From Rhodoferax sp. (GTDB lineage Bacteria > Pseudomonadota > Gammaproteobacteria > Burkholderiales > Burkholderiaceae_C): DNA of 64,000 nt. This document shows positions 1 through 64,000 of this stretch, piece after piece. The notes under the pieces were generated by a model. The model did not search any database, was not told where the DNA came from, and was given only the letters and a program-made list of their open reading frames with translations. The stretch covers positions 7,675-71,674 of the forward strand of contig JANPCR010000182.1 in the NCBI GenBank assembly GCA_031431035.1. The letters are read 5' to 3'. Within the stretch, counting starts at the first letter, position 1, and each line of letters begins with the position of its first letter. The translations under genes were made by a program, and so were the position numbers.

Positions 1-124
1 TCTCTTTTGATGGCGGTGAAAAAGTCCTCATACGAGCCTGCATTGACCGAAGTAAACCCAATTAAAACAACAAGGTAAATTGCTTTCTTAAAGTAAACTC
101 TTAACTCTTCCGGCGCGCTGATTT

Positions 125-937
125 TCATGCTTTAACCCCTTTAAAGAGTTGCTCAAAATTATCACTGGTCGCGCGAGCGATGGCCTCAACGCTGGTTCCC
201 TTGATTCGGGCTAATTCAGCGGCGACAAAGGGCACGTACGACGGATTGTTGGTTTTGCCGCGCATGGGAACCGGGGCCAAATAGGGGCTGTCAGTCTCAA
301 TCAACACCCGATCCAAAGGCACAAAAGCCGCGACATCGCGAATATCTTGCGCCGTTTTGAAAGTCAGTATGCCGGAAAAGGAGATGTAAAACCCCAAGTC
401 CAGCGCCGCCCGGGCGACCTCGGCGGTTTCAGTAAAGCAGTGAAAAACACCGCCTACGCTACCTGCAGAACCGTCTTCGCCCTCCTCCACCAAAATGCCC
501 AAGGTGTCGACCGATGCGCTGCGCGTGTGAATGACCAAGGGCTTGCCCAAGGCCCTGCCCGCCCGAATGTGGGTGCGAAAACGATCCCGCTGCCATCGCA
601 TGTCGGCCACGCTTCGGGCACCCAGCCTGAAATAATCAAGCCCGGTTTCGCCAATGGCCACCACACGGGGCAGTTGCCCGCGCTGCACCAGGTCAGCCAG
701 ACTGGGTTCGGTCACGCCTTCGTTGTCAGGGTGCACACCGACTGTGGACCAAAAGTTGTCGTAACTGGTTGCCAAGGCATGAACGTCGGCAAATTCTTCC
801 AGCGTGGTGCAAATGCACAGAGCCCTGTCGACCTGGGCCGCCTGCATTGCCGCGCGAATGGTCGGTAGCTGACTTTTCAGGTCAGGAAAGCTCAAATGGC
901 AATGGGAATCTGTGAACAAGGGGAACAAGCCAGACAA
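125..937 (-). CDS. ycfH: TatD-family metal-dependent hydrolase (YcfH-type)
   Basis: 270-aa ORF with DSHCHL near the N-terminus, then IHTR and ETDSPYLAP motifs. Sits in the conserved mltG-tmk-holB-(pilZ)-ycfH order. Apparent TTG start. Confidence 0.85.
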   Translation of the reverse strand: MSGLFPLFTDSHCHLSFPDLKSQLPTIRAAMQAAQVDRALCICTTLEEFADVHALATSYDNFWSTVGVHPDNEGVTEPSLADLVQRGQLPRVVAIGETGLDYFRLGARSVADMRWQRDRFRTHIRAGRALGKPLVIHTRSASVDTLGILVEEGEDGSAGSVGGVFHCFTETAEVARAALDLGFYISFSGILTFKTAQDIRDVAAFVPLDRVLIETDSPYLAPVPMRGKTNNPSYVPFVAAELARIKGTSVEAIARATSDNFEQLFKGVKA

Positions 938-952
938 GCCGGCGCAAGCGGA

Positions 953-1309
953 TTAAATCGTCTGTGTCGGGCGGTCAGTGGCCAAATGGCTGCCCAAGAT
1001 TTCTTCAATCCTAAGCTTCAAGGCTTTGGATTTTTCGTCTTTGGGAAACAGAATGCCCACGCCCTGGGTACGGTTGGTGGATGCTTTGGCGGGAGTGACC
1101 CAAGCCACCTTGCCTGCCACCGGGTAGCGCTGCGCGTCGTCGGGCAAGGACAACAGCACGTAAATGTCATCGCCTAATTTGTACTCACGCGCAGTCGGAA
1201 TGAAAATGCCGCCTTCAGTAAAAGCCGGAATGTAGGCGGCGTACAGCGCGCCTTTTTCCTTGATGGCCAACTGAATGACACTGGGACGGGACGCGGGCGT
1301 GGTGCTCAT
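953..1309 (-). CDS. pilZ: PilZ-domain protein (type IV pilus-associated PilZ type)
   Basis: 118-aa ORF resembling the PilZ encoded next to holB in pseudomonads. Its start overlaps the holB stop (ATGA). Confidence 0.75.
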   Translation of the reverse strand: MSTTPASRPSVIQLAIKEKGALYAAYIPAFTEGGIFIPTAREYKLGDDIYVLLSLPDDAQRYPVAGKVAWVTPAKASTNRTQGVGILFPKDEKSKALKLRIEEILGSHLATDRPTQTI

Positions 1310-2310
1310 AGCCGCGAGTTTAGGGTGTTTTTGGCTTGATCGACAAGGGCCTGCGTCATCAAACCCGGATTAAAAGGATGTTCCATGGTTCGTGTGGCCG
1401 CCGTCAGTGCTTTGGCCCAGCGGGACAATTCCGCCATGGAAGCGGGCGGCGGCAAATCGGGTGCGTCAAAAAATCGTGGTTGCGCACCCACTTTCACTGC
1501 CATCAGGTCGTGACACAGCTTGTGCAAACCGTCCATCATTTGCGACGGCGTCCAGTCTTTGAGCGCCTCAGCCTGGCCTTTTTGCATGGCTTTGGGCAGG
1601 GCGGCCCAGCTTTGCGGATCGCGCCCCGACGCCCTAAAAAGCAAAGCGTCGTCTGGGCGTCCACCGGCTGCCCGCAGCAAAACCGGCGCTTGGGCGCGGC
1701 TGACACCTTGGGTTTCAAGCCAAGCCAACGATGCATCGTGGTCGGGCCATACCATGCTGTGGCCCAGGCAGCGGCTGCGAATGGTCGGCAGCAACTGGTG
1801 TGCGGACTCAGACGCCAGGATGAATTTCACCTCGCCGGGCGGTTCTTCCAGCGTTTTGAGCAATGCGTTGGCTGTGATGTTGTTCATGCGCTCAGCCGGG
1901 AACACCAGCACCGCCTTGCCCCGGCCCCGCGCGCTGGTGCGCTGCGAAAACTCCACTGCGTCGCGCATGGCCTCAACCCGAATCTCTTTGCTGGCTTTGC
2001 GTTTCTTGTCGTCAATGTCGCTTTGGGCCTTTTCGTTCAAGGGCCAACCCAGTTCAATCATCACGGTTTCGGGCATCAGCACGCACAAGTCGGCGTGAGT
2101 GCGCACGTCAATCGCATGGCAACTGCCGCACTGGCCGCACGCGGCACCGGTTGGGGCAACCGGGCTGTCGCACAACCAGGCCCGAACGACGGCGTAGGCC
2201 AGGCGGTATTGGCCCAAACCAGATGGCCCATTGAGCAAAAACGCGTGCCCGCGCTGAGCCAGCAAACTCTTCAACTGCTGGTCAATCCAGACGGGTTCAG
2301 CGCTGCTCAT
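1306..2310 (-). CDS. holB: DNA polymerase III subunit delta-prime
   Basis: GPSGLGQ P-loop-like motif, [10 protein letters not shown] zinc module, KTLEEPP motif. Start chosen at MSSAEP, which gives a 4-bp overlap with the tmk stop; the ORF stays open to 2385. Confidence 0.85.
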
Positions 2311-2981
2311 GCTGGGCCACCGTTGGCGGCCACCATGATGGCAAGCCAACCCCGGCGTACCATCGCCAAGGTAAGCTGTTGCCACACCTGGTGGCGGGGC
2401 AAGGCCGCGTCCAGACGCACAAAGCGCTGCGGAAACTGCTTGGCGCGGGCGGCGTAAGCGGCAGACACCTTTTGAAAAAACGCCAAAGGCTGGGCTTCAA
2501 ATTTGTCGGGAATGCGCGCGCCCGCCAGGCGCTGGGCCGCAACTTCAGGGGCCAGGTCGAACCACACCGTCATATTGGGTTGGCGGATGGTTAAGTGACT
2601 CGCCAAATTATCCGTGGTTTGAACCCATTGTTCCAAAGCGCCCAACACCTCCAAATCAAACCCGCGCCCGCCGCCTTGGTAGGCAAACGTGGCGTCGGTG
2701 AAGCGGTCACACAGCACCACTTCGCCGCGTGCCAACGCGGGTTCAATGCACTGCTGCAAATGATCGCGCCGGGCTGCAAACACCAAAAGTGCCTCGGTCA
2801 TGGCGTCCATGGCGTCGTTCAGCACCAAGGTGCGCAGCTTTTCAGCCAGTGGCGTGCCACCGGGCTCACGCGTGACAGTGACCACCCTGCCCTGCGCCTG
2901 AAACGCCTTGGCCAAAGATTCAATGTGGGTTGACTTGCCTGCGCCGTCAATGCCTTCAAAGCTGATGAAAATGCCGCTCAT
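2307..2981 (-). CDS. tmk: thymidylate kinase
   Basis: 224 aa; N-terminal [15 protein letters not shown]-loop; start overlaps the mltG stop. Confidence 0.93.
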
Positions 2982-3994
2982 GGTGGGGTGTTTTTGGCGC
3001 GTTGGCCGCCGCGCTGGTATTTGTTAACCGCCCGATTGTGTTCTTCCAGGGTGGCGCTGAACTGGCTGGTGCCGTCGCCCCGCGCCACGAAGTAAAACGA
3101 ATTGGACTGGCCGGGTTGCACGGCCGCAATCAACGCGGCCTTGCCAGGCGCGGCGATGGGCGTGGGTGGCAAGCCAGAGCGGGTGTAGGTGTTCCAGGGG
3201 GTGTCGGTTTGCAAGTCGCGTTTGCGCAAATTGCCGTCAAATTTGTCCCCCATGCCGTAAATGACTGTGGGGTCGGTTTGCAGCAGCATGCCTTTTTTGA
3301 GCCGATTGGTGAAAACGCTGCCGATTTGCGCCCGGTCTTTGCCCTGCCCGGTTTCTTTTTCAATGATGCTGGCCAAAATCAAAGCTTGTTCGGGCGACTT
3401 CAGTGGCGTGTCGGGCAAACGCAGGCCCCAAGCGGCGTCCAGGTTGTTGTCCATGGCCGTCAAGGCGCGTTTCAGGACCGCGAGGTCGCTGGAGCCTTTG
3501 GCAAAGTTGTACGTGTCTGGAAAAAACCGACCCTCGGGGTGCACGCCCGGTTTGCCAAGTTTTTGCATGATTGCCTCAGCAGCAAGGTTGGCCGAGTCTT
3601 GTTTCAACAAAGGCTCTTTGGCCAAGGCCTGGCGCATTTGGTTGAAAGTCCAGCCCTCGACCAGCGTGATGCTGCGCAAGGCAACTTCGCCGCGCACCAG
3701 TTTTTGCAATATAGAGCGAGGCGTTTGCCCCGGCTCCAACTCAAAACTGCCAGCCTTGATGGCACGCGATTGCCCAGACAGCCGAAACCACCAAAACAGC
3801 AGCGTCGCATTCACCTGCACGCCCGAGTCGGCCACGGACTGCGCCACCACCTGAGCGGGCGCTCCGGGTTCGACCGCAAAGCCAACAATATCGCCCCCTT
3901 GCTTCAGGGGTTTGTGCAGCCACCAGGCGCCCGCCCCAGCCAGGGCTCCCAAAGCGACCACAACGACGATGAAAAACGCTAGTAAACGACGCAC
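2978..3994 (-). CDS. mltG: endolytic peptidoglycan transglycosylase MltG (YceG-like)
   Basis: N-terminal TM helix, YceG-like body and an IIEKETG motif. GTG start at 3994 preferred; the ORF is open to 4060. Confidence 0.85.
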
Positions 3995-4039
3995 AACCCT
4001 AAACCCTGCAAGTGATAAACATTGATGATAATTCACGCC

Positions 4040-5146
4040 ATGACCACAGAACTCTCGCAAGCCACTCCACCGGGTAACAAAGACGGTTACAAATCAGGTG
4101 AAAAATCGGGTGCAAATTCGGACGCACATGCCGATGGCAACCCACGCCAAGCTCTGGCAAGTGCGCCGCAGGGTCGCCTGGACGGTTCGATCGACTTGCA
4201 CCATTGGGGCGTGATCAGGCTTGAAGGTGCTGACAGCGCGTCCTTTTTGCAAGGCCAGTTAACGCAGGATTTTGTGCTGCTAAAGCCCAACCAAGCCCGT
4301 TTGGCGGCGTTTTGCTCGGCCAAGGGGCGCATGCAAGCGAGTTTTATCGGCTTTAAGCGAAGTGACACCGAGATATTGTTGCTGTGCAGCCGCGACATTT
4401 TGCCCGCCACGCTCAAACGGCTCTCCATGTTTGTGATGCGCGCCAAAACCAAATTGACCGATGCCAGCGCCGAATTTTCTTTGATTGGCTTAGCTGGCAG
4501 CGCGGTTGAAGATTTGAAAGATTCAGTGCAGAACGAGTCGTCAGATGGTCTGCCCGAGAGCCTCAGTGCAGGCGTCTGCTGGCACGCGGGCGACCAAAGT
4601 TTCATAGGTCTGTACGCCGTAGACGGCGTGACCCGCGCCCTGAAGGTGGCCCCAGTCAACCCCAATTTGGGCGACAACAAAGATGCGGCCGCAGCACTGT
4701 CTTCACCCGATCATCTGACCCATGCGCTTTGGCTTTGGGGCGAGGTGCGCAGCGGCATTGCCACCATCACGGCACCCATCGTCGATGCCTTTGTGCCGCA
4801 AATGCTCAATTACGAATCGGTAGGCGGCGTGAATTTTAAAAAAGGCTGCTACCCCGGCCAGGAAGTGGTGGCGCGAAGCCAGTTCAGGGGCACGCTCAAA
4901 CGCCGGGCCTACTTGGTGCATTGTTCGGCTGCCATGGCGGCAGGCGACGAGGTGTTTGGCATGGCTGATGCCGACCAGGCTTGTGGCACCGTGGCGCAAG
5001 CCGCTGCCGCACCTGGCGGTGGTTTTGATGCGATTGTGTCCATGCAGGTGGCTGCGGCGGCTGCGGGAGGTTTGACTTTTGCGTCAGCGTCAGGGGCCAA
5101 AATTGAACTGCTGCCGCTGCCTTACGCCCTGCTGGAGGACATCTAG
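4040..5146 (+). CDS. ygfZ: folate-binding tRNA-modification / Fe-S repair protein YgfZ
   Basis: KKGCYPGQEVVARSQFRG signature near the C-terminus. Low-complexity N-terminal extension. Alternative starts at 4022 and 4025. Confidence 0.8.
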   Translation: MTTELSQATPPGNKDGYKSGEKSGANSDAHADGNPRQALASAPQGRLDGSIDLHHWGVIRLEGADSASFLQGQLTQDFVLLKPNQARLAAFCSAKGRMQASFIGFKRSDTEILLLCSRDILPATLKRLSMFVMRAKTKLTDASAEFSLIGLAGSAVEDLKDSVQNESSDGLPESLSAGVCWHAGDQSFIGLYAVDGVTRALKVAPVNPNLGDNKDAAAALSSPDHLTHALWLWGEVRSGIATITAPIVDAFVPQMLNYESVGGVNFKKGCYPGQEVVARSQFRGTLKRRAYLVHCSAAMAAGDEVFGMADADQACGTVAQAAAAPGGGFDAIVSMQVAAAAAGGLTFASASGAKIELLPLPYALLEDI

Positions 5147-5174
5147 GCAGGCCTTGCCTCAAAGTAAGTTTTTT

Positions 5175-6092
5175 CTAGGTCCCGGCGGTTCGTGACAGCG
5201 CCTTGAACATCTCTTGGTGCGCAATGCCAGCTTCTTCAAACACCTCGCCGCGCGGCGCAAAACCCAAGCGCTGGTAAAACCCGACAGCGCTGCTTTGCGC
5301 ATGCAAGCACACCTCATGGTCGCCGCGCCCGCGAGATTGCTCGACCAGCGTGTTCAAAATCGCTTTGCCAAAATTGGCACCCCGCAAAACCCGATGCACC
5401 GCCATGCGGCCAATTTTGCTGACGCCTGGGGCCAGGGTCACCAAACGCCCCGTGGCCACCGCCAGCCCAAGGTGGTTGACCGACACCGCATGCAGGGCGG
5501 TTGAATCAGCGGCGTCCCACACCAATTCGGCGGGAATGCGCTGCTCTTGCACAAACACGTCGCTGCGAAGCTGTTGGGCCAGAGCGCCTAGCTCATTCCA
5601 ATTGCCAATTTGAACCGGGGCCATGTCAGCCCCGGCTTCAAAATTCTCAAACATGGCGCGAAGCTCAGGCGGCAAGGCTTGGGACTTTTGAGTGGCCGGA
5701 TCTGCGTACACATAGAGTAGTTCGCCCGTGATCAGCAGATCATCGCCACTGAAAATGCCGCCGACAAAGACGATGGACGAGTTGCCGATGCGCTGGCATT
5801 TCATCCCCACGTCCAATTGATCGTCCCACCGAGCCGACGCGTGGTACTCAAGCGCTGCTTTTTTGACATACATGTCGCCGCCCAAGGAGTGCATGGACGA
5901 TTCATACGGAAGCGCCAATTCGCGCCAATAGTCGCCCATGGCGGTGTCCAGGTACATCAAATAATGGCCGTTGAAGACGATCTTTTGCATGTCCACCTCG
6001 ACCCAGCGCACACGAAGGCGGTGGAACAGTCGAAAGTCTTGACGCCGCAAAGGCAGCGCGGGTGCTGTGGGAAGCTTTTGAAGGGTTTGCAT
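5175..6092 (-). CDS. fusion protein: hotdog-fold acyl-CoA thioesterase (YbgC/4HBT-like) + GNAT N-acetyltransferase
   Basis: N-terminal half has RVRWVEVDMQKIVFNGHY, typical of 4HBT thioesterases. C-terminal half has a GNAT core (IGRMAVHRVLRGANFGKAIL). First ATG is at 6092; a TTG at 6203 is also possible. Confidence 0.7.
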   Translation of the reverse strand: MQTLQKLPTAPALPLRRQDFRLFHRLRVRWVEVDMQKIVFNGHYLMYLDTAMGDYWRELALPYESSMHSLGGDMYVKKAALEYHASARWDDQLDVGMKCQRIGNSSIVFVGGIFSGDDLLITGELLYVYADPATQKSQALPPELRAMFENFEAGADMAPVQIGNWNELGALAQQLRSDVFVQEQRIPAELVWDAADSTALHAVSVNHLGLAVATGRLVTLAPGVSKIGRMAVHRVLRGANFGKAILNTLVEQSRGRGDHEVCLHAQSSAVGFYQRLGFAPRGEVFEEAGIAHQEMFKALSRTAGT

Positions 6093-6118
6093 GGTTTGCA
6101 GCGTTTGTAGCGTTTGAA
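6083..6118. repeat. 9-bp tandem repeat x4 (GGTTTGCAN-type units), translating as (QTL)n on the minus strand
   Basis: Units gggtttgca / tggtttgca / gcgtttgta / gcgtttgaa. The preferred ATG (6092) of the thioesterase-GNAT gene lies inside the array. Confidence 0.85.
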
Positions 6119-6221
6119 ACGGGACTGTCGTGGGTTTGAAAACTGAGGCTAAAAATCGCCCTCTCAGCGCCGGGTGGCAAATCGCGGCACCATTGTCAGC
6201 CAAGTCGCCCCTTCATTTGAC

Positions 6222-6995
6222 ATGAACGATCCTGCCCAGCCTGCATCCGAACCAGCGCCCGCCACCCATGCCTTATTTTCGCGTTTCAACGTCATCTGCC
6301 TGTTGATTTTTGCATTGGCAGCGGTCTGGGTGATTCTTCAAACCCAAAGCAAGGCAAAAAGCCCGGCTGAACTTGTTGCCGCCCTTCCCGCCCCAGCGCC
6401 TGAGCTTGCCGCGGCATTGGCAGCCGATGGCATGACCGAGCAAAGCGTGGTGTTGGCAGGCGGTTGCTTTTGGGGTGTTCAGGCGGTTTTTCAGCACACG
6501 CGGGGGGTGTTGAGCGCGGTCTCGGGCTACGCGGGCGGCACGTCGGCCGATGCCAATTACCGCAGTGTCAGCGGCGGCCTGAGCAGCCACGCCGAAGCCG
6601 TGCAAGTGCGGTTTGACCCGCGCCAAGTGTCATACCTGCAACTTTTGCAAATTTACTTTGCGGTGGCCCACAACCCAACCCAATTGAACCGCCAGCACCC
6701 CGACGTGGGGCCGCAATACCGGTCTGCCGTGTTTTTTGAAACCGCTGCGCAGCAAGTTGCCACCCAAACCTACATCACCCAACTGGATGCCGCCGGGCTG
6801 TTTGGCGACAAAATCGTGACCCAGGTTGCGCCACTCCAGGCCTTTTACCCGGCAGAGGCTGAACACCAAAATTACGCCATCCGCCACCCCAACGCGCCCT
6901 ACATCGCCCATTTTGATGCGCCAAAAATTGCTAACTTGAGGACCCTGTTTGAGAGCCTTTACCGCCCCGAACCCGTGCTGGTCAAGCCAAACTGA
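6222..6995 (+). CDS. msrA: peptide-methionine (S)-S-oxide reductase MsrA, membrane-anchored
   Basis: GGCFWGVQAVF active-site motif. N-terminal hydrophobic helix (VICLLIFALAAVWVIL). ATG at 6222 lies within the 6174 ORF. Confidence 0.9.
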   Translation: MNDPAQPASEPAPATHALFSRFNVICLLIFALAAVWVILQTQSKAKSPAELVAALPAPAPELAAALAADGMTEQSVVLAGGCFWGVQAVFQHTRGVLSAVSGYAGGTSADANYRSVSGGLSSHAEAVQVRFDPRQVSYLQLLQIYFAVAHNPTQLNRQHPDVGPQYRSAVFFETAAQQVATQTYITQLDAAGLFGDKIVTQVAPLQAFYPAEAEHQNYAIRHPNAPYIAHFDAPKIANLRTLFESLYRPEPVLVKPN

Positions 6996-7041
6996 CGGGT
7001 CAGATCGCGCGCCAACTCAACAGGTAGCAATCTTTACAGCT

Positions 7042-8127
7042 TTAGAGTGTTCGAATCACGCTGATGTGCTCGGTGCCGCTTTCAGGCAACCACACTTCGC
7101 CTGGGCGACCCAATATTTGCCGAATGGTGGCACCGGGGCGCGGCATGGCCAGGCGGTCAACCTTTTCGGTGGCGGGGTCAAACCGCAGCATGCTGTTGGT
7201 GGCCCAGTCGGTGCACCAAACGATGTCTTGCGCGTCCACATACACGGCGTACATGCGCGGGTTGTCGCCTGGCGGCTTCCAGGCGCGCCAGCGAGCAGAG
7301 TCTGTGGCGGGCAGGCTTGGGTCGTGCATCGACAAATTGCCGCTGTTCCACTCGCTCACCCAAATGCGCCCCCGGCTGTCCGACCACACCCGCCGCGCGC
7401 CCTGCCCGGGGGTGGGCGGCTCAACCACGCGCGATTCCCCTGAGGCAATGTCAATTTGTGCAATGAACGAGCCCGCCAGTGAGCAGTACCAAACATCGCC
7501 CTTGGGGGTGGCGCAAATGCCATACGGCCCACGCCCTTTGGGCGATTCCTTCACGCTGACCTGGCCCGTTTTGACGGCCACGCGGCCCACGTAACCGCTT
7601 TGCCCGGTGAACCAAACGTCCCCCGTTTTGTCGATCGCGCAGGTGTTCAAATTGGTGTAGGGCGTGCCTGCGGGCAGTGCAAAGACCTTGACCACCCTGC
7701 TGGGCCAAACCACTTGCACCATGGCGTTTTGTCCGCTGTCGGTGACCCAGGCAGAGCCGTCTGGCCCCGCGATCACGCCATGGGGTGACGAGCCGGTGCC
7801 CAATGCAATCAGCTCCGACTCGCCGGTTTTAGGATCAAACCAGCCCAAATGACCACTGCGTTGCGCCGTGAACCAAACCCCACCGTCGGGCGCGGGGGCC
7901 AGGTCGTGAATACCCGTGACGCGCGGGGTTCTGAGCGGCCATGATTGAAGGCGATTCGCGGCAATGGTGCCCGCGGTGCCGGTTGCAACAGCCGTTTGCG
8001 CCGAAGTGGTGGAAGGAACAACGCCCAGCAGGCTGACAGCACTTGGCAAACCCACCAAACCTGCCAACACGCTGCGCCGCTGTAGACCCGGCCCGTTTTG
8101 AGGGGCGTTTAAAGCATTGAATGTCAT
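7042..8127 (-). CDS. secreted beta-propeller protein (virginiamycin B lyase / SMP-30-like repeats)
   Basis: About 7 repeated blades with G-x-VW-F/V-T/S motifs (GGVWFTAQ, GSAWVTD, GDVWFTGQ, GDVWYCS, GRIWVSEW, DIVWCTDW, GEVWLPE). Tat-like QRRSVLAGL signal peptide. Confidence 0.6.
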   Translation of the reverse strand: MTFNALNAPQNGPGLQRRSVLAGLVGLPSAVSLLGVVPSTTSAQTAVATGTAGTIAANRLQSWPLRTPRVTGIHDLAPAPDGGVWFTAQRSGHLGWFDPKTGESELIALGTGSSPHGVIAGPDGSAWVTDSGQNAMVQVVWPSRVVKVFALPAGTPYTNLNTCAIDKTGDVWFTGQSGYVGRVAVKTGQVSVKESPKGRGPYGICATPKGDVWYCSLAGSFIAQIDIASGESRVVEPPTPGQGARRVWSDSRGRIWVSEWNSGNLSMHDPSLPATDSARWRAWKPPGDNPRMYAVYVDAQDIVWCTDWATNSMLRFDPATEKVDRLAMPRPGATIRQILGRPGEVWLPESGTEHISVIRTL

Positions 8128-8317
8128 GAAAAGCCTTTCTTTCAAGCGGGCGTTGCAGATTTCAAAGCCAATATAGCGCGAACGGGCTTTGCTTGCAGGG
8201 TGAGTAGCGTGGTTTTGGGCGGAGCGAGGGCGATCCCGACGCGATGTGGTGGTTTGTTGAGATCGTTGCTTTCGGGGCAGGTTGCCTTGGTTGGCGAGCC
8301 GAGGCCGCAGTGGTGAA

Positions 8318-8545
8318 CAGCTCCGCGAATGTCCCCCGCCTTCGGCTCCTCCTTGATTTCGCTGCGCTATTCACCCCAGCGCCATCGGCAATCAGCGTTT
8401 AGGGTTGGTTTTTGGCTTTTGAAAGCCTAAAAACACAAGTCCAATTCAACTGGATCAGGTCGACGGCGCATTCGGCGCAGCGGCATCAAGGAGGAGCCGA
8501 AGGCGGGGGACAGCCGCGGAGCTGAGTGCGCCGTCGACCTGATCC
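8318..8545. repeat. GC-rich nested inverted-repeat element
   Basis: 50-bp arms 8318-8367 and 8475-8524 match at 46/50. The right arm is enclosed by a perfect 19-bp stem (8452-8470 / 8527-8545). Central hairpin at 8408-8434. Confidence 0.85.
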
Positions 8546-8560
8546 CACTCCGGATCGGTA

Positions 8561-9174
8561 TCAATAGTCGAGGCCCACCAACCACTGCGCCCGCCCACGA
8601 GACTCCCAAACCATGTCGGCATTCAAGCGGTCGTTGCCTGCCAGCCGGGCTTGGGCGAATTCAAGGGTTTGGTGGTTGGACGCCATGTGGCGCTTCACCA
8701 AACGCGCCATGGCGACGCCCATCGGCACATCCAAAAACCAGCATTCGTCAAAATAGTGAGCATGGTTCCACCCATGGTCTCCGTGCAGCAGGTAAAGGCC
8801 CTCCACCAGAACGATTCGAATCGCGGGGTGAACCACAACGGCATCGGCTACCGGGTCGCCCACGCCGTGCTCAAAACCGGGCCAGGTAACGCAGGCGTGG
8901 CGGGCGCGTCGGGATGAGCGACCGCCGCCGCCGAGTGGCCGGGCTTTTCGGCCATTTCAGCCCTTTCAGAATTTGCTTCGATTCCAGCGTTTGCCGATCT
9001 GGCCGCACTGTGGGCCTCATTCACACGATCCACCCAGCGCTGTGCGACCGTGCTTTTGCCCGACCCCGGCAACCCGGCCAAGGCAATCAGCCGCCTGGGC
9101 GCAGCGGGATCGGACAGGTGGGTCAAAAGCCGCTGAACAGGTTCCAAGAGCAGACTTGGCTCGGGGGTGGGCAT
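8561..9174 (-). pseudogene. disrupted P-loop nucleoside/nucleotide kinase (uridine kinase/PRK-like family)
   Basis: N-terminal part (8848-9174) carries the GLPGSGKST P-loop. C-terminal part (8561-8863) is in a different frame (VTWPGFEHGVGDPVAD...IVLVEGLYLL). The segment between them is low-complexity and lacks the expected DGFH-type region. Confidence 0.55.
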
Positions 9175-9208
9175 GGCGTTGCGTTCAGGTATTGGGTTTT
9201 AGTGGTCG

Positions 9209-9330
9209 CTAAATGCTACTAAATATATAGCAAACTATGCATATTATTTGAGAGCTAGAGGCCTAAAACACTCACAAAACGGGCCAAAATTGACTTTTAG
9301 GTCAAAAAAGAACCTGCAGGTTCTTTTTCT
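9209..9330 (-). repeat. AT-rich modular repeat, copy A
   Basis: Hairpin AAAAAGAACCTGCAGGTTCTTTTT (9304-9328). GAGAGCTAGAGGC at 9250-9262, ATAGCAAACTAT at 9227-9238 and ATGCTAC at 9213-9219, all read on the plus strand. Confidence 0.9.
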
Positions 9331-10007
9331 CTCCAAAGTGCCTGTTTTTGCATGATTTCGCCAAACGCTGGGGATTTGCAGAAGTCTGCCAGCCAAGCTT
9401 GCAGCGCGGGCCAAGGCTGGCTGGCAAACCAGTCGGGTTGAACGGCCGCAAATTGGCGGACAAAGGGCGCGATGGCGATGTCTGCCAGTCCGGGGTGCGG
9501 GCCAAACAGTGCGGCTTGGTCTGCCAGGCGGTGGTTCAATTGCGCTGCAAACTGGGCGGCTTGATCGCGGGGACCGTAGGCACTTTGGGCACCTAGAGCA
9601 TCAGCGGTCGCAACGCCCATTGCCTGGCGCTGCGGGTATTTGTAAGCGTCCAGCTGCTGTTTGAATGGCCCGTCACACTGGGCGATCAGCGCCATCGCAT
9701 CCGCCAAAGTCCCGCGCGAGGGCGCGAGCCAACGCAAAGGGTCATGTTGCTGCAAGGCCCACAGCATGATGTCCAGGCTTTCTTCCAGCACCTGGCCGTT
9801 TGGCAAAACCAGCACCGGCACCGTGCCTTTGGGCGACGCTTGCAGCAAGGCGGCGGGTTTGTCGCGCAGCAAGATGTCGCGGTGCTCATAGGCCAACCCG
9901 CTGGCAAGCAAGGCCAAACGCGCCCGCATAGCGTAGGGGCAGCGGCGAAAGCTGTACAAGATGGGCCGCAAGGCTGGGCCGACCGAGGCAGACTGGGTCA
10001 AGGTCAA
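9297..10007 (-). CDS. glutathione S-transferase family protein
   Basis: 236 aa with a GST N-terminal thioredoxin-like region ([17 protein letters not shown]...GTVPVL). The last ~11 codons and the stop lie inside repeat copy A. Confidence 0.8.
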
Positions 10008-11095
10008 GCTTGGCCCGTTTTGGGTTCGACTAGGCCTTCGGCTGCGGCCAAGGCTACCGCCGAAGCTGAATCCGGGCCAGAAGCTGAGGATGCGGCGACC
10101 GCCTGGGTCGGCGCTCTGCCCTGCCCCTTGTCTGGCGACATTTTGTCTTGCTGCTTCGCGCCCACATGCGCGGTGCCACGTGCGCGGGCCAGCTCCACCT
10201 GCCGCTGGCGTTCAGCAAATCCTTTTTTCTGGGCCGGGGTTTTGGCGTCAAAACAGTTGGGGCAGCTGATGCCCAATTCATAAAACGGCGACGCCTGCTC
10301 TGCCGCGCCCACCGGATGGCGGCACGAACGGCACAGCGCCAAACTGCCGGGTTGCAGGCCGTGGCCCACCGACACCCGCTCGTCAAACACAAAGCATTCG
10401 CCCGACCACAGGCTCTCTTCTGGGGGCACAGTCTCCAGGTATTTGAGAATACCGCCTTCCAGGTGGTAGACCTCGTCGTAGCCTTGCATGCGCATGAGCG
10501 CGGTGGATTTTTCGCAGCGAATGCCGCCTGTGCAAAACATGGCGATTTTGGTTTTTTTGGCGTTTTTGGCTAAGGAACTGGCCAAAACGCCCCCTGCCAG
10601 CTCTTGCTGCGCCACCCAGGCGGGCAGGTCGGCAAAGGTTTTTAAATTCGGGTCAATCGCGCCTTGAAAGCTGCCAATCTGCACCTCGTAGTCGTTGCGG
10701 GTGTCTACCACCAGCACGCTGGGGTCGCTGATGAGCGCGTTCCAGTCGGCGGGCTTCACATAGGTGCCGGCCATCAGCGTGGGGCTGACCCCGGGCACGC
10801 CGAGGGTCACAATTTCTTTCTTCAGCCGCACTTTCATCCGCAAAAACGGCGGCTCGTCGGCCCAAGCGACTTTGTGAGCCAAATCGGCCAGTCGCGGGTC
10901 GCTTTTCAGATGATCCAAAACCACTTGCACGCCCTCCTGGGCCCCGGCGATGGTGCCGTTGATGCCTTCGGACGCCAACAGCAGCGTGCCTTTGACCTCA
11001 TTCGCGTCGCAAACAGCCTGCAAAGGCGGTTTCAGATCGGCAAAGTCGGGCAAGGCGACAAATTTGTACAAGGCGGCGGTGAGAAAGCGGGGCAT
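10004..11095 (-). CDS. trhO: rhodanese-domain tRNA uridine(34) hydroxylase TrhO (UPF0176/YceA)
   Basis: [17 protein letters not shown]... N-terminus, rhodanese CTGGIRCEK active site, Cys-rich C-terminal module. ATG at 11095 preferred; the ORF is open to 11221. Confidence 0.85.
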
Positions 11096-11171
11096 GGGCT
11101 GGAAATCTAAACAAACTGGGCAAGAGGCCTGAATTGTCCCCCATCGCTGCGCAAGGCGGACGGCAAATGCA

Positions 11172-12446
11172 CTACAAGGGCCGCACGGCGCTCGGGTCGG
11201 GCCGTTGCAGCCACGCCGCAAATTCGTCCGCCAACTGCTGGCTGGCCCGGGCGGCGGTTGTCCAGGCCTTCACGCGGCCTGCCAGGTCGTTGCCATAGCG
11301 GGTGAAATCGCCGCGATCCGGCAGTTTTCCGTTGGGCAGCGTGCGCACCCAGTCAGGGTTGGGGGCCAAGAGCAGCACATTGTCCAGGTGGTGAGTGGCT
11401 TTGTGCCGCCATTTCAGGCCTTTGTCCAACCAACCGGGCACCACGGCTTTTTGAAAATGTGGGTAGAGAACCAGAGGCGCAGAAGTCACATTTTTTGAAA
11501 GTGATATCACCGGTGATGTGACTTTTGACTCAGAGGCAGCTTCGGGCTCATTTAATGAGTCTTTTAGGCCTCTAGCTCTCGAAGAATGGCCATTGTTTGC
11601 TATAATATTAGTAGCATTTGGCTGAGATGCCAATTGTCCAGGCGCTCGGCCTGCGGGGCCGACGTTCGCGTAGTTCAAATGCAAGTGGTAATCGGTGATT
11701 CCGCCATCCCAATACGCCCCAGGCGGCGCGCCCGGAATGTTGCGCACCGACTGCAATACGAACGGAATCGAACAGCTGGCCTGCAGCGCTTGCATGAAAT
11801 TGGCATCGGTCAGGGGCACTTGGCGGGTGGCAAAATCAGCCGTGCCAAAGGGCAAAGGGGCCGATTGGCTGGAAAAAACCACCCGCTCCAGCCACGCGCC
11901 CAGCGCTTTGCGGTGCAATCCATTCGCTAAAAACGCGCCCAAATAGCCCAGTGGCGTGCGCAGGCGCTGCTCCCGCGCCAGCAGATGCCGCCCGCGCGAG
12001 GTGATGACGTGCAGGCGATACCTTGGGTTGTGCAAGACCTCAAACACGCGGCCGCCGTAAAAATCTTCCAGGCTGGCACCAAACTTTTCGCTGACAAACT
12101 GGGCCGAAACCCGCTTTTGACCGGGCAGCAGCTCGTAATGCTGGTGAATGTAATCGTGCTCCAGCCGCTCAAAAGCTTGCACGTTGGTCGACTGCCCGGG
12201 GGGATTTCCATGGCCCAAACAGGCCGTCGCCATGCGCCACGCCCCAATGGACGCGCCCACCAGATTTACCACATGGGTCGATGGCGCCAGAAATTCTCCA
12301 AAAATCAGCCGGTCCAGCGGCCCCAAAATTAATCCCTTGGGGCCACCCGCCGCCCCAGCCAGGGTACCAATGTCAGCCGCTTGAAGGCCTCGGTTTTGAA
12401 TATGGCGAAGCGCTGTGGGCCCCGCGTACAGGCAAAGTGCTTGCAC
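11172..12446 (-). CDS. patatin-like phospholipase family protein (carries an in-frame repeat insertion)
   Basis: GASIGAW (GxSxG) nucleophile elbow and WDGGITDY (DG) motif. GTG start. Residues SQPNATNII...SKNVTS are encoded by repeat copy B read antisense. Confidence 0.8.
11485..11622 (+). repeat. AT-rich modular repeat, copy B (inside the patatin CDS)
   Basis: Hairpin around ATCACCGGTGAT (11485-11522). Box1 GCCTCTAGCTCTC at 11568-11580. Degenerate box2 ATTGTTTGCTAT at 11592-11603. Box3 GTAGCAT at 11611-11617. Confidence 0.85.
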
Positions 12447-12463
12447 AGCGGCTCAGGGCCCGA

Positions 12464-13288
12464 TCACGGCATGACCCGACCAGGCATTTGGGCGCTCCAG
12501 TCAATCGGGTCTTGCTGCAACACCATGTCGATGTCCAGCTTCATGATGTCGCCGACCTCGCCCGGAAAGGTCACGGCCATGCCGCGCTGGTCCAACCCCG
12601 CCTCTTTGGCGCGGGCACGCCAGGTGGCCAGGTGAATAACGCCTGCCAGCGGTTCGTACACGTCTTGCTCAAACGGCTCGCTTTGGTGCTCCAGCGCATC
12701 CACAATGCGACTCGGAAACTGCCACATGCGCGCATAGCCCGCGCCCACATGGCCATAGCAATAGCCAAAGGCCTGCATTTCCAGACTGGCGCGGCGCAGG
12801 CCCAAGGGTGCGGTGTCGCGGTTCAACACTGCAATTTTTTCCGGCATGGCCAGGTGCATGGCCAGTTCGCCCACCGCGTGAATCAGGCCAATGGTGAAGG
12901 CCGCTTGCTGGTTTTGCCGTACCACGCCCGCCAATGACCGCGACACCTTGGCCACGTTCAGGCTGTAGCTCCAAAATTGCTGCAAGTTAATGCCAGCGAC
13001 CGCCTTGAACGAGCTGCCGCCAGCTGCCTGCGCCGTCATGGCCCGCACGTGTTTTAAACCCAATATCGCCAAGGACTCCGACACGCTGTTGATCGTGTGG
13101 GCCAGCCGGTAGTCGTCGGAATTCGAGATTTGCAGCAGGCGGGTGGTCAAAGCCGGGTCCGTGCTGACCAATTGCGACACTTTCTTCAGGTCGGGCTCGT
13201 CTTTGTCCAGTTCGCTGAGCAACAGCGCCACCACCCTCGGGATGCTGGGTAAATTGAACTGCAGGGCCAGCAGCGCATTCAACTCCAT
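12464..13288 (-). CDS. HDOD domain-containing signalling protein
   Basis: 274 aa. The N-terminal LPSIPRVVALLLSEL...VSTDPALTTRLLQISNS stretch is typical of HDOD domains. Confidence 0.8.
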   Translation of the reverse strand: MELNALLALQFNLPSIPRVVALLLSELDKDEPDLKKVSQLVSTDPALTTRLLQISNSDDYRLAHTINSVSESLAILGLKHVRAMTAQAAGGSSFKAVAGINLQQFWSYSLNVAKVSRSLAGVVRQNQQAAFTIGLIHAVGELAMHLAMPEKIAVLNRDTAPLGLRRASLEMQAFGYCYGHVGAGYARMWQFPSRIVDALEHQSEPFEQDVYEPLAGVIHLATWRARAKEAGLDQRGMAVTFPGEVGDIMKLDIDMVLQQDPIDWSAQMPGRVMP

Positions 13289-13488
13289 GACGATTGATCT
13301 CCAGACAGTGGTAAACCCGGCAACCCAGTGAGCGGATGACAGGCCTTTGCCCGAGTGCCGCGCTGGGTTTTCAACATTATGTATCTGTATCGCTTTGTAT
13401 CTGTCGCATTGTGGCTGCCCCGCACGCAGTGCTTGGCTCGCAGATCAAACTTTCGTGACAAAACACCGCCCAAGCCTTCAATTTGCCC

Positions 13489-15945
13489 TCAAGGCTTGAG
13501 CTTGGCAAATGCCGAGGCCATGGCGGTCGATTGGGGCGCTGACTGGCCCGCGCCGCCCTGACTGCCTGAACCGCCACGTCCATGTTGCCCACCGCCGTAC
13601 CCGCCACCGCCACCGCCACCGCCTCCGCCACGTTGATTGCCCGCTGGTTGAAAGCGGTTGTCATGCCCGTCTTGTCGTCGGCCAGCGGTTTCACCTGGCT
13701 TCTGGCCTAACTTCATGGTCAAGGCGATGCGCTTGCGAGCGACGTCAACCTCAACCACCTGCACTTTCACAATGTCGCCCGTTTTAACGACTTCGCGCGC
13801 GTCGGTGACAAATTTGTGGCTCAACTGGCTCACATGCACCAGCCCATCCTGGTGAACCCCCAAATCTACAAAAGCACCAAACGCCGCCACGTTACTGACC
13901 GTGCCCTCCAGCACCATGCCCTCTTTCAGGTCTTTGATGTCTTCCAAGCCATCGTTAAAACGCGCCACTTTGAAGTCTGGGCGCGGGTCGCGGCCTGGTT
14001 TTTCCAGCTCGGTCAAAATGTCTTTGACGGTGATCACGCCAAACTGCGCGTTGGCAAACAGTTCGGGGCGCAAAGTCTTCAGCATGTCGGCGCGGCCCAT
14101 CAGACTGGCCACCGGTTGGCCCACTTTGGCAATGATTTGCTCGACCACGGGGTAAGTCTCGGGGTGAACGCCGGTCACGTCCAGCGGGTTGCTGCCGCCC
14201 CGAATCCGCAAAAACCCGGCGCTTTGCTCAAAAGTTTTGGCACCCAGGCCGGACACTTCAAGCAATTGCTGACGCGAACTGAAGGCGCCATGGGTCTCGC
14301 GCCAACGCACCACCGATTTCGCCACGCTGGCGCTCAGGCCCGACACGCGGGACAGCAAAGGCACGCTGGCGGTGTTGAGGTCCACGCCCACGGAATTCAC
14401 GCAGTCTTCCACCACGGTTTCAAGGCAGCGGGCCAAATCGCTTTGGTTCACGTCGTGTTGGTACTGCCCCACGCCAATGGATTTGGGGTCAATCTTGACC
14501 AATTCGGCCAGCGGGTCTTGCAGCCGCCTTGCAATGCTGGCGGCACCGCGCAGGCTCACGTCCACATCAGGCATTTCCTGGCTGGCAAATTCGCTGGCCG
14601 AATAGACCGAGGCCCCGGCTTCGCTGACCACCACTTTGTCAATCGTGCGGTCTGAGACTTTGGCCATCAGTTTGATCAAGTCAGACGCCAGTTTGTCGGT
14701 TTCGCGGCTGGCCGTGCCGTTGCCAATGGCGATCAGGTTCACGCCGTGCTTTTCGCACAACTTGCCCAAAACGTGCAAAGAGCCTTCCCAGTCTTTGCGC
14801 GGCTCGTGCGGGAACACCGTGGTCACATCGACCAGTTTGCCAGTGGCGTCCACCACGGCCACCTTCACACCGGTGCGAATGCCGGGGTCTAGCCCCATGA
14901 CGGTTTTGGCCCCAGCGGGGGCGGCCAGCAATAAATCGCGCAGGTTGTCGGCAAACACTTTGATGGCAACTTTTTCGGCCGATTCGCGCAGGCGGGCGAA
15001 CAAATCGCGTTCGGTCGACAGGCTGAGCTTGACGCGCCACGTCCAGGCGACGCATTTGCGAATCAAGTCGTCGGCTGGGCGGTTTTGGTGTCGCCAGTTC
15101 AAACCCAGCGCAATGCGGGCTTCAGCCAGGCTGACAGGAGCTTTGGCGGCGCCCGTGGCGGGGGCAGCCGCCGCACCTTCTGGCTCAGGCAACACCAGCT
15201 TGGCGTCCAAAATATCGAGGGCACGGCCCCTAAACACAGCCAAAGCGCGGTGCGACGGCACCCGGCCAATCGGTTCGTCGTAGTCAAAATAATCGCGAAA
15301 TTTGGCCACGTCGGCGTTGTTTTCGTCTTTGCCAGTCATCAAGCCCGACTTGAACAAGCCCGACTGCCACAGCCATTCGCGCAGGGCTTGCACCAGTTGC
15401 GGGTCTTCCGCCCAGCGCTCGCTCAACAAATCGCGCACACCGTCCAGCACGGCGGGCACGGTCGAAAAATCGGGTTGTTTGTCCTCTCCTTCGACCACAG
15501 GCTTCAGGGCAATCACGTAGGCTTGCGCTTCGTCGGCGGGGTTCAAAGTGGGGTTGGCAAACAGAGCGTCAGCCAATGGTTCCAGCCCAGACTCGCGGGC
15601 CAATTGCCCTTTGGTGCGGCGTTTTTGTTTGAAAGGCAAGTACAGGTCTTCCAGCGCTTGCTTGGTCGGCGCTGAAACCAGTGCCGCCATCAGGGTTGGC
15701 GTCATCTTGCCCTGCTCTTCAATGATGCCGATCACAGCTTGCAGGCGGTCCCGCAGCTCGCGCAGGTAAGACAGCCGAATTTCCAGCTCGCGCAGTTGAA
15801 TGTCGTCCAGCCCGCCAGTCACCTCTTTGCGATAGCGGGCAATGAAGGGCACCGTGGCGCCGCCATCGAGCAAATCGACGGCAGTTTGGACTTGGTTGGG
15901 CTGAACTTTGATTTCTTGCGCGATTTGCGCGATGATTTTTTGCAT
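13489..15945 (-). CDS. tex: transcription accessory protein Tex (S1 RNA-binding domain protein YhgF)
   Basis: 818 aa. N-terminal Tex helix-turn-helix, YqgF-like and HhH regions and a C-terminal S1 domain (GMVLEGTVSNVAAFGAFVDLG), followed by a Gly-rich tail. Confidence 0.92.
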   Translation of the reverse strand: MQKIIAQIAQEIKVQPNQVQTAVDLLDGGATVPFIARYRKEVTGGLDDIQLRELEIRLSYLRELRDRLQAVIGIIEEQGKMTPTLMAALVSAPTKQALEDLYLPFKQKRRTKGQLARESGLEPLADALFANPTLNPADEAQAYVIALKPVVEGEDKQPDFSTVPAVLDGVRDLLSERWAEDPQLVQALREWLWQSGLFKSGLMTGKDENNADVAKFRDYFDYDEPIGRVPSHRALAVFRGRALDILDAKLVLPEPEGAAAAPATGAAKAPVSLAEARIALGLNWRHQNRPADDLIRKCVAWTWRVKLSLSTERDLFARLRESAEKVAIKVFADNLRDLLLAAPAGAKTVMGLDPGIRTGVKVAVVDATGKLVDVTTVFPHEPRKDWEGSLHVLGKLCEKHGVNLIAIGNGTASRETDKLASDLIKLMAKVSDRTIDKVVVSEAGASVYSASEFASQEMPDVDVSLRGAASIARRLQDPLAELVKIDPKSIGVGQYQHDVNQSDLARCLETVVEDCVNSVGVDLNTASVPLLSRVSGLSASVAKSVVRWRETHGAFSSRQQLLEVSGLGAKTFEQSAGFLRIRGGSNPLDVTGVHPETYPVVEQIIAKVGQPVASLMGRADMLKTLRPELFANAQFGVITVKDILTELEKPGRDPRPDFKVARFNDGLEDIKDLKEGMVLEGTVSNVAAFGAFVDLGVHQDGLVHVSQLSHKFVTDAREVVKTGDIVKVQVVEVDVARKRIALTMKLGQKPGETAGRRQDGHDNRFQPAGNQRGGGGGGGGGGYGGGQHGRGGSGSQGGAGQSAPQSTAMASAFAKLKP

Positions 15946-16010
15946 GAATGTAAGAACGAAGGCGAAGCTGGCGACTCAAAAAACGAGGGGTAGCGAGGAA
16001 ATAGTCTGCG

Positions 16011-16186
16011 CTTCCCTAGGGAAGCTCTGCATAACTCATCGCGGAATCGTGTAGTGCCGGCTCGGGATGGGATGCAAGGCGGTTTTTGCAGCAAATATCG
16101 AGAATATTTGCAAAAAAACCAACGCCGCAGACCGCCCGAGGCCGGACTTCACGAGCCGCGAGGGGTTATGCAGACCTTCCCTAGGT
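16011..16186. repeat. GC-rich inverted-repeat element with central hairpin
   Basis: Arms of about 52 bp at 16015-16066 and 16133-16185, roughly 80-85% complementary. Perfect 14-bp palindrome CTTCCCTAGGGAAG at 16011-16024. Central hairpin at 16081-16120. Confidence 0.8.
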
Positions 16187-16318
16187 GTCCGGCAGAGCGG
16201 ATCAGGTCGCAAAAAAGGGGCTAAACAGTGAACGAGGCCGCGAGTTTGCCACAGCCCGACGGCCGTTTTGGCACAACCCGGCAAGCGGGCCCTTCAATTG
16301 AGGACGTGAGGTATCACA

Positions 16319-17155
16319 ATGTTTCAAATCTCGCCCAAAATCTTGACAAAAAGCCTGTTGAAGCAGACGAAAAAAATCAGCTTTCAGCTGGCTGCTTTCT
16401 CTGTCACGGCTCCTTTGTTGACCTATTTGCCCATTGCCCACGCGCTGGAGGCCTGTTTGGCCCAGTCTGGCCCCAACCGGGCGGCGGTGGTCGAGCTTTA
16501 CACCTCCGAAGGTTGTAGTTCATGCCCACCTGCGGACAAATGGCTGTCGACTCTGAAAAGCACCGCCCGCGACCAAGGCACCGTTATTCAGGCCTTCCAT
16601 GTGGGTTACTGGGACTACATTGGGTGGGTGGATCGCTTTGCCAGCCCGGCGCACACCACGCGGCAAAGAAAAATCGCGGCGTTGAACAGGCAAGATTCCA
16701 TCTATACCCCCCAAGCGGTGCTGGATGGGCGCGACTGGCGAAATTGGCATAATTCCGGGGGAGTGCCCGCGGCCAAAGAATTGGCGGGTGCCAGCATTGT
16801 GTTGCGGCAAGTGGCACTTGACCAGTTTGAAGCCACCGTCACGCCTGCGTCCAACCCAGCGGGGGTTGCAGGGGCAGCGAACACGTCAGGCGTGTGGTCT
16901 GCGTATTGGACGGTGACCGAGCACGGGCACTCGTCCAAGGTAAAGTCTGGTGAAAACGCAGGCGAGGTGCTGCATCATGACTTTGTGGTGCGCCAGTACA
17001 CGGCAGTGGGCGACTACCCGCTTGACGCAAAAACGCCACAAAAACTAAGCTGGCGCAGCATTGCCGCCACACCTGGCCACGCACGCCAAGTCAATCTGGT
17101 GGTGTTCAACCCCAAAACTGGCAAAACACTGCAGGCCGTGTCGGCGCCCTGTTAA
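16319..17155 (+). CDS. DUF1223 domain-containing secreted protein (thioredoxin-like)
   Basis: Signal peptide, then the ELYTSEGCSSCPPADKWL motif characteristic of DUF1223. GAGG RBS upstream of the ATG. Confidence 0.8.
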   Translation: MFQISPKILTKSLLKQTKKISFQLAAFSVTAPLLTYLPIAHALEACLAQSGPNRAAVVELYTSEGCSSCPPADKWLSTLKSTARDQGTVIQAFHVGYWDYIGWVDRFASPAHTTRQRKIAALNRQDSIYTPQAVLDGRDWRNWHNSGGVPAAKELAGASIVLRQVALDQFEATVTPASNPAGVAGAANTSGVWSAYWTVTEHGHSSKVKSGENAGEVLHHDFVVRQYTAVGDYPLDAKTPQKLSWRSIAATPGHARQVNLVVFNPKTGKTLQAVSAPC

Positions 17156-17375
17156 CAAGGCGGTTGCGGCTGGCACCATGCAACTTGGTGGGCTGAGCCG
17201 CCGGGCCAGTTTCGCGTTGACATGCGAGAGCCTTGTCAGGCAAATTCCTACTTGGACTTCATCCAATTCCCGACTTCAAACATTGGGACGTTACATCTAC
17301 ATTTGCTTTCATGTTGTGCACCACCCAGGTGGGCACGCCAGATTCAAACCGATGCAATGTGCAAGGAGCAGCGCC

Positions 17376-18194
17376 ATGATGAAGCAACCAGGCCCCATAG
17401 TTACCCGCCTCAACCGTATCACGACCGGTGACCTGCCCCTTGGCTCGCGGATCCGGGTGGGCAACTCAACCGAAGACGAGCCGCTGAACTCGCCCAAAAT
17501 GATCGAAGAGGTTCTGCCCTTCACCGTGCGTTTGGTGGGCGACGACAAAGACCTGAAAAAGGCCGTGCAAATTCGCCACTCGGCCTATGCGCGGCATTTG
17601 CCCGGATTTGCCGAAACCCTGAAAACCCCCGAATCGGTGGACAGTGACGACGGCGTGGTGGTGTTGCTTGCCGAGTCCAAACTGGATGGTTCGCCCCTGG
17701 GCACCATGCGCATTCAAACCAATGAATTCAAGCCACTGAGCCTAGAGCAATCAATCGCCCTGCCCGACTGGATGAAAGGCCACCGCCTGGCCGAAGCGAC
17801 CCGACTGGGCGTGACGGACGGCAAAGGCGGGCGTTTGGTGACCACGGTGTTGTTCAAGGCCTTTTATTTGTATTGCAAGTTGACGGGTATCGAGTGGATG
17901 GTGATCACCGGGCGCTCGCCCATTGACCGCCAGTACGAACGGATGCTGTTCGAAGACGTGTTCCCAGGCGTGGGTTACATTCCTTTGGCGCATGTGGGCA
18001 ACCTGCCGCATCGCATCATGAGTTCGAGCGTTGAAACCGCCGAGGCGCGCTGGACGATGGCGAAAAACCCCTTGTTCGACTTCGCGTTTCGCACCTTTCA
18101 CCCCGATATTGAGCTCGGTGAGCGCCGCTCGCCGCGTTTTTCTCCAACCGCGGTACAAATCCCAAGAACCACCACCGCCAAATACACCATGTGA
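17376..18194 (+). CDS. GNAT-fold N-acyltransferase (FeeM/OlsB/LuxI-like N-acyl amino acid synthase family)
   Basis: AAGGAG RBS 8 nt upstream of ATG 17376. The pattern AVQIRHSAYA...DSDDGVVVLLAES..GSPLGTMRIQ...EATRLGV resembles Acetyltransf_5/FeeM-type enzymes. Family-level call only. Confidence 0.5.
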   Translation: MMKQPGPIVTRLNRITTGDLPLGSRIRVGNSTEDEPLNSPKMIEEVLPFTVRLVGDDKDLKKAVQIRHSAYARHLPGFAETLKTPESVDSDDGVVVLLAESKLDGSPLGTMRIQTNEFKPLSLEQSIALPDWMKGHRLAEATRLGVTDGKGGRLVTTVLFKAFYLYCKLTGIEWMVITGRSPIDRQYERMLFEDVFPGVGYIPLAHVGNLPHRIMSSSVETAEARWTMAKNPLFDFAFRTFHPDIELGERRSPRFSPTAVQIPRTTTAKYTM

Positions 18195-18670
18195 ATGGGC
18201 CGCCCAACCCTAGAGGTTGCGCGGGACGCTCTGTCATCCTTGGTTTTAGCGATTCAGCGCCAATTTGCTCGAAGCTGCCATGAGCTTGGTGATTGTGCTT
18301 GGCACTTGAACCTGACACTTGAACCTGACGTCAGCAATGGTTCTGGCAAACATCAGTCAGCTCTGATTTTTTGCCCGATTCGGCCACCATCCAGTGGGTT
18401 TGCTTGATGTTTCACATCAGATTTGGCAAGCAACTTGATGATTTTCCTGTTGTTTTTAAATAACGACAAGTAACGCCAGGTGACGAATTCTCTTGTAGGC
18501 AACATCCACTCGGTGTACCGTCTACCTCTGCCTGAGCCAAATTGACCTGAAGAAGATCGGGTTGGTTTGGGCTTACCAAAAACTACAAGTCGTTGAGAAT
18601 TATTTCAGGGTTCTGCCGCCCAGACCTTTAGGTCTGACGTTCGACGGTCCGGTGCGGAGACACGTGCAAA

Positions 18671-21600
18671 TTGACAAAATTTTTTGAGTTTTTCAGAAAC
18701 CTGGGCCAAAAGCTTCACCCCAAGCTAGACGCTTTGCTGTTTGGATTCTCCAGCTACGCCATTCCGGTGTTGGTGGGTTTTGTCAGCTTGTTGGCTTTGA
18801 TTGTTTGGAAAACCCAGTACGCATCGGGCGCTCCCCAACTGCTTGAGTTGCGGGTTTTCAAGACTGGTGCGGCCGCAGCCCCAGCGCAAACCTCTGCGCC
18901 CGACTTGCAGGCAGTTTTGAGCCAAATTGCCAAGCAACCCATCGTCCCTTTTGCCGACACGGACTTGAATGAAGCTCCGTTTTGGGTATCTTTCACCTCC
19001 CCTGCCAGTGATGCCATGGCGCTGATGGAAGTGGAATTTCCATCGCGCCACGCGGTGGAAGTCACCTGCTGGAATGCGGACACACAAGCCTTGTTGGGCC
19101 GCGCCAACCGCGATAGCGCTGGCGGGCAGATCTCGGAAATCAAAGCGGGGTTTGTGCTCATCACGGCGATGTCCACCCAACCACAAAACGTCATTTGCCA
19201 AGTGTTGTCGATTGGCCCTGCCCGCATCACGGCCTTGTCATGGCAATCGGCCGATCTGCAAATGTCGGCGCAAGAGTTTCACCGCAAATCAGGCCTGCTC
19301 GAGGGCGGCATCCTGATTCTGGCAGTGTTTGTCCTGGTCACTGCCATGATCAACCGCAGCGCCTTGTACCTTTTGTTTGCAGCCTGGTTGGTCGTCAATT
19401 TGCGAATGGGTGCCCTTTCAGCAGGTTGGGACGCGCAATGGCTGGGATTTGCCATTCCATCTGAAGGCTTGGTGAGCATGCGGGCCATCACCATGGCGGT
19501 CTACTTTGTGCTGTCGGTCACGCTTTTTGGCATGTTGTTCCGGGAAGATCTGGTCAAGGTAGGAACCATGTGGTTGATGCGCATACCGCAGTGGTTTTGC
19601 TTGCCCCTTTTGGCCATATCCGCCCTTCTGCCCTACCGCAACTTCCTGCCCTTCCTCTGGATTGCGACGGGAGTGTTCATTGGTGTGATGTTGTTTTCGA
19701 TGGCCAAAATATTGATTTTGACCCGATCCAAGGCTGCCATTTGGTACAGCGCGTCGATCAGCATCACACTGGCCGCCAGTTTGTACGAGGTGATTGCCGC
19801 CGCCCTGGGTGTCAAGGGTCTGATTGGCTCCTTCAATAGCGTTACCGCGGCCTTGTCGTCGAGTTTGCTCGCAGCGGTGGCGATTGCGGCCCAAATGCGC
19901 CAAGAGCATGAAAAACGGCTAGAGGTGCAAGCCGAGCTTCAGCACACCTATGAAGCCATGCCGATTGGCCTGTTCACGCTTGATTTGCGCGGCCGGTTTT
20001 TGAGTGCCAACCCGGCGCTGATGCGCATGTTGGGTCACAAGGTGCTTGAAAAAGGCGGGCGCTCCTGGCAGCGCTATTTCAATGGTGGCGCTTGGGCGCA
20101 ATTGCACAATCTGGTTCATTCGCAAAGCGATGGCGAGCTTGAGATCAAAGGCCGAGCGCCATTGCTTGGCAACCGTGAAGTCAGCCGATTTTTGGTCAAG
20201 GCCACGCTGGCTCGCAACCGCATTGAAGGCTCTTTGCAAAACGTGACGGAGAAAGCCAAGGCCACGGAAGAATTGCTTTTTTTGGTCAATAACGACCCGT
20301 TGACCAAGGTATTGAACCGACGCGGCATCGAAAAGGCGCTGGACTCGGCCATGTCAGAGTTGGCCAATGGCAAACCCCTGGCGCTGGCCTACCTCGATCT
20401 GGACCGATTCAGGCTGATCAACGATTTGTTTGGCCATAACGCGGGCGATGAGGTTTTGCAGCAAGTTTGCCAGCGCGTGATTCACATGATTTCTGGCGCC
20501 ATGCAATTTGGGCGTGTGGGCGGCGACGAGTTTGTGCTGGTCATGGCTGACACCAAAATTCCTGTGGCGACTTTGATTTGCAAAGGCATTATTGAAAGCT
20601 TGGGCAGCACGCCTTATAAGGTCGGAGATCGCGCTTTTCATGTGCGCGGCTCGATTGGGCTAATTGACGTCGGCGCAGAAATGCAGGTCAAAGACGCTGT
20701 CTCCACCGCCGACCGTGCGTGCCACGAAGCCAAGGCTGGCAGTGGCGACGGTTTGGTGGTGTTTGAACGCAACGCCAGCGCCTTTGACCAGCACGAGGCG
20801 GAGTTGCGGCTGGTGGAGCAACTGTCCAACACCAATGCGACAGACGGTTTGTTTTTGATGATGCAGCCCATCATGTCCTTGACCTCGCCCTCGGAGTCGC
20901 TCAATTTTGAGGTGCTGCTTCGCATGCTGGACCATGAAGGCAAGTTGATTCCGACAGACCGATTGATCTCAGCTGGCGAAAGCAGTGGCCAAATGAGCGT
21001 GATTGACCGCTGGGTCTTGTCGACCACCCTGGCGTGGATGAACACCCACAGCAGCACCCTTGAAAACACCAAGTTCGTGTGCATGAACCTGAGTGGTGCG
21101 TCCCTCAACGACGAAAAGTTTTTGCAAGATGTGTACGCCATGCTGGAACTGAACACCAACATCGTCTCGCACCTTTGCCTTGAAATCACGGAAAGCGTGG
21201 CCTTGCACGACTTGAACAACACGCGCCGCTTTGTCGACAAGGTGCGCAGTTATGGCGCGAAAGTGGCGCTGGATGACTTTGGCGCAGGCTACACCTCGTT
21301 CTCGTACCTGAAGGAACTGACGGCCGATTTGCTCAAAATTGACGGCAGTTTCATTGTGGACATGAACCGCCACCCGGCCAATGTAGCGATTGTGGAGGCC
21401 ATTGTCAGCCTGGCCCGGAATTTGGGCATGAAGACCATCGCCGAATGGGCAGAAGACTCGGCAACCGTGCAGACCTTAACTGAAATTGGCGTGGACTACG
21501 TGCAAGGCTTTGTTGTGGCACGGCCCCAAATGCCAGAAAACCTGCTGACGGCCACCTCGTCAGCCAGCTTTGTGGTCGATGCTGATTTGCTGCAGTTTTT

Positions 21601-21679
21601 ATCGTTGCTTGAGCGCTCGGACCCAGCGGTGGTTCAGGTGGATTTGTTTGAGCAAGCCAACCTGCAAAGTTTACATTGA
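18671..21679 (+). CDS. 7TMR-DISM membrane sensor with PAS, GGDEF and EAL domains (c-di-GMP turnover)
   Basis: 1002 aa. N-terminal periplasmic region plus about 7 TM helices, a PAS-like segment, an intact GGDEF motif (RVGGDEFVLVM), and an EAL domain (EVLLR, DDFGAGYTSFSYL, KIDGSFI). TTG start with GGAGA upstream. Confidence 0.85.
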   Translation: MTKFFEFFRNLGQKLHPKLDALLFGFSSYAIPVLVGFVSLLALIVWKTQYASGAPQLLELRVFKTGAAAAPAQTSAPDLQAVLSQIAKQPIVPFADTDLNEAPFWVSFTSPASDAMALMEVEFPSRHAVEVTCWNADTQALLGRANRDSAGGQISEIKAGFVLITAMSTQPQNVICQVLSIGPARITALSWQSADLQMSAQEFHRKSGLLEGGILILAVFVLVTAMINRSALYLLFAAWLVVNLRMGALSAGWDAQWLGFAIPSEGLVSMRAITMAVYFVLSVTLFGMLFREDLVKVGTMWLMRIPQWFCLPLLAISALLPYRNFLPFLWIATGVFIGVMLFSMAKILILTRSKAAIWYSASISITLAASLYEVIAAALGVKGLIGSFNSVTAALSSSLLAAVAIAAQMRQEHEKRLEVQAELQHTYEAMPIGLFTLDLRGRFLSANPALMRMLGHKVLEKGGRSWQRYFNGGAWAQLHNLVHSQSDGELEIKGRAPLLGNREVSRFLVKATLARNRIEGSLQNVTEKAKATEELLFLVNNDPLTKVLNRRGIEKALDSAMSELANGKPLALAYLDLDRFRLINDLFGHNAGDEVLQQVCQRVIHMISGAMQFGRVGGDEFVLVMADTKIPVATLICKGIIESLGSTPYKVGDRAFHVRGSIGLIDVGAEMQVKDAVSTADRACHEAKAGSGDGLVVFERNASAFDQHEAELRLVEQLSNTNATDGLFLMMQPIMSLTSPSESLNFEVLLRMLDHEGKLIPTDRLISAGESSGQMSVIDRWVLSTTLAWMNTHSSTLENTKFVCMNLSGASLNDEKFLQDVYAMLELNTNIVSHLCLEITESVALHDLNNTRRFVDKVRSYGAKVALDDFGAGYTSFSYLKELTADLLKIDGSFIVDMNRHPANVAIVEAIVSLARNLGMKTIAEWAEDSATVQTLTEIGVDYVQGFVVARPQMPENLLTATSSASFVVDADLLQFLSLLERSDPAVVQVDLFEQANLQSLH

Positions 21680-21728
21680 GCCTGCAGTGACACTACGGTG
21701 ACCTTGCGCAGGCGAGCCGGCTGCCACC

Positions 21729-22640
21729 CTACTCAGCCCTAAGCGAACGCTTCAACTCTTCGCCAATTTCGGGTTTGCCAGCAAACGGACTGGTCGGATT
21801 GCGCGCCAAAATAATGTCCTCCATGCGGGTCTGAACCGACTTGATGGCGTGGGGGTGGCTGTAGATGTAGAAGCGGTTGGCAGCGATGGCGTCGAACACC
21901 ATGGCAGCCACGTCGGCTGCGCTGACTTTGCCGCTGTTAACGGCCTTGGACGTCATGGCTTGGCCAATTTTTTGACTTTTGGTCAGGGTGGCTTGCGCAT
22001 CAGTCATATCACCTGGGCGATTGCGTTCACTTTGGTTGATTCCCGTAGCCACAAAAAATGGGCACAGCACACTGGCGCTGATTTGGTCTGTGACTAGAGA
22101 CAAGTCGGTGTACAGCGTCTCGGTCATGCTGACCACCGCATGCTTGCTGACGTTGTAGACACCCATGTTGGGTGGGTTCAGCAAACCGGCCATGCTGGCT
22201 GTGTTGACAATGTGGCCCTGGTAGCCAGGGTCTTGTTTGGCGGCTTGCAGCATCATGGGCGTGAAGACCCGCAAGCCGTGCACGACGCCCATCAAATTCA
22301 CGCCCAAAACCCATTCCCAGTCTTTCAGCGAGTTCTCCCAAATCAAACCGCCCGCCCCCACGCCAGCGTTGTTAAACACAAAATGGGGTGCGCCGAAACG
22401 TTTGAACACGGCTTGACCCAGCGCTTCAAATTCGTCAGCTTTTGATACATCCAGCGGGAAAGCCAATACTTGGGCACCTGCGGCTTCCAATTCGTCGCTG
22501 GCTTTGGCCAAAGCATCTTTTTGCACATCTGCCAAAACCAGATTCATGCCGAGTTTGGCACCCAAGCGCGCGCATTCGAGCCCAAAGCCTGAGCCTGCGC
22601 CCGTCAAAACGGCAGTTTTGCCTTTGAAATCAGAAATCAT
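21729..22640 (-). CDS. SDR family oxidoreductase
   Basis: TGAGSGFG Rossmann motif and a YNVSK catalytic motif; 303 aa. Confidence 0.85.
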   Translation of the reverse strand: MISDFKGKTAVLTGAGSGFGLECARLGAKLGMNLVLADVQKDALAKASDELEAAGAQVLAFPLDVSKADEFEALGQAVFKRFGAPHFVFNNAGVGAGGLIWENSLKDWEWVLGVNLMGVVHGLRVFTPMMLQAAKQDPGYQGHIVNTASMAGLLNPPNMGVYNVSKHAVVSMTETLYTDLSLVTDQISASVLCPFFVATGINQSERNRPGDMTDAQATLTKSQKIGQAMTSKAVNSGKVSAADVAAMVFDAIAANRFYIYSHPHAIKSVQTRMEDIILARNPTSPFAGKPEIGEELKRSLRAE

Positions 22641-22641
22641 G

Positions 22642-23604
22642 TCAAGCTGCTACTTTCTTCAAAATGAACCCAATGCGCGGGAAGTGCACCTGAACCGTCC
22701 CCGCGCGGTCATCGGTGCGGCGCAAGGTGTAATGCATGCGGGTGGCCGAGATCAGCTCACCCTCGGTGGGTTCGGGGCCAAAACTGTCAGCCGCAATGGT
22801 GACCTGGCTGCCCAGCTCAATGCCATGCTCGTCCTGAAACTGCTCATTGCCAAAAACGCTGTCCGTCCAGCCAGATTGGGCGCACGCTTCGATGGCTTCG
22901 GTGGATGAGCAGTCTTGGTGCGTGCCGTGGCCCAAACTGGCCATGCGGTCCATCCAGGCCAAAACACCTGGGGTGGCATCCAGAACGCCCGCCATCACGC
23001 TGACTTGGGTGCGCGTGAACCAAAGCGGGTGGTAAGCAGAAAAATCAGCAACGCTGGGTTCGTTGCCCAACAGGAAATCTTGGCTGTCCAGCATGTTGGC
23101 CAGGCGACGCAAATAGCTTTTGTAAGTGGCCGCAGCATCGGCTGGCGGCATGCGCGGCTGGCCCAGGCGCATTTTGGCGCGGTCTTCAATGAAAGCTTTG
23201 CTGACCGTGGCGATGTTCTCGGGCGTGGTGCCTGGAAACGACGAAAACAGTTGGGCCGCACCTTTGGGCGAAAAGTTGTAGCCCATGGCCGCCTGAAACA
23301 CTTTGTCGTCCGCCCATTGGGACAAGATGCGGGCCAAGCCCTTGTGTTTGGCGGGGTACAAGGATGGCCCAGGGTGCAAATGCTCCAGCACATCGCAGAT
23401 CAAAGCGGTGTCGCAGTAAATGTCGGCACCCACCTGCAAAAAAGGCGTTTTGCGATACCCTCCCGTCAGTGCCAGCACATCGGGTTTGGGCATCATATTG
23501 GGCACGATGACCGACTTCCAGGCCAACTTCTTAAAACCCATCACCAACCGAATTTTCTCGGCAAACGGCGACGCGGGGTAATGGTGAAGAATCAGGTCGG
23601 ACAT
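22642..23604 (-). CDS. glutathione S-transferase family protein with C-terminal extension
   Basis: N-terminal GST-like thioredoxin fold (LHHYPASPFAEKIRLV...KTPFLQVG) and about 100 extra C-terminal residues of unknown function. Confidence 0.7.
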   Translation of the reverse strand: MSDLILHHYPASPFAEKIRLVMGFKKLAWKSVIVPNMMPKPDVLALTGGYRKTPFLQVGADIYCDTALICDVLEHLHPGPSLYPAKHKGLARILSQWADDKVFQAAMGYNFSPKGAAQLFSSFPGTTPENIATVSKAFIEDRAKMRLGQPRMPPADAAATYKSYLRRLANMLDSQDFLLGNEPSVADFSAYHPLWFTRTQVSVMAGVLDATPGVLAWMDRMASLGHGTHQDCSSTEAIEACAQSGWTDSVFGNEQFQDEHGIELGSQVTIAADSFGPEPTEGELISATRMHYTLRRTDDRAGTVQVHFPRIGFILKKVAA

Positions 23605-23676
23605 CGGTTTTCTCCTTGGGTGCTGAACAGTGAAATCAGGGCTTTGAAGTTTTGAGACGCAAATCTAACGGTCGAA

Positions 23677-24693
23677 TCAGATCAATTTAACTATTTGTTT
23701 GCCAAAATTCTTGCCCTTCAGCAGGCCCAAAAACGCCTCGGGTGCCGCCGCGATACCATGAGCGACCGATTCGCGGGGTTTGAGCTTGCCGCTGGCCACC
23801 AGGCCACCCAGCTCTGCCAAAGCCTGGGGCCAGATTTCCATGTGCTCGCTGACAATGAAACCTTCAACCTTCAGGCGGCTGACCAAAATGAGCGAGGGTT
23901 GCGCCAATGGCAAGGGTGCGCCGTCGTAGCCTGCAATCATGCCGCACACCGCAATGCGGCCAAAGGCGTTCATGCGGGTCAGCACCGCGTCCAGCACCAT
24001 GCCGCCTACGTTTTCAAAGTAGCCGTCAATGCCGTCCGGGCAAGCTTCTTTAAGGGCTTTGGACAATGACGCGGCGTTGCTGTGCAACTTGTAGTCTATG
24101 CAGGCGTCAAAACCCAGCTCGTCTGCTGCGTATTTGCATTTGTCTGGCCCACCGGCAATGCCGACCGTGCGGCAGCCTCGGGCTTTGGACAAAGCCGCAA
24201 AGGCACTGCCCACGGCGCCTGTTGCCGCACTGACCACCATGGTTTGCCCGGCTTTAGGTTTGATGATGTCGACCAAGCCGTACCAGGCTGTCACGCCGGG
24301 CATGCCCACAGCACCCAGGTAGTGGCTCAGAGGCACGTGGGTGGTGTCGACCTTGCGCAAAGCGCCTGGTTGGCTCACGTCAACCACGCTGTACTCTTGC
24401 CAGCCGCCCATGCCCACCACCTTGTCGCCGACAGCGTACTTGTCGCTTTTGGATTCGACAATTTCACCGACCGTGCCGCCGCCCATGGTTTGCCCCAGCG
24501 CTTGGGGTACTGCGTAGCTTTTGCCGTCGTTCATGCGCCCGCGCATGTAGGGGTCCAGGCTCAGAAAGTGGTGGCGCACCAGCACTTGGCCTGCTGTCAA
24601 CGCCGGAGTTTCAGATTCGACGAGTTTGAAGTTGCTGGCCATTGCTTCGCCGGTTGGGCGGTTGTCCAGGTGCATTTGTTGGTTGATTGGCAT
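23677..24693 (-). CDS. NADP-dependent oxidoreductase (medium-chain reductase, CurA/YncB/PTGR-like)
   Basis: 338 aa. N-terminal LSLDPYMRGRM motif and an AATGAVGS nucleotide-binding motif. Confidence 0.85.
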   Translation of the reverse strand: MPINQQMHLDNRPTGEAMASNFKLVESETPALTAGQVLVRHHFLSLDPYMRGRMNDGKSYAVPQALGQTMGGGTVGEIVESKSDKYAVGDKVVGMGGWQEYSVVDVSQPGALRKVDTTHVPLSHYLGAVGMPGVTAWYGLVDIIKPKAGQTMVVSAATGAVGSAFAALSKARGCRTVGIAGGPDKCKYAADELGFDACIDYKLHSNAASLSKALKEACPDGIDGYFENVGGMVLDAVLTRMNAFGRIAVCGMIAGYDGAPLPLAQPSLILVSRLKVEGFIVSEHMEIWPQALAELGGLVASGKLKPRESVAHGIAAAPEAFLGLLKGKNFGKQIVKLI

Positions 24694-24753
24694 GAAAAGC
24701 TCGCTAAAAATTGAATTGCAAAAGGAAAAAGGAAAGAGGAGTCAGTTTGATGG

Positions 24754-25191
24754 TCAGTCGGTTGAAACAATGTCATTTGGCGTTTCGCCATCTTGGGGGT
24801 TGGCATTTCGGTCGCCGCGCCTGACGTATTTGAAGGTGCCAGTGGCGTGCGCGCAGGCCAGCCCTTCCGCGTCAAAAATGGTGGCTTCGGTGAAGGCCAT
24901 CGATTTGGTGCGGTGCATCAAGTGCCCTTTGCTGGTCAGCATGCCACGACAGGGCCTCATGAAGCTGGTCTTCATCTCGATCGTGACGACCCCCATGTTG
25001 GGTTCAACGCTGCGCGCTGCGGTGGCCATGCTCACATCCAGCAAAGTCATGACCGCGCCACCATGCGTGACGTGAAACGTGTTCAGGTGTTCTGGCCGGG
25101 CTTCATAGCTGATTTGCGAATGACCCCCCTCGAAAACATCAAGTGAAAAGCCTAAATGCTCAACAAAGGGAATTTTGATGGCGAAAGTCAT
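24754..25191 (-). CDS. PaaI-family hotdog thioesterase
   Basis: HVTHGGAVMTLLDVSM motif typical of PaaI/4HBT class II. ATG at 25191 preferred; the ORF is open to 25209. Confidence 0.8.
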   Translation of the reverse strand: MTFAIKIPFVEHLGFSLDVFEGGHSQISYEARPEHLNTFHVTHGGAVMTLLDVSMATAARSVEPNMGVVTIEMKTSFMRPCRGMLTSKGHLMHRTKSMAFTEATIFDAEGLACAHATGTFKYVRRGDRNANPQDGETPNDIVSTD

Positions 25192-25236
25192 GAATAAATC
25201 GCAGGACACAAAGTGGCAAGCGTGGGGGCCATATTC

Positions 25237-26028
25237 CTAGGCACCCGTCACAACGCTGACGCCGCCATCCACGGCCATCCATTGGCCAGTGATGTGTTTG
25301 CCTGCGTCTGACGCGTACAGCAGGGTAATGCCTTTGAGGTCTTCGTCGTCACCCAGGCGATTGAGTGGCGCTGCGGAAGCCATCTTGTCTTCACCAAGCA
25401 AGTCGATCAGGCCAGCGGCCATTTTGGTCATGAAAAACCCTGGGCAAATGGCGTTGACGTTGATGTTGTACTGCCCCCATTCCGCCGCCAATGTTTTGGT
25501 GAAGTTGACCACCGCGCCTTTGGACGTGCTGTAGGCAATGGTGTTCATGCCTTTGGGGTTGCCGTTGAGCCCGGCAATCGACGCAATGTTGATGATGCGC
25601 CCTGCCCGATTCGGAATCATGCTGTGTTTGGCAATGTGTTGCGACAAAATGAAATAGCCGCGAATGTTGAGGTTCATCACCTTGTCCCAGGCGGCCACAG
25701 GGTGGTCCTCAGCCGGGGCACCCCAACTGGCACCCGCGTTGTTCACCAAAATATCAACCCGCCCCAGGCGCTGCAGACTTTCATCCCCCAGGCGGCGAAG
25801 GTCCTCTTCTTTGCCACAGTCGGCGGCAATCCAGCTGGCGTCAATGCCGACCGCCTTCAACTGGGCGGCCGCTTGCTCCAGGTCTTCGGCTTTGCGCGAA
25901 TTCAGCACGATTTTGGCACCCGCCTCGCCCAGAGCGTGAGCCATTTGCAGACCCAGGCCGCGAGAGCCGCCTGTGACCAGCGCCGTTTTGCCTTTCAAGT
26001 CAAACAGTTGTTGAATGGTTCTGGACAT
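25237..26028 (-). CDS. SDR family oxidoreductase
   Basis: TGGSRGLG Rossmann motif and YSTSK catalytic motif; 263 aa. Confidence 0.88.
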   Translation of the reverse strand: MSRTIQQLFDLKGKTALVTGGSRGLGLQMAHALGEAGAKIVLNSRKAEDLEQAAAQLKAVGIDASWIAADCGKEEDLRRLGDESLQRLGRVDILVNNAGASWGAPAEDHPVAAWDKVMNLNIRGYFILSQHIAKHSMIPNRAGRIINIASIAGLNGNPKGMNTIAYSTSKGAVVNFTKTLAAEWGQYNINVNAICPGFFMTKMAAGLIDLLGEDKMASAAPLNRLGDDEDLKGITLLYASDAGKHITGQWMAVDGGVSVVTGA

Positions 26029-26094
26029 GGGATTCCTTCAAAAGTGGTGCAAAAAGAGGTTAAAAAGTGTTTGGCGGTAAAATTTTTCTGCAGT

Positions 26095-26298
26095 TCAAGG
26101 CGCTGCCTTCAGGCGGGAACGCACATAAATCAAGGCGCTGCCAAGCACCACCAACACTGTGCCGATGACAAACATCCACCAGGCGGTTGACGCGTCGCCG
26201 CCCTGCACAAAGGTGCCCAACACCACCGTCAACAAACCGCCGTAAATGGCGATCCAGACGAGCCATTGCAAGCGGGTGAGCAATTTTTGGCTGACCAT
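26095..26298 (-). CDS. small two-TM membrane protein
   Basis: 67-aa product with two hydrophobic helices. Its ATG overlaps the TAA of the upstream acyl-CoA dehydrogenase (TAATG). Confidence 0.55.
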   Translation of the reverse strand: MVSQKLLTRLQWLVWIAIYGGLLTVVLGTFVQGGDASTAWWMFVIGTVLVVLGSALIYVRSRLKAAP

Positions 26299-28166
26299 TA
26301 AAAAGCCTCCAGCGCCAAATCGGCGCACGTCATGTCGCGGGATTCAACCACCTTGTACCACGCGCCGATTTTGGGGAGCTCATAGTGGTAAAAGTACTGG
26401 GTTGCCGCCAAAACGCCCTGGGTGGCGGGCTTGGACTGGGCTGCGTCGTGATGCAAAGCGGTGGCGGCCACGTCCAGCCAGATCCAGGCCAACACAGTGT
26501 GGCCAAAGCCTTGCATGTAGGGCACGGCATTGGCCAAAGCCTGCGCCGGGTTGCCGCTAGACCAAGCGGATTGCGTGACGCTGAAGGCCTGGGCAAGCGC
26601 ATGCTCTAGCGCGAGCGCGTGGGCGGCCAGGGCCTCAACCGGTTTGCAGCGGTCAATGGTTGAGGTAACGCGCTGGGCCAACAGGGTCAGGCCACGGCCG
26701 TCTTCCATCAGCACCTTGCGACCCAGCAGGTCAGCGGCCTGAATGCCATGCGCGCCCTCATGAATCATGTTCAGGCGGTTGTCGCGCCAGTATTGTTCTA
26801 CCGGGAAGTCGCGGGTGTAGCCGTAGCCGCCATGGATTTGAATCGCCATGCTGTTGGCCTCCAAACACCATTCGCTGGGCCAGCTTTTGGCAATGGGGGT
26901 CAGCACTTCGAGCAACAGGCGGGCGTCGTCTGCCGCCTGGGAGCTGCCTGTGTGCTGTTCGTCCACCAAACGGGCGCAATACAGTTCAAGCGCCAAAGCG
27001 CCTTCGCCATACGACTTTTGCGCCAACAGCATGCGTTTCACATCGGCATGTTCAATGATGGCAACCTGCGCTTGGGTAGCGTCTTTCACTGCCACGCCAC
27101 TGGCGCTGGCACCTTTGACGGGGCGGCCTTGCAAGCGGGTTTTGGCGTAATCAAGCGAAGCGTAATAACCCGCCAAACCCAGCATGGTGGCAGCTGTGCC
27201 GACGCCAATACGGGCTTCGTTCATCATGTGGAACATGCAGCGCAAACCTTCGCCGGGCTTGCCGACTAGGTAGCCGATCGCTCCAGGCAGGTCGGTCGGC
27301 CCATCGAGTGAACCCACTGGGTACTTGCCTTCGCCAAAATTCAGCAACGTGTTGGTGGTGCCGCGCCAGCCGAGCTTGTGGTTCAGGCCCGCCAAGGCCA
27401 CGTCATTGCGTTGGCCCGTCAATTCACCTGCCGTGTTGACCATCTTTTTGGGCACGATAAACAATGAAATGCCGCGCGTTCCGGCGACCAGCTTGCCGTC
27501 CGCCCCTGGAATTTTGGCCAAAACCAGGTGAATGATGTTTTCGGTCAGCTCGTGTTCACCGGCTGAAATCCACATCTTGTTGCCTTTGATGCGGTAGCGT
27601 GGCCCCAGGGCTTCAGCTTCGAAACTATCGCCATCGGGCACGGCGCGGGTGGTGATGTCAGACAGGCTGGAGCCCGCCTGCGGCTCGCTTAAGCACATGG
27701 TGCCCGACCAACGGCCTGAAAACTCATTCAGCGCAAACACATCGCGCTGCAAAGTGGTGCCGTGCTTCATCAGCAAATTGGCATTGCCCACCGACAGCAG
27801 CCCGGAGCCGATGCTGACCGAGGCCATGGCGAAAAAGGCGTTTGCGGCGGCTTCGACCGTGTAGGGCAATTGCATGCCACCAATGGCGTAGTCCTGCGAG
27901 GCGCTCAGCATGCCTGACTCTGCGTAGGCCTTTTGGGCATCATGGGTCGCCTGCGGCAGCGTGACTTTTTCGCCGTCAAAATGCGGCTCCTGCGTGTCGA
28001 CCAGGCGATTGAAAGGGGCGTATTTCTCGCGGGCGATGCGCTCGCAGGTGTCCAGAACAGCGTCAAACGTCTCGCGGGAATGGTCGCTGAAGCGCTCGCG
28101 CTGGTTCAGGCCTGCCGCTTGGAGCCAGTCAAAAAGAAGAAAGTCCAGTGTGTCGCGAAATGCCAT
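26298..28166 (-). CDS. large acyl-CoA dehydrogenase (FadE-type with C-terminal extension domain)
   Basis: 622 aa; the acyl-CoA dehydrogenase N-terminal, middle and C-terminal regions are recognisable (GGYGYTRDFPVEQYWRD). Confidence 0.88.
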   Translation of the reverse strand: MAFRDTLDFLLFDWLQAAGLNQRERFSDHSRETFDAVLDTCERIAREKYAPFNRLVDTQEPHFDGEKVTLPQATHDAQKAYAESGMLSASQDYAIGGMQLPYTVEAAANAFFAMASVSIGSGLLSVGNANLLMKHGTTLQRDVFALNEFSGRWSGTMCLSEPQAGSSLSDITTRAVPDGDSFEAEALGPRYRIKGNKMWISAGEHELTENIIHLVLAKIPGADGKLVAGTRGISLFIVPKKMVNTAGELTGQRNDVALAGLNHKLGWRGTTNTLLNFGEGKYPVGSLDGPTDLPGAIGYLVGKPGEGLRCMFHMMNEARIGVGTAATMLGLAGYYASLDYAKTRLQGRPVKGASASGVAVKDATQAQVAIIEHADVKRMLLAQKSYGEGALALELYCARLVDEQHTGSSQAADDARLLLEVLTPIAKSWPSEWCLEANSMAIQIHGGYGYTRDFPVEQYWRDNRLNMIHEGAHGIQAADLLGRKVLMEDGRGLTLLAQRVTSTIDRCKPVEALAAHALALEHALAQAFSVTQSAWSSGNPAQALANAVPYMQGFGHTVLAWIWLDVAATALHHDAAQSKPATQGVLAATQYFYHYELPKIGAWYKVVESRDMTCADLALEAF

Positions 28167-28212
28167 GGTCTGTCTAACTTTCTAAAACGGGCCAAAAAAC
28201 GGCGAAAACCTT

Positions 28213-28340
28213 AAAAAAGAACCTGCAGGTTCTTTTTTCTCAAAAAGGCCCTGAAAATGCCATTTTATGAATGAAATAGGCCTCTAGCTCTCGGAAAATA
28301 TATATAGTTTGCTATTTATATTATAGCAATTAAATTTCTG
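28213..28340 (+). repeat. AT-rich modular repeat, copy C
   Basis: Hairpin AAAAAAGAACCTGCAGGTTCTTTTTT at 28213-28238. Box1 at 28280-28292. Box2/box3 ATAGTTTGCTATTTATATTATAGCAA at 28304-28329. Confidence 0.9.
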
Positions 28341-28412
28341 ATGACCCGCTGCCTCAAGCGGATCTCCAGGCCCCGGGCCACTGCCTCGAGCGCCCGGCTA
28401 TCTAAATCAGCC

Positions 28413-29588
28413 TCAAAGCACCTCAAAAATCCCCGCAGCGCCCATGCCGCCGCCAATGCACATGGTGACGCAGACGCGCTTTGCACCGCGGCGCTTGCCT
28501 TCAATCAGCGCATGGCCCGTCAAACGCTGACCGCTCACGCCGTAAGGGTGACCCACAGCAATCGCGCCGCCGTTCACGTTCAGGCGTTCGCCCGGAATGC
28601 CCAGCTTGTCGCGGCAATAAATAACTTGCACGGCAAAGGCTTCGTTCAGCTCCCACAAGTCGATGTCTTGGACGGTCAGGCCCAGGCGCTTAAGCACCTT
28701 GGGAATGGCGTAAACCGGACCAATGCCCATTTCGTCAGGCTCGCAACCCGCCACGGCAAAGCCCAAAAAGCGGCCCAAAGGCGTCAAACCTTTGCGCTCT
28801 GCCACGGTTTCATTCATGATGACGCAAGCGCCGCCGCCGTCTGAAAACTGGCTGGCATTGCCCGCCGAGATCAAGCCACCTGGCAGCGCGGAGCGCAGGC
28901 CGGCAATGCCCTCTTTGGTGGTGCCGTCGCGAATACCTTCGTCGTGCGACACAGTGACTTGCTTGGTCGTCAAGCCCATCACTTTGTCGGCCACGCCCAT
29001 GGTGACGGTGATTGGCGCAATTTCAGCGTCGTACAAACCTGCCGCCAAGGCCGCCACCGCCTTTTGCTGGCTCGAAGCGCCGTACTCGTCCATTGCCTCG
29101 CGGCCAATGTTGTAGCGCTTGGCCACGTTTTCAGCGGTTTGCAGCATGTTCCAGTAAATTTCTGGCTTGTTTTTAACCAGCCAGGGGTCAGCCATCATGT
29201 GGGTGTTCATTTCCTGCTGCACGCAGGAGATACTCTCAACGCCGCCCGCTACAAAAATGTCGCCCTCGCCTGCAATCACGCGCTGCGCTGCCATGGCGAT
29301 GGTTTGCAGCCCAGAGGAGCAAAAGCGGTTGACCGTCATGCCCGATGTGGTGATGGGCAAGCCCGCACGCAGTGCGACCTGGCGGGCGATGTTGGCACCT
29401 GTGGCACCCTCGGGGGTGGCGCAGCCCATGATGACGTCGTCAACCTCTGCGCCTTCAATGCCAGCACGCTTTACCGCGTGCTCGACCGCATGGCCACCCA
29501 AAGTTGCGCCATGGGTCATGTTAAAGCCGCCCTTCCAGCTTTTGGCAAGGGGGGTGCGTGCGGTGGAGACGATTACGGCGGATGTCAT
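28413..29588 (-). CDS. acetyl-CoA C-acyltransferase (thiolase)
   Basis: NRFCSSGLQ active-site Cys region and a C-terminal CIGGGMG motif. ATG at 29588 preferred. Confidence 0.92.
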
Positions 29589-29649
29589 GGTGATTCCTTT
29601 GCTTGAGGGTGAAGGGAGTGAATGGATTAAATAAACAGTGAAGCGCCGG

Positions 29650-31137
29650 TCAAAGTGTTTGAGCACCGACTGTAACTAAGCGATGGTAAAAACGCACCAG
29701 TTCAGCCAGGTTGGCTGTGGAAATGCGCTCATTCGTGCCGTGAAAACGCGGCAGGTCTTCTGCCTTGGCGCGAACCGGTGAAAAACGGTAAATATGGTCG
29801 CTTACCTCGGTGAAGTGGGTCGAATCTGTGCCTGCCACCACCAAACCGGGAACGACCAAGGTGCCCGGAAAAACTTCGCGAATGGTGCGATTGATCAATT
29901 GGTACGCGGCCGCGTCGGTCGGCGACACCTTGGACGCCTCGCGCCCATCAGGCAAAGCAAACAGCTCGAACCGGTCGTTGCCCAGAGTTTCGCTGACTTG
30001 CTGCTTCACCCGCGCCAACACCGCTTCTTGCGTGTCGCCTGGCAACAAACGGTAGTTGACGGTCGCCTCAGCGCGGCCCGGCATCACATTGTCCTTGTTG
30101 CCCGCATTGACGATAGTGAGCGCCGTGGTGGTGCGAATCAGGGCGTTGGTGCTGGCCGCCGCTTCAAGTTGCTTTTGCACCATTGGCGCAAACAACCACA
30201 AGTTGGACAACGCGACGCGCGACATGCCGCTAGTTTCAGGCGCCAGCGTTTCGAACATTTCCCGGGCTACACCGCGCAGGCCTGCGGGCAGTTGGTCATC
30301 GTCTATACGGCGCAAAGCGGCACTCATCATGGCAATGGCCCCCGTGCCTTTGGGTGGCGGCATGGACGAATGGCCCGGCGTGGCCGGAAGGCGCAAAACC
30401 ACCGACAAAAAGCCTTTTTCAGCCAGGCCAATCATGGCCACGGGCGCTTTGACACCTGGCAAAATGCCTTCTGCAATCAGCAAGCCTTCGTCAATCACAA
30501 AATCCAGCCGAACCTTGCGTTCTTTCAATAAGGCAGCAATGCGCACCGCGCCCCGGTGGCCACCGACCTCTTCGTCAGCTCCAAAAGCCAAGTAAACCGT
30601 GCGCTTGGGTTGGTAGCCGCTGGCCACCAGCATTTCAATCGCTTCCATCTGCGCGATCACGTTGACTTTGTCGTCCCAGGCACCGCGCCCCCAAACGTAA
30701 CCGTCTTTGACCGTGCCTGAAAACGGCTCAACGGCCCAGTCTTTTTCAGTGCCCGCCGCAACGGGCACCACGTCTTGGTGCGCCATCAGCAGAATCGGCT
30801 TGGCCTTGTCGTCAGAGCCCTTCCAGGTGTACAAAAGGCTCAGGTCACCTACGACCTCGCGCGTGAGTGCGGTATGCGCCTTGGGGTAGCGGGTTTGCAA
30901 AAGCGCGTGAAACTGTGTGAACTGGTCGGCGTTGAGCGCCGGCTGTTTGTAGTCCGACACAGTGCGCAGGCGAACAGCCTCACCCAAGTGCGCCGCAGCG
31001 CCCGCCTCGTCTACCGCCAATTTGGCGATGGGCGCTGCGTCAATTTGGCGGGAACCCGACCTGAAAGTGTTGAACACCACAACGGCCACCACGATCAGCA
31101 GCAAGAAAAGCAATCCCAGAGCAATTTTTTTTAACAT
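29650..31137 (-). CDS. M20/M25/M40 family metallopeptidase, membrane-anchored
   Basis: N-terminal TM helix, with MAHQDVVP and GRGAWDDK metal-binding motifs. Confidence 0.85.
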
Positions 31138-31248
31138 AAGCGTCCCTGTTATTGTTTTTCGCTTCGAGTGAGGCTGTGGCTGGGGCTGCGGATTGTTTTG
31201 AATCTCAGGGGTTGGCGGGTCGCGTGCGCAGAACCCGCCAATTCACGG

Positions 31249-33348
31249 TCAATTGAACGAGTTGCCCTCAGCCGCCAATTTGGCCAACAGCGGCGCTGGC
31301 TCCCAAAACTTGGCGTCGTCCAGCGGGTTTTGCGCGAACTTCTTCATGCTTTGAACCACGTTGAACAGGCCCACCTGGTCGGCATAGTTCATGGGGCCGC
31401 CACGGTAAATGGGGAAGCCGTAGCCCATCAGGTAAACCATGTCGATGTCGCTGGCTTTGGACGCAATGCCCTCTTCCAAAATGCGGGCAGCTTCATTGAC
31501 CAGGGAGTAAACCAGGCGTTGCACAATTTCTTCGTCAGACACTTTGCGCGGCGTGATGCCTTTGGATTTGCGATGTTCTTCAATCATCGCCACCACTTCG
31601 GCATTTGGAATGGCATCGCGCTTACCCGCCACATAGTCGTACCAGCCCATGCCTACTTTTTGCCCAAAACGCCCCATTTCGCACAGCTTGTCAGCCGTTT
31701 TGCTGTAAATCATGTCAGGCTTTTCAAGCACGCGGCGCTTGCGAATGGCCCAGCCAATGTCGTTGCCCGCCAAGTCGCCCATGCGAAACGGGCCCATGGC
31801 AAAACCGAATTTCTCAATCGCCTTGTCCACCTGCGCCGGGGTGCAGCCTTCGTCCAGCAAAAAGCCGCCCTGGCGGCCATATTGCTCAACCATTCGGTTG
31901 CCAATGAAGCCATCGCACACGCCAGACACGACCGCTGTTTTCTTGATTTTTTTGGCCAGCGCCATGACCGTGGCCAGCACGTCTTTGCCAGTTTTGGCAC
32001 CGCGCACCACTTCGAGCAGCTTCATGACATTCGCAGGGCTGAAAAAGTGCAGGCCAACAACGTCTTGCGGGCGTTGGGTGAACGAGGCAATCGTGTTCAC
32101 GTCCAACGTCGAGGTGTTGGACGCCAAAATTGAACCTGGTTTCATCACCCGATCAAGTTCTTTGAACACCTTCTCTTTGACGCCCATTTCTTCAAACACC
32201 GCCTCAATCACCAAGTCGGCGTCTTTCAGGTCGTCGTAGCTCAAGGTGGTGGAGAGCAAACTCATGCGCTGGTCGTACTTGTCCTGCTTAAGTTTGCCTT
32301 TTTTGACCTGAGACTCGTAATTTTTGCGAATGATGGCAAGGCCCTTGTCCAGCGCCTCTTGCTTCATTTCCAAAATTTTGACGGGGATGCCCGCATTCAA
32401 AAAATTCATGGAGATGCCACCGCCCATGGTGCCTGCACCAATGACGGCGACCGAGTTCACCGCGCGTTGGGGCGTGTCGGCTGGCACATCAGGAATCTTG
32501 GAAGCCGCACGGTCGGCAATGAAAATATGGCGCAGCGCTTTGGACTCAGAGGTTTGCATGAGCGCAATGAAAATGTCCCGTTCGGTGGCCATTCCCACGT
32601 CAAATTTTTGCTTTGTCGCCGCTTCAACGGCGTCCACACACTTGACCGGCGCCGGGTAGTCTTTGGACATGCCTTTGACCATGTTGCGGGCAAACTGAAA
32701 GTAAGCGTCCCCTAGCGGGTGCTTGCAAGGCAAATTGCGAACCAAGGGTAAGGGCCGCGCGTCTGCCACCGAACTTGCAAAAGCCAAAGCTTCTGCAGCC
32801 AATGACTCAGGCGACGCTGCCATTTTGTCAAACAGCTTTTGACCTGGCAGCATGGCCAGCATTTCGCTTTTAACCGGGTCACCGCTGACCATCATGTTCA
32901 TCGCCACTTCAGACCCCAACACGCGTGGCAGGCGCTGCGTACCGCCCGCACCGGGAATGAGGCCCAGCTTGACTTCAGGCAAGGCCACGCTGCAGCCGGG
33001 GGCGGCGATGCGGTAATGGCAACCCAGGGCGAGTTCTAGCCCACCACCCATGGCGACGGTGTGCACCGCAGCGACCACGGGTTTGCCCGAATTTTCGACC
33101 GCCAAAATGACGCTGAGCAAATTAGGTTCTTGCAAGGCTTTGGATGAACCAAATTCTTTGATGTCCGCCCCGCCTGAAAACGCCTTGCCAGCGCCCGTCA
33201 AAACAATCGCCTTGACGGCGGCGTCGGCATTAGCTTTGGCCAAACCATCGGTGATGCCCACCCGGGTGGCGTAACCCAAGCCGTTGACCGGCGGATTGTT
33301 CAGGGTGATCACGGCAATGTCGCCATGCACTTTGTAGTCAGCGGTCAT
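31249..33348 (-). CDS. bifunctional enoyl-CoA hydratase / 3-hydroxyacyl-CoA dehydrogenase (FadB/FadJ-like)
   Basis: N-terminal crotonase fold (GAGKAFSGGADI) and central NAD-binding VAVIGAGTMGGGI; 699 aa. Confidence 0.92.
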   Translation of the reverse strand: MTADYKVHGDIAVITLNNPPVNGLGYATRVGITDGLAKANADAAVKAIVLTGAGKAFSGGADIKEFGSSKALQEPNLLSVILAVENSGKPVVAAVHTVAMGGGLELALGCHYRIAAPGCSVALPEVKLGLIPGAGGTQRLPRVLGSEVAMNMMVSGDPVKSEMLAMLPGQKLFDKMAASPESLAAEALAFASSVADARPLPLVRNLPCKHPLGDAYFQFARNMVKGMSKDYPAPVKCVDAVEAATKQKFDVGMATERDIFIALMQTSESKALRHIFIADRAASKIPDVPADTPQRAVNSVAVIGAGTMGGGISMNFLNAGIPVKILEMKQEALDKGLAIIRKNYESQVKKGKLKQDKYDQRMSLLSTTLSYDDLKDADLVIEAVFEEMGVKEKVFKELDRVMKPGSILASNTSTLDVNTIASFTQRPQDVVGLHFFSPANVMKLLEVVRGAKTGKDVLATVMALAKKIKKTAVVSGVCDGFIGNRMVEQYGRQGGFLLDEGCTPAQVDKAIEKFGFAMGPFRMGDLAGNDIGWAIRKRRVLEKPDMIYSKTADKLCEMGRFGQKVGMGWYDYVAGKRDAIPNAEVVAMIEEHRKSKGITPRKVSDEEIVQRLVYSLVNEAARILEEGIASKASDIDMVYLMGYGFPIYRGGPMNYADQVGLFNVVQSMKKFAQNPLDDAKFWEPAPLLAKLAAEGNSFN

Positions 33349-33475
33349 GTGGGTAGTCCTTCAGAAGTTGAAAATAGAACGATCGTGCGTTTTTCGGATT
33401 GTAAAAGCTTACTGGCGGAGGAAGGTCTGAAAACGCGGCAGAAAAGCCCTAGTTTGTCGCAGCAGGGACAGCGCG

Positions 33476-34171
33476 TCAAACTTCCAGCCATTCCTTGCGG
33501 ATATCGGCGTCATTGCGCAGCGATTCAGGCGTTCCGTCAAACACTATGCTGCCGTGCCCCATCACCAGCGCGCGGTCTGAAATCGCCATGGCAATCGTCA
33601 GTTTTTGCTCGATCAGCAAAACCGAAATGCCACGTTTTTTAAGTTCCTTGAGGTAAAGCGCCACCAACTCCACAATTTTGGGCGCCAAACCTTCGGTCGG
33701 TTCATCAATGATGATGAGATCCGGGTCGCCCATGAGCGTGCGGCAGAGCGTGAGCATTTGCTGCTCGCCACCCGACATCACGCCCGCTTCGGTGTGCTGT
33801 CGTTCTTTCAGGCGCGGAAACAGCTCGTACATGTCGTTCAAAGACCAGCGCCCGGTTTTACGCGCGTTTTTCTGACCCAAGTACAAGTTTTGCTCGACCG
33901 TCAGCGTCGGGAAAATATCGCGGCTTTCGGGCACATAGCCGATGCCCAAATGCGCCACTTCAAACGTACGCTTGCCCAAAATCTGCTGCCCTTTCCAAAG
34001 CAGCGAACCTTGCGCATCAACCAGGCCCATGATGGCTTTGGCGGTGGTTGAGCGGCCCGAGCCGTTGCGCCCCAGCAGAGCCACAATTTCTCCCTGGTTG
34101 ACTTCAAATTGAACGCCATGCAGGACGTGACTTTTGCCGTAAAAGGCGTGGAGATTGTCGATTTTTAGCAT
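33476..34171 (-). CDS. livF: ABC transporter ATP-binding protein (LivF-type)
   Basis: Walker A GRNGSGRST, signature SGGEQQML, Walker B IIIDEP. ATG at 34171 preferred. Confidence 0.85.
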   Translation of the reverse strand: MLKIDNLHAFYGKSHVLHGVQFEVNQGEIVALLGRNGSGRSTTAKAIMGLVDAQGSLLWKGQQILGKRTFEVAHLGIGYVPESRDIFPTLTVEQNLYLGQKNARKTGRWSLNDMYELFPRLKERQHTEAGVMSGGEQQMLTLCRTLMGDPDLIIIDEPTEGLAPKIVELVALYLKELKKRGISVLLIEQKLTIAMAISDRALVMGHGSIVFDGTPESLRNDADIRKEWLEV

Positions 34172-34259
34172 AGTCGGACTCCGCAGGGCCGCCCCAAGGG
34201 GGACAGGGCCCCCGTGGGGGGCAGAGAGGACACAAAGTGCCGAACGTGGGAGTGGTTCA

Positions 34260-35030
34260 TCAATGTCCCCCTGCTTGCGCGTCTGCAACCGAGGAACCCA
34301 GGTAAGCTTCTTGCACCCGCTGATTGGCCCGGACCGCGTCAGGCACGTCGTAGGCCAAAACCTCGCCGTAAACCACCACTGCAATTTTGTCGGCCAAGCC
34401 AAACACCACGCCCATGTCGTGCTCCACGGTGAGCAAGGTTTTGCCGACCGTCACGTCCTTGATGAGCTGAATGAAGCGACCGGTTTCTGACTTGCTCATG
34501 CCAGCCGTGGGTTCGTCCAGCAAAATCACATTGGCGCCACCAGCAATGGTGATGCCGATCTCCAAGGCGCGCTGTTCGGCGTAGGTTAAATTCATGGCCA
34601 GCACATCGCACTTTTTATCGAGGGCCACCATGGCCATCAGTTCTTCGGCACGCTGGTTGGCGTCGTCCAAGTCGGCCAGAAATTTGAAAAATGTGTACTT
34701 GTAGCCCAGGCTCCACAGCACGCCACAACGCAGATTTTCAAAAACGCTGAGTTTGGGGAAGATGTTGGTGATCTGGAAACTGCGACTCAAGCCCAGGCGG
34801 TTGATTTCAAACGGCCGTTTGCCGTTCAAACGCTGGCCATTCAGCAGCACGTCACCGCTGGTGGGCTCGAACCTGCCACTGATCAAATTGAACAAAGTCG
34901 ATTTGCCAGCCCCGTTGGGCCCAATGATGCCGACACGTTCCCCAGCGGGAATCGCCAGATTGATGCCCCGGATAATTTCTGTCTTGCCAAAGCTTTTGCG
35001 CAAGTCTTTCAGTTCTAACGCAAATGTCAC
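34260..35030 (-). CDS. livG: ABC transporter ATP-binding protein (LivG-type)
   Basis: Walker A GPNGAGKST and Walker B ILLDEPTAGM. GTG start overlaps the livM stop (GTGA). Confidence 0.85.
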   Translation of the reverse strand: MTFALELKDLRKSFGKTEIIRGINLAIPAGERVGIIGPNGAGKSTLFNLISGRFEPTSGDVLLNGQRLNGKRPFEINRLGLSRSFQITNIFPKLSVFENLRCGVLWSLGYKYTFFKFLADLDDANQRAEELMAMVALDKKCDVLAMNLTYAEQRALEIGITIAGGANVILLDEPTAGMSKSETGRFIQLIKDVTVGKTLLTVEHDMGVVFGLADKIAVVVYGEVLAYDVPDAVRANQRVQEAYLGSSVADAQAGGH

Positions 35031-36316
35031 AGCGCTTCCCTCTGTTTGATTTCTTTTTCGATGCTTTCCTGAATTTGGCCCCACTTGGCGGCGAACTTGC
35101 GGCGGCAAATTTCAAACAGCCCTAAGCCAACCAGCATCAGCAAGGCTGAACCCAGCCAACTGCCCACGCCTTTTGCATTCAGCGGGGCACCCATGAATTG
35201 AAGTTCTGGCCCCAAAGCGGCATTCAATTGCAGGTGGTAGGTCATCTCAATCATGGCGGCAGCACCGGCCAGCACCACAAAGGCAGTGACGGTGAGCGCC
35301 AGGTAATTGCCCCAAAGCTTCCGCAAATGACCAAACATGGCCACCCGAAGGTTCATCATGATCAGTGAGGCCACACCGCCAGGAGCAAACATCACCATGA
35401 AAAGAAAAATCAAACCCAGGTACAACAGCCAGGCCTTGGTGAACTCTGACAACAACACAAAGGCCAGCACCATCAACACAGCACCAATGATGGGGCCGAA
35501 GAAGAACGTTGCACCGCCCAAAAAGGTGAACAACAAGTAGGCCCCAGAGCGGTAGCCACTGACCACCTCGGAGGTGACGATTTCAAAGTTCAAAGCTGCC
35601 AAGCCGCCCGAAATGCCTGCGAAAAAGGCAGCGACGATGAACGCGATGTAGCGCACCTTTTGCGTGTCGTAGCCGACAAATTCAACCCGCTCCGGGTTGT
35701 CGCGCACGGCGTTGAGCATGCGCCCCAAAGGTGTGCGGGTGAAGGCGAACATCAAGCCAGTGCACACGAAGGTGTAGAGCGCAATTAGGTAGTACAGCTC
35801 AATTTGGGGGCCGTAGGTGATGCCAAAAGCCTTGGCACCCGCCACACGGTTGCCTGAAACGCCCCCTTCACCGCCAAAAAACTCGGGGAACATCAAGGAC
35901 ATGGCCCACACCAGTTCGCCTATGCCCATGGTGATCATGGCAAACGGGGTTGCAGCTTTTTTGGTGGTGACCCAACCCAATACGATGGCAACCAGCATGC
36001 TAGCCAACCCGCCCACGATGGGAATCAGGCTCACAGGCAAAGGGAAGCCGCCCGTCACCTGATTCAGCGTATGAATCGCCAAAAAGGAGCCCATGCCCGA
36101 ATAGACCGCATGGCCAAAACTCAACATGCCGCCTTGGCCGAGCAAAATGTTGTAGCTCAGGCAGACAATGATGGCAATGCCCATTTGGCTGAGCATGGTG
36201 TGGCTCAGGCTGCTGGTGAACACCATGGGCACCACCAGCAGCAGCAAGGCAAAGCCTGCCCAAATGAAGAAGCGGCTGGAGTTGAAGGCTTTGGCCTGCA
36301 CAATTTGAGAAGTCAT
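35027..36316 (-). CDS. livM: branched-chain-amino-acid-type ABC transporter permease (LivM-type)
   Basis: 429-aa polytopic membrane protein of the LivM family, sited between the LivH and LivG homologues. Confidence 0.85.
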   Translation of the reverse strand: MTSQIVQAKAFNSSRFFIWAGFALLLLVVPMVFTSSLSHTMLSQMGIAIIVCLSYNILLGQGGMLSFGHAVYSGMGSFLAIHTLNQVTGGFPLPVSLIPIVGGLASMLVAIVLGWVTTKKAATPFAMITMGIGELVWAMSLMFPEFFGGEGGVSGNRVAGAKAFGITYGPQIELYYLIALYTFVCTGLMFAFTRTPLGRMLNAVRDNPERVEFVGYDTQKVRYIAFIVAAFFAGISGGLAALNFEIVTSEVVSGYRSGAYLLFTFLGGATFFFGPIIGAVLMVLAFVLLSEFTKAWLLYLGLIFLFMVMFAPGGVASLIMMNLRVAMFGHLRKLWGNYLALTVTAFVVLAGAAAMIEMTYHLQLNAALGPELQFMGAPLNAKGVGSWLGSALLMLVGLGLFEICRRKFAAKWGQIQESIEKEIKQREAL

Positions 36317-36319
36317 GCC

Positions 36320-37267
36320 TCAGCCCTCCCGCTTTCCGAGCAAGCCTTTGGGTCTGAAAATTAAAATCAGAACCAACAGCAGATAGGGCAAGATGGGTGC
36401 GACTTGGCTGATTTTGAGTTTCCACAATGCGTAGCCAAATGTCGATGGAGACAGCATGATTCCCACGGTTTGCAGCGCGGACTGGACGGAAGCGTCAATC
36501 GCAACCGCAAAGGTCTGCAAAATGCCGATCAGCAGCGATGCCAAAAATGCCCCCGCCAGCGAGCCCATACCACCCACTACAACCACCACAAAAATAACGC
36601 CACCGACCGAGAATGCCATACTGGGTTCGGTCACGTAGGCATTGCCACCAATCACCCCGGCCAAACCCGCCAGAGCGCAGCCGCCGCCAAACACCATCAT
36701 GAACACACGCGGCACGTTGTGGCCTAGCGCTTCAACCGTTTCAGGGTGCGTCAGGGCGGCCTGAATGACCAGCCCAATGCGGGTGCGGGTGAGCAAAAGC
36801 CAAATCGCCAACAGCATCAGCAGTGCGACCAACATCATGAAGGCGCGGTAGATGGGAAACTGGGTGCCGAACAAAGTGAATAAGGGGCCGTCCAGCGCCA
36901 CAGGAACACGGTAATCGACCGAACTGCGGCCCCAAACCAGTTGTACCAATTCCAAAATGATGTAGCTCAAGCCAAAGGTAATCAGCAATTCGGGTACATG
37001 GCCAAACTTGTGCACGCGGCGCAGGCAATAGCGTTCAAACAAGGCCCCCAAAACGCCCACCAAAAGCGGCGCTATCAAAAGGGCCGGCCAAAAGCCGACC
37101 ACTGACGTGATGGTGTACGCAAAATAGGCTCCCACCATGTAAAAGGAGGCGTGCGCGAAATTCAGTACGCCCATCATGCTGAAAATCAGCGTGAGCCCCG
37201 AGCTAAGCATGAACAGCAACAGCCCATAGCTGATGCCGTTCAAAAGTGAGATGGTGTAGAACTCCAT
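36320..37267 (-). CDS. livH: branched-chain-amino-acid-type ABC transporter permease (LivH-type)
   Basis: MEFYTISLLNGISYGLLLFML N-terminus is typical of LivH. ATG at 37267 preferred. Confidence 0.85.
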   Translation of the reverse strand: MEFYTISLLNGISYGLLLFMLSSGLTLIFSMMGVLNFAHASFYMVGAYFAYTITSVVGFWPALLIAPLLVGVLGALFERYCLRRVHKFGHVPELLITFGLSYIILELVQLVWGRSSVDYRVPVALDGPLFTLFGTQFPIYRAFMMLVALLMLLAIWLLLTRTRIGLVIQAALTHPETVEALGHNVPRVFMMVFGGGCALAGLAGVIGGNAYVTEPSMAFSVGGVIFVVVVVGGMGSLAGAFLASLLIGILQTFAVAIDASVQSALQTVGIMLSPSTFGYALWKLKISQVAPILPYLLLVLILIFRPKGLLGKREG

Positions 37268-37460
37268 GGCGTCCCCGTGGCTTGGTGATTCAATGTTGAA
37301 TTGGCCATGCTGGAATTGACCATGCCTAGGCGACAACCGCAAAAACCGCAGACAGGGGAACAAACTTTTGGTTTGAACCCCGTCTGGTGTTGGCTTGACT
37401 CAGTCCGTGAGCGCGAATATAACGCGATTAGAACGTGAATACTGCGTGATTAGGGAGTGA

Positions 37461-38696
37461 TTACGCAGGACGCTTCATTTGGCAGCTCGTCGGTGTGCTG
37501 GCCACATAAGGGTCCATTTGCTTGATCGGGACGAAGGTATAGCCCGTGTTTTCCACGCTGTAAGGGCTTTTTTTGTCCACTTTTTGCCATTTGGTGACAA
37601 ACATCGACTGTTGCAATTGGTGGTCTGACTTGCGCATTTGAACTTCACCAGCGAAGCTCTTGATGCTCAAGCCTTCCATGGCCTTGGCCACTTTGACTGC
37701 ATTGGTCGACTTGGCACTGGCCATGGCCGCGCCCAGCAGGTTGATACCGTTCAGGGTGGCGAAGGTGTAGTAGTCGTCGTTGAACTTTTTCTTGAATTCC
37801 GCGCCCATTGCGCCTAAATCACCTGTGTGGTTGGAGTGGCCATAGGCAATCACATACACCTCGCTGTCGCCACCCGCCGCCAAGGCGGTTGGGGTGCCGG
37901 TGACGCCCGCGTAGTAGGTGTACATCGGCAGTTTCAGGCCAGCGTCGTTCAGGGCTTTGACCAGCAAGGTCAGGTCCGCGCCCCAGTTGCCGGTGACGAT
38001 GGTGTCAGCGCCAGATTGCTTGATTTTGGCAACGTAAGGGGCAAAGTCTTTGACCTGACCAATAGGGTGAAGGTCTTCACCCACAATCTTCACGTCAGGG
38101 CGCTTGTTGGAAATGCCTTCTTTGAAGTAACGGGCAACTTGCTGTCCGTGAGAATAATTTTGGTTGAGCAAGTACACGTTTTTGACCTTGGGCTGGTCTT
38201 TCATGAACGTCGTCAGCGCTTCCATCTTCATGGTGGTGTCTGCGTCCAGACGGAAATGCCAGTAATCGCACTTTTCGTTAGTCAAAGCGGGATCCACGGC
38301 CGCATAGTTCAAAAATACGACCTCTTTGCCTGGGTTGCGTTCGTTGTGCTTTGCGACCGCATCAGACAGCGCCAAGGCTGCGCCCGAACCATTGCCTTGA
38401 GTGATGTAACGAAAGCCCTGGTCGACAGCGGCTTTGAGCGTGTTCAAGCTCTCTTGCGGCGAGCCTTTGTTATCAAAACCCGTGACTTCAAACTTGACGC
38501 CCGCTGGGTTTTTGGCGCCGCTGAAGCGCTCTGCCACAAACTGCCAGCTTTTGAGCTGGTTTTGGCCCACATTGGCAAACGGGCCAGACAGCGGGTCGAT
38601 GAAGGCAATTTTGACCGTCTCGCCGGATTGGGCGTGAGCAAAACCGGCACAGGCCAAAGTGGCTGAGACGGCAATTAATTTGGCAGCAAACTTCAT
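37461..38696 (-). CDS. ABC transporter periplasmic substrate-binding protein (LivK/type I PBP family)
   Basis: Signal peptide MKFAAKLIAVSATLACAGFAHA followed by a type-1 periplasmic binding fold. ATG at 38696 preferred. Confidence 0.85.
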   Translation of the reverse strand: MKFAAKLIAVSATLACAGFAHAQSGETVKIAFIDPLSGPFANVGQNQLKSWQFVAERFSGAKNPAGVKFEVTGFDNKGSPQESLNTLKAAVDQGFRYITQGNGSGAALALSDAVAKHNERNPGKEVVFLNYAAVDPALTNEKCDYWHFRLDADTTMKMEALTTFMKDQPKVKNVYLLNQNYSHGQQVARYFKEGISNKRPDVKIVGEDLHPIGQVKDFAPYVAKIKQSGADTIVTGNWGADLTLLVKALNDAGLKLPMYTYYAGVTGTPTALAAGGDSEVYVIAYGHSNHTGDLGAMGAEFKKKFNDDYYTFATLNGINLLGAAMASAKSTNAVKVAKAMEGLSIKSFAGEVQMRKSDHQLQQSMFVTKWQKVDKKSPYSVENTGYTFVPIKQMDPYVASTPTSCQMKRPA

Positions 38697-38867
38697 GTCA
38701 TGAGTCCTAAGGAAAAAGTAAGTGGGAGAAAAAGTGAGAGAGTAGGCGAAGAACTGCGCAAGCCTAACGGAACTTGTGCAGTGCAACAACAGGGCTTGCC
38801 CTAGCCGCTATCACCCAAGTGACTTGCGGACTGACTGCGCTGCCCACTCGCTGTCATTGGGCGCGAC

Positions 38868-40499
38868 TCAAACACCAGGTAGTTTGTAATCCTTCAAGGA
38901 CTCACGCAGCTTCATTTTTTGCATTTTCCCTGTGGCGCCTAAGGGAATGGCATCGACAAACACCACGTCGTCGGGGATTTGAAACTTGGCCGTTTTGCCT
39001 TCGAAAAATTGCAGTATTTCAGCGCGCGACACCTCAGCCCCTGGCTTTTTAACGACCGCAATGATGGGGCGCTCGTCCCACTTGGGGTGCTTCATGCCAA
39101 TGCAGGCGGCCATGGCCACAGCGGGGTGCGCCATGGCAATGTTTTCAACATCGATGGAGCTGATCCACTCGCCACCCGACTTGATCACGTCTTTGCTTCG
39201 GTCGGTGATCTGCAAATAGCCATCTTCGTCAATCGTGCCGACGTCACCCGTCGGGAACCAACCGCCTGCCACCAGGGGCGAGCCGCCCTCTTGCTTGAAG
39301 TATTGATCGATGATCCACGGCCCTTTGACCAGCAAATCGCCAGAGGTTTTGCCGTCCCACGGCAGTTCGGTGCCATCGGGGTCGACGATTTTCATGTCCA
39401 CGCCAAAGACCGCCCTGCCCTGTTTCAGCCGAACTTTCATTTTGTCGGCGGCGTCCATTGGCAAATGCTTGTTTTTGAGCGTGCACACCGTGCCTAGCGG
39501 CGACATTTCGGTCATGCCCCAGGCGTGCAACACTTCAACACCATAGTCGTCGTTGAACGCAGAAATCATGGCCGGTGGGCACGCCGAGCCGCCAATCACC
39601 GTGCGTTTCAGGGTTGAAAAGCGCAAACCGCCCGCCTGCATGTGGCCCAGCATCATTTGCCAAACTGTCGGCACACCAGCCGCAAAGCTGACTTTTTCGC
39701 CTTCAATCAATTCAAAAATCGACTTGCCGTCCATCGCAGGGCCTGGGAACACCAGTTTGGCCCCGGTCATGGCTGCTGAATACGGCAGACCCCAGGCGTT
39801 GACGTGAAACATCGGCACGACCGGCAAAATGCAGTCGCGTGCGCTCATGCTCAAGGCGTCTGGTAACGCCCCAGCCAAGGCGTGCAGCATGGTGGAGCGG
39901 TGGCTGTACAGCGCAGCTTTGGGGTTGCCCGTGGTGCCGCTGGTGTAGCACATGCTGGACGCCGAATTTTCATCAAAGGTGGGCCAGGTGTAGGTAGCAG
40001 GCTGTTTGCCCATCCAGGCTTCGTAACTCATCAAGCCGGGTATGCCGGTGTCAGCAGGCAGTTTGTCGGCATCGCACAGCGCAATGTAGTGTTTGATGGT
40101 GGTGCAGCGGCTGAAAATGGCTTTGACAATTGGCAAAAAGCTCATGTCAAAACACAGCACCGAGTCTTCGGCGTGGTTGGCAATCCACACCACTTGGTCG
40201 GGGTGCAAACGCGGGTTCAGGGTGTGCAACACACGGCCCGAGCCGCTCACGCCAAAGTAAAGCTCCAAGTGGCGGTAGCCGTTCCAGGCCAAGGTGGCGA
40301 CCCGGCTGCCAAATTGCAATTGCATGGCGTCCAGCGCATTGGCCACCTGACGCGAGCGCGAGGCGACTTGTCTGTAGGTGTAGCGATGAATATCGCCCTC
40401 AACCCGGCGCGAGACGATTTCGCCCTCGCCGTGGTGGCGATCTGCGTGCTCGATCAAACTTGAGATGAGTAACTGTTGACTCTGCATTAACCCCAGCAT
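38868..40499 (-). CDS. long/medium-chain fatty-acid--CoA ligase (AMP-binding)
   Basis: YTSGTTGNPKA AMP-binding motif. GGAGC RBS upstream of ATG 40499. Confidence 0.9.
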   Translation of the reverse strand: MLGLMQSQQLLISSLIEHADRHHGEGEIVSRRVEGDIHRYTYRQVASRSRQVANALDAMQLQFGSRVATLAWNGYRHLELYFGVSGSGRVLHTLNPRLHPDQVVWIANHAEDSVLCFDMSFLPIVKAIFSRCTTIKHYIALCDADKLPADTGIPGLMSYEAWMGKQPATYTWPTFDENSASSMCYTSGTTGNPKAALYSHRSTMLHALAGALPDALSMSARDCILPVVPMFHVNAWGLPYSAAMTGAKLVFPGPAMDGKSIFELIEGEKVSFAAGVPTVWQMMLGHMQAGGLRFSTLKRTVIGGSACPPAMISAFNDDYGVEVLHAWGMTEMSPLGTVCTLKNKHLPMDAADKMKVRLKQGRAVFGVDMKIVDPDGTELPWDGKTSGDLLVKGPWIIDQYFKQEGGSPLVAGGWFPTGDVGTIDEDGYLQITDRSKDVIKSGGEWISSIDVENIAMAHPAVAMAACIGMKHPKWDERPIIAVVKKPGAEVSRAEILQFFEGKTAKFQIPDDVVFVDAIPLGATGKMQKMKLRESLKDYKLPGV

Positions 40500-40580
40500 C
40501 GGTAAGCTCCTGTTGATTTGGTTGGCCGCAAGAATACCGCAGACCGCGCCAGTCGCAAGAATTTGCGGGACAATCTTTTG

Positions 40581-42236
40581 ATGACCAATGCCCTTCTCGA
40601 CCCGCATTCAAGCCCCCTTTCAGTTATTGCCGATAACCAAGCGCCGACCCCATCGGTCGCCAATGCCGCAGGCGCAAGCGTCTTGGCGGTCGATCCGCTT
40701 TACGACATTGGCCTGCCGTGGATCAATGAATTCGCCAAGCTCGGCCCGCCGTTCACCACCGAACTGTCGCCAGAACCCCTGCCCGCGCCTTACTGGGTGG
40801 GGCAAAGCCGCCAAGTCGCACATTGGCTGGGGCTGGACGCCGTGCACCTTCAATCGCCGCAGTTGCTGAATGCCCTGAGTGGCAATGCCCAATTGGCCGG
40901 GTCGCGCCCTTTGGCCAGCGTTTACAGCGGCCACCAGTTTGGCCAGTGGGCTGGGCAACTGGGCGATGGGCGTGCCATTTTGCTGGGCGAAGTGGCGCAT
41001 TCTGACGACGCCAGTTCGACCGCTGGGTTTGAAACCCAGCTCAATGGCGAGGGATTAGAGATCCAGCTCAAAGGCGCTGGGCGCACGCCGTATTCGCGCA
41101 TGGGCGATGGGCGGGCGGTGCTGCGATCCAGCATTCGCGAGTTTTTGTGCAGTGAAGCCATGCACGGGCTGGGCATTGCCACCTCGCGGGCGCTGTGCAT
41201 CACCGGGTCCGACGCGCGGGTGCTGCGTGAAGAGCTTGAAACCGCCGCCGTCGTGACCCGCATTGCGCCCAGTTTCATCCGGTTTGGACATTTTGAGCAT
41301 TTCTCGCACAGCGATCAGCACGATCAGCTGAAAGTTTTGGCCGATTACGTGATCGAGCGCTATTACCCTGAGTGCATGGCGACTGATAAATTCAACGCCA
41401 ACCCCTACGCGGCTTTCCTCGAAAAAGTGAGCGAAAGAACCGCCCGCACCCTGGCGCTGTGGCAGTCCGTCGGCTTTTGCCATGGCGTGATGAACACCGA
41501 CAACATGAGCATTCTGGGTTTGACGATTGACTATGGCCCGTTTCAGTTTTTAGACGCCTATGTGCCCAGCCACATTTGCAACCACAGCGACACGGGTGGC
41601 CGCTATGCCTTCAACAAACAGCCCAATATTGCCTATTGGAATTTGTACGCGTTGGGCCAAGCCTTGCTGCCTTTGATTGGCGAACAGGAGCTCGCGATTG
41701 CCGCGCTGGAGTCGTACAAAACGGTCTTTCCCCAAGCGTTTGAAGCCCAAATGCGCGCCAAACTGGGCTTGCCCGATGTGCAAAACGGCGACCGCGAGCT
41801 AATTGAATCCACCCTGAAACTCCTGGCCAAAGACGCTGTGGATTACACGATTTTTTGGCGGCGGCTGTCAAATTTTGTGAGCAGTACCGCAGGCCAATCC
41901 GGGGCGTTGGGTGCAATTGACCCCATCGACCCAGTTCGCGACCTGTTTTTGAACCGGGCTGATTTTGATGGGTGGCTGCAAACCTATTCAGCCCGCCTTG
42001 CCGACCTGAACCGGGCTGATGTAGCCGCGCTGATGCTCAAATCCAACCCGAAATTCGTTTTGCGCAACCATTTGGGCGAGCAGGCCATTCGAGCTGCCAA
42101 AACCAAAGATTTCAGCAATTTAGCCACCTTGCAAAAGCTGCTGGAGTCACCGTTTGATGAACACCCCGGTTTTGAAGCCTTCGCCGACTTTCCGCCGGAT
42201 TGGGCGTCGGGGATTGAAATCAGCTGCTCGTCTTGA
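40581..42236 (+). CDS. selO: protein adenylyltransferase (AMPylase) SelO / YdiU
   Basis: The [23 protein letters not shown] region and [23 protein letters not shown] are typical of SelO. ATG at 40581 preferred. Confidence 0.9.
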
Positions 42237-42258
42237 GGGCTTTTGTCAAAAACCACTT

Positions 42259-42380
42259 AAATTTACTACAATTGTGGTAAATTTGGGTCAAAATCGGCAT
42301 TTTTTTCAAATATATGAACAAAAAGTGCCTCTAGCTCTCTGATTTATTCAATAGTTTGCTATTATTTTAATAGTAAATTG
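42259..42380 (+). repeat. AT-rich modular repeat, copy D
   Basis: Hairpin AAATTTACTACAATTGTGGTAAATTT at 42259-42284. Box1 at 42327-42339. Box2/box3 ATAGTTTGCTATTATTTTAATAGTAA at 42351-42376. Confidence 0.88.
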
Positions 42381-42412
42381 CAGCGAAGCAACCTGAAATT
42401 TGACCCGCCCAT

Positions 42413-42997
42413 TCACAAATTCGCCGCCAATTTGACCACCAACGTCTCGTCCAGCGGGTCAAATTCAAACAGCGCCGCCTGTTGCGAATTGGCAGCCTCA
42501 AAGCCCAGCTTGGTCAACAAGCCCATTGACCTGACATTGCGAGTTTTCAGCGCCGCCACAAAAGTGTGAACGCCGTAGCTTTCCACCAGCTCGAGTAGCA
42601 TCAAGCCAACGGCGGCATAGCCCAATCCTTGACGCCAAAAGCGGCTGGAAAACTCGTAAGCCACATAAGCCGCGCCCGATTGCAAAACCGTCGATTGCAC
42701 GTAGCCGGTCAATTCGCCCTTGACGCCTTCCTTCATGTCGCCCATCGCGTCGCCTTTCACCTCGCGGCTCAATTCGACATTCGGCAAGCGAACCACCCAG
42801 TTCAGCCACTGCTCGGTGCCATCGGGCGACCAACGACTCTCTCTGCGCCGCAAACCCGCCTCCAGCAGCTCAAGAGACGGTGGCGGCACGCCTTCAAACT
42901 CGTAAATGGCAGGGTCGCACATCACGACAAACATCTCTGGCGCGTGGGCCGCCACCTGGGGTTCTAGCGTGCAACGGGGCGATTGCAGGGTTTTCAT
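42413..42997 (-). CDS. GNAT family N-acetyltransferase
   Basis: 194 aa with a GNAT core (RFWRQGLGYAAVGLML). Its ATG overlaps the stop of the upstream LysE gene (ATGA). Confidence 0.8.
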   Translation of the reverse strand: MKTLQSPRCTLEPQVAAHAPEMFVVMCDPAIYEFEGVPPPSLELLEAGLRRRESRWSPDGTEQWLNWVVRLPNVELSREVKGDAMGDMKEGVKGELTGYVQSTVLQSGAAYVAYEFSSRFWRQGLGYAAVGLMLLELVESYGVHTFVAALKTRNVRSMGLLTKLGFEAANSQQAALFEFDPLDETLVVKLAANL

Positions 42998-43632
42998 GCG
43001 TCTGAGCTTGCCCAGCCTTCGCGCCGCGCCAAGGCCAGGTAGCCACCCAAGCCGATCAGGGTGACGCCAGACACCCGCGTCAGCAGGCGGGCGCGGGTGG
43101 CGCGAACTGTTTCTGATTGCAGCAGGCGACCGGCTGCAAACACTGCCAGCACATCCACTGCCGTGTTGAGGAACACGCAAAAGCTGCCCATGGCGAGAAG
43201 CTGGGGAATCAGCGGCAGGGACGGGGACGTGAACTGCGGCAAAAATGCAAGAAAGAACAGCGCTGTTTTGACATTCAAAGCTTCTACGACGATGCCTTCC
43301 CAGAGGGCGCGGCGGGGGCCTTGCGAGGCGACCTGGATGGAATTCCCAGCCTGCTTTTGGCTCAACAACATGCGAAACCCGAGATACAGCAGGTAGGCAG
43401 CACCCACGTATTTCACCAAATTGAACGCCATGGCAGACTGCGCGATCAGCAGCGACAAGCCCAAAACCGCTGCAAGCACATGCAGCATGCCGCCCACCGC
43501 TGTGCCCAGGCAGGACGCCAGCCCCTCGTTGCGGCCACCTGCGACTGTTCGGGCAATGACATAGGCGATGCCCGGCCCCGGTGTGACGGCCAAAACAACT
43601 GACGCAATGAGAAATGTGATGAAAGGTGTCAT
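42994..43632 (-). CDS. LysE family amino-acid exporter
   Basis: 212 aa with about 6 TM helices. N-terminal FLIASVVLAVTPGPG motif typical of LysE/RhtB. Confidence 0.88.
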   Translation of the reverse strand: MTPFITFLIASVVLAVTPGPGIAYVIARTVAGGRNEGLASCLGTAVGGMLHVLAAVLGLSLLIAQSAMAFNLVKYVGAAYLLYLGFRMLLSQKQAGNSIQVASQGPRRALWEGIVVEALNVKTALFFLAFLPQFTSPSLPLIPQLLAMGSFCVFLNTAVDVLAVFAAGRLLQSETVRATRARLLTRVSGVTLIGLGGYLALARREGWASSDA

Positions 43633-43796
43633 GGTTTTTAGATAGGGCCGACGCTTAAATTGAACCCGGCTTCGCCAGTTTGGGTCTCAGTTGAGCGCTA
43701 ATGGCCTGCTATTGGCCTGAAAGTTGCCTCGCGATTGGCAATTCTGCACCATCGCCAGCCGATTTCAAGGACTTCAAAACCTGAGAAAATACGCCC

Positions 43797-44210
43797 ATGA
43801 CCTACAAAATTGAAAAAACTGATGCCGAGTGGAAGGCCTTGCTCACGGCCAAGGGCGCTGAGCCACTGGCATTTGACGTGACGCGGCATGAATTGACCGA
43901 ACGAGCGTTCAGCGGGCGGCTGGCGGACATCAAGGCGGCAGGAACCTACCAGTGCATCTGTTGCTCAAAGCCGCTGTTTGATGCGTCGTCCAAATTTGAT
44001 TCAGGAACCGGCTGGCCGAGCTATTTTCAGCCCATCAAGCCGGACGCCATAGGCACCAAAGTAGACGGCATGCTGTGGATGAAGCGCACCGAGGTGCACT
44101 GCGCAGACTGCGGTGCGCATCTAGGCCACGTGTTTGAAGACGGCCCTGCGCCCACCGGCTTGCGCTATTGCATGAATTCGGCGTCGCTTGAATTCAAAGC
44201 AGAAGTATGA
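43797..44210 (+). CDS. msrB: peptide-methionine (R)-S-oxide reductase MsrB
   Basis: Two CxxC pairs (CICC..., [12 protein letters not shown]) and a RYCMNSASL active-site motif. Confidence 0.93.
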
Positions 44211-44241
44211 CCCCCACGCTTGTCGCTTCGCGTACTGCGCT

Positions 44242-44265
44242 GCCCCCCGAGGGGGCCGCTTTTTA
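44242..44265 (+). terminator. putative rho-independent terminator of msrB
   Basis: GCCCCC-CGA-GGGGGC stem-loop followed by CGCTTTTT. Confidence 0.6.
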
Positions 44266-44273
44266 GCTAAATT

Positions 44274-44816
44274 ATGAAAATACTGATCGACTTTCTTCCC
44301 ATTTTGCTGTTTGTCGGCGCGTACAAGCTGTACGACATTTACATGGCGACGGGCGTGTTGATGGCAGCAACCGTGGTGCAAATGTGCGTGATTTACGCGA
44401 TTGACCGCAAGTTGACGGTCATGCACAAGATCACGCTGGCCATGATTTTGGGCTTTGGCTCACTCACCCTGGTGCTGCAAAACGAGCAATTCATCAAATG
44501 GAAGCCCACGGTGTTGTACGCGGCCATGGCAATCGGTTTGGGCATTGCGCTGTGGTCGGCCAAAAAGAACTTTTTGAAGCTGATGCTGGGCAGCCAGTTG
44601 GAACTGCCAGACGCCGTGTGGATGCGCCTGAACCTGGTCTGGATCGCTTACTGCGTCTTCATGTCGGCGCTGAATGGCTACGTGGCGGCTTACTTTTCGA
44701 CCGAAGCCTGGGTTAACTTCAAACTGTGGGGCTATGTGTTTCCGCTGGCGTTCATCATTGGGCAAGGGCTGTACATTGCGCCGCATTTGAAGCCTGAAGA
44801 AGAAACCAAAGCCTGA
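44274..44816 (+). CDS. yciB: septation protein A (YciB/IspZ)
   Basis: [24 protein letters not shown]-terminus and 5 TM helices; 180 aa. Confidence 0.88.
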
Positions 44817-44844
44817 ACAACGCCCCTTCCTACTTGTACCTGGC

Positions 44845-44894
44845 CCCTTGCCCGCTCCCTTGCCCGCTCCCTTACCCGCTCCCTTACCCGCTCC
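44845..44894 (+). repeat. 12-bp tandem repeat x4 (CCCTTRCCCGCT) abutting the bolA start codon
   Basis: Four units at 44845-44892 followed by CC, then ATG at 44895. Confidence 0.9.
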
Positions 44895-45188
44895 ATGTTC
44901 ACTGAAACCCAATCCAACCCCATCAGCCATTCCGCGACCCTGCTGGACGCCCAATTGCGCCAAACCCTGCAACCCACCCAGTTGCAGGTGATAGACGAAA
45001 GCGCCGACCACGCGGGCCACGTGGGGGCCAATGGCACGGGCTTTGGCACCCATTTCAGGGTAAAAATCGCCTCGCCATTGTTTCAGGGCAAGTCTCGCGT
45101 GGCCTGCCATCGGCTTGTGTATGATTCGCTGCAAGTTTTTATCGATCAGGGCGTTCACGCCATTGCCATCGAAACTTTGCGCGGCTAA
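44895..45188 (+). CDS. bolA: BolA family protein
   Basis: 97 aa with LQVIDESADHAGH and HFRVKIASPLFQGKSRVACHRLVY motifs. Confidence 0.88.
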   Translation: MFTETQSNPISHSATLLDAQLRQTLQPTQLQVIDESADHAGHVGANGTGFGTHFRVKIASPLFQGKSRVACHRLVYDSLQVFIDQGVHAIAIETLRG

Positions 45189-45277
45189 AAGCGTCAAAGG
45201 GACGGGCCAAAGGGACTCCAAGCCCTTGCCGTCGCGCATTTCCATCAACTTTTTTGTGACACTTTAGGAATTTTCGA

Positions 45278-46063
45278 ATGAAAAAACAAATCATCGCCTC
45301 TTTGGCAAGTGCCGCCTTTTTGTGCGCACTGGCACCCTTGGCGTTGGCTCAAAACGTGGCCATTGTGAACGGCAAAGCCGTGCCCAAAGCCCGTTTGGAC
45401 GCGCTGGCAGGCCAAATGGCCAAGGCGGGCCGCCCCGTGCCGCCCGAGCAGCAAGCCCAACTGCGTGATGAAGTCATCGCGCGGGAAGTGTTTTTGCAAG
45501 AAGCGCAATTGCGCGGCCTGGATTCAAGCGACGACTTCAAGGTACAGGTTGAACTGGCGCGTCAGTCGATTTTGATTCGGGAGCTGTTTGCCGATTACGC
45601 CCTGAAGAACCCCATCACCGATGCTGACCTGAAGGCCGAGTACGACAAATTTGCGGCAGCCAATGGCGGCCAAGAGTACAAGGCCAAACACATTTTGGTT
45701 GAAAAAGAAGACGAAGCCAAAGCCATCATTGCGCAGCTGAAAAAAGGCGGCAAGTTTGATGAAATCGCCAAAAAATCGTCGAAAGACCCAGGCTCTGGCG
45801 CCAAAGGTGGCGAGTTGGATTGGGCGTCTGCCGGCAGCTATGTGAAAGAGTTCTCTGAGGCGATGGTCGGGCTGCAAAAAGGCAAAACCACTGAAACCCC
45901 GGTGAAATCTCAGTTCGGTTACCACATCATTCGCCTGGAAGACACGCGCGTGGCGCAGTTGCCCAAGTTTGAAGAAGTGAAGCCGCAAATCGCTCAGCAA
46001 ATGGGTCAGCAAAAACTTGCCAAGTACCAGGAAGAACTGCGTGCCAAGGCGAAGATTGAGTGA
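45278..46063 (+). CDS. periplasmic parvulin-type peptidyl-prolyl cis-trans isomerase (PpiC-type)
   Basis: Signal peptide, then a rotamase domain with KAKHILV and FGYHIIRLED. Confidence 0.88.
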   Translation: MKKQIIASLASAAFLCALAPLALAQNVAIVNGKAVPKARLDALAGQMAKAGRPVPPEQQAQLRDEVIAREVFLQEAQLRGLDSSDDFKVQVELARQSILIRELFADYALKNPITDADLKAEYDKFAAANGGQEYKAKHILVEKEDEAKAIIAQLKKGGKFDEIAKKSSKDPGSGAKGGELDWASAGSYVKEFSEAMVGLQKGKTTETPVKSQFGYHIIRLEDTRVAQLPKFEEVKPQIAQQMGQQKLAKYQEELRAKAKIE

Positions 46064-46128
46064 GTTTGAGACTTGCTTGATTTGATTTGAATTAAGCTGA
46101 TCGCAAAGCCAGCCCAGCTTCAAATCCC

Positions 46129-46163
46129 AAAAGGCCCGAATTCGTTGAGAATTCGGGCCTTTT
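46129..46163 (+). terminator. rho-independent terminator downstream of the PPIase gene
   Basis: 11-bp stem GGCCCGAATTC / GAATTCGGGCC, loop GTTGA, then TTTT. Confidence 0.8.
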
Positions 46164-46165
46164 CA

Positions 46166-46277
46166 TTTGCTATTATTAGCATAGCAAACTATTGATATAA
46201 TTCGAGAGCTAGAGGCACTTTTTATTCATATTTTGGGTTTTTGGAGCGATTTTTAGAAAAAAAGAACCTGCAGGTTC
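46166..46277 (-). repeat. AT-rich modular repeat, copy E
   Basis: On the plus strand: TTTGCTATTATTAGCATAGCAAACTAT at 46166-46192, GAGAGCTAGAGGC at 46204-46216, hairpin GAACCTGCAGGTTC at 46264-46277. Confidence 0.88.
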
Positions 46278-46279
46278 AT

Positions 46280-47173
46280 TTATCTCGAAATCAGCCATCC
46301 CCAGGCCGAAAGCCCGCCAATCAGCACCGGCTGGTGCACCATGTAATACGGCAGGCTCCAGCGGCCCAAGCGGGTGGTCATTTGAACGGGCCAGGGCGTA
46401 GCAGGGTTGGAAGGGGTTAGCAGCAAGGCTTTGAGACGCGGCTGCGGCGCAGATGGCGATGTGAGATCGGGCTTGGAGTTTGAGTGGGAGTTGGAGTTGG
46501 AGTTAGGTCGCCCTGCCCCACCCGCCCGACGTTCCCCTGCCAACGCCCAGGCACCCGCTGCCGCGCCCAGCCACATCACGCCCAGCCAGGGAATCAGCGG
46601 CACGTAATCTTCGGTGTAAGGCTTGTGGGTCACCCAGCCGATCCAATTCAGGGCTTTTGAATTTAACAACTCAGCCGTAGGCCCAGGCAGTGGCACGCTG
46701 CCTGCCAGCCAGCCCAGCGCCAATGTGGCGCCACCCAAAAGCCATAGGGCAGCGGGCCAACGTCCAGCTAAGCCAGCGGTGAGCCGCACCACAATCAGCA
46801 TCACCAGCATGCCGTGCAAAACCCCAAAGTAGATGAAGGTTTTGGGAAACATCAGGTAGGACCCGGCAGTAACCAGCGCAGCGCACACCGCAATTTGCGC
46901 CCAACGCCGCCAAAACCGGGGCCAGCTTTGGCCTTGGCTTACCGCCACGGCTTGGCTGAAACCGGCTGTGAATAAAAACAGGCTCAATATGACGCCGCGC
47001 TGCCAGGTCCAGACCGGGTTGTTGTAAAAGTCCTGCTTGATGTGGCCAAAATTGTTCAAGTCGAAACAAAAGTGGAACACGGTCATCCACAGCATCGCCA
47101 CACCGCGCAGGGTGTCGATAGCGTCAAAACGCGGGGTGCTGGCGGCGGTTTTCAACGGGCTGGTAAGGGACAT
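46280..47173 (-). CDS. DUF1624 / heparan-alpha-glucosaminide N-acetyltransferase-like membrane protein
   Basis: RFDAIDTLRGVAMLWMTVFHFCFDL N-terminus and a polytopic body. Contains an internal (NS)n low-complexity insert. Confidence 0.75.
   Translation of the reverse strand: MSLTSPLKTAASTPRFDAIDTLRGVAMLWMTVFHFCFDLNNFGHIKQDFYNNPVWTWQRGVILSLFLFTAGFSQAVAVSQGQSWPRFWRRWAQIAVCAALVTAGSYLMFPKTFIYFGVLHGMLVMLIVVRLTAGLAGRWPAALWLLGGATLALGWLAGSVPLPGPTAELLNSKALNWIGWVTHKPYTEDYVPLIPWLGVMWLGAAAGAWALAGERRAGGAGRPNSNSNSHSNSKPDLTSPSAPQPRLKALLLTPSNPATPWPVQMTTRLGRWSLPYYMVHQPVLIGGLSAWGWLISR
46475..46504. repeat. hexanucleotide repeat (GGAGTT-type x5) inside the DUF1624 CDS
   Basis: ggagtt tgagtg ggagtt ggagtt ggagtt; encodes NSNSNSHSNS on the minus strand. 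Confidence 0.85.
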
Positions 47174-47200
47174 CAGCGGGGCAGGCGCTGATTCAGTGGC

Positions 47201-48697
47201 TTATTCAACCACTTTGACGGGTTGCCCTGGCTTGGGTTCGCCACCGCCGTAATAGCCGTTGATCAGCCGCAACTGGGCCTCGCCCCCGCTCAAGGGCGTG
47301 CTGCGGGCCAGTTCGGCAAAGCCCCCGCGCGGGTAAGCGACCGACCGCATGACCCAGGGTTTGGCGGCGATGCGATCCGCCGCGTTCAGGGCGCGAAACG
47401 AGCCCTGCGCCTCTACCATTTGGGCGCGGGCGCGTTGCAGGGCGGCAGCGTCTTTGGCGGCGTAATTCATCAAATAATTGGCGTTGGACGGGCCGCTGAC
47501 CACGGTAATTTCAACCGCCTGTGCTTTGCCCTGCGCATCCGACCTGGCACCTACAAAATGCGTGGCTTGCAAACCGTTGATCACCAGGCGGTCGGCGTTG
47601 CCCTGGGTGGGCTTGAGCACATTGCGAATCACTTCATCGTGCGTTTTGCCAGCCTGGGGCGGCACGCCTTTGAGCACCAGGGCGGCGCTGCCTTCGGCGT
47701 TCACCAGGGCCAATTGCTCGGCACTGTTTTGAATTTTCCAGCCCACGGGCGCGGTGATGGCAAAGCCCAGCGCCTCATGGTAAAAATTGCGCCCCCGGGT
47801 CAGGCCCTGGTCAGCGCTTTCGCCAAAAGCCATGCCTGCAATTGCATTTTGGTAGCGGGCGCGGCCATCGTCGGCATAGTTGCCTTTGTACTGGGCGGCC
47901 AGTTGGGTGATGGTTTGCAGGCGCTGGTCGTTGCTGGGGTGCGAAGACAACCAACTGTTTTGCGCAGGCACGGCGCGGCCTTCTTTGGCGGCTTGGTCGG
48001 CGGCAAAGCGCTCCTGGTTTTTCAGCACATTGATCACGTTGATCATGTTTTTCGGGTCGTAATTGCTGCGTGCCAAGTACTCGGCGCCCAAGCCGTCGGC
48101 TTGCAGTTCTTGCTCGCGCCCGTAGGTAGCCACGTAGCCGGCGGCAGCGCTTTGCGACACTTGCGAGGCAATTTGCCCTGCCCCGGCGATGCCTTTGCTC
48201 TCCAGCACCGCACCCAAAACGGACGCTGCCAGCACGCCCAAGCCCGCATCTTGCTGGCGGGTGGCGCGCTGGGCACCGTGGCGTGCGGTAACGTGGCCAA
48301 TCTCGTGGCCCATCACGCCTGCCAAATCGGCCTCGTCGTCCATGTACGCCATGATGCCGCGGGTCACGTACACATAACCGCCGGGCAGCGCAAAGGCGTT
48401 GATCTCGGGGCTGTCCAGCACGGTGAAGGTCCATTTCAACTGGTTGCGGTGCGACAGCTTGGCAAGGCGCTGGCCCAGGTCATTCACGTAGGCTTGAAGT
48501 TTGGGGTTGTTGAGCACGCCGTACTCTTGCAGCACCTGGGCGTGGGCTTTTTGGCCTTCGGTCACTTCGTCGGCCTCGCTCATGACCGAGCGTTCGGCCT
48601 GCCCCGTGACGGGGTTGACCACGGCGCTGCCGCAAGCTGTCAGCAGGCCGGTGAGCAAAAGCGGGGTGAGCAGCAGGGGAAAAAGTTTGCGGTGCAT
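47201..48697 (-). CDS. M48 family metalloprotease lipoprotein
   Basis: Lipobox LLTACGS and a HEIGHV zinc motif; 498 aa. Confidence 0.88.
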   Translation of the reverse strand: MHRKLFPLLLTPLLLTGLLTACGSAVVNPVTGQAERSVMSEADEVTEGQKAHAQVLQEYGVLNNPKLQAYVNDLGQRLAKLSHRNQLKWTFTVLDSPEINAFALPGGYVYVTRGIMAYMDDEADLAGVMGHEIGHVTARHGAQRATRQQDAGLGVLAASVLGAVLESKGIAGAGQIASQVSQSAAAGYVATYGREQELQADGLGAEYLARSNYDPKNMINVINVLKNQERFAADQAAKEGRAVPAQNSWLSSHPSNDQRLQTITQLAAQYKGNYADDGRARYQNAIAGMAFGESADQGLTRGRNFYHEALGFAITAPVGWKIQNSAEQLALVNAEGSAALVLKGVPPQAGKTHDEVIRNVLKPTQGNADRLVINGLQATHFVGARSDAQGKAQAVEITVVSGPSNANYLMNYAAKDAAALQRARAQMVEAQGSFRALNAADRIAAKPWVMRSVAYPRGGFAELARSTPLSGGEAQLRLINGYYGGGEPKPGQPVKVVE

Positions 48698-48823
48698 GGA
48701 ATCTCCTCAAAAACTGGGGGCGTGGAATCGAAACCTGGGGGCGCTCGATACAAGGCTTGGGCCCTGATACAGCGGTGCAATGGCGTATTTTGCACAATCG
48801 CCGTGGCGCTTTGGCGGCAGGTG

Positions 48824-49072
48824 TCAAAAATGCGGCGGCAAGTCGTCTCGCAGGTTGCGCGGGGCGGCGTGGGCGTCTGCGGCCGCGTTGCTTTGCGCTG
48901 AATGGCGAATTTGGGCGATTTCGCGCATCAGCAGGTCGATCTGGTTTTGCTGGCGAATCACCACTGAGTCCAGCTTTTCAAGCAAATCTTCGGTGAAGCT
49001 CGCCTTGATTTCAAGCTCGGTCAGGCGCTGGTCGGTGTCGGTTGGGATGCTGGGGTGGATTAAATCGGGCAT
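48824..49072 (-). CDS. slyX: SlyX family protein
   Basis: 82-aa coiled-coil protein with RLTELEIKASFTEDLLEKLD, typical of SlyX. Confidence 0.8.
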   Translation of the reverse strand: MPDLIHPSIPTDTDQRLTELEIKASFTEDLLEKLDSVVIRQQNQIDLLMREIAQIRHSAQSNAAADAHAAPRNLRDDLPPHF

Positions 49073-49209
49073 GGCATTTTAAATTGGGGCGCACGGTAGG
49101 GGCGCGCAATGGGCACGGGATCGCAATATGCAATTGTGTGCGGGTGGGTGATGGTGAGCGACTCGGTCAACACGGTCGACGAGCAAGCCACGCCCTCGAT
49201 AATACGGGC

Positions 49210-50607
49210 ATGACTGATTTCAACTCGCTTCCCCTGTCTCCCGCCACACTGGACAACCTCAAACAGCTCGGTTACCTGGAGATGACGCCCATCCAAGCTG
49301 CTGCCCTGCCCCCCGCCCTGCTGGGCAAAGACCTGATCGCCCAGGCCAAAACCGGCAGTGGCAAGACCGCCGCCTTTGCCTTGGCGCTGTTGGCCAACCT
49401 GAACCCACGGCGTTTTGCCGTGCAAGCCATGGTGCTGTGCCCCACGCGCGAACTGGCCGATCAGGTGACGGTGGAGATTCGCCGTTTGGCACGCGCGGCA
49501 GACAACATCAAGGTTGTGACGCTGTGCGGCGGCGTGGCTTTGCGCGGGCAACGCGCCTCGCTGGAGCATGGCGCGCACATTGTGGTGGGCACGCCAGGGC
49601 GCATCATGGACCACCTGCAGCGCGAGTATTTGAACTTGGAGGCATTGGGCACCCTGGTGCTGGACGAAGCCGACCGCATGCTGGACATGGGCTTTTTTGA
49701 CGACATTGCCACCGTGGTCAAGCAAACCCCCAAAGAACGCCAAACCCTGCTGTTTTCGGCGACCTACCCGGAAGGCATCGAAAAACTGGCCAAACAGTTC
49801 ATGCGTGACCCAGTGCAGATCAAGGTAGAGGCGCAGCACACCGAAAGTCTGATCGAACAGCGCTTTTATGAAGTCACCCGCGCCAACCGGTTTGAAGCCG
49901 TGGCCGCCTTGCTGAACCACTTTCGCCCCGTGTCCACCCTGGCCTTTTGCAACACCAAACAGCAGTGCAAAGATTTGATTGTCTATCTGCAAGCGCAAGG
50001 TTTTAGCGCATTGGCCCTGTATGGCGAGCTGGAGCAACGCGAGCGCGACCAGGTGCTGGCGCAGTTTGCCAACCGCAGTTGCTCGGTGCTGGTGGCCACC
50101 GATGTGGCATCGCGCGGGCTGGACATCACCCAGCTAGAGGCGGTGATCAATGTCGATATCACTCCCGATGCCGAGGTTCACGTGCACCGCGTGGGCCGCA
50201 CTGGCCGCGCGGGCGAAAGCGGGCTGGCGCTGTCGTTGGCGTCGATGAACGAAATGGGCTTTGTCGGCAAAATTGAGCAATACCAAAACCGACCGTCGGT
50301 GTGGCACAAGCTGGACGAGCTGACCCCCACTGGCAAAGGCAAACTGCTGCCGCCCATGGTCACACTGCAAATTTTGGGTGGAAGAAAAGAAAAAATCCGC
50401 CCTGGCGACGTGCTGGGCGCGCTCACCGGAGCCGAAGGCGGCACCGCCTACACCCGCGAGCAAATTGGCAAAATTCAAGTCACCGAGTTTTGCACCTTCG
50501 TCGCTGTGGGCCGAGATGTAGCCCATGCCGCCTGCGCCAAGCTGAATGCGGGCAAGGTGAAGGGCAAAAGTGTGCGGGTGCGGATGATGGTGGGGGATGG
50601 GGAGTAG
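49210..50607 (+). CDS. dbpA: ATP-dependent RNA helicase DbpA (DEAD-box)
   Basis: AKTGSGKT, VLDEADRML and SAT motifs plus a C-terminal DbpA-type RNA-binding domain. ATG at 49210 preferred. Confidence 0.88.
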   Translation: MTDFNSLPLSPATLDNLKQLGYLEMTPIQAAALPPALLGKDLIAQAKTGSGKTAAFALALLANLNPRRFAVQAMVLCPTRELADQVTVEIRRLARAADNIKVVTLCGGVALRGQRASLEHGAHIVVGTPGRIMDHLQREYLNLEALGTLVLDEADRMLDMGFFDDIATVVKQTPKERQTLLFSATYPEGIEKLAKQFMRDPVQIKVEAQHTESLIEQRFYEVTRANRFEAVAALLNHFRPVSTLAFCNTKQQCKDLIVYLQAQGFSALALYGELEQRERDQVLAQFANRSCSVLVATDVASRGLDITQLEAVINVDITPDAEVHVHRVGRTGRAGESGLALSLASMNEMGFVGKIEQYQNRPSVWHKLDELTPTGKGKLLPPMVTLQILGGRKEKIRPGDVLGALTGAEGGTAYTREQIGKIQVTEFCTFVAVGRDVAHAACAKLNAGKVKGKSVRVRMMVGDGE

Positions 50608-50621
50608 TCCCTCAAAATTCC

Positions 50622-50747
50622 AAAGTCATATCACCGGTGATATGACTTTTCCCGAAAAACCGCCAAAACGCGATTTTATGAACAAAATAGGCCTCTAGCT
50701 CTCGAGATATATCAATAGTTTGCTATATATAATATAGCAATTCAAAT
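50622..50747 (+). repeat. AT-rich modular repeat, copy F
   Basis: Hairpin AAAGTCATATCACCGGTGATATGACTTT at 50622-50649. Box1 at 50691-50703. Box2/box3 ATAGTTTGCTATATATAATATAGCAA at 50715-50740. Confidence 0.9.
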
Positions 50748-50775
50748 TCTAAGCTGAGAACCAAAATCCTCGCTC

Positions 50776-52407
50776 TTAACCAGCTCGCTTGACCCGTTTG
50801 GCAGGACTGGCCACAACGGCTTTGCGAGGCGCCGTCTTGGTCGGTTTTGACGTTTTGGCTTTGGTCTTCACCAAGCTCAAAGGCGGCGCTGCCACTGGTT
50901 TTTCAGGCAATTTGGCTACGGGCGCTGCGGTGCTGGCAAGGACAGCAACGGGGGCTGCAACCGGGGTCAGTTTCAACAACTCGGCATGGGCCGCCATCAT
51001 GTACTTGGCAAGCTCGGGCAGGTCCGGCATGGCCTTGCGGCAGGCGATCAGGCCAAAATCCAGGTTGCCGTTGTAGCTTTGCACGGTCACGTTCAGGCCC
51101 AAACTGTGGGCAACGATGCTGACCGGGTAGTAGGTGAGCATTTTCGCTCCCGCCATGTACAGCGCTTGGCGCGGACCGGGCACGTTGGAAATGGCGACAT
51201 TGGCAATGGGCGGCATGCTGTTGGCCAGGCGCGACCGCCCGAGCAGCGACGCCAAGCCGCTCAAAAGCCAGGGTGCGCCGAGCGACGGAAAGTCCATCGG
51301 CATGACCGATTTCATGCTGGCCGTGGTGGCCTTGGCCGATGCACTGGCTTTGCGAATGGCCTGCAAGCGCTCTAATGGGTCCTTGATGTGGCTGGCCAGG
51401 CTGATGCGCATCATCGAGGCCTGGGTGTTCATGTCGGTGTTGCCTTCTTCGCGCAGGCTCACGGGCACACCGGCCAGCAGCGGCATTTCGGGGCGGCAAT
51501 TAAGGTCTGCCAAGTAATGGCGCAAGGCACCTGAGCAAATGCCCATCACCACGTCATTCAGAGTAACGCCGTTGCCTTTGGCAATGTGCTTCAGCTCAGC
51601 CATGGGCACTGAAAAGCTGGAGAAACTGCGCTGGTTGGTGATGCTGACATTGATCGGTGTTTTGGGCGCAAACCAGCTGGTTTTTTCGGCTTCTACCACC
51701 GTGGCTTCGCTGAAGTCTGCAGATTTGGAGGCAGATGTTGGGCGCAGCATGCGAAACCCCGTGCGCAACAGCGTAGGCAAGGTTTTGGCCATTTTGAAGG
51801 CCTGAATTGCCGAATTTTTGACACCAGCCGCCGCCAGCTCGGCAATGCCAAAGTTGTCGGTGCTCATGGACGGGCGGCGTGGCGCGGGGCGCACATGCCG
51901 TGGAATGGCCGTGACGTCCATGATGGCGGTGGCCAGTGCGACACCCGCAGCACCATCCAGCGCGGCATGGTGAACTTTGCTGTAAAACGCCACCAGCTTG
52001 GTGCCGGGCGGTGCGTTAGCGGGTGTTTCTAAACCTTCAATGACAAAAAATTCCCACAGCGGGCGGCTACGGTCCAGCAGGCTTGAATGCAAGCGGCCGA
52101 CCAATTTGTCTAGCTGCGCCCGCGTGCCGGGCTTGGGCAACACGGTGCTGCGAATGTGGTATTCCATGTCCAGGTCTTCGTCCAGAACCCAGATCGGGTT
52201 GGCCAGCTCAAACGGCATGTTGACCAGTTTGCGCCTGAAAACCGGGGCCAGGTGCATTCGCTGGGCAATGTGCTCCCGCAGGTTGTCCAAAAAATCGCCT
52301 TCGTAACCGGCGGGTAGCTCGTAAATGTTCAAACCGCCCACGTGCATGGGCGTCTCGGGCGTTTCCAAGTACAAAAATGTGGCGTCAAGGCCGCTAAGGT
52401 GGTCCAT
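50776..52407 (-). CDS. wax ester synthase / acyl-CoA:diacylglycerol acyltransferase (WS/DGAT) with Ala/Lys/Pro-rich C-terminal tail
   Basis: HHAALDG catalytic motif and an N-terminal LDATFLYLETPETPMHVG stretch; 543 aa. Confidence 0.9.
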   Translation of the reverse strand: MDHLSGLDATFLYLETPETPMHVGGLNIYELPAGYEGDFLDNLREHIAQRMHLAPVFRRKLVNMPFELANPIWVLDEDLDMEYHIRSTVLPKPGTRAQLDKLVGRLHSSLLDRSRPLWEFFVIEGLETPANAPPGTKLVAFYSKVHHAALDGAAGVALATAIMDVTAIPRHVRPAPRRPSMSTDNFGIAELAAAGVKNSAIQAFKMAKTLPTLLRTGFRMLRPTSASKSADFSEATVVEAEKTSWFAPKTPINVSITNQRSFSSFSVPMAELKHIAKGNGVTLNDVVMGICSGALRHYLADLNCRPEMPLLAGVPVSLREEGNTDMNTQASMMRISLASHIKDPLERLQAIRKASASAKATTASMKSVMPMDFPSLGAPWLLSGLASLLGRSRLANSMPPIANVAISNVPGPRQALYMAGAKMLTYYPVSIVAHSLGLNVTVQSYNGNLDFGLIACRKAMPDLPELAKYMMAAHAELLKLTPVAAPVAVLASTAAPVAKLPEKPVAAPPLSLVKTKAKTSKPTKTAPRKAVVASPAKRVKRAG

Positions 52408-52437
52408 TTGCTTCTCCTAATCGTGATGCGAGTTGCA

Positions 52438-53202
52438 TTATCTGGCGTGAGTCACGCCGCCGTCCACCACCAAAGTGGAGCCGACCACGTAGTCCCCTGC
52501 CCGGCTAGCCAGGTAAATGGCGGCACCGGCCATGTCTTCATCGGTGCCTATGCGTCCCGCAGGAATGCGGGCTGACACCTCAGGGCCATGGTCGCGGGCG
52601 TCTTTGTTCATGTCTGATGCAAACGCACCCGGCGCAATGCCGCTGACCACGATGTTGTCTTTGACCAGGCGCAGCGCCATGCGACGGGTCAATTGAATCA
52701 AACCGGCCTTGCTGGCCGCATAAGAATAGGTTTCTTGCGGGTTGACTGAAATGCCGTCAATCGAGGCAATGTTGATGACCTTGGCACAACGCGACTCGCC
52801 GGCTTTGCGCAATTGCGGCATGAGCGCTTGGGTTAAAAAGAACGGAGCCTTCAGGTTGGTATCGACCACTTTATCCCAGCCGCTTTCAGGAAAGGCGTCA
52901 AATTCAGCACCCCAAGCGGCTCCCGCGTTGTTCACCAAAATGTCGAGTTTGCCTTCGCGCGCAGCAAAGGCGGTGGCCAAGGCTCTGGCCCCTTCCACCG
53001 TGGATACATCGCCCGGCAGCGACTGGCAAAACCCGTGGGCCGACAGCTCTTTGGCGGTTTGGTCGCAGGCCGCCGCTTTGCGGGCAGAAATGTAAACCCG
53101 CGCACCCTGAGCCAAAAAGCCAGCGGCAATCATGCGGCCAATGCCCCGAGAGCCGCCAGTAATGAGGGCGGTGCGACCCTGGAGAGAGAAAAGTTCGTTC
53201 AT
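52438..53202 (-). CDS. SDR family oxidoreductase
   Basis: TGGSRGIG Rossmann motif and YAASK catalytic motif. Lies 30 nt upstream of the WS/DGAT start, so probably in the same operon. Confidence 0.88.
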   Translation of the reverse strand: MNELFSLQGRTALITGGSRGIGRMIAAGFLAQGARVYISARKAAACDQTAKELSAHGFCQSLPGDVSTVEGARALATAFAAREGKLDILVNNAGAAWGAEFDAFPESGWDKVVDTNLKAPFFLTQALMPQLRKAGESRCAKVINIASIDGISVNPQETYSYAASKAGLIQLTRRMALRLVKDNIVVSGIAPGAFASDMNKDARDHGPEVSARIPAGRIGTDEDMAGAAIYLASRAGDYVVGSTLVVDGGVTHAR

Positions 53203-53349
53203 GGAAAGTCCTTGTGTATTGCTGCGGTGGTGATTAGGGAAAAACCAGGGTTAAAACTGAAATTTATCGGAAACTTTAGTCTTAAAGATTGTTCACATGG
53301 AAGCTTACGTCGAATAAACAAATCCACCTACCACCAAGGAGACATCCTG

Positions 53350-54873
53350 ATGCCGCTTACCCCCCAAAACTTAGCCCAGACCCAACCCTCTCGATCGTTG
53401 GCCCGCACTGCCCACGGCTCGATTCGCCCAGCCGCCCTGGTGGCGCTTGCCAGCGCATTGGCCGGTTGCGCCTCGATTTCTTCGGTTGACGCGCCCACTG
53501 CGCTGAACCAGGCCAACGCTGCCATGGGCGGCACCACGCTCAAATCCATTCAGTTTGATGCCAGTGGCACAGGCGGAATTTTTGGCCAAGCCTACCAACC
53601 GGGCATGGCCTGGCCGCAAACCAAGGTATCTAACCTCACCCGAGTGATGGACTTCGAGACGGGCTCGCTGCGCCAGGACATCGCCCAAAGCCGGGCCGAA
53701 CCCAACGGTGGCGGGGCCTTGCCGCTCTTGGGTACGGGCGAGCAACGCGCCACCGGCATGCTGCGGGGAACCAGCGCCTGGAACATGGCGGGGCCAGCGC
53801 CAACAGCATCACCGTTGGCGGTAAGCGGCCGAATTCATGACCTGTGGACGTCGCCGCACGGCGTCATCAAAGCGGCCCTGCAAAACAATGCCAGCGCCAA
53901 GACAGTCACCGAAGACGGCAGAAAGTTGACCGCCGTTTCCTTCGCACGCGCGGGGCACTTCACCGCCACGGCGTTCATCAACGCTGACAACCTGGTCGAA
54001 CGGGTCGAGTCCGTGCAGCCGCACCCCGTGGCGGGCGATACGGCAGCCACCACCTGGTATTCAGATTACAAAACGGTCGATGGCGTGAAGTTTCCAATGC
54101 GAATTCGCCAAAACATGGGCGGATTCGAGGTGCTGAACGTTGCGGTCAGCGAAGTCAAACCCAATGTGGCCTTCAATTCCGAAGTGCCAGCACTGGTCAC
54201 TGCATTTGCCGAACGGGTTGTGCCTGAAAAAGTGGCCGATGGCGTCTGGTACCTGGCAGGCGGGTCGCACCACAGCGTGGCTATCGAGATGCGCGACCAC
54301 ATGATGGTGGTGGAAAGCCCACTGTACGACGGGCGCGCCGCCGCGATGCTGGCTGAGGTCAAAAAGCTCTCTCCCAAACCGATTCGCTACGTCATCAATT
54401 CACACCATCACTTTGACCACGCAGGCGGCCTGCGAACGGCTGCCGCAGAGGGTGCCGAATTGGTGACCAGCGCCATGGCTAAACCGTATTTCGACCGAAC
54501 CTTCGCCAACCCCAACACGGTGGCCCCCGACGCCTTGCAAAAGTCGGGCAAACAAGCCCGCGTGTCGGGTGTTGACGGAAAACGGGTGTTTAGCGATGGC
54601 ACACGCAATGTCGAGGTGCATTTCATCCAAGGCAGCGTGCATGCCTCAGGCTTCAACATGGTTTACTTGCCGCAGGAGAAGTTGCTGATTGAAGCCGATG
54701 CCTTCACACCAGGCGCACCCAACTCGCCCCCGCCTGCCCGCGTCAACGACAATCACCTGAACCTGGTTCAAAACATGGAGCGGCTCAAGCTGGATGTCAC
54801 CCGCATTCTGCCTTTGCATGGTCGCATCGTGCCAGTCGCCGAGCTTTACACCGCCATTGGGCGAAAACCCTGA
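53350..54873 (+). CDS. MBL-fold metallo-hydrolase lipoprotein
   Basis: AAGGAG RBS, lipobox LAGC, and a HHHFDH metallo-beta-lactamase motif (INSHHHFDHAGG). Confidence 0.8.
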   Translation: MPLTPQNLAQTQPSRSLARTAHGSIRPAALVALASALAGCASISSVDAPTALNQANAAMGGTTLKSIQFDASGTGGIFGQAYQPGMAWPQTKVSNLTRVMDFETGSLRQDIAQSRAEPNGGGALPLLGTGEQRATGMLRGTSAWNMAGPAPTASPLAVSGRIHDLWTSPHGVIKAALQNNASAKTVTEDGRKLTAVSFARAGHFTATAFINADNLVERVESVQPHPVAGDTAATTWYSDYKTVDGVKFPMRIRQNMGGFEVLNVAVSEVKPNVAFNSEVPALVTAFAERVVPEKVADGVWYLAGGSHHSVAIEMRDHMMVVESPLYDGRAAAMLAEVKKLSPKPIRYVINSHHHFDHAGGLRTAAAEGAELVTSAMAKPYFDRTFANPNTVAPDALQKSGKQARVSGVDGKRVFSDGTRNVEVHFIQGSVHASGFNMVYLPQEKLLIEADAFTPGAPNSPPPARVNDNHLNLVQNMERLKLDVTRILPLHGRIVPVAELYTAIGRKP

Positions 54874-54897
54874 TTTTCAATTGAGAGAGAGCGTTCT

Positions 54898-55974
54898 TTG
54901 AGTTCGAATAACCCTGACAACTTTTGGCCCACCAGTGGTTATTCGACCTTAGAACGCAACAGCCGTGGCTGGCTGGTGCCCACTGACGACTACTTTCGGC
55001 TTTTTTTGGCACGACCCGAGTTGGCCTTGGTTGAAGAGTCTTGCCCTGCAGAAATCAGCCTGCATCAGTCTTTGTTGGCGCAACCCAGCCGACTTGTACA
55101 AGGTACTGAAATTGCCGCATTGGCAGATGCAGATGTACAGGCGAATTTTGGTCATTTTTTGCAATTCAGAGACGGCTTGATGGCCGCAGGCACGTTGGAA
55201 GCCTATTACCTGATCTTGATGCGCAGTGGCCAAGTCAAGGTGCCGCCTTTGTTTGTCGATTTGCTGGTGCAAGCTTGCCTGCGCAACGTGCTGAACGCCA
55301 CCACCGACGCGGTGCAGGCTCGCGCAGGCGAAATGCTGTTTCGGCCCCAGCGCATTCATTCGCAAGACGGGCAAATCCTGAGCGGCGACCAGACCGTGCT
55401 GGATTTGCTGAATGAAACTGGCGGCTTGGGCGACATTGGCCGCTTGCTGGTGGAAAGCAATGCGCCCTTGCGTGACGTGAACCTTGAGGTACTGAACGAT
55501 GGCAACGCTCAGCGTTATTGGCAAAGTGCGGATCGACACAACTATTTGTTGGACTTGACCCACGAGGTCAATAACGACTTGAGCCATGGCTTGGTGTTGA
55601 CCATGACCCGGGCGCGGTCTGGGCTGACGGCTCTGTCCAGGGTTTTGGAGCAGTGGGTTCAGCACTTTTTGGGCGTTTCGGTCACGATCAAGCCAGAAGC
55701 CAAAATTGAGGACGCGAATTGGCGCTGGCATGTTGGGCTTGATGTTGAATCAAGCGCTTTGCTGAACGACCTGTACGAAGATCGCCCCGTCGAAACAGTG
55801 CGTATGCAGCGGCTTTTGAGCCTGTTTCGCCTGACTTTCAACGACCCCGGTGAAATGCGCGCTGACGTTGCGGGCAAGCCGGTTTATCTGGCATTGGCCA
55901 TGACCTCAGACAAATTGGTCAAACTGAAACCCCAAAACTTGCTGCTGAATTTGCCAATTCGGGCGCTGATGTGA
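54898..55974 (+). CDS. conserved hypothetical protein
   Basis: 358-aa ORF with coding-like composition and an apparent TTG start. No motif that I recognise. Confidence 0.55.
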   Translation: MSSNNPDNFWPTSGYSTLERNSRGWLVPTDDYFRLFLARPELALVEESCPAEISLHQSLLAQPSRLVQGTEIAALADADVQANFGHFLQFRDGLMAAGTLEAYYLILMRSGQVKVPPLFVDLLVQACLRNVLNATTDAVQARAGEMLFRPQRIHSQDGQILSGDQTVLDLLNETGGLGDIGRLLVESNAPLRDVNLEVLNDGNAQRYWQSADRHNYLLDLTHEVNNDLSHGLVLTMTRARSGLTALSRVLEQWVQHFLGVSVTIKPEAKIEDANWRWHVGLDVESSALLNDLYEDRPVETVRMQRLLSLFRLTFNDPGEMRADVAGKPVYLALAMTSDKLVKLKPQNLLLNLPIRALM

Positions 55975-56054
55975 CGCAGCCTGACGATTGCCGCCAAATT
56001 TGAGTTCAGTTGCGGCGATAATCACGGGTTTCCTACAATTAATTGGAGTTCTCC

Positions 56055-56222
56055 ATGGCAAAAGCCCCCCGCACCGAAGCCGAACGCAAGGCCACCCCCC
56101 GTCCAGTCGCCCCTAAAGGCGTGACCTACACCGCACCCCGCGGTCAATTGCGCAGTCTTGAGCGCGGCACAGCGACCAACAGCAAGAAAAACCCAGGCAA
56201 GCGGCCTAAAAAAGGCGGTTGA
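56055..56222 (+). CDS. small basic Lys/Arg/Pro-rich protein (55 aa), hypothetical
   Basis: GGAG RBS 6 nt upstream of ATG 56055. Product MAKAPRTEAERKATPRPVAPKG...KKNPGKRPKKGG. Below the length cut-off of the ORF track. Confidence 0.4.
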   Translation: MAKAPRTEAERKATPRPVAPKGVTYTAPRGQLRSLERGTATNSKKNPGKRPKKGG

Positions 56223-56271
56223 ACTCGCGAACTTCGCTATCGGCCTGGGCACCAAGGAATGGCACAAGGAA

Positions 56272-59200
56272 CTACATATTCCTTCTGTATTGCCCACCCA
56301 CCTCAAACAATGCGTTCGTGATCTGCCCCAGTGAGCAGACGCGAACCGCCTCCATCAGCACTTCAAACACGTTGATGTTGTCGATCACGGCTTTTTGAAG
56401 GCGTTTTAACATGGCGGGTGACGCCATGGCATGCAGGGTGTGAAAGTCGGTCAACCGCTTCAATTGACTCTGCTTTTCCTCGTCGGTAGAGCGTGCCAAT
56501 TCCAGTTTGTCCATTACCGCATCACCGTGCGGGTTGCGGAAAGTGTTGACACCGATGATGGGCAGTTCACCCGTGTGCTTGAGCATTTCGTAATGCATGG
56601 ATTCATCTTGAATTCGCCCGCGCTGGTAGCCGGTTTCCATGGCGCCCAACACGCCACCCCGTTCGGCAATGCGTTCGAACTCCAGCAGCACGGCTTCTTC
56701 GACCAGCTCGGTCAATTCTTCGATGATGAACGCGCCCTGGCTCGGGTTTTCGTTTTTAGCCAAACCCCATTCACGGTTGATGATGAGCTGGATGGCCATG
56801 GCACGGCGCACTGAGTCTTCGGTGGGCGTGGTGATGGCTTCGTCAAACGCATTGGTGTGCAGGCTGTTGCAGTTGTCGTAAATGGCAATCAGGGCCTGCA
56901 AGGTGGTGCGAATGTCGTTGAACTGAATCTCTTGCGCGTGCAAGCTGCGCCCCGAGGTTTGGATGTGGTATTTGAGCTTTTGGCTGCGCTCGTTCGCACC
57001 GTATTTTTCTTTCATGGCGACCGCCCAAATCCGCCGCGCAACGCGGCCCATGACGGTATATTCCGGGTCCATGCCGTTACTGAAAAAGAAGCTCAAGTTG
57101 GGCGCAAAGTCGTCAATGTGCATGCCACGTGCCAGATACGCTTCGACAAAGGTCAAACCATTGCTTAAAGTGAACGCAAGCTGGCTGATGGGGTTGGCCC
57201 CCGCCTCGGCAATGTGGTAGCCGCTGATGCTGACACTGTAAAAATTGCGCACCCGGTTGTGCACAAAAAATTCTGCAATGTCGCCCATGACCTTGAGTGA
57301 AAACTCGGTACTGAAAATGCAGGTATTTTGCCCCTGGTCCTCTTTCAATATGTCTGCCTGAACCGTCCCTCGAACATTTTCCAGCACCCACTCGCGGATT
57401 TTTTCCGTCTCAGTCGCTGTAGGGTCGCGGCCATTGTCGGCTTTGAACTTGTCCAAATTTTGGTCGATGGCGGTGTTCATGAACATGGCCAATATGCTGG
57501 GTGCTGGGCCGTTGATGGTCATGCTAACGCTGGTGCTGGGGCTGCACAAGTCAAACCCGCCATACAGCACTTTCATGTCGTCCAGCGTGGCGATGGACAC
57601 GCCGCTGTTGCCCACTTTGCCGTAAATGTCGGGGCGCAAATCGGGGTCATTGCCGTACAGCGTGACCGAATCAAAAGCCGTGCTCAAACGTTTGGCAGGC
57701 ATGCCGCTGCTGAGAAGTTTAAATCGAGTGTTCGTGCGAAACGCATCGCCTTCGCCAGCAAACATGCGGGTTGGGTCTTCGCCTTCCCGTTTGAAGGCAA
57801 AGGTGCCTGCGGTGTAGGGGTAGCTGCCAGGCACGTTGTCCAGCATGAGCCATTTCAAGATTTCGCCATGGTCTTCAAACTGCGGCAAGGCGACTTTGCG
57901 AATGCTGGTGCCGCTCAAGGATTTCGTGGTTAACGCAGTGCGAATTTCTTTGTCACGGATTTTGACCACATACTCATCGCCCGCATAGGCTTTTTGCATC
58001 TCGGGCCATTGGCTGAGCAATTTGCGCTCTGCCGCACCGAGCTGCGTGTCGCGTTGGGCGGCAATGTCATTCACAGCTTCTACAGCGCGGTGACGCTCGG
58101 GTTTATCGGTTTGCAGCATGACCGCTGTCGCCCGCAATTGCTGAATTTCACGCGCCAAACGCCCCTGCGAACGTGTCCGGGCTTTGTAGCCGCGCACGGT
58201 GTCGCTCACCTCTGCCAAGTAACGGGTGCGCGCAGCCGGAACAACCGGTGACTGGTTGGTGCTGTGACGCACGCCGGACACGGGCAAGGTACCTGCACCA
58301 GCCTGGTCCAGTTTCACGCCCAAGGAGGCCAGCCTGGGTTTAAGCGCCTGGTACAAGGCCGTCACGCCGTCGTCATTGAAACGCGCAGCCATGGTGCCGA
58401 ATACGGGCATTTGATCTGCCGGGGTGGTCCAGGCTTCTTTGTTACGCTGCACCTGTTTGGCAACGTCACGCAAGGCGTCGAGCGAGCCCTTGCGGTCAAA
58501 TTTATTGATCGCGACAAATTCAGCAAAATCCAGCATGTCGATTTTTTCAAGCTGGCTGGCAGCGCCGAACTCGGGCGTCATGACATAAATAGGCACGTCA
58601 ACATGGGGGACGATGGCTGCGTCGCCTTGGCCAATGCCAGAGGTTTCTACCACGATCAAATCAAAGCCCGCAACTTTACAAGCGGCAATCACGTCTGGCA
58701 GCGCCTGGCTAATTTCGGAACCAAAATCGCGTGTGGCCAAACTGCGCATGAACACGCGCGGGCCGTCTCGCCAAGGTCCGATAGCGTTCATGCGAATTCG
58801 GTCGCCCAGCAGCGCGCCACCACTTTTACGGCGCGACGGGTCAATGGAGATAACCGCCACCCGCAAACTGTCGTTTTGATCCAATCGCAAGCGCCGGATC
58901 AGCTCATCGGTCAGCGACGACTTGCCTGCGCCACCCGTTCCGGTAATGCCTATGACCGCAGTTTTTTGAAGCGCCGCCTGCGTTCTAAGGTTCGACACGA
59001 AAGCATCATCCACCTTGGCCCCCTCGATGGCGGTGACCAGCTGGGCCAATGAGCGCCAATTCGCTTCGGAATGGCCCTGAATCGCCTCAATGTCCTTGGG
59101 GGCCAGGGTGGTCAGATCCTTGTCGCAGCGCATCACCATTTCGCCAATCATGCCTTGCAGGCCCATCTTTTGGCCGTCTTCGGGACTGAAAATTCGCGCT

Positions 59201-59574
59201 ACGCCATAGGCTTGAAGTTCACGTATTTCAGGCGGCACGATCACACCGCCGCCGCCCCCGAAAACTTGAATATGCTCGCCGCCCCGGCTTTTGAGTAAAT
59301 CCACCATGTACTTGAAATACTCGACATGCCCGCCTTGGTAGGAACTGATCGCAATGCCCTGCGCGTCTTCCTGCAATGCCGCAGTCACAACTTCGTCCAC
59401 GCTGCGGTTGTGCCCCAGGTGAATCACCTCCGCGCCCATACCCTGCAAAATGCGCCGCATGATATTGATGGCTGCATCGTGCCCGTCAAACAGACTGGCC
59501 GCAGTGACAAAACGCACTTTGTGGGTTGGGCGGTAATTGGCCAGGGCTTGGTAGTCGGCGGACAAGTTGGTCAT
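56272..59574 (-). CDS. icmF: fused isobutyryl-CoA mutase IcmF (B12-binding + MeaB-like G-protein + mutase domains)
   Basis: N-terminal B12-binding [12 protein letters not shown]-domain [10 protein letters not shown], and a large C-terminal methylmalonyl-CoA-mutase-type substrate domain. ATG at 59574 preferred. Confidence 0.9.
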
Positions 59575-59612
59575 GGGATCCAGTCTCCAAAATCGGGCAG
59601 AAAAAGACAACT

Positions 59613-59641
59613 ATTCTGGTTGACGTTTACGTAAACGTCAA
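59613..59641 (-). promoter_or_regulatory. putative icmF promoter overlapped by a perfect 22-bp palindromic operator
   Basis: Minus strand reads TTGACG-17 nt-CAGAAT. The palindrome TTGACGTTTACGTAAACGTCAA (59620-59641) covers the -35 hexamer and the spacer. Confidence 0.55.
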
Positions 59642-59680
59642 TGGCAACGATCATCATAGCCCAAACACCTCACCACCAGA

Positions 59681-60241
59681 TTACGGGCGCACCGGGTAAG
59701 GCACCTTCTCATTGGCACGCAATTGGGCGCTAGTTCGAATCAAAACCACTGCTTGCAAGACGCCCGGCACCGCTAAAACCAGCGTTTGCAGCTGATTGCG
59801 AATGAATGTGTGATCGAAACCGGTCGGAATATCACCCGCAATGCAGCCCTCAATCGTCACGCTACGTCGCTGCACCGTGGCCCAAAGAGACGAATTGACC
59901 AACGGCGAATGGGTGTAAAGCTGCGCGTTGCCAAGTGCGGCTTTAAGTTGATTCGCAATTTTCAGATCGGCGGCCACAACGCGGGCTTGATCGCCCGGAT
60001 CTGCCGGAACAAGCGCTGAGGTACTGCGTTGCGCATGCTGCAAAAATGGCCCGGCAGGGACAGGACAGTCCGTCACGACTGCGGTGAATTGAAAGAATCT
60101 GGCGTCAGCCAAACTCTTCAATTCACCGAAGCCAGTTGTCAGTTTCGTGACCGACGTGTCAGGCGCTGTCGTTTGGGCCCAGCTTGCCACGCTCGTGGCA
60201 ACCATGGCGATGGCAAGGCTGGCAACGAACCCGTTTTTCAA
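59681..60241 (-). CDS. secreted hypothetical protein
   Basis: Signal peptide MKNGFVASLAIAMVATSVASWAQ. TTG start 2 nt after the stop of the reductase gene. Confidence 0.55.
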   Translation of the reverse strand: MKNGFVASLAIAMVATSVASWAQTTAPDTSVTKLTTGFGELKSLADARFFQFTAVVTDCPVPAGPFLQHAQRSTSALVPADPGDQARVVAADLKIANQLKAALGNAQLYTHSPLVNSSLWATVQRRSVTIEGCIAGDIPTGFDHTFIRNQLQTLVLAVPGVLQAVVLIRTSAQLRANEKVPYPVRP

Positions 60242-60243
60242 GA

Positions 60244-62241
60244 TCAGAAATGAATTCCTTGCATCATTGAAGCCATTGCAATCGCCTCGGGCGACAGTGC
60301 TGGTTTTTTGTCGCCCTTGTCGCCTTTGGCCGCTGCACTGTCCGGGAACATGCGAAAGGTGGTGTTCATCATGATTTGCGCGACACGTGGAGCTGCCACG
60401 TGCAACAGGCCGACCGAGGTGCCCAGGCGGGTGGCAATCTCAACCGGCTTGTCCACGCAGGCGCGGATGATCATGTCGGCCGCCTCTTCGGGCATCAACA
60501 ACGGCATGCTGTCGTAAATTTTGGTCGGAGCCGTCATGGGCGTGCGCACTAACGGCATCTTGATGGTGGTGAAGGTCACGCCTTGGTCAGCGTATTCGCA
60601 AGCAGCGCAACTGGTCCAGGCGTCCAGCGCCGCTTTGCTGGCGACGTAAGCGCTAAATCGGGGGGCATTCACTAACACACTGATCGAGCTGATGTTGACA
60701 ATGTGACCCTTGCGTTTGGCCACCATGCCGGGCAGCAAGCCCATGGTGACTCGCAGCGCGCCGAAATAATTGAGTGCCATGGTGCGCTCAAAATCATGAA
60801 AACGGTCGTAGCTGGCTTCGATAGCGCGGCGAATGGAGCGACCCGCATTGTTGATCAGGAAGTCCACGCCGCCGTGATTTTTTTCCATGGTTTTGACGAA
60901 TTCTGAACACTGGGCTTCGTCCACAATGTCCACCGGGTAGGTGAAGACTTTGGCGCCCTTGCCGCCCGCTTCCTCAATGGTCTTTTTGGCTTCAGCCAAC
61001 TGGTCTTCGCCCCGCGCGCAGATCACCACCGTGGCACCGGCTTCAGCAAACCGGCAAGCGGCCGACAAACCGATGCCAGATGAGCCGCCTGTGATCAAAA
61101 CCACTTTACCGCCCACGGTGCCCTTCAGGCTGCGGTCGATAAAAAGCGCTGGGTCAAGGTGGCGCTCCCAGTAGTCCCACAACAGCCAGGCGTAGTCTTT
61201 GAGGTTCGGGCACTCGATGCCGCTGCCCTTCAAGGCTGCGTCCAGGTCGCGCCGGTCGTAGCGGGTGGGCCAGTTGACGAACTCAAAAATGTCCTCGGGC
61301 AAGCCCAGGTCTTTCATGACGGCATTGCGCACACGGCGAACGGGTGCCAGCGCCATCATGCCTTTTTTCACGCTTTTAGGAACAAAGCCCAGCAGCGCCG
61401 CGTTGATGAACAGGTTCATCTTGGGCGCATGCGCCGCCTTGCTGAAAATATCAAGCACGTCGCCGACCCTGTAACCCACCGGGTCGACCAGGTGGAATGC
61501 CTTGCCTTTGATGTCTTTGCCGTGGCTCACGTGGTCGATGCAATTGACAACAAAGTCAACCGGCACAATGTTGATGCGACCGCCTTCAATGCCAATGCTC
61601 GGCATCCACGGCGGCAAAATTTGGCGCATACGCTGGATGAGCTTGAAGAAGTAATACGGGCCATCGACCTTGTCCATCTCGCCCGTGGCGCTGTCGCCGA
61701 CCACAAACGCCGGGCGATAGACCGTCCAAGCGCCTTTGTACTCCTTGCGCACGATTTTTTCGCTCTCGTGCTTGGTCATGAAGTATGGGTGGTCGTAGTT
61801 TTCGGCCTCGTCAAACATGTCCTCGCGAAACACGCCTTCGTACAGACCAGCAGCTGCTATGGACGACACATGGTGAAAGTGCCCTGTATCAATGGCCTTG
61901 GCAAATTCGACTGTGTTGCGAGTGCCATCCACGTTGACGGCCATTTGGCTGGCTTCGTCGGCGCTCAGGTCATAGACCGCAGCCAAATGGTAAAAATGAT
62001 CGATTTTGCTTTTCAGCGTTTTGATGTTGTCTGCCGACACACCCAGCTTTTTGCTGGTCAGGTCGCCAAAAACCGGCACAGCGCGCGCGGCAGTCACGCC
62101 CCAGTATTCGCGCAATGCGGCAACTTTGCCTTCACTTTCCTGCCGAATCAGGAAATGCACGACCGAGCCCTTGCGCTCCAGCAACTTCTTGACGAGGCGT
62201 TTGCCAATGAAACCAGTTGCCCCGGTAACGAAATATTGCAT
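60244..62241 (-). CDS. two-domain fatty acyl-CoA/aldehyde reductase (thioester-reductase/male-sterility domain + SDR domain)
   Basis: N-terminal VTGATGFIGKRL with a downstream NAD_binding_4-like region. C-terminal second Rossmann ITGGSSGIGLS with YVASK. ATG at 62241 with a GGGAG RBS. Confidence 0.82.
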   Translation of the reverse strand: MQYFVTGATGFIGKRLVKKLLERKGSVVHFLIRQESEGKVAALREYWGVTAARAVPVFGDLTSKKLGVSADNIKTLKSKIDHFYHLAAVYDLSADEASQMAVNVDGTRNTVEFAKAIDTGHFHHVSSIAAAGLYEGVFREDMFDEAENYDHPYFMTKHESEKIVRKEYKGAWTVYRPAFVVGDSATGEMDKVDGPYYFFKLIQRMRQILPPWMPSIGIEGGRINIVPVDFVVNCIDHVSHGKDIKGKAFHLVDPVGYRVGDVLDIFSKAAHAPKMNLFINAALLGFVPKSVKKGMMALAPVRRVRNAVMKDLGLPEDIFEFVNWPTRYDRRDLDAALKGSGIECPNLKDYAWLLWDYWERHLDPALFIDRSLKGTVGGKVVLITGGSSGIGLSAACRFAEAGATVVICARGEDQLAEAKKTIEEAGGKGAKVFTYPVDIVDEAQCSEFVKTMEKNHGGVDFLINNAGRSIRRAIEASYDRFHDFERTMALNYFGALRVTMGLLPGMVAKRKGHIVNISSISVLVNAPRFSAYVASKAALDAWTSCAACEYADQGVTFTTIKMPLVRTPMTAPTKIYDSMPLLMPEEAADMIIRACVDKPVEIATRLGTSVGLLHVAAPRVAQIMMNTTFRMFPDSAAAKGDKGDKKPALSPEAIAMASMMQGIHF

Positions 62242-62474
62242 CAAAAACTCCCAATTTGAACGGTAAAAAAGACAATTCTGCCAACACAACTCGCGGCCCC
62301 GATAGAGAAGAAACCCGTGCCCAAATCGAATCTGCTTGAATTTTTTCAATTTTGTGCAAATTAGAATCCTCTGCCTACACACGAAGGCTGGCCCAGCGTA
62401 AAGTGTTTAGCAGGTCGCTTTTGGCACGAAGCGGTCACCCAAACCCACTATCGATCACTATTCTGGAGACAACC

Positions 62475-63023
62475 ATGGTCAAAAAAATGCAAAAGCCTAG
62501 CACCGAGCAAACCACGGGAACCACCAGCAAATCGGGTCTGCATTTGCCAGGCTCTGTCAAAGACTCTGCCCAGCAGATTTGGCAAGCTGGCCTCGGTGCG
62601 TTTGCCAAGGCGCAGGCTGAAGGCTCCAAGGCGTTGGAATCACTGGTCAAAGAAGGCACCAGCATGCAGCGCAAAACGCAGGCGGCCGCTGAAGAAAAAA
62701 TCACCGAAGCCACCAGCCGCATGACGGCCATGGCAGGTGACATCACCAACAAGGCGTCAGGCCAATGGGACAAACTGGAGAACATCTTTGAAGAGAGGGT
62801 TGCCAAGGCGCTCAACAAGCTTGGCGTTCCGTCTGCCAAAGATGTCAACGCCTTGATCGCGCGAATCGATGAACTCAATCGCAACGTGCAAGCATTGAGC
62901 GCCAAAGCCAACAAGGCCCCGGTGGCCGCCAAAACCAAAGCGGCTCCGGCGAAATCGGCGGCTGCCAAAACCGTGGCTGCCAAGGTGCCCGCCAAACGTG
63001 CCACAGCGCGCAAAAGCAGCTGA
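62475..63023 (+). CDS. phasin family protein (PHA-granule associated) with histone-H1-like AKP tail
   Basis: N-terminal phasin-type helices (QIWQAGLGAFAKAQAEGSKALESLVKEG). C-terminal AKANKAPVAAKTKAAPAKSAAAKTVAAKVPAKR. GGAGA RBS. Confidence 0.8.
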   Translation: MVKKMQKPSTEQTTGTTSKSGLHLPGSVKDSAQQIWQAGLGAFAKAQAEGSKALESLVKEGTSMQRKTQAAAEEKITEATSRMTAMAGDITNKASGQWDKLENIFEERVAKALNKLGVPSAKDVNALIARIDELNRNVQALSAKANKAPVAAKTKAAPAKSAAAKTVAAKVPAKRATARKSS

Positions 63024-63284
63024 TTGACCCCCGGCTTGCAACCAACGCGCTTGCGTTGACTCAAGACCAGGCGATTCAGGTCGACCGATTTAGGTTGGGT
63101 CGATTGAGGCTCAGGGGTGGAACCCGAGCCCAACCAGTGCGCCGCAGCGCCCTTCTTCTTTCTCACCCTTGCTTTTTGCGAGTTCGAAAGATTGAGCCTG
63201 CGACGTATTCTCACGCCATTTCGCCTCTGCTTCTATGCTGCGTCGCAGCATTTATTTAACCCTGTCCCCTCTACACTTTGACCC

Positions 63285-64000
63285 ATGACGAGAAAATCAG
63301 AAGGCTCTCCCAAAATCGCCCTCGCCTTGGCCGGTGGCGGCCCATTGGGCGCAATTTACGAAATAGGTGCCTTGTGTGCGCTCGAGGAGTCCTTGATCGG
63401 CTTGAACCTGACCGAGCTAGACCACTACATTGGTGTGTCCGCCGGGGGCTTTATTGCCGCTGGCTTGGCCAACGGCATCAAGCCGCGCGAGCTGTGTGCA
63501 TCGTTCATTCGAAACAGTGCGACAACGTTGCGTTCAGGCGAGGAATTGTCAGCCGACCACTTTGACCCCTCCTGGCTGATGGCCCCCGCTTACAACGAAT
63601 TTGCGCGGCGCTCCATCATGCTGCCAGGGCTGTTGCTGTCTGCGCTTTGGCGATTGACCTTGGGTGGCAAGTCAATCACCCATGTTCTTGAGCGCTTGGG
63701 TTCTGGTTTGCCCACTGGCGTGTTTTCCAGCGACCCAATTGATGTGCAATTGACGCGAATGTTTTCTGCCCCCGGGCGCACCAATGATTTTCGCGAACTG
63801 AAGACCAAGCTAACCTTGGTGGCCACCAACCTAGACAGCACAGAATCGGCCTTGTTTGGCCGGCCTGGCTGGGACCATGTGCCAATATCTCAAGCCGTTC
63901 AGGCCAGCGCCGCCCTGCCTGGCCTGTACCCGCCAGTTGAAATTGACGACCAGTATTTTGTAGATGGTGCGCTGAAAAAAACCATGCATGCCTCTGTCGC
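63285..64000 (+). CDS. patatin-like phospholipase (partial, runs off the window end)
   Basis: My own translation from ATG 63285: LAGGGPLGAIYEIG (oxyanion GGGxxG), GVSAG (GxSxG) and VDGAL (DG). Open to position 64000. Absent from the ORF track because there is no stop. Confidence 0.8.
   Translation, partial: MTRKSEGSPKIALALAGGGPLGAIYEIGALCALEESLIGLNLTELDHYIGVSAGGFIAAGLANGIKPRELCASFIRNSATTLRSGEELSADHFDPSWLMAPAYNEFARRSIMLPGLLLSALWRLTLGGKSITHVLERLGSGLPTGVFSSDPIDVQLTRMFSAPGRTNDFRELKTKLTLVATNLDSTESALFGRPGWDHVPISQAVQASAALPGLYPPVEIDDQYFVDGALKKTMHASV

Follow-up and report, generated by a model that had tools for sequence, protein, structure and literature searches.

A copy of a dispersed palindromic repeat carried in frame by a patatin-like phospholipase gene of Rhodoferax, probably an old and tolerated passenger

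In the 64-kb window, the whole stretch of Rhodoferax DNA analysed here, one copy of a palindromic repeat family (copy B) lies antisense and in frame inside the gene of a patatin-like phospholipase. The explanation that best covers the observations, and in our judgement a very probable one, is that the copy is old, that its translation is a neutral and tolerated loop of the enzyme, and that it has exchanged sequence with other members of its family. The coordinates of the repeat copies and of the features of the gene are given in Table 1.

Table 1. Repeat copies in the window and features of the patatin-like phospholipase gene.
Feature	Position	Strand	Basis or remark
Copy A, 3' of the GST gene, 2.2 kb from B, inverted relative to B	9207-9332	-	blastn, profile
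Patatin-like phospholipase CDS, intact, 424 aa	11172-12446	-	ORF list, PF01734, Foldseek, homologues
Whole expanded loop, residues 258-324	11472-11675	-	distant homologues, AlphaFold2
Palindromic module of copy B, AAAGTGATATCACCGGTGATGTGACTTTT	11498-11526	+	26/29 identical to the module of F
Copy B, full length, antisense within the CDS, about residues 275-316	11499-11622	+	leave-one-out nhmmer, alignment
Conserved core of copy B (box 1, spacer, box 2, 7 nt, GTAGCA)	11568-11616	+	alignment
GC-rich low-complexity stretch V262-P276, non-repeat, on the N-terminal side of the repeat part	about 11620-11663	-	comparison of window and L001
DGG catalytic aspartate motif, D247-G248-G249, 10 residues ahead of the loop	11700-11708	-	invariant in 81 aligned orthologues
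GASIG nucleophile motif, G64-A-S66-I-G68	12243-12257	-	invariant in 81 aligned orthologues
Copy C, intergenic	28213-28334	+	profile
Copy D, between convergent genes	42259-42383	+	profile
Copy E, between convergent genes; its palindrome overlaps the stop of ORF 46280-47173	46162-46286	-	profile
Copy F, between convergent genes, palindrome type as in B	50622-50746	+	profile

Six copies of one repeat family are found within the window. The five copies other than B are all intergenic, mostly between convergent genes. A profile built from these five, with copy B excluded, recovers B at full length (nhmmer, E=2e-15, profile positions 4-127), and since the profile came from the other copies the match is not circular and lies far beyond chance. 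This confirms the first-pass annotation, which had placed a repeat copy antisense and in frame inside the patatin gene. With blastn, B is 81% identical to A over 78 nt (E=1e-15), and the cores of the two copies are 81-83% identical. Within CDS 11172-12446 the segment is AT-rich, with a GC content of 0.43-0.46 vs. 0.60-0.70 in the flanks.

The layout of the family is an invariant box GCCTCTAGCTCTC, an 11-nt AT-rich spacer and a second box ATAGTTTGCTAT, which together with the ATAGCA located 7 nt further on makes a small palindrome. In copy B the first box is at 11568-11580, identical in 6/6 copies, the 11-nt spacer reads GAAGAATGGCC and the second box, at 11592-11603, reads ATTGTTTGCTAT; in the alignment the last two are exactly as first reported. 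About 38 nt beyond the core there are alternative palindromic modules, GAACCTGCAGGTTC in A, C and E and GTCATATCACCGGTGATATGAC in B and F, the palindrome of A, C and E being at the same distance from the core as the module of B.

It had been proposed that B is changed at the positions where a repeat would most harm the reading frame. The sequence changes are real, but the proposal is overstated. Copy A is also free of stops in the patatin frame, while E has one, C and D two each and F three. The TGA in the spacer is found in D, E and F only, and the change in the second box is merely TAT to AAT (Tyr to Asn), with TAT kept in the close relative L001 (L-numbers label orthologous loci or contigs). 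The insert length of 138 nt, quoted as a multiple of three, rests on chosen boundaries; the homologous stretch is 124 nt long, 11499-11622. The GC-rich stretch next to the repeat part occurs only in the window and in L001, and it is the most diverged part between them (nucleotide identity 0.854).

The host gene is an intact ORF of 424 codons that stays open through the repeat copy, as had been stated. According to Pfam, its product matches PF01734 over residues 58-252 (E=1.6e-7, 32.2 bits vs. a cut-off of 27.7). Both parts of the Ser-Asp dyad of patatins, G-x-S-x-G and the Asp in DG(G/A), are present as GASIG and DGG, and their invariance among the 81 aligned orthologues bears out the earlier remark that the catalytic motifs are intact. 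The AlphaFold2 model, generated with an 81-sequence alignment, has a pTM of 0.76 and, together with Foldseek, gives the alpha/beta fold of patatins. The closest PDB structures to the model are CapE, patatin-17 (4pkb, 1oxw) and ExoU, with Foldseek probabilities of 0.9-1.0, TM values of 0.43/0.57 and weak E-values (1.6e-3). A protein search finds 7270 homologues with E<=1e-20, and the gene order around the patatin gene is conserved (Tex, HDOD, patatin, UPF0176/rhodanese, GST). By its sequence and its model, the product is a patatin-family protein and a predicted phospholipase.

According to the model, residues 262-320 have a pLDDT below 50 and almost no secondary structure, and the loop is flanked by a helix (251-256) and a strand (325-329). 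At this site distant homologues (n=122, 33-55% identical) typically have 7-9 residues, so that the gene of the window has about 60 codons of extra coding material. Because distant members of the family have such a short connection there, the expanded loop is best seen as a clade-specific insertion into a short turn, and an old one. One of the two readings first offered, that the repeat is tolerated as a surface loop, fares well here: the segment takes the place of the 7-9-residue connection, and the structure prediction that had been proposed as a check predicts it to be disordered.

To follow the site among relatives, 80 orthologous loci were fetched from genomes named Rhodoferax, Polaromonas, Curvibacter, Acidovorax, Hylemonella and others, and the insert was delimited by the anchors DYHLHL and YPHFQ. 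The best 120 of the 7270 homologues are 56-75% identical to the protein and 356-416 residues long, apart from one exact copy of 424, and most of these 120 bear a similar peptide at the loop site, e.g. NAINSIANYAYSTRASGQFD. In nearly all 80 loci there is a low-GC segment with the motif xN(S/L)IAxxAxSTRAxGQ(N/F)D at the same site, in the same frame and in the same orientation. An iterated repeat profile matches 66 of the patatin inserts, and the genomes of orthologues with an insert also hold intergenic copies of the family. The locus L001, from a Rhodoferax MAG with a protein 93% identical, shares the 70-residue segment, in which 11 amino acids differ. A few shortened inserts, e.g. NYAAGLASDMPQAGLVL, fall within the Polaromonas cluster, which suggests that they arose by secondary deletion.

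An alignment with orthologues had been proposed as a check, to see whether they lack the segment. The distant homologues lack it, but the close orthologues carry it too. An equivalent segment of similar sequence in orthologues had been named as evidence against the insertion of a repeat, and such segments do exist; the repeat origin stands nevertheless, because these segments are themselves members of the family, as the 66 matches tell, and their genomes hold intergenic copies. Between groups the similarity of the inserts is 0.34-0.42 (normalised), only slightly higher than the alignment-bias null of 0.31 obtained by shuffling and realigning, so the homology of the most degenerate inserts rests mainly on position. 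For the same reason, conservation of the inserts at the DNA level between genera was dropped as a claim.

The mode of evolution was compared between 295 flanking codons and 47 repeat-derived codons of the window and L001. In the flanks, which are 95% identical at the nucleotide level, 26 codons have synonymous differences only and 13 non-synonymous ones, and the differences are distributed 9/5/30 over the three codon positions. In the repeat part, one codon is synonymous-only and seven are non-synonymous, with a distribution of 3/4/2. Four-fold degenerate sites are 0.927 identical vs. 0.913 in the core of the insert. The per-position diversity in the Polaromonas group is 0.09/0.06/0.29 in the flanks and 0.35/0.33/0.38 in the insert, and the Rhodoferax and Acidovorax groups show the same pattern. 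By these substitution patterns, the insert diverges at about the neutral rate and without codon-position bias, as a tolerated loop should, while the flanking codons on both sides are under purifying selection. The peptide of the insert is therefore unconstrained and only its open frame maintained, which is expected if the C-terminal 100 residues are needed. The insert is thus probably a tolerated passenger and not a functional domain.

The family is not confined to this gene. A first narrow profile, made from the window copies only, found almost nothing in the other genomes and was replaced by an iterated nucleotide profile seeded from the inserts. In the window and the 80 loci, about 1.5 Mb, the iterated profile gives 224 matches, 158 of them outside patatin genes. 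By a crude ORF criterion, about one third of the 158 lie in frame in long high-GC3 ORFs at recurrent positions. In 17 loci a family member is found in frame in Tex, between KLVLPEP and VSLAEGRIAL, in the opposite orientation. Related genomes also have members in frame in the gene of a YgfZ-like GCV_T protein and in HrpA, and one read in a third frame in the thymidylate kinase gene. Taken together, the in-frame genic copies span two orientations and three reading frames. Many intergenic copies are at positions common to several genomes, for example just upstream of the patatin gene in 20 Polaromonas-type loci. In those groups this is more the picture of an old family than of an actively mobile one; with many copies at positions that are conserved between genera, its current mobility is doubtful. 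No exact match to the core of the window type was found in a metagenome scan.

From the shared site, frame and orientation, rather than from a dated species tree, we infer a single ancestral insertion into the patatin gene. Recurrent independent insertions at a hot spot, or replacement of the old copy by a new one, would be another way to arrive at the present distribution, but an unlikely one. It would suit the linker between NY and the repeat-derived part, which differs in length between groups, and the distal hairpin module, which is present in the insert of the window and absent from most other inserts. It would also suit the variants that inserts share with copies of their own genome in the lineage of the window and in L081 and L083. 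However, orientation and reading frame are the same in all lineages, and the many members at positions common to several genomes speak for a low mobility at present. Repeat variants are group-specific, and in the three large groups the inserts are more similar to each other (0.59-0.68) than to the copies of their own genome (0.51-0.53), which fits vertical descent.

For the variants shared within a genome, exchange between genic and intergenic copies offers an explanation. In the window, B is 0.81-0.83 identical to A and averages 0.654 to the other copies when A is left out, a value that none of 62 inserts of other groups reaches (0/62). In a 60-column alignment, however, B is hardly closer to F and C (0.67-0.68) than to some outgroup inserts (0.65), which weakens the case. 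Copy B is a mosaic: its palindrome is of the type seen in F (Table 1), and its distal spacer, which is unlike the copies of its own genome, is shared with the patatin insert of L082 (19/30), again at odds with a newly arrived copy.

A four-sequence test was made possible by the contigs L081 and L083, where the GST gene is likewise accompanied by a copy. The insert and the GST-downstream copy of the same genome are 0.83 identical in the window, 0.72 in L081 and 0.64 in L083, while between the two lineages the inserts are 0.52-0.53 and the GST-downstream copies 0.54-0.58 identical to each other. Since the copies cluster by genome and not by position in two lineages, the test indicates that non-reciprocal exchange or re-copying may have taken place after the lineages split. 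The comparison uses cores of about 60 nt, with five intergenic copies in the window and a single one in L081 as well as in L083. Downstream of GST, the copy of the window has the opposite orientation to those of L081 and L083, so the strict orthology of these copies is uncertain. Exchange is not general, because the YgfZ-like gene of the window shows no copy at the equivalent site (nhmmer --max, E<=10).

Our first reading, that the insert of the window had been overwritten by A, was reversed by diagnostic sites. The inserts of the window lineage depart from the consensus of copies C, D, E and F at 12 sites. Of these, A shows the insert state at eight and the repeat-consensus state at three, and the patatin inserts of outgroups favour the insert state by 45:21. 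Because A carries insert states at 8/12 sites and the outgroup inserts have them too, the sites suggest, with moderate confidence, that B was largely inherited and that the gene copy donated sequence to A; the same 45:21 preference of distant inserts argues against replacement of B by a new copy. Two other loci point the same way. In L064 an insert-like copy is found just 3' of the patatin stop codon, and in L080 a partial duplicate of the 3' end of the gene has its breakpoint at a repeat copy. The process may be gene conversion or re-copying, its direction being read, like the exchange itself, from the alignments.

We consider it improbable that the element is kept for a role in DNA or RNA (as a protein binding site, promoter, terminator or structured RNA) with the peptide as a by-product. 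Some properties of the family would agree with such a role. The palindromic arms are conserved in the intergenic copies, where 82% of the cells are paired vs. 23-45% with a slid partner, the family has been retained in several genera and occupies at least five genes, and there is a weak sigma-70-like promoter match at 11633-11604. Against it, the covariation test on 64 copies gave a score of 0.095 with a shuffle mean of 0.104, and in two pairs both partners had changed. The covariation being no better than in shuffles, the idea of a structured RNA or DNA element, which apparent compensatory changes had suggested by eye, was dropped. RNAalifold predicts no consensus RNA structure. In Rfam there is no match in the window at the gathering score, and at a permissive E<=1 only sub-threshold matches at chance level, on copies F and C. 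The insert has no terminator-like site in a terminator scan, and its fold in the mRNA sense is unremarkable (z=-2.0). The promoter and terminator scans and the fold gave no signal above chance. The insert also diverges at the neutral rate, and several Polaromonas lineages have lost part of it. None of these tests favours a role inside the gene at the DNA or RNA level.

Another possibility is that the loop is native and functional, for instance in membrane binding or regulation, and that the dispersed repeats are fragments copied from the gene. Copying from the gene to intergenic positions does seem to occur, as in L064 and L080, and copy A, with its insert-type states, has no stop in the patatin frame. 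We nevertheless regard this origin as very improbable: the distant homologues have the short connection, the loop is predicted to be disordered and has no codon-position bias, four unrelated genes contain the element in different frames and the reverse orientation, and most intergenic copies have stops in the patatin frame.

The other reading first offered, a very recent disruption of a gene now damaged or about to be inactivated, is refuted and hardly credible. In its favour are the full-length composite copy with its close similarity to F and A and a loop that is the longest among all orthologues seen. Against it, L001 has the same insert, with 11 amino-acid changes, between 95% identical flanks, and a segment derived from the repeat occupies the site in nearly all of the 80 orthologues, which span four genera. 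The flanks are under purifying selection, and the ORF and both catalytic motifs are intact.

The course of events that we favour, an old insertion followed by neutral drift and exchange, would be as follows. Copy B belongs to a family of repeats, about 75-125 nt long and spread across Comamonadaceae, with a core made of a GCTAT-N7-ATAGC palindrome and a ...GCTAGAGGCC box and with an optional distal hairpin module. An ancestor shared at least by the Rhodoferax, Polaromonas, Curvibacter and Acidovorax lineages would have received it, in frame and antisense, in the short connection that joins the helix following the catalytic Asp (DYHLHL) to the strand that comes next (LVLYPHF). Since then the copy would have been carried as an unstructured, hypervariable loop in an enzyme under purifying selection, drifting at about the neutral rate and sometimes shortened by deletion. 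Stops and frameshifts would be absent only because they destroy the C-terminal part of the protein. The genic copy would still take part in the sequence exchange of the family, with the gene copy as the donor in the case of B and A. For the patatin gene itself the message is an ordinary one, an intact gene with an old tolerated passenger.

Among the known systems, the family most resembles the RPEs of Rickettsia in its behaviour, by analogy and not as a member by sequence. RPEs are palindromic repeats that occur both between genes and in frame within genes (Ogata et al. 2000, as far as summarised in PMC10969869). Common to both are a dispersed palindromic repeat of about 100-150 bp in intergenic positions and in frame in unrelated housekeeping genes, its translation as an extra peptide, here probably compatible with the fold of the host protein, and its retention at the same gene positions in related species. 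Here we find a dispersed palindromic family with a sizeable fraction of its copies in frame in unrelated genes; as to the surface location of the peptide, the distant homologues have a connection of 7-9 residues at the site and the insert has a pLDDT below 50. In contrast to RPEs, the hosts are free-living Betaproteobacteria and not Rickettsiales, and no sequence relationship is claimed or, between such different classes, expected; the inserted peptide evolves neutrally and is predicted to be disordered, and there are signs of exchange between genic and intergenic copies.

Intragenic MITEs and ERIC-type elements also create in-frame fusions (PMC10969869; Delihas, PMC3184786). They are alike in being small, non-autonomous repeats with stop-free frames that add residues to host proteins. 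In the six window copies, however, no end-to-end terminal inverted repeats or target-site duplications were recognised by eye, and only internal palindromes are seen in the alignment.

The BRE, some 90 bp long, is reported from Bordetella and from several Comamonadaceae, namely Polaromonas, Rhodoferax, Acidovorax and Delftia (Hot et al. 2011, PMC3110155). Like the present family, it lies mostly between genes, while some copies are contained wholly in coding sequences; it is GC-rich (69%), often in tandem arrays, with a consensus starting with TTTTTTTTTGGCCGCGGGCCGCCCAAGGCAAAAAAGCCCCC... (PMC3110155). It is without the GCTAT-N7-ATAGC and GCTAGAGGCC boxes, and BRE was rejected as a name for the family because the sequences in its List S1 share no conserved box with it by eye (PMC3110155).

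The present family is also like REP, BIME and REPIN elements in having short palindromic repeats downstream of genes and between convergent genes, often beside terminator-like hairpins, and in evolving as families within a genome. REPs, however, are extragenic by definition, 20-40 nt long and thus shorter, GC-rich and tied to a RAYT transposase. The genome paper of Polaromonas JS666 reportedly describes a MITE. With that element left outside the comparison and BRE set apart by eye, we found no published description of the family, which is apparently undescribed.

A wider reading would be that an RPE-like family of Comamonadaceae colonised at least five housekeeping genes in frame before the genera diverged, and that its genic copies still exchange sequence, can act as donors and may reseed intergenic variants, such as A or even all the AT-rich variants in this genome. 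We put this forward tentatively and think it rather doubtful as a whole. If the genic copy is indeed the donor, a coding region may serve as a reservoir that reseeds the intergenic repeat variant of its lineage. The family also lends itself to the study of how repeat copies inside and outside genes exchange sequence.

In-frame colonisation of conserved genes is best known from the reduced genomes of Rickettsia; here it is also found in free-living, GC-rich Betaproteobacteria of freshwater and soil, where it persists across genera. It is a natural experiment in which proteins absorb about 20-60 unconstrained residues beside an active site. It also explains a hypervariable low-GC region that could otherwise confuse annotation, alignment and structure prediction in this patatin subfamily and in Tex, YgfZ, Tmk and HrpA.

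Among the relatives' loci, the repeat is also translated within genes other than the patatin-like phospholipase. In Tex orthologues, an in-frame segment of about 25-60 residues comes from the repeat, is flanked by KLVLPEP and VSLAEGRIAL, and has the orientation opposite to that of the patatin insert. The Tex protein of the window has just about 13 GC-rich residues at this site. In the relatives' loci with the segment, Tex is located about 3.5 kb upstream of the patatin gene. The YgfZ-like gene (GCV_T, PF01571) contains the repeat in frame in many genomes, e.g. LAGDAIETIAGGAHPVWAKFDFDAANLV. At the corresponding site of the window gene (about 4500-4600) the segment is longer and lower in GC, and a search there for similarity to the repeat detected none. 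Within thymidylate kinase, the repeat is translated in a third frame (DVLSKLELWAQDARGLG...), and the Pfam match of these proteins is broken into two parts. A copy is also found within the DUF3418 region of the HrpA helicase.

Coordinates of the features in the window, or in relatives' loci (L numbers)
Feature	Window	Relatives' loci
Tex; repeat-derived segment at KLVLPEP/VSLAEGRIAL	13489-15945 (gene)	L013, L016, L020, L035, L038, L042, L044, L047, L048, L053, L056, L060, L061, L063, L071, L074, L075
YgfZ-like gene; in-frame repeat	4022-5146 (gene)	L005, L009, L010, L024-L027, L043, L048, L055, L056, L071, L076, L079
Thymidylate kinase with repeat		L024, L025, L046, L079, L030, L052, L057, L068, L076, L078
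HrpA with repeat		L003, L033, L073
Patatin loop of 11-21 residues		L021, L029, L036, L041, L054, L059, L070
Patatin 3'-end partial duplicate		L080:18087-18200
Repeat copy after patatin stop codon		L064:11141-11219
Repeat copy downstream of GST	9207-9332	L081:4132-4189; L083:12984-13040
Low-complexity codons	11620-11663	L001 equivalent
Palindromic module, one type	11498-11526, 50622-50650	
Palindromic module, other type	9304-9328, 28213-28238, 46258-46283	
AAAAAGAACCTGCAGGTTCTTTTT palindrome overlapping ORF 3' ends	9304-9328, 46258-46290	
GST ORF	9297-10007	
ORF ending in AAAAAGAACCTGCAGGTTCTTTTT-type palindrome	46280-47173	
Nested inverted repeats	8318-8545	

In the patatin gene itself, the Polaromonas-type orthologues with short loops carry no repeat motif there. 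These loops are probably secondary deletions, as the orthologues are nested among relatives with the insert. GC-rich low-complexity codons adjoin the repeat-derived part in the window and in L001, a Rhodoferax MAG (GGCCCCGCAGGCCCCGCGCCAGGCCCA). This stretch is confined to the window/L001 lineage, is the fastest-changing part of the gene and possibly originated by slippage.

Further copies occur at the loci of some relatives. The partial duplicate of the patatin 3' end in Polaromonas eurypsychrophila starts exactly at a repeat copy, which is 92% identical to the gene's insert over 73 nt and is followed by patatin coding sequence; the duplicate is either an artefact of the assembly or the product of recombination at this repeat. 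In L064, the copy directly after the stop codon is 77% identical to that gene's own insert over 65 nt and has insert-specific features in common with it (GCTTCTGATTTGATAGC). Downstream of the GST gene lies a copy whose orientation relative to the patatin insert is direct in two relatives (L081 and L083) and inverted in the window.

Relative to the repeat core, one and the same place is taken by either of two unrelated palindromic modules. This points to an element of modular build, or to a core adjoining different terminators. The terminator-like palindrome overlaps the 3' ends of two ORFs: the GST ORF runs into it and has its final residues encoded there, and the second ORF likewise ends within one. 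Downstream of copy A, the GC-rich nested inverted repeats (...GTCCCCCGCCTTCGGCTCC...) are a different repeat or structured element; their arms of 50 nt are 92% complementary, and those of 33 nt are 88% complementary.

Follow-up and report, generated by a model that had tools for sequence, protein, structure and literature searches.

A mosaic repeat of palindrome, spacer and near-invariant asymmetric core interspersed in Rhodoferax and its relatives

Introduction

At positions 28213-28340 of a 64,000-nt stretch of Rhodoferax DNA (hereafter the window), an A/T-rich segment stands between two genes and recurs at five other places in the same 64 kb. What kind of element is this, how did it come to be scattered among the genes, and would it act as DNA or as RNA? 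Interspersed repeats such as REP/BIME are some of the most poorly understood parts of bacterial genomes, and what is known of their mechanisms stems almost wholly from enterobacteria and pseudomonads. A survey of spaced motifs (Tong et al. 2017, BMC Genomics 18:27, PMC5217627) reported 125 copies of ATAGCT(N)22CAAAAG in Polaromonas naphthalenivorans CJ2, with 34 between convergent genes and 18 within genes, listed the CJ2 pairs GCTAT_6_TATAG, TGCTA_6_TAATA and GCTAT_6_AGTAG as uncharacterised, and found 114 copies of GCTTAT(N)5AAGCG in Acidovorax ebreus (44 convergent, 59 co-oriented and 4 divergent). Another short repeat, the BRE, is found mostly between genes in Bordetella, Polaromonas, Rhodoferax and other Burkholderiales; it is ~90 bp long with 69% G+C and often forms tandem arrays of variable number (PMC3110155). 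Here we show that the element in the window is a non-coding, non-autonomous interspersed mosaic repeat of ~115-125 bp, built from a palindrome, a spacer and a near-invariant asymmetric core.

Results

Architecture of the six window copies

The core opens with a 13-mer, box1 (GCCTCTAGCTCTC), which has six exact matches in the window, at 9250(-), 11568(+), 28280(+), 42327(+), 46204(-) and 50691(+), where chance would give ~0.56 matches even with two mismatches allowed. The first-pass annotation had described six copies with invariant box spacing, and this was confirmed: box2 follows box1 after exactly 11 nt and box3 follows box2 after exactly 7 nt in 6/6 copies. Box2 reads ATAGTTTGCTAT in copies A, C, D, E and F and ATTGTTTGCTAT in copy B, while box3 (RTAGYA) is ATAGCAA in C, E and F, ATAGTAA in D and GTAGCAT in A and B. 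Box2 and box3 had been called mutually inverted, and the core indeed ends in an inverted repeat, TAGTTTGCTAT-N7-ATAGCAAACTA, whose arms usually measure 7 bp and in some copies reach 11 bp. The N11 between box1 and box2 is A/T-rich, and the A/T richness first ascribed to the elements is borne out by measurement (58-74% A+T against 42.6% for the whole window). When the copies are aligned, conservation is much higher in the boxes than in the sequence that separates them, and it drops sharply past box3. The parts of the six copies are located as follows.

28213..28238, + strand: copy C palindrome, type P1, AAAAAAGAACCTGCAGGTTCTTTTTT; hairpin predicted on either strand
28239..28279, + strand: copy C spacer of phased A/T tracts, 41 nt
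28280..28329, + strand: copy C core (box1 28280-28292, N11, box2 28304-28315, N7, box3 28323-28329)
9305..9328, - strand: copy A palindrome, P1; the GST ORF 9297-10007(-) reads through it
9213..9304, - strand: copy A spacer (9263-9304) and core (box1 9250-9262, box2 9227-9238, box3 9213-9219)
11498..11525, + strand: copy B palindrome, P2, degenerate, AAAGTGATATCACCGGTGATGTGACTTT
11526..11617, + strand: copy B spacer and core (box1 11568-11580, box2 11592-11603, box3 11611-11617)
42255..42288, + strand: copy D palindrome, P3, ACTTAAATTTACTACAATTGTGGTAAATTTGGGT; 19 nt past the SelO stop codon (42234-42236)
42289..42376, + strand: copy D spacer and core (box1 42327-42339, box2 42351-42362, box3 42370-42376)
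46260..46281, - strand: copy E palindrome, P1; the HGSNAT stop codon (46280-46282) is in its outer stem
46167..46259, - strand: copy E spacer and core (box1 46204-46216, box2 46181-46192, box3 46167-46173)
50622..50649, + strand: copy F palindrome, P2, AAAGTCATATCACCGGTGATATGACTTT; 14 nt past the DbpA stop codon (50605-50607)
50650..50740, + strand: copy F spacer and core (box1 50691-50703, box2 50715-50726, box3 50734-50740)

Within box3, the variants are mostly transitions that keep forward-strand G.T pairing (45 against 3 A.C over positions 1-7). A bias of this kind is more typical of a hairpin in single-stranded nucleic acid (RNA or ssDNA) than of duplex recognition; it is concentrated at two positions, and subfamilies could be its alternative source.

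A palindrome is present upstream of the core in 6/6 window copies, with the GAACCTGCAGGTTC type in A, C and E (P1), the TCATATCACCGGTGATATGA type in B and F (P2) and the TTTACYACAATTGTGGTAAA type in D (P3), and across the window and Rhodoferax MAG copies there are at least four such interchangeable types. Each element carries a single palindromic unit, never an inverted pair, and the unit is 22-40 nt long in 57/65 copies. Stem positions 1-9 pair in 77-100% of the copies with 2-4 pair types per position, and the palindrome types always adjoin a core except for 2/62 P1-type matches (at most two mismatches) that have no core nearby, none of these in the window. Both P1 and P2 have an A-run before the stem and a T-run after it. 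In P3 (TTTACCACAATTGTGGTAAA), a proper T-tail is lacking, and P3 stems as well as some P1 stems are weak. The hairpin followed by a T-run that was first described upstream of box1 thus stands for the palindrome in all six copies and fails for the T-tail of P3.

Structure prediction gave two hairpins on both strands, one from the palindrome and one from box2-N7-box3, with z-scores down to -5.9, and no consistent fold between them on either strand. A conserved hairpin in the middle of the spacer was rejected, being present only where the third tract is a T-run.

Several functional readings of the core were also tried and rejected. For a sigma-70 promoter in either direction, the promoter scanner made no call, and a PWM scan of 64 copies reached a best median of 8.3 bits with an unconserved -35. 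By eye, a sigma-54 site was rejected because the TTGC lacks a GG 12 nt before it, and an IHF site (WATCAANNNNTTR) because it fits only those copies whose N11 ends in TCA. A mini-ORF (ATGAATAAAATAGGCCTCTAG, MNKIGL*) has its ATG in the window copies and is unconserved in the MAG copies.

A spacer of quantised length

Between the palindrome and box1 lies a spacer of ~40 bp made of A- or T-tracts that recur every ~10 bp. The A+T autocorrelation over 65 copies peaks at lags 10 and 20, and at three of the four tract positions an A-run can stand in for a T-run and the reverse. With the stem definition used here, hairpin and box1 are 38-43 nt apart, against the 42-47 nt given earlier. When taken from the palindrome centre, the distance to box1 is quantised, at 47.5-49 nt in 5 copies, 57.5-60.5 in 40 and 69.5-71.5 in 8, around 48.5, 59 or 70 nt. 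The tract phasing and the quantised spacing, neither of which was in the first-pass annotation, point to an architecture at the DNA level, and we infer from them that the spacer bends the DNA and keeps the modules in helical phase. The quantised spacing could also reflect gain and loss of ~10.5-nt spacer units without selection for phase.

Location at gene ends

The gene context was counted for 55 copies that have two called neighbours, as called with a crude gene caller of our own: 26 lie between convergent genes, 13 are tandem co-oriented, 13-14 tandem anti-oriented and 2-3 divergent. The copies are thus found at gene 3' ends regardless of orientation, and those between convergent genes are often <40 nt from both stop codons. 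Copy C stands between a thiolase gene (28413-29666, -) and an acyl-CoA dehydrogenase gene (26298-28166, -), in the opposite orientation to both, and a consensus terminator scanner made no call at its hairpin. Copies D and F are in convergent contexts, facing the stops of a GNAT gene at 42413 and of a WS/DGAT gene at 50776, respectively. In copy A, the GST stop codon (9297-9299) is inside the element, 5 nt past the hairpin stem (9305-9328) and 10 nt past the GAACCTGCAGGTTC core. Copy E is adjoined by a canonical GC-rich terminator (46125-46165).

These positions bear on the proposal that copies A, D, E and F begin right after a stop codon, oriented so that the hairpin would terminate the upstream gene. 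The placement holds for D and F and does not hold for A and E. The orientation argument finds no support because the tandem orientations are equal (13 against 13-14), P3 lacks a T-tail and one copy is within a coding sequence. A terminator role is plausible for some copies. The element also gives rise to annotation artefacts, in that proteins gain a longer C terminus or an additional segment; GST, HGSNAT and the patatin-like gene are examples.

A copy inside a patatin-like gene

Copy B does not stand between genes but within a patatin-like ORF, 11172-12446(-). The entire copy is in frame and is translated from the minus strand as part of the protein. An NCBI protein (P0121) is 100% identical to this 424-aa product. 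Patatin homologues measure 357-416 aa and include "empty" versions: at the position of copy B, some have a linker of just 5-6 aa, and in the rest it spans 17-65 aa. The IA(N) motif that box2 encodes is found in 61/119 homologues, and an ARGL-like motif encoded by box1 in some of them (the window protein, P0149 and P0163). These comparisons show, at the level of sequence, that the element was inserted in frame into a gene at least once. A box1-like stretch with two mismatches at 11466-11478(-) was rejected as a further site; it encodes the conserved patatin residues APLVLY and is compatible with chance.

Copy B recalls the Rickettsia palindromic elements (RPE), which are likewise in-frame inserts translated into an extra peptide, with homologues that lack the insert. 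Unlike RPE, copies within genes are exceptional here (1/6 in the window), and there is no sequence relationship.

Insertion, turnover and homogenisation

The first description, of an abundant, dispersed and modular repeat family, extends well past the window: Rhodoferax MAGs contributed at least 61 further loci, and the window and MAG loci together hold at least 68 exact and at least 8 diverged copies. The family is therefore not confined to the six loci, and its sites are polymorphic for both presence and orientation. The orthologous site of copy E is empty in two related loci (L146 and L149), where the sites of copies D and F are occupied in the opposite orientation; in another (L150), the copy F site holds a variant in the same orientation. 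Two further loci (L021 and L060) have copies at differing positions and orientations inside one orthologous intergenic region.

We then compared copies at two diagnostic core positions in two orthologous pairs. Orthologous copies follow the core positions and palindrome variants that are diagnostic of their species. Copy C and its counterpart in L005, in a region 90% identical overall, share an identical palindrome and 24 further nt, while their core spacers differ at about half of the positions. The same was seen for the copies within genes, where the Polaromonas copy has the Polaromonas-type consensus and the window copy the window-type consensus. The greater likeness of copies within a genome than between orthologues points to concerted evolution, which is visible even for a copy within coding sequence, along with orthologous sites that are filled, empty or inverted.

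More distant Rhodoferax and Polaromonas variants keep the layout (a box1-like sequence, 22 nt, GCTAT-N7-ATAGC), and the sequence of box1 differs between lineages. No copy was found in the viral contigs searched, nor in 900 kb of metagenome relatives containing SelO (at most 69% identity among the matches listed). GCTAT-N7-ATAGC matches in distant Burkholderiales were rejected as elements, since four of six fall in a conserved coding stretch that by eye is probably PurL. The family is specific to a clade, a group of Rhodoferax/Polaromonas-like Comamonadaceae. IS elements occur in the related genomes, and the window itself contains a true IS5-like MITE. Beside MAG copies, the IS is inserted into the P1 palindrome.

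Relation to known elements

Neither the window nor six related loci matched an Rfam family at gathering score (chance-level hits only, at E<=5-10), so the Rfam search first proposed for this element yielded no family. A literature search with the literal sequence returned only unrelated eukaryotic primers and the like, and the initial statement that no named repeat family fits agrees with the searchable literature, where we found none that matches. Pfam scans of all called genes in the 64-kb window gave housekeeping families and no transposase, recombinase or integrase gene, in line with the earlier remark that no transposase is present; a RAYT (Y1 transposase) gene was likewise not found in the 64 kb. 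Integron attC sites and gene cassettes were rejected on the same ground, as the copies are flanked by housekeeping genes in either orientation and the window has no integrase. The layout of TAGTTTGCTAT-N7-ATAGCAAACTA matches that of a tyrosine-recombinase core site (lox/dif/att-like, two inverted arms of 7-13 bp around a 6-8-bp spacer), a resemblance in layout only; the N7 spacer differs among copies, so that strand exchange between most pairs would be blocked. The palindrome end and the box3 end of the element are unrelated and form no terminal inverted repeats. No conserved flanking repeat marks a target-site duplication, and the empty sites (copy E and the patatin linker) are too diverged to give exact junctions.

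The closest parallel is to the REP/BIME repeats of enterobacteria and pseudomonads, REPIN-RAYT systems included. Like them, the family consists of palindromic units that are abundant outside genes, at 3' ends and where genes converge, with several palindrome types per genome and the palindromic unit set in a mosaic with other conserved motifs; an imperfect palindrome of ~20-40 nt that recurs by the hundred outside genes is what defines a REP. Also shared are persistent species-specific families, concerted evolution, targeting by insertion sequences and the functions proposed for them, which are to stabilise mRNA 3' ends or terminate transcripts and to bind proteins (gyrase, IHF). In contrast to REP/REPIN, the palindrome here is single and not in inverted pairs, and the conserved GTAG-like tetranucleotide is absent at its foot, where A/T runs or variable stems flank it; ATAG/GTAG stands instead beside the second inverted repeat, box2/box3. 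The Rhodoferax element is A/T-rich whereas REP is G+C-rich, its best-conserved part is a non-palindromic 13-mer with a separate A/T-rich inverted repeat, and it has a phased A-tract spacer of quantised length.

High-copy intergenic mosaics are also known from Neisseria. The NIME/dRS3 repeat (ATTCCC-N8-GGGAAT), whose short inverted arms are a fixed distance apart, serves as a target for recombination or integration. Correia elements, with 26-bp terminal inverted repeats and TA duplications, occur about once per 8-10 kb; they contain a site for bending by IHF and show both terminator and promoter-like activity. Compared with these, the element here has no recognised sequence similarity, no terminal inverted repeats and no visible TA duplications, and a predicted intrinsic A-tract bend would take the place of the IHF site.

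Relatives of the family had previously been noticed only statistically, as the uncharacterised spaced motifs of Polaromonas and Acidovorax (PMC5217627). The three CJ2 pairs equal TGCTAT-N7-RTAGCA; the window elements have CTCTAG-N22-TGCTAT and show the same gene-context bias as the Acidovorax ebreus and Polaromonas motifs. The survey gives pentamer pairs and copy statistics only, whereas boundaries, palindrome, phasing, polymorphism and evolution are described here, and the present family ties these unexplained motif pairs together. The BRE (PMC3110155) was rejected as the same family because the element here has 58-74% A+T, is never tandem and is differently built.

Discussion

The repeat family itself stands on solid ground, and from its structure we infer a mechanism. 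We favour, with about even confidence, a REP/BIME-like mosaic repeat that would serve mainly as a phased protein-docking site in DNA and whose palindromes may double as terminators. The element would act mainly as double-stranded DNA. Its phased tracts would bend the DNA, and the palindrome centre would be separated from the inverted-repeat centre by whole helical turns (about 8, 9 or 10), placing palindrome, box1 and inverted repeat on one face as a docking platform for a genome-encoded protein. Candidates for such a protein are transposases or recombinases that have been domesticated and nucleoid-associated proteins, and either the docked protein or gene conversion between copies would spread and homogenise the family. 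The palindromes may fold in the transcripts of flanking genes too, as weak bidirectional terminators or 3'-end stabilisers, and because of this the copies might be tolerated or retained at gene ends, as with enterobacterial REP/BIME.

P1 and P2 do resemble bidirectional intrinsic terminators, and the main role of the element may lie at the RNA level. If so, the element would be a 3'-UTR or terminator cassette that matters solely within the mRNAs of flanking genes, a reading that we consider possible if rather unlikely. The palindrome would be a bidirectional intrinsic terminator or a block to 3'-exonucleases, the box2-N7-box3 hairpin and box1 would be signals for RNA processing or protein binding, and the cassette would have spread because its copies supply termination between closely packed genes. 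The location at gene 3' ends, with short distances to the stops on both sides, is what this predicts, as are the A-run, stem and T-run of P1 and P2, the two hairpins predicted on both strands (z down to -5.9) and the G.T-compatible variation of box3 on the forward strand. In one related locus (L145), a GCTAT-N7-ATAGC motif caps a long hairpin that looks like a canonical bidirectional terminator, and the thiolase and acyl-CoA dehydrogenase genes on either side of copy C may be co-transcribed. However, the interchange of A- and T-runs and the spacing steps of about one helical turn have no obvious meaning in RNA, and termination does not need an invariant non-palindromic 13-mer. In tandem co-oriented copies, the core would fall beyond the terminator and remain untranscribed. 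P3 has no T-tail, its stems and some P1 stems are weak, and copy E is already beside a canonical terminator (46125-46165). A self-contained transcription unit, either a multicopy sRNA gene or a promoter cassette with its promoter in the A/T-rich core, appears very improbable. Read leftward, its transcript would comprise the box1 complement, a U-rich spacer and the palindrome as terminator; read rightward, it would start at box2 with a 5' hairpin. The reverse strand can be read as TTGCTA-17 nt-TATNNA from box3/box2, N11 has TATWAT-like hexamers on both strands (best median PWM score 8.3 bits), the phased A-tracts look like the curved DNA that precedes promoters, and a variant type (L142) is 50-130 nt upstream of gene starts in 2/3 cases. 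Yet no consistent sigma-70 -35/-10 pair was found at any position on either strand, the conserved boxes do not coincide with promoter hexamers, and 26/55 copies are convergent while divergent (promoter) regions are nearly devoid of them. The conserved RNA structure is limited to the two palindromes, with no Rfam match.

Strict spacing, helical phasing and an inverted repeat spaced by 7 bp are typical of protein-DNA complexes, and the boxes are conserved far above the bases between them. This would also suit static sites that bind a global regulator or a nucleoid protein and arose in place by selection and not by insertion. Examples would be a LysR-type T-N11-A (CTAT-N7-ATAG) or, where convergent genes meet, an architectural site of the gyrase/condensin type; positive supercoils accumulate between such genes, and the copies are enriched there. 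We regard such static sites as quite improbable, as the polymorphic in-frame patatin insertion, the empty E site, the orientation flips at orthologous sites and the species-specific homogenisation over ~120 bp, which includes non-box parts of the palindrome, indicate that whole elements were inserted, replaced or converted; repeated independent origin of a ~120-bp composite is implausible. A classical MITE, an internally deleted IS with terminal inverted repeats that a parent transposase mobilises with target-site duplication, would match the element in size, A/T richness, copy number and intergenic location, and both IS elements and a true MITE are at hand in these genomes. We hold this to be extremely unlikely, in that the element ends (palindrome and box3) are not mutual inverted repeats, no conserved flanking duplication is visible, and the IS beside MAG copies sits within the P1 palindrome, with element ends that are not common to the IS.

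The docking-site reading has a neighbour that we judge unlikely, namely that the element is the cis-site of a chromosomal copy-and-correct system or, equally, a sequence-specific architectural site through which supercoiling or chromosome structure is organised where convergent genes end. In the copy-and-correct form, box1 and the lox-like inverted repeat would be the binding sites of a domesticated recombinase or transposase-like protein, the bent and phased spacer would bring the bound protein and the palindrome together, and the protein would then insert the element at gene ends and convert copies throughout the family, the in-gene copy included. The hypervariable 7-bp spacer would then be a safeguard against ectopic recombination. 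The clean modules of the element (swappable palindromes, a spacer of quantised length and predicted bend, an invariant asymmetric core) make its maintenance by a protein or process directly testable, and the element could serve as a strain-typing marker for environmental Comamonadaceae. In at least one MAG, we also observed that an IS within the element palindrome coincides with contig ends.

Six copies with an invariant core

The window has exactly six occurrences of the 13-mer box1 (GCCTCTAGCTCTC), where <1 would be expected by chance even at two mismatches, and in all six copies it is followed by exactly 11 nt, box2 (ATAGTTTGCTAT; ATTGTTTGCTAT in copy B), exactly 7 nt and box3 (ATAGCAA, ATAGTAA or GTAGCAT), with a palindrome upstream of this core. 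The six copies of the first-pass annotation were thereby all re-found with the same gaps, and their AT-richness was borne out (58–74% A+T vs 42.6% for the window); the hairpin-to-box1 gap, described as 42–47 nt, measured 38–43 nt.

Copies in the window and their gene context
A, 9209–9330, minus strand: tandem genes, co-oriented
B, 11485–11622, plus strand: in a gene
C, 28213–28340, plus strand: tandem genes, opposite orientation
D, 42259–42380, plus strand: convergent genes
E, 46166–46277, minus strand: convergent genes
F, 50622–50747, plus strand: convergent genes

As had been supposed, the repeat is abundant beyond these loci: when single genomes representing each species were scanned for the pattern, at least 61 further loci turned up and, among the matches listed, almost all belonged to three Rhodoferax MAGs, the others to one Polaromonas MAG and an unclassified betaproteobacterial one. 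Window 21102–29104 shares 90% identity with the MAG contig L005, indicating that the window comes from a Rhodoferax near, not identical to, that MAG. A profile search of 460 kb (window and MAG loci) added eight diverged copies, none in the window. The element was not found in 900 kb surrounding SelO genes of more distant Burkholderiales or in viral contigs, and Rfam held no matching family. Pfam scans of every called gene in the window, all ordinary metabolic or housekeeping genes, revealed no transposase, as the annotation had stated, and no recombinase. The element is firmly identified as a genuine mosaic repeat that is non-autonomous, clade-specific and present in high copy number.

Anatomy of the element

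The anatomy was drawn from 68–76 copies. Conservation is lost sharply after box3, and at the left it fades across the spacer toward the palindrome. The palindromes are discrete types whose flanking stem extensions often co-vary; apart from two of 62 P1-type matches (≤2 mismatches allowed), they were found adjoining a core. Measured from the palindrome centre, the CTAG of box1 lies at quantised distances, equivalent to 83.5, 94 or 105 nt (~8, 9 and 10 helical turns) from the palindrome centre to that of the box2/box3 inverted repeat.

Palindrome types and palindrome centre–box1 distances
P1: GAACCTGCAGGTTC
P2: TCATATCACCGGTGATATGA
P3: TTTACCACAATTGTGGTAAA
P4: ATACCCAATATGGGTAT
47.5–49 nt: 5 copies
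57.5–60.5 nt: 40 copies
69.5–71.5 nt: 8 copies

The spacer carries A/T tracts every ~10 nt (autocorrelation 0.59 at lag 10, 0.39 at lag 20), and of the four tract positions, three accept A-runs and T-runs interchangeably. Box2 and box3 form the arms of the inverted repeat TAGTTTGCTAT-N7-ATAGCAAACTA, with a left arm that hardly varies and a right arm whose conservation declines outward. RNA folding of either strand predicted only the two palindromes and nothing consistent in between, and neither strand showed a sigma-70-like promoter at a fixed position.

Three features, namely the rhythm of 10 bp, the strand symmetry of the A/T tracts and the quantisation by one helical turn, point to an architecture at the DNA level: the DNA would be bent, with palindrome, box1 and inverted repeat facing the same side and read by a protein. 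The inverted-repeat layout, judged from sequence, resembles a recombinase core site. Two observations count against this reading and would fit a role in RNA: some palindromes have good terminator shape, and box3 variation is compatible with G·T pairing on the forward strand. Alongside the DNA-level architecture, the palindromes probably fold in flanking transcripts too and may terminate or stabilise them; if so, gene ends would be permissive or favourable sites. A similar gene-end argument has been made for REP/BIME.

Gene context

Using a simple codon-usage gene caller, we found 55 copies with two called neighbours: 26 lie between convergent genes, 13 in tandem pairs co-oriented, 13–14 in tandem pairs in the opposite orientation and 2–3 between divergent genes. 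The six window copies follow the same pattern, and a stop codon is often found no more than a few tens of nt from an element end, on either side. This indicates that the element favours gene 3′ ends and avoids promoter-only regions without orientation preference, and the tandem counts (13 vs 13–14) do not support the proposal that it is oriented as the upstream gene's terminator. Copies A and C–F lie at gene ends or between genes; copy B is inside an ORF.

Copy A does not start right after a stop codon, as had been claimed; the GST ORF extends across the hairpin, and its stop codon falls within the element, 5 nt past the hairpin stem and 10 nt past the GAACCTGCAGGTTC core (window 9297–9335 region). 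At copy E (window 46280–46545), the HGSNAT ORF encodes 297 aa vs 249 aa in the relatives L146/L149, and the alignment with relatives fails over its last ~90 codons. The GST and HGSNAT 3′ ends are shaped by the element. Directly beside copy E, at window 46125–46165, is a G+C-rich hairpin (AAAAGGCCCGAATTC...GAATTCGGGCCTTTT) that looks like a canonical bidirectional terminator, so this locus does not need the element palindrome for termination. Copy C sits inside an apparent fatty-acid beta-oxidation gene string, all on the minus strand (window 26298–33348; enoyl-CoA hydratase/3-hydroxyacyl-CoA dehydrogenase, M20 peptidase, thiolase, acyl-CoA dehydrogenase), which probably places it within or between genes that are co-transcribed.

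Copy B is translated, in frame, as part of a patatin-like phospholipase ORF (window 11172–12446, minus strand, especially 11498–11617), whose 424-aa product is identical to an NCBI protein and has homologues of 357–416 aa. The repeat encodes about 45–60 residues. The segment from HLHLNY to LVLYPHF, both conserved, spans 5–6 aa in some homologues and 17–65 aa in others; 61 of 119 homologues have an IA(N) motif, which the complement of box2 encodes, and an ARGL-like motif, which the complement of box1 encodes, is present in the window protein and in some homologues, P0149 and P0163 among them. The G+C-richer N11 of copy B, GAAGAATGGCC, lacks the stop codon that would stand in that frame in a typical copy. 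Polaromonas sp. P1-6 has an in-gene copy close to the Polaromonas-type consensus, and that of the window has the window-type box1 exactly.

Insertion, loss and homogenisation in relatives

Presence/absence differences between relatives were observed. In L146/L149, syntenic with the window at 74–82% nucleotide identity, diverged copies directly follow the SelO and DbpA stops in orientation opposite to D and F, and site E is empty (rotamase–HGSNAT gap 1 nt vs 216 nt in the window). Site F in contig L150 has a variant of different sequence in the same orientation as copy F, and L021 and L060 share an intergenic region with the element at different positions and orientations. At the copy F position, between DbpA and WS/DGAT, the relative L142 has an inserted VapBC (PIN/VapB) toxin-antitoxin pair (L142:11745–12409).

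In a thinly sampled test of concerted evolution, the two best-sampled MAGs differ at diagnostic core positions, with A at +10 in 86% of the copies of one and T in 93% of those of the other, and also in P1 (GAACCTGCAGGTTC vs TTAACCTRYAGGTTAA), and copies at orthologous loci carry the state of their own genome at diagnostic positions. Copy C and its L005 orthologue are a mosaic at the sequence level: the palindromes and proximal spacer are identical, and the core spacers differ over about half their length, in a region of 90% identity. It is well established that the family was inserted, lost, inverted and homogenised during divergence of the carrier species.

Wider family and classification

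Other Rhodoferax/Polaromonas contigs contain lineage-specific versions with the same layout: an A-tract, a pyrimidine-rich box1-like motif (such as GGCCTCTAGCCCTCG, GGCAGCTAGCCCAG and GGCATTTTCCCACG), a fixed gap and GCTAT-N7-ATAGC. The window type is CTCTAG-N22-TGCTAT. In a 2017 spaced-motif survey (PMC5217627), P. naphthalenivorans CJ2 has pairs equivalent to TGCTAT-N7-RTAGCA, and its ATAGCT(N)22CAAAAG has 125 copies, 34 between convergent genes and 18 in genes; Acidovorax ebreus GCTTAT(N)5AAGCG is 44 times convergent, 59 co-oriented and 4 divergent, and R. ferrireducens T118 has more significant pairs than any other genome surveyed. The survey lists them all as potential novel motifs without a known function (PMC5217627). 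The element is related to these motifs, which had been detected statistically and never described as elements. BRE, the Bordetella/Polaromonas repeat, is G+C-rich and tandem (PMC3110155) and was ruled out as the same family.

By analogy, the element would work like REP/BIME, NIME/dRS3 and Correia-type repeats, but it lacks the GTAG foot and inverted pairs that define REP/REPIN and the terminal inverted repeats that define MITEs. It is best called a bacterial interspersed mosaic repeat.

In L142, from a related genome (DbpA 93% identical), a variant, GGCATTTTCCCACGTCCTGTATAGATAGTTTGCTAT-N7-ATAGCA, without the upstream palindrome has three copies in 21 kb (4470–4600, 9720–9830 and 14300–14420; same sites in L143). 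Two of the three lie 50–130 nt upstream of gene starts, a context different from the window type. At L145:4480–4540, convergent genes flank a palindrome with a perfect 20-bp stem, AAAAAGAAGCCATAGCTATC-TAATT-GATAGCTATGGCTTCTTTTTT, whose GCTAT...ATAGC motif is the tip of an apparently ordinary bidirectional terminator.

A separate classical MITE of 171 bp (window 16015–16185) lies in the divergent region between a Tex-like and a DUF1223 gene. It has 30-nt terminal inverted repeats (CCTAGGGAAGCTCTGCATAAC...; 90% complementary), IS5-like CTAG at both outer edges and copies of 87–95% identity in MAG loci (L025:2720–2889, L053:82–252, L045:2981–3071).

Some IS target REPs. Four contig ends of the OTE_78 Rhodoferax MAG lie within an IS (L001:7289–7473, L042:2268–2452 and L046:5840–6024, all minus strand; L029:1–140) that has two end types, one of which carries an ORF beginning with MSKPKKQPKGGVDYPVNWGQYLDWFHT. 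The IS has a 24-nt end, GTGGAGCTAAGGGGATAGCCCACC, directly adjoining the CTGCAGGTTC half of a P1 palindrome, and it appears to target the palindrome centre, breaking the assembly there.

Follow-up and report, generated by a model that had tools for sequence, protein, structure and literature searches.

The perfect 28-nt palindrome at 50622-50649 is probably, if not securely, a stem-loop module, open to exchange, of a composite interspersed repeat that is fixed in the chromosome, a reading that includes a function like that of REP/BIME elements. The window (the whole stretch of DNA that was analysed, 64,000 nucleotides in length) holds six copies of this repeat, named A to F, and its source, a metagenome-assembled Rhodoferax genome of 4.24 Mb in 342 contigs with 57% GC (G000), holds about 330 copies in all. 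The palindrome belongs to one of four unrelated classes that occupy the same place in the repeat, and the class can differ between species at loci where the repeat itself has stayed in position and orientation.

Anatomy of the repeat and its four palindrome classes

The palindrome begins 15 nt past the TAG stop codon (50605-50607) of a plus-strand gene and forms the left part of copy F. The modules of copy F, and the other copies in the window, are as follows.

50622..50649, plus strand: hairpin module of copy F, class P2; perfect 28-nt palindrome AAAGTCATATCACCGGTGATATGACTTT, centre 55 nt from the core
50650..50677, plus strand: spacer of copy F, phased A/T tracts (TCCCGAAAAACCGCCAAAACGCGATTTT)
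50678..50690, plus strand: box1 of copy F, ATGAACAAAATAG
50691..50703, plus strand: conserved core segment of copy F, GCCTCTAGCTCTC
50704..50715, plus strand: box2 of copy F, variable and AT-rich (GAGATATATCAA)
50716..50740, plus strand: box3 of copy F, TAGTTTGCTAT-N7-ATAGCAA
50622-50740, plus strand: copy F as a whole, class P2
9213..9328, minus strand: copy A, class P1; palindrome 9305-9328, core segment 9250-9262, box3 9213-9237
11504..11617, plus strand: copy B, class P2 variant; palindrome centre 11504-11519, core segment 11568-11580
28213..28329, plus strand: copy C, class P1; 26-nt perfect palindrome AAAAAAGAACCTGCAGGTTCTTTTTT at 28213-28238, core segment 28280-28292
42259..42376, plus strand: copy D, class P3; palindrome 42259-42284, core segment 42327-42339
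46167..46277, minus strand: copy E, class P1; palindrome 46264-46277, core segment 46204-46216, box3 46167-46191

Box1 is, in some other copies, the point at which an IS30-family element is inserted, box2 of copy F completes a match to the IHF consensus (TATCAATAGTTTG), and box3 is a second small inverted repeat that forms the right end of the element. Folded as RNA, the hairpin module of copy F reaches -13.2 kcal/mol (z -4.6). Copy B lies in frame within a patatin-like gene (11172-12446, minus strand), where it is translated, and it is old. The six window copies align on a common right-hand core, and in six of six the palindrome centre is 54-56 nt from the G that opens GCCTCTAGC.

The earlier note had described three unrelated palindromes at the same position of the element, surrounded by segments that group the copies differently, and its inventory was borne out by the letters. 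GAACCTGCAGGTTC recurs in copies A, C and E (at 9310, 28219 and 46264), the stem of copy F is present at 50625 with a relative in copy B at 11501 that carries two mismatches, and AAATTTACTACAATTGTGGTAAATTT is found in copy D at 42259; each of these was found 0 times in shuffles of the window. The groupings named there were also recovered, with the box1 form GTTTTAGG and the GTAGCA form of box3 common to copies A and B, and AAAAAGTGCC common to copies D and E. The shared position of the palindromes stood, but their number did not, as the 327 classifiable copies in the genome fall into four classes:

P1, centre AACCTGCAGGTT: 160 copies
P3, centre TTTACCACAATTGTGGTAAA / TACCACAATTGTGGTA: 60 copies
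P4, centre ATACCCAATTTGGGTAT: 56 copies; a fourth class, absent from the earlier note
P2, centre ATATCACCGGTGATAT: 51 copies

Genome-wide, the element is about 150 nt long and about 70% AT; base composition and information content place its extent at approximately -97 to +52 from the core start, with a sharp right end and a diffuse left end. The core consensus of about 60 nt reads ATGAAyAAAATAG, followed by GCCTCTAGCTCTC, by 12 variable AT-rich positions and by TAGTTTGCTAT N7 ATAGCAA. The core is found on only one side of the palindrome, at a centre-to-core distance of 44, 54.5 or 65 nt that results from the three to five A/T units in between. A distance of 54-55 nt is seen in 65-73% of each class, and the others are displaced by one 10-nt step, to about 44 or about 65 nt. 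Within each class the palindrome centre is 98-100% invariant (positions 3-9 of the P4 stem are the same in 55-56 of 56 copies), and the outer stems, although particular to each copy, pair with themselves into perfect palindromes that reach 56 nt. Stem extensions of at least 8 bp were present in 24 of the 60 P3 copies, compared to 1.7% in a control in which left and right flanks were paired across copies. All four classes are predicted to fold stably (-12 to -24 kcal/mol). A further claim, that a hairpin plus T-run is kept at a fixed distance, stood with regard to the distance but not with regard to the T-run, because a T-rich tail is common in P1, partial to rare in P2, and rare in P3 and P4. 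Furthermore, tandem pairs of different hairpins, 31-52 nt apart, occur in five G000 copies, and the distal member is always P2.

The A/T content of the element is periodic. Runs of at least three A or T recur every ~9.8 nt and mirror each other across the palindrome centre, with left-hand positions of -10, -19.5, -29.5 and -40 and right-hand positions of +10.5, +19.5, +29.5, +38 and +49.5, and the spectral power peaks at period 10, with a value of 0.22 compared to 0.02-0.05 off the peak. Helical phasing of this kind matters to duplex DNA, through curvature or wrapping, and has no meaning for RNA. An exact IHF consensus is present in 48 of the 327 copies, and 132 have it with at most one mismatch; an IHF site was rejected as a defining feature of the repeat, since only 15% of the copies carry an exact match.

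Distribution, inheritance and probable exchange of modules

The core pattern has 325 matches in G000 at two or fewer mismatches, or approximately one per 13 kb. The repeat favours gene 3' ends and shows little orientation preference as judged with a crude ORF/GC3 caller, by which the flanking genes are convergent at 106 sites (40%), co-directional at 131 (72 + 59) and divergent at 27, and by which all hairpin classes favour gene 3' ends. Copy number ranges from 0 to about 325 per species among 25 genomes of the genus. The core pattern was not found in most of ~250 sampled genomes of the family, and one other genus has a related family; by this pattern, the repeat is limited to some Rhodoferax species. 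In two genomes of another genus (G103 and G281), box1 and the core (GCCTCTAGCCCCCGTCAAATGGTCATAGTTTGCTAT) occur without a class palindrome or A/T-tract spacer; within the genus, one genome (G022) also lacks the class palindromes and two (G021 and G003) have variant forms of P1, P3 and P4. Core-only, GC-richer copies in other lineages are found at three sites that are composite in G000 (site B, C178 and C23). Judged from these copies, core and hairpin are separable, and the hairpin module may have been either added or lost.

Separability in the opposite direction bears on the suggestion, also made in the earlier note, that a core element targets palindromic terminators that were there before it. 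Among 313 exact palindrome matches in G000, 290 lie on the proper side of an intact core, 13 lie beside a degenerate core, six are split from the core by an IS30-family insertion, three are at a contig end, and one is a chance match within GC-rich sequence. Hairpins that occur alone, without boxes 1-3, are thus essentially never seen (one chance match among 313), and this refutes the resident-terminator reading. The reading, in which gene terminators already in place make up the hairpins and a mobile core element came in next to them, would account for the location of the elements mostly at gene 3' ends and for the resemblance of P1 to a bidirectional terminator; however, besides the 312 of 313 palindromes that adjoin an intact or broken core or a contig end, it conflicts with the existence of just four sequence classes with near-invariant centres, with the fixed distances from palindrome centre to core, and with core-only lineages, which show no class palindromes at their sites. 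We give it almost no probability, the least of any reading weighed here.

Comparison with a close species, G017, for which 739 kb was retrieved and flanks 88-95% identical were mapped onto G000, revealed that the copies stay where they are. All 36 mappable G017 sites were occupied in G000 (35 by an intact copy and one by a degenerate copy), and the hairpin class was the same in 35 of 35 orthologs. In the variable segments, G000/G017 orthologs are far more alike than paralogs, indicating that the copies were inherited in place and have not moved since the two species split. The mismatch between these orthologs was 0.05 in TAGTTTGCTAT, 0.09 in ATAGCA and 0.105 in GCCTCTAGCTCTC, and 0.19, 0.21 and 0.26 in the variable box2, the variable box1 and the variable box3 loop, respectively. 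The core evolves 2-4 times slower than the variable segments interleaved with it, although the copies were picked by core similarity and the core divergence is biased slightly downward. The outer stems of the same orthologs carry 18 compensatory double changes compared to 49 one-sided changes, where a rough estimate under independent mutation would give about 2-3 double changes. This excess indicates that pairing has been maintained in place, by selection or by templated correction within the palindrome. Taken together, the copies look as though they are kept by selection. The earlier statement that structure is kept while sequence is replaced was therefore confirmed for pairing by these compensatory changes, but the centres are conserved in sequence too, and pairing alone does not explain their invariance, which counts against our own explanation.

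In a more distant species, G001, with flanks 72-88% identical, 22 elements could be mapped by both flanks, and the corresponding G000 sites held an intact core at 17, a degenerate copy at three and no copy at two. At the 20 sites occupied in both species, opposite orientation was found 0 times, and this agreement in 20 of 20 cases, given the little orientation preference in the genome, indicates common descent of the sites. The variable columns are saturated between G001 and G000 (mismatch of 0.41 for orthologs and 0.43 for non-orthologs), so that orthology rests on position and orientation and not on sequence similarity. At 5 of the 17 sites with an intact core the hairpin class differs (P2 to P3 twice, P4 to P1, P2 to P4, and P1 to P3), and a sixth difference is seen at a degenerate copy. 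In one copy of a JANOTO assembly, P3'+P1' stands where G000 has P1 only. The core also differs in a repeated manner: at 14 of 17 shared loci column 9 reads C in the G001 copy and T in its G000 counterpart, and at 15 of 17 column 14 reads T and A, respectively. Similarly, at the shared P1 sites a G001 form of the outer stem is found in seven of seven (TTAAC/GTTAA in six), the G000 partners have GAACC/GGTTC in five of seven, and the difference between the two forms is compensatory. Such repeated lineage-specific substitutions exclude independent mutation and leave exchange between copies, or adaptation of all copies to a changed factor; lineage-specific variants at nearly every shared locus indicate concerted evolution.

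Within G000, the hairpin class is linked weakly or not at all to variants in other parts of the element. Its mutual information with any core column is at most 0.05 bit; the box1 variants (AAAATnG in 226 copies, AAAAAGnGCC in 20 and GTTTTAGG in seven) are not associated with class (p=0.21), and the A/G variant of box3 (column 43) is associated at most weakly (p=0.045). The box2 haplotype GAATATATTCAA is found with P1, P2, P3 and P4 in 14, 2, 3 and 4 copies, and GAATAATGGTCA in 3, 1, 2 and 0 copies, respectively; one box2 haplotype is modestly skewed to a single class, P2 (overall p=0.007). The proposal that modules are shuffled between copies is upheld by this weak or absent linkage genome-wide and by the class differences at 5 of 17 orthologous G001 sites. 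The two causes that had been offered for the pattern, selection on a secondary structure and recombination among family members, both find support, the former in the compensation within stems and the latter in the exchange.

Alternative explanations and proposed function

The same patterns were weighed against explanations that dispense with exchange. Four subfamilies could descend from four master copies and have spread by transposition, with the mosaic arising from recurrent A/T mutation; the variable columns do mostly toggle between A and T near saturation, and the weak association of one box2 haplotype with P2 would fit. This is nevertheless quite unlikely, because the class differs at 5 of 17 orthologous sites at which orientation agrees in 20 of 20, haplotypes that span several sites, AATGGTC among them, are found with three of the four hairpin classes, lineage-specific substitutions are repeated at nearly every orthologous locus, and 0 copies have moved between G000 and G017. 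A class switch could instead be the gain of a tandem second hairpin and the loss of the first, by unequal recombination or slippage in 10-nt A/T units and with no gene conversion. The five tandem copies of G000, the JANOTO copy with P3'+P1' and the ~10-nt steps in spacing all suit this explanation, and tandem double hairpins are plausible intermediates of a class switch; however, it leaves unexplained the recurrent core substitutions at orthologous loci and the source of the second hairpin, save another copy, and the distal hairpin is always P2. As a full account we consider it unlikely, and exchange between copies of a repeat fixed in place is preferred. Against this preference it should be noted that gene conversion normally needs homology on two sides, and the left side of the element offers only low-complexity A/T tracts.

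Readings of the repeat as a gene or as a mobile element were also considered. Each copy might be a small RNA gene in which a box3/box2 promoter reads toward the hairpin as a terminator, any stable stem serving, with transcripts of ~100 nt from GAGAGCUAGAGG expected. In the reverse reading direction TTGCTA precedes a conserved TAT by 17 nt, an extended -10-like TGnTATAAT is present in some copies, and free replacement of the terminator stem is what such a gene would lead one to expect. The hexamer at the correct spacing is TATnnA, however, without the final T (columns 21-26), and a sigma-70-type promoter in the core was rejected on inconsistent scan matches, with no consistent site, and on column frequencies that speak against it. 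P3 and P4 lack T-tails, copy B is translated inside a gene, and 10-nt phasing on both sides of a palindrome is meaningless in RNA. Nor is there an Rfam match: the window gave 0 matches at gathering score, and a permissive search with copy F returned only chance-level hits (E-values of at least 0.45). The small RNA reading is very unlikely. A REP/REPIN family mobilised by a REP-associated tyrosine transposase (RAYT) would accord with a high-copy extragenic palindrome in a genome that has three Y1_Tnp genes, yet those genes are flanked by another inverted repeat (GGGGTCAGRTCT) and by none of the four palindromes. Moreover, Y1_Tnp is present in 23 of 25 genomes of the genus regardless of the element and was not found in G012, which has 160 copies; the genome holds a single inverted doublet of the REPIN kind, and the palindromes are perfect and have no GTAG-type head. 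Mobilisation in this manner is exceedingly improbable. An identity as a MITE was rejected, as the left terminus is not conserved, the two ends are not inverted repeats of each other and close species show no insertion polymorphism, 36 of 36 G017 sites being occupied in G000 and 2 of 22 G001 sites being empty; no clean empty site was found for a comparison of target-site duplications.

For a chromosomally fixed repeat with an exchangeable palindrome, the following course may be proposed. Over longer times, copies would trade hairpin-plus-spacer modules and core variants, the probable routes being ectopic gene conversion or recombination in the spacer and core that they have in common, and the tandem double hairpins may be intermediates of the exchange. 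Such exchange would yield the mosaic pattern, the change of class between orthologs and the lineage-specific variants seen at locus after locus. The repeat would be a module of gene 3' ends, tolerated or used by the host, with a mode of action like that of REP/BIME. Together with its phased A/T arms, the palindrome would be a site of curved DNA that wraps protein or is prone to cruciform formation, the core would bind a putative factor whose preference differs between lineages, and P1 and P2 would in addition form a bidirectional transcription stop. By their letters, P1 (A6-stem-T6) and, less so, P2 (then TTTT) look like bidirectional terminators; the single hairpin picked out by a scan with a terminator consensus was P1 of copy E, which matched on both strands. 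An intrinsic-terminator role common to all classes is doubtful because P3 and P4 rarely carry a T-rich tail. It also counts against our explanation that a single binding factor for four unrelated sequences is hard to picture.

A more specific function is tentative and, in our estimation, rather doubtful: the palindrome and its arms could be a DNA-topology module that captures gyrase or another DNA-wrapping protein where converging transcription units end, grafted in one Rhodoferax clade onto an older core repeat and kept uniform at ~330 loci by exchange. The E. coli gyrase motif covers 130 bp arranged symmetrically around the cleavage site; its flanks have a period of 10.75 bp, and it is over-represented both downstream of transcribed operons and within BIME-2/REP elements (PMC6379681). 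The repeat resembles this motif in its symmetry, its arm length and its position at gene 3' ends, but its A/T period is ~9.8 nt rather than 10.75 bp. If the topology reading is true, the repeat would provide four interchangeable 'strong sites' that evolve in concert with the host protein that reads them.

Comparison with known systems

The literature consulted on Rhodoferax repeats yielded a single report, that of BRE (Beta-proteobacterial repeat element, of Bordetella), which is ~90 bp long, ~69% GC and often tandem (PMC3110155). Identity with BRE was rejected, as the present repeat is ~70% AT and single. An integron attC array was ruled out by the dispersed copies and the lack of R''/R' core sites; attC sites resemble the repeat in that structure is conserved while sequence varies, but the repeat is dispersed in both orientations without cassette arrays, and its palindrome centres are conserved in sequence. 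Bidirectional intrinsic terminators are matched by the A6-stem-T6 arrangement of P1 and the TTTT after P2, by the fold energies of -12 to -24 kcal/mol and by the 40% of sites between convergent genes; they are not matched by the stems, which are AT-rich, by P3 and P4, which are mostly without T-tails, or by the identity of the centre sequences, which termination does not need. Copy B, in frame inside a protein-coding gene, is reminiscent of Rickettsia palindromic elements (RPE), although this is just one such case and the family is otherwise intergenic.

The BOX elements of Streptococcus pneumoniae are built of conserved modules at the ends and middle units in varying number, and they have the potential to form stem-loops. 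Both families are modular, and the three to five A/T units would correspond to the variable middle of BOX; however, their sequences are unrelated, BOX is not known to exchange modules between unrelated palindromes, and BOX is considered mobile. Interspersed repeats such as REP/BIME are commonly taken for selfish mobile DNA or for elements of the host, and it is difficult to decide between these. The present repeat gives unusually clear signals of maintenance in place, namely fixed positions, a slow core, stem compensation and recurrent lineage substitutions, and meanwhile four unrelated sequences replace one another as its palindrome, at an exact spacing from the core that is in helical phase. 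It could therefore serve as a natural system for the concerted evolution of dispersed non-coding elements without transposition, and for the question of what reads a palindrome in curved DNA at gene ends. In addition, the repeat and the IS30-family element that targets it break the assemblies of these metagenome-derived genomes and mark a Rhodoferax subclade.

In organisation the repeat is much like BIME/REP of E. coli, the bacterial interspersed mosaic elements, among which BIME-2 are gyrase sites; these likewise form hundreds of extragenic copies, mostly at gene 3' ends, and are a mosaic of several types of palindromic unit with other conserved motifs. The likeness is organisational only, with no sequence homology. 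In contrast to BIME/REP, the palindromes described here are perfect, fall into four unrelated classes and have no GTAG head; there is one palindrome per element instead of alternating Y and Z units, a 60-nt core stands on one side, and no link to a RAYT gene was found. The organisation of a BIME is nonetheless present, in that palindromes of four classes are joined to spacer, box1, core and box3 with weak or absent linkage between the parts, and the repeat is a variant of mosaic interspersed repeats.

IS30-family insertions at box1

At least 18 copies of the element in the Rhodoferax genome are interrupted by an insertion sequence of the IS30 family, and every one of these insertions is an assembly break; they were located at the following contig ends.

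C42, C43, C44, C55, C74, C113, C174, C176, C177: IS30-family insertions
C189-C191, C214, C216, C225, C267, C276, C295: further IS30-family insertions

The C-terminus of the transposase, ...NHRPRKCLGYRTPHEVF, scored 86.6 bits against NF033563, and the terminal repeat of the insertion sequence is GTTGCACTTCGTACTGGAATCCAAG. The insertion point is constant, lying within box1 at ATATGAAy|AAAATAGG, and the insertion sequence was found in either orientation at this target.

Surroundings and arrangement of individual copies

Four features were recorded at particular copies of the element.

Window 11504-11617: copy B, within a patatin-like phospholipase gene (window 11172-12446, minus strand)
Window 46129-46163: canonical GC-rich terminator hairpin (AAAAGGCCCGAATTC...GAATTCGGGCCTTTT), immediately past the box3 end of copy E
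G017 (a close species) C64, about 38865-39677: site F ortholog (locus L074), with an additional insert of about 750 nt
G000 (the Rhodoferax genome) C83:15200-15447, with a G017 ortholog: symmetric double element

The patatin-like phospholipase gene reads through copy B with its frame kept and without stop codons. At the same codon position, many members of the genus carry a shorter, core-only remnant, and G015 and G003 carry neither copy nor remnant. The GC-rich hairpin lies directly past box3 of copy E; thus, the palindrome of the element stands there alongside a resident terminator. At the ortholog of site F, the insert is positioned between the upstream gene and the hairpin of the element; its ORFs are small and lie on the opposite strand, and the insert may represent a toxin-antitoxin-type cassette. 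The double element, the only case of two inverted cores that share one central P4 palindrome, is kept in both G000 and G017.

Core-only relatives and Y1_Tnp genes

In another genus of the family, genomes G103 and G281 (loci L197-L216) carry a related, core-only repeat family consisting of box1 and GCCTCTAGCCCCCGTCAAATGGTCATAGTTTGCTAT, without palindrome or A/T spacer, the box2 of which is similar to a rare G000 haplotype, GAATAATGGTCA.

Three Y1_Tnp genes (208-239 aa) were also recorded.

L070 (C245), L071 (C87), L072 (C21): Y1_Tnp genes

On C245 and C87, the two genes of intact appearance lie between inverted copies of GGGGTCAGRTCT, which is a repeat distinct from the ~150-nt element; the gene on C245 looks frameshifted before a DnaA-C-like helix-turn-helix. 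All three are IS200-like or RAYT-like.
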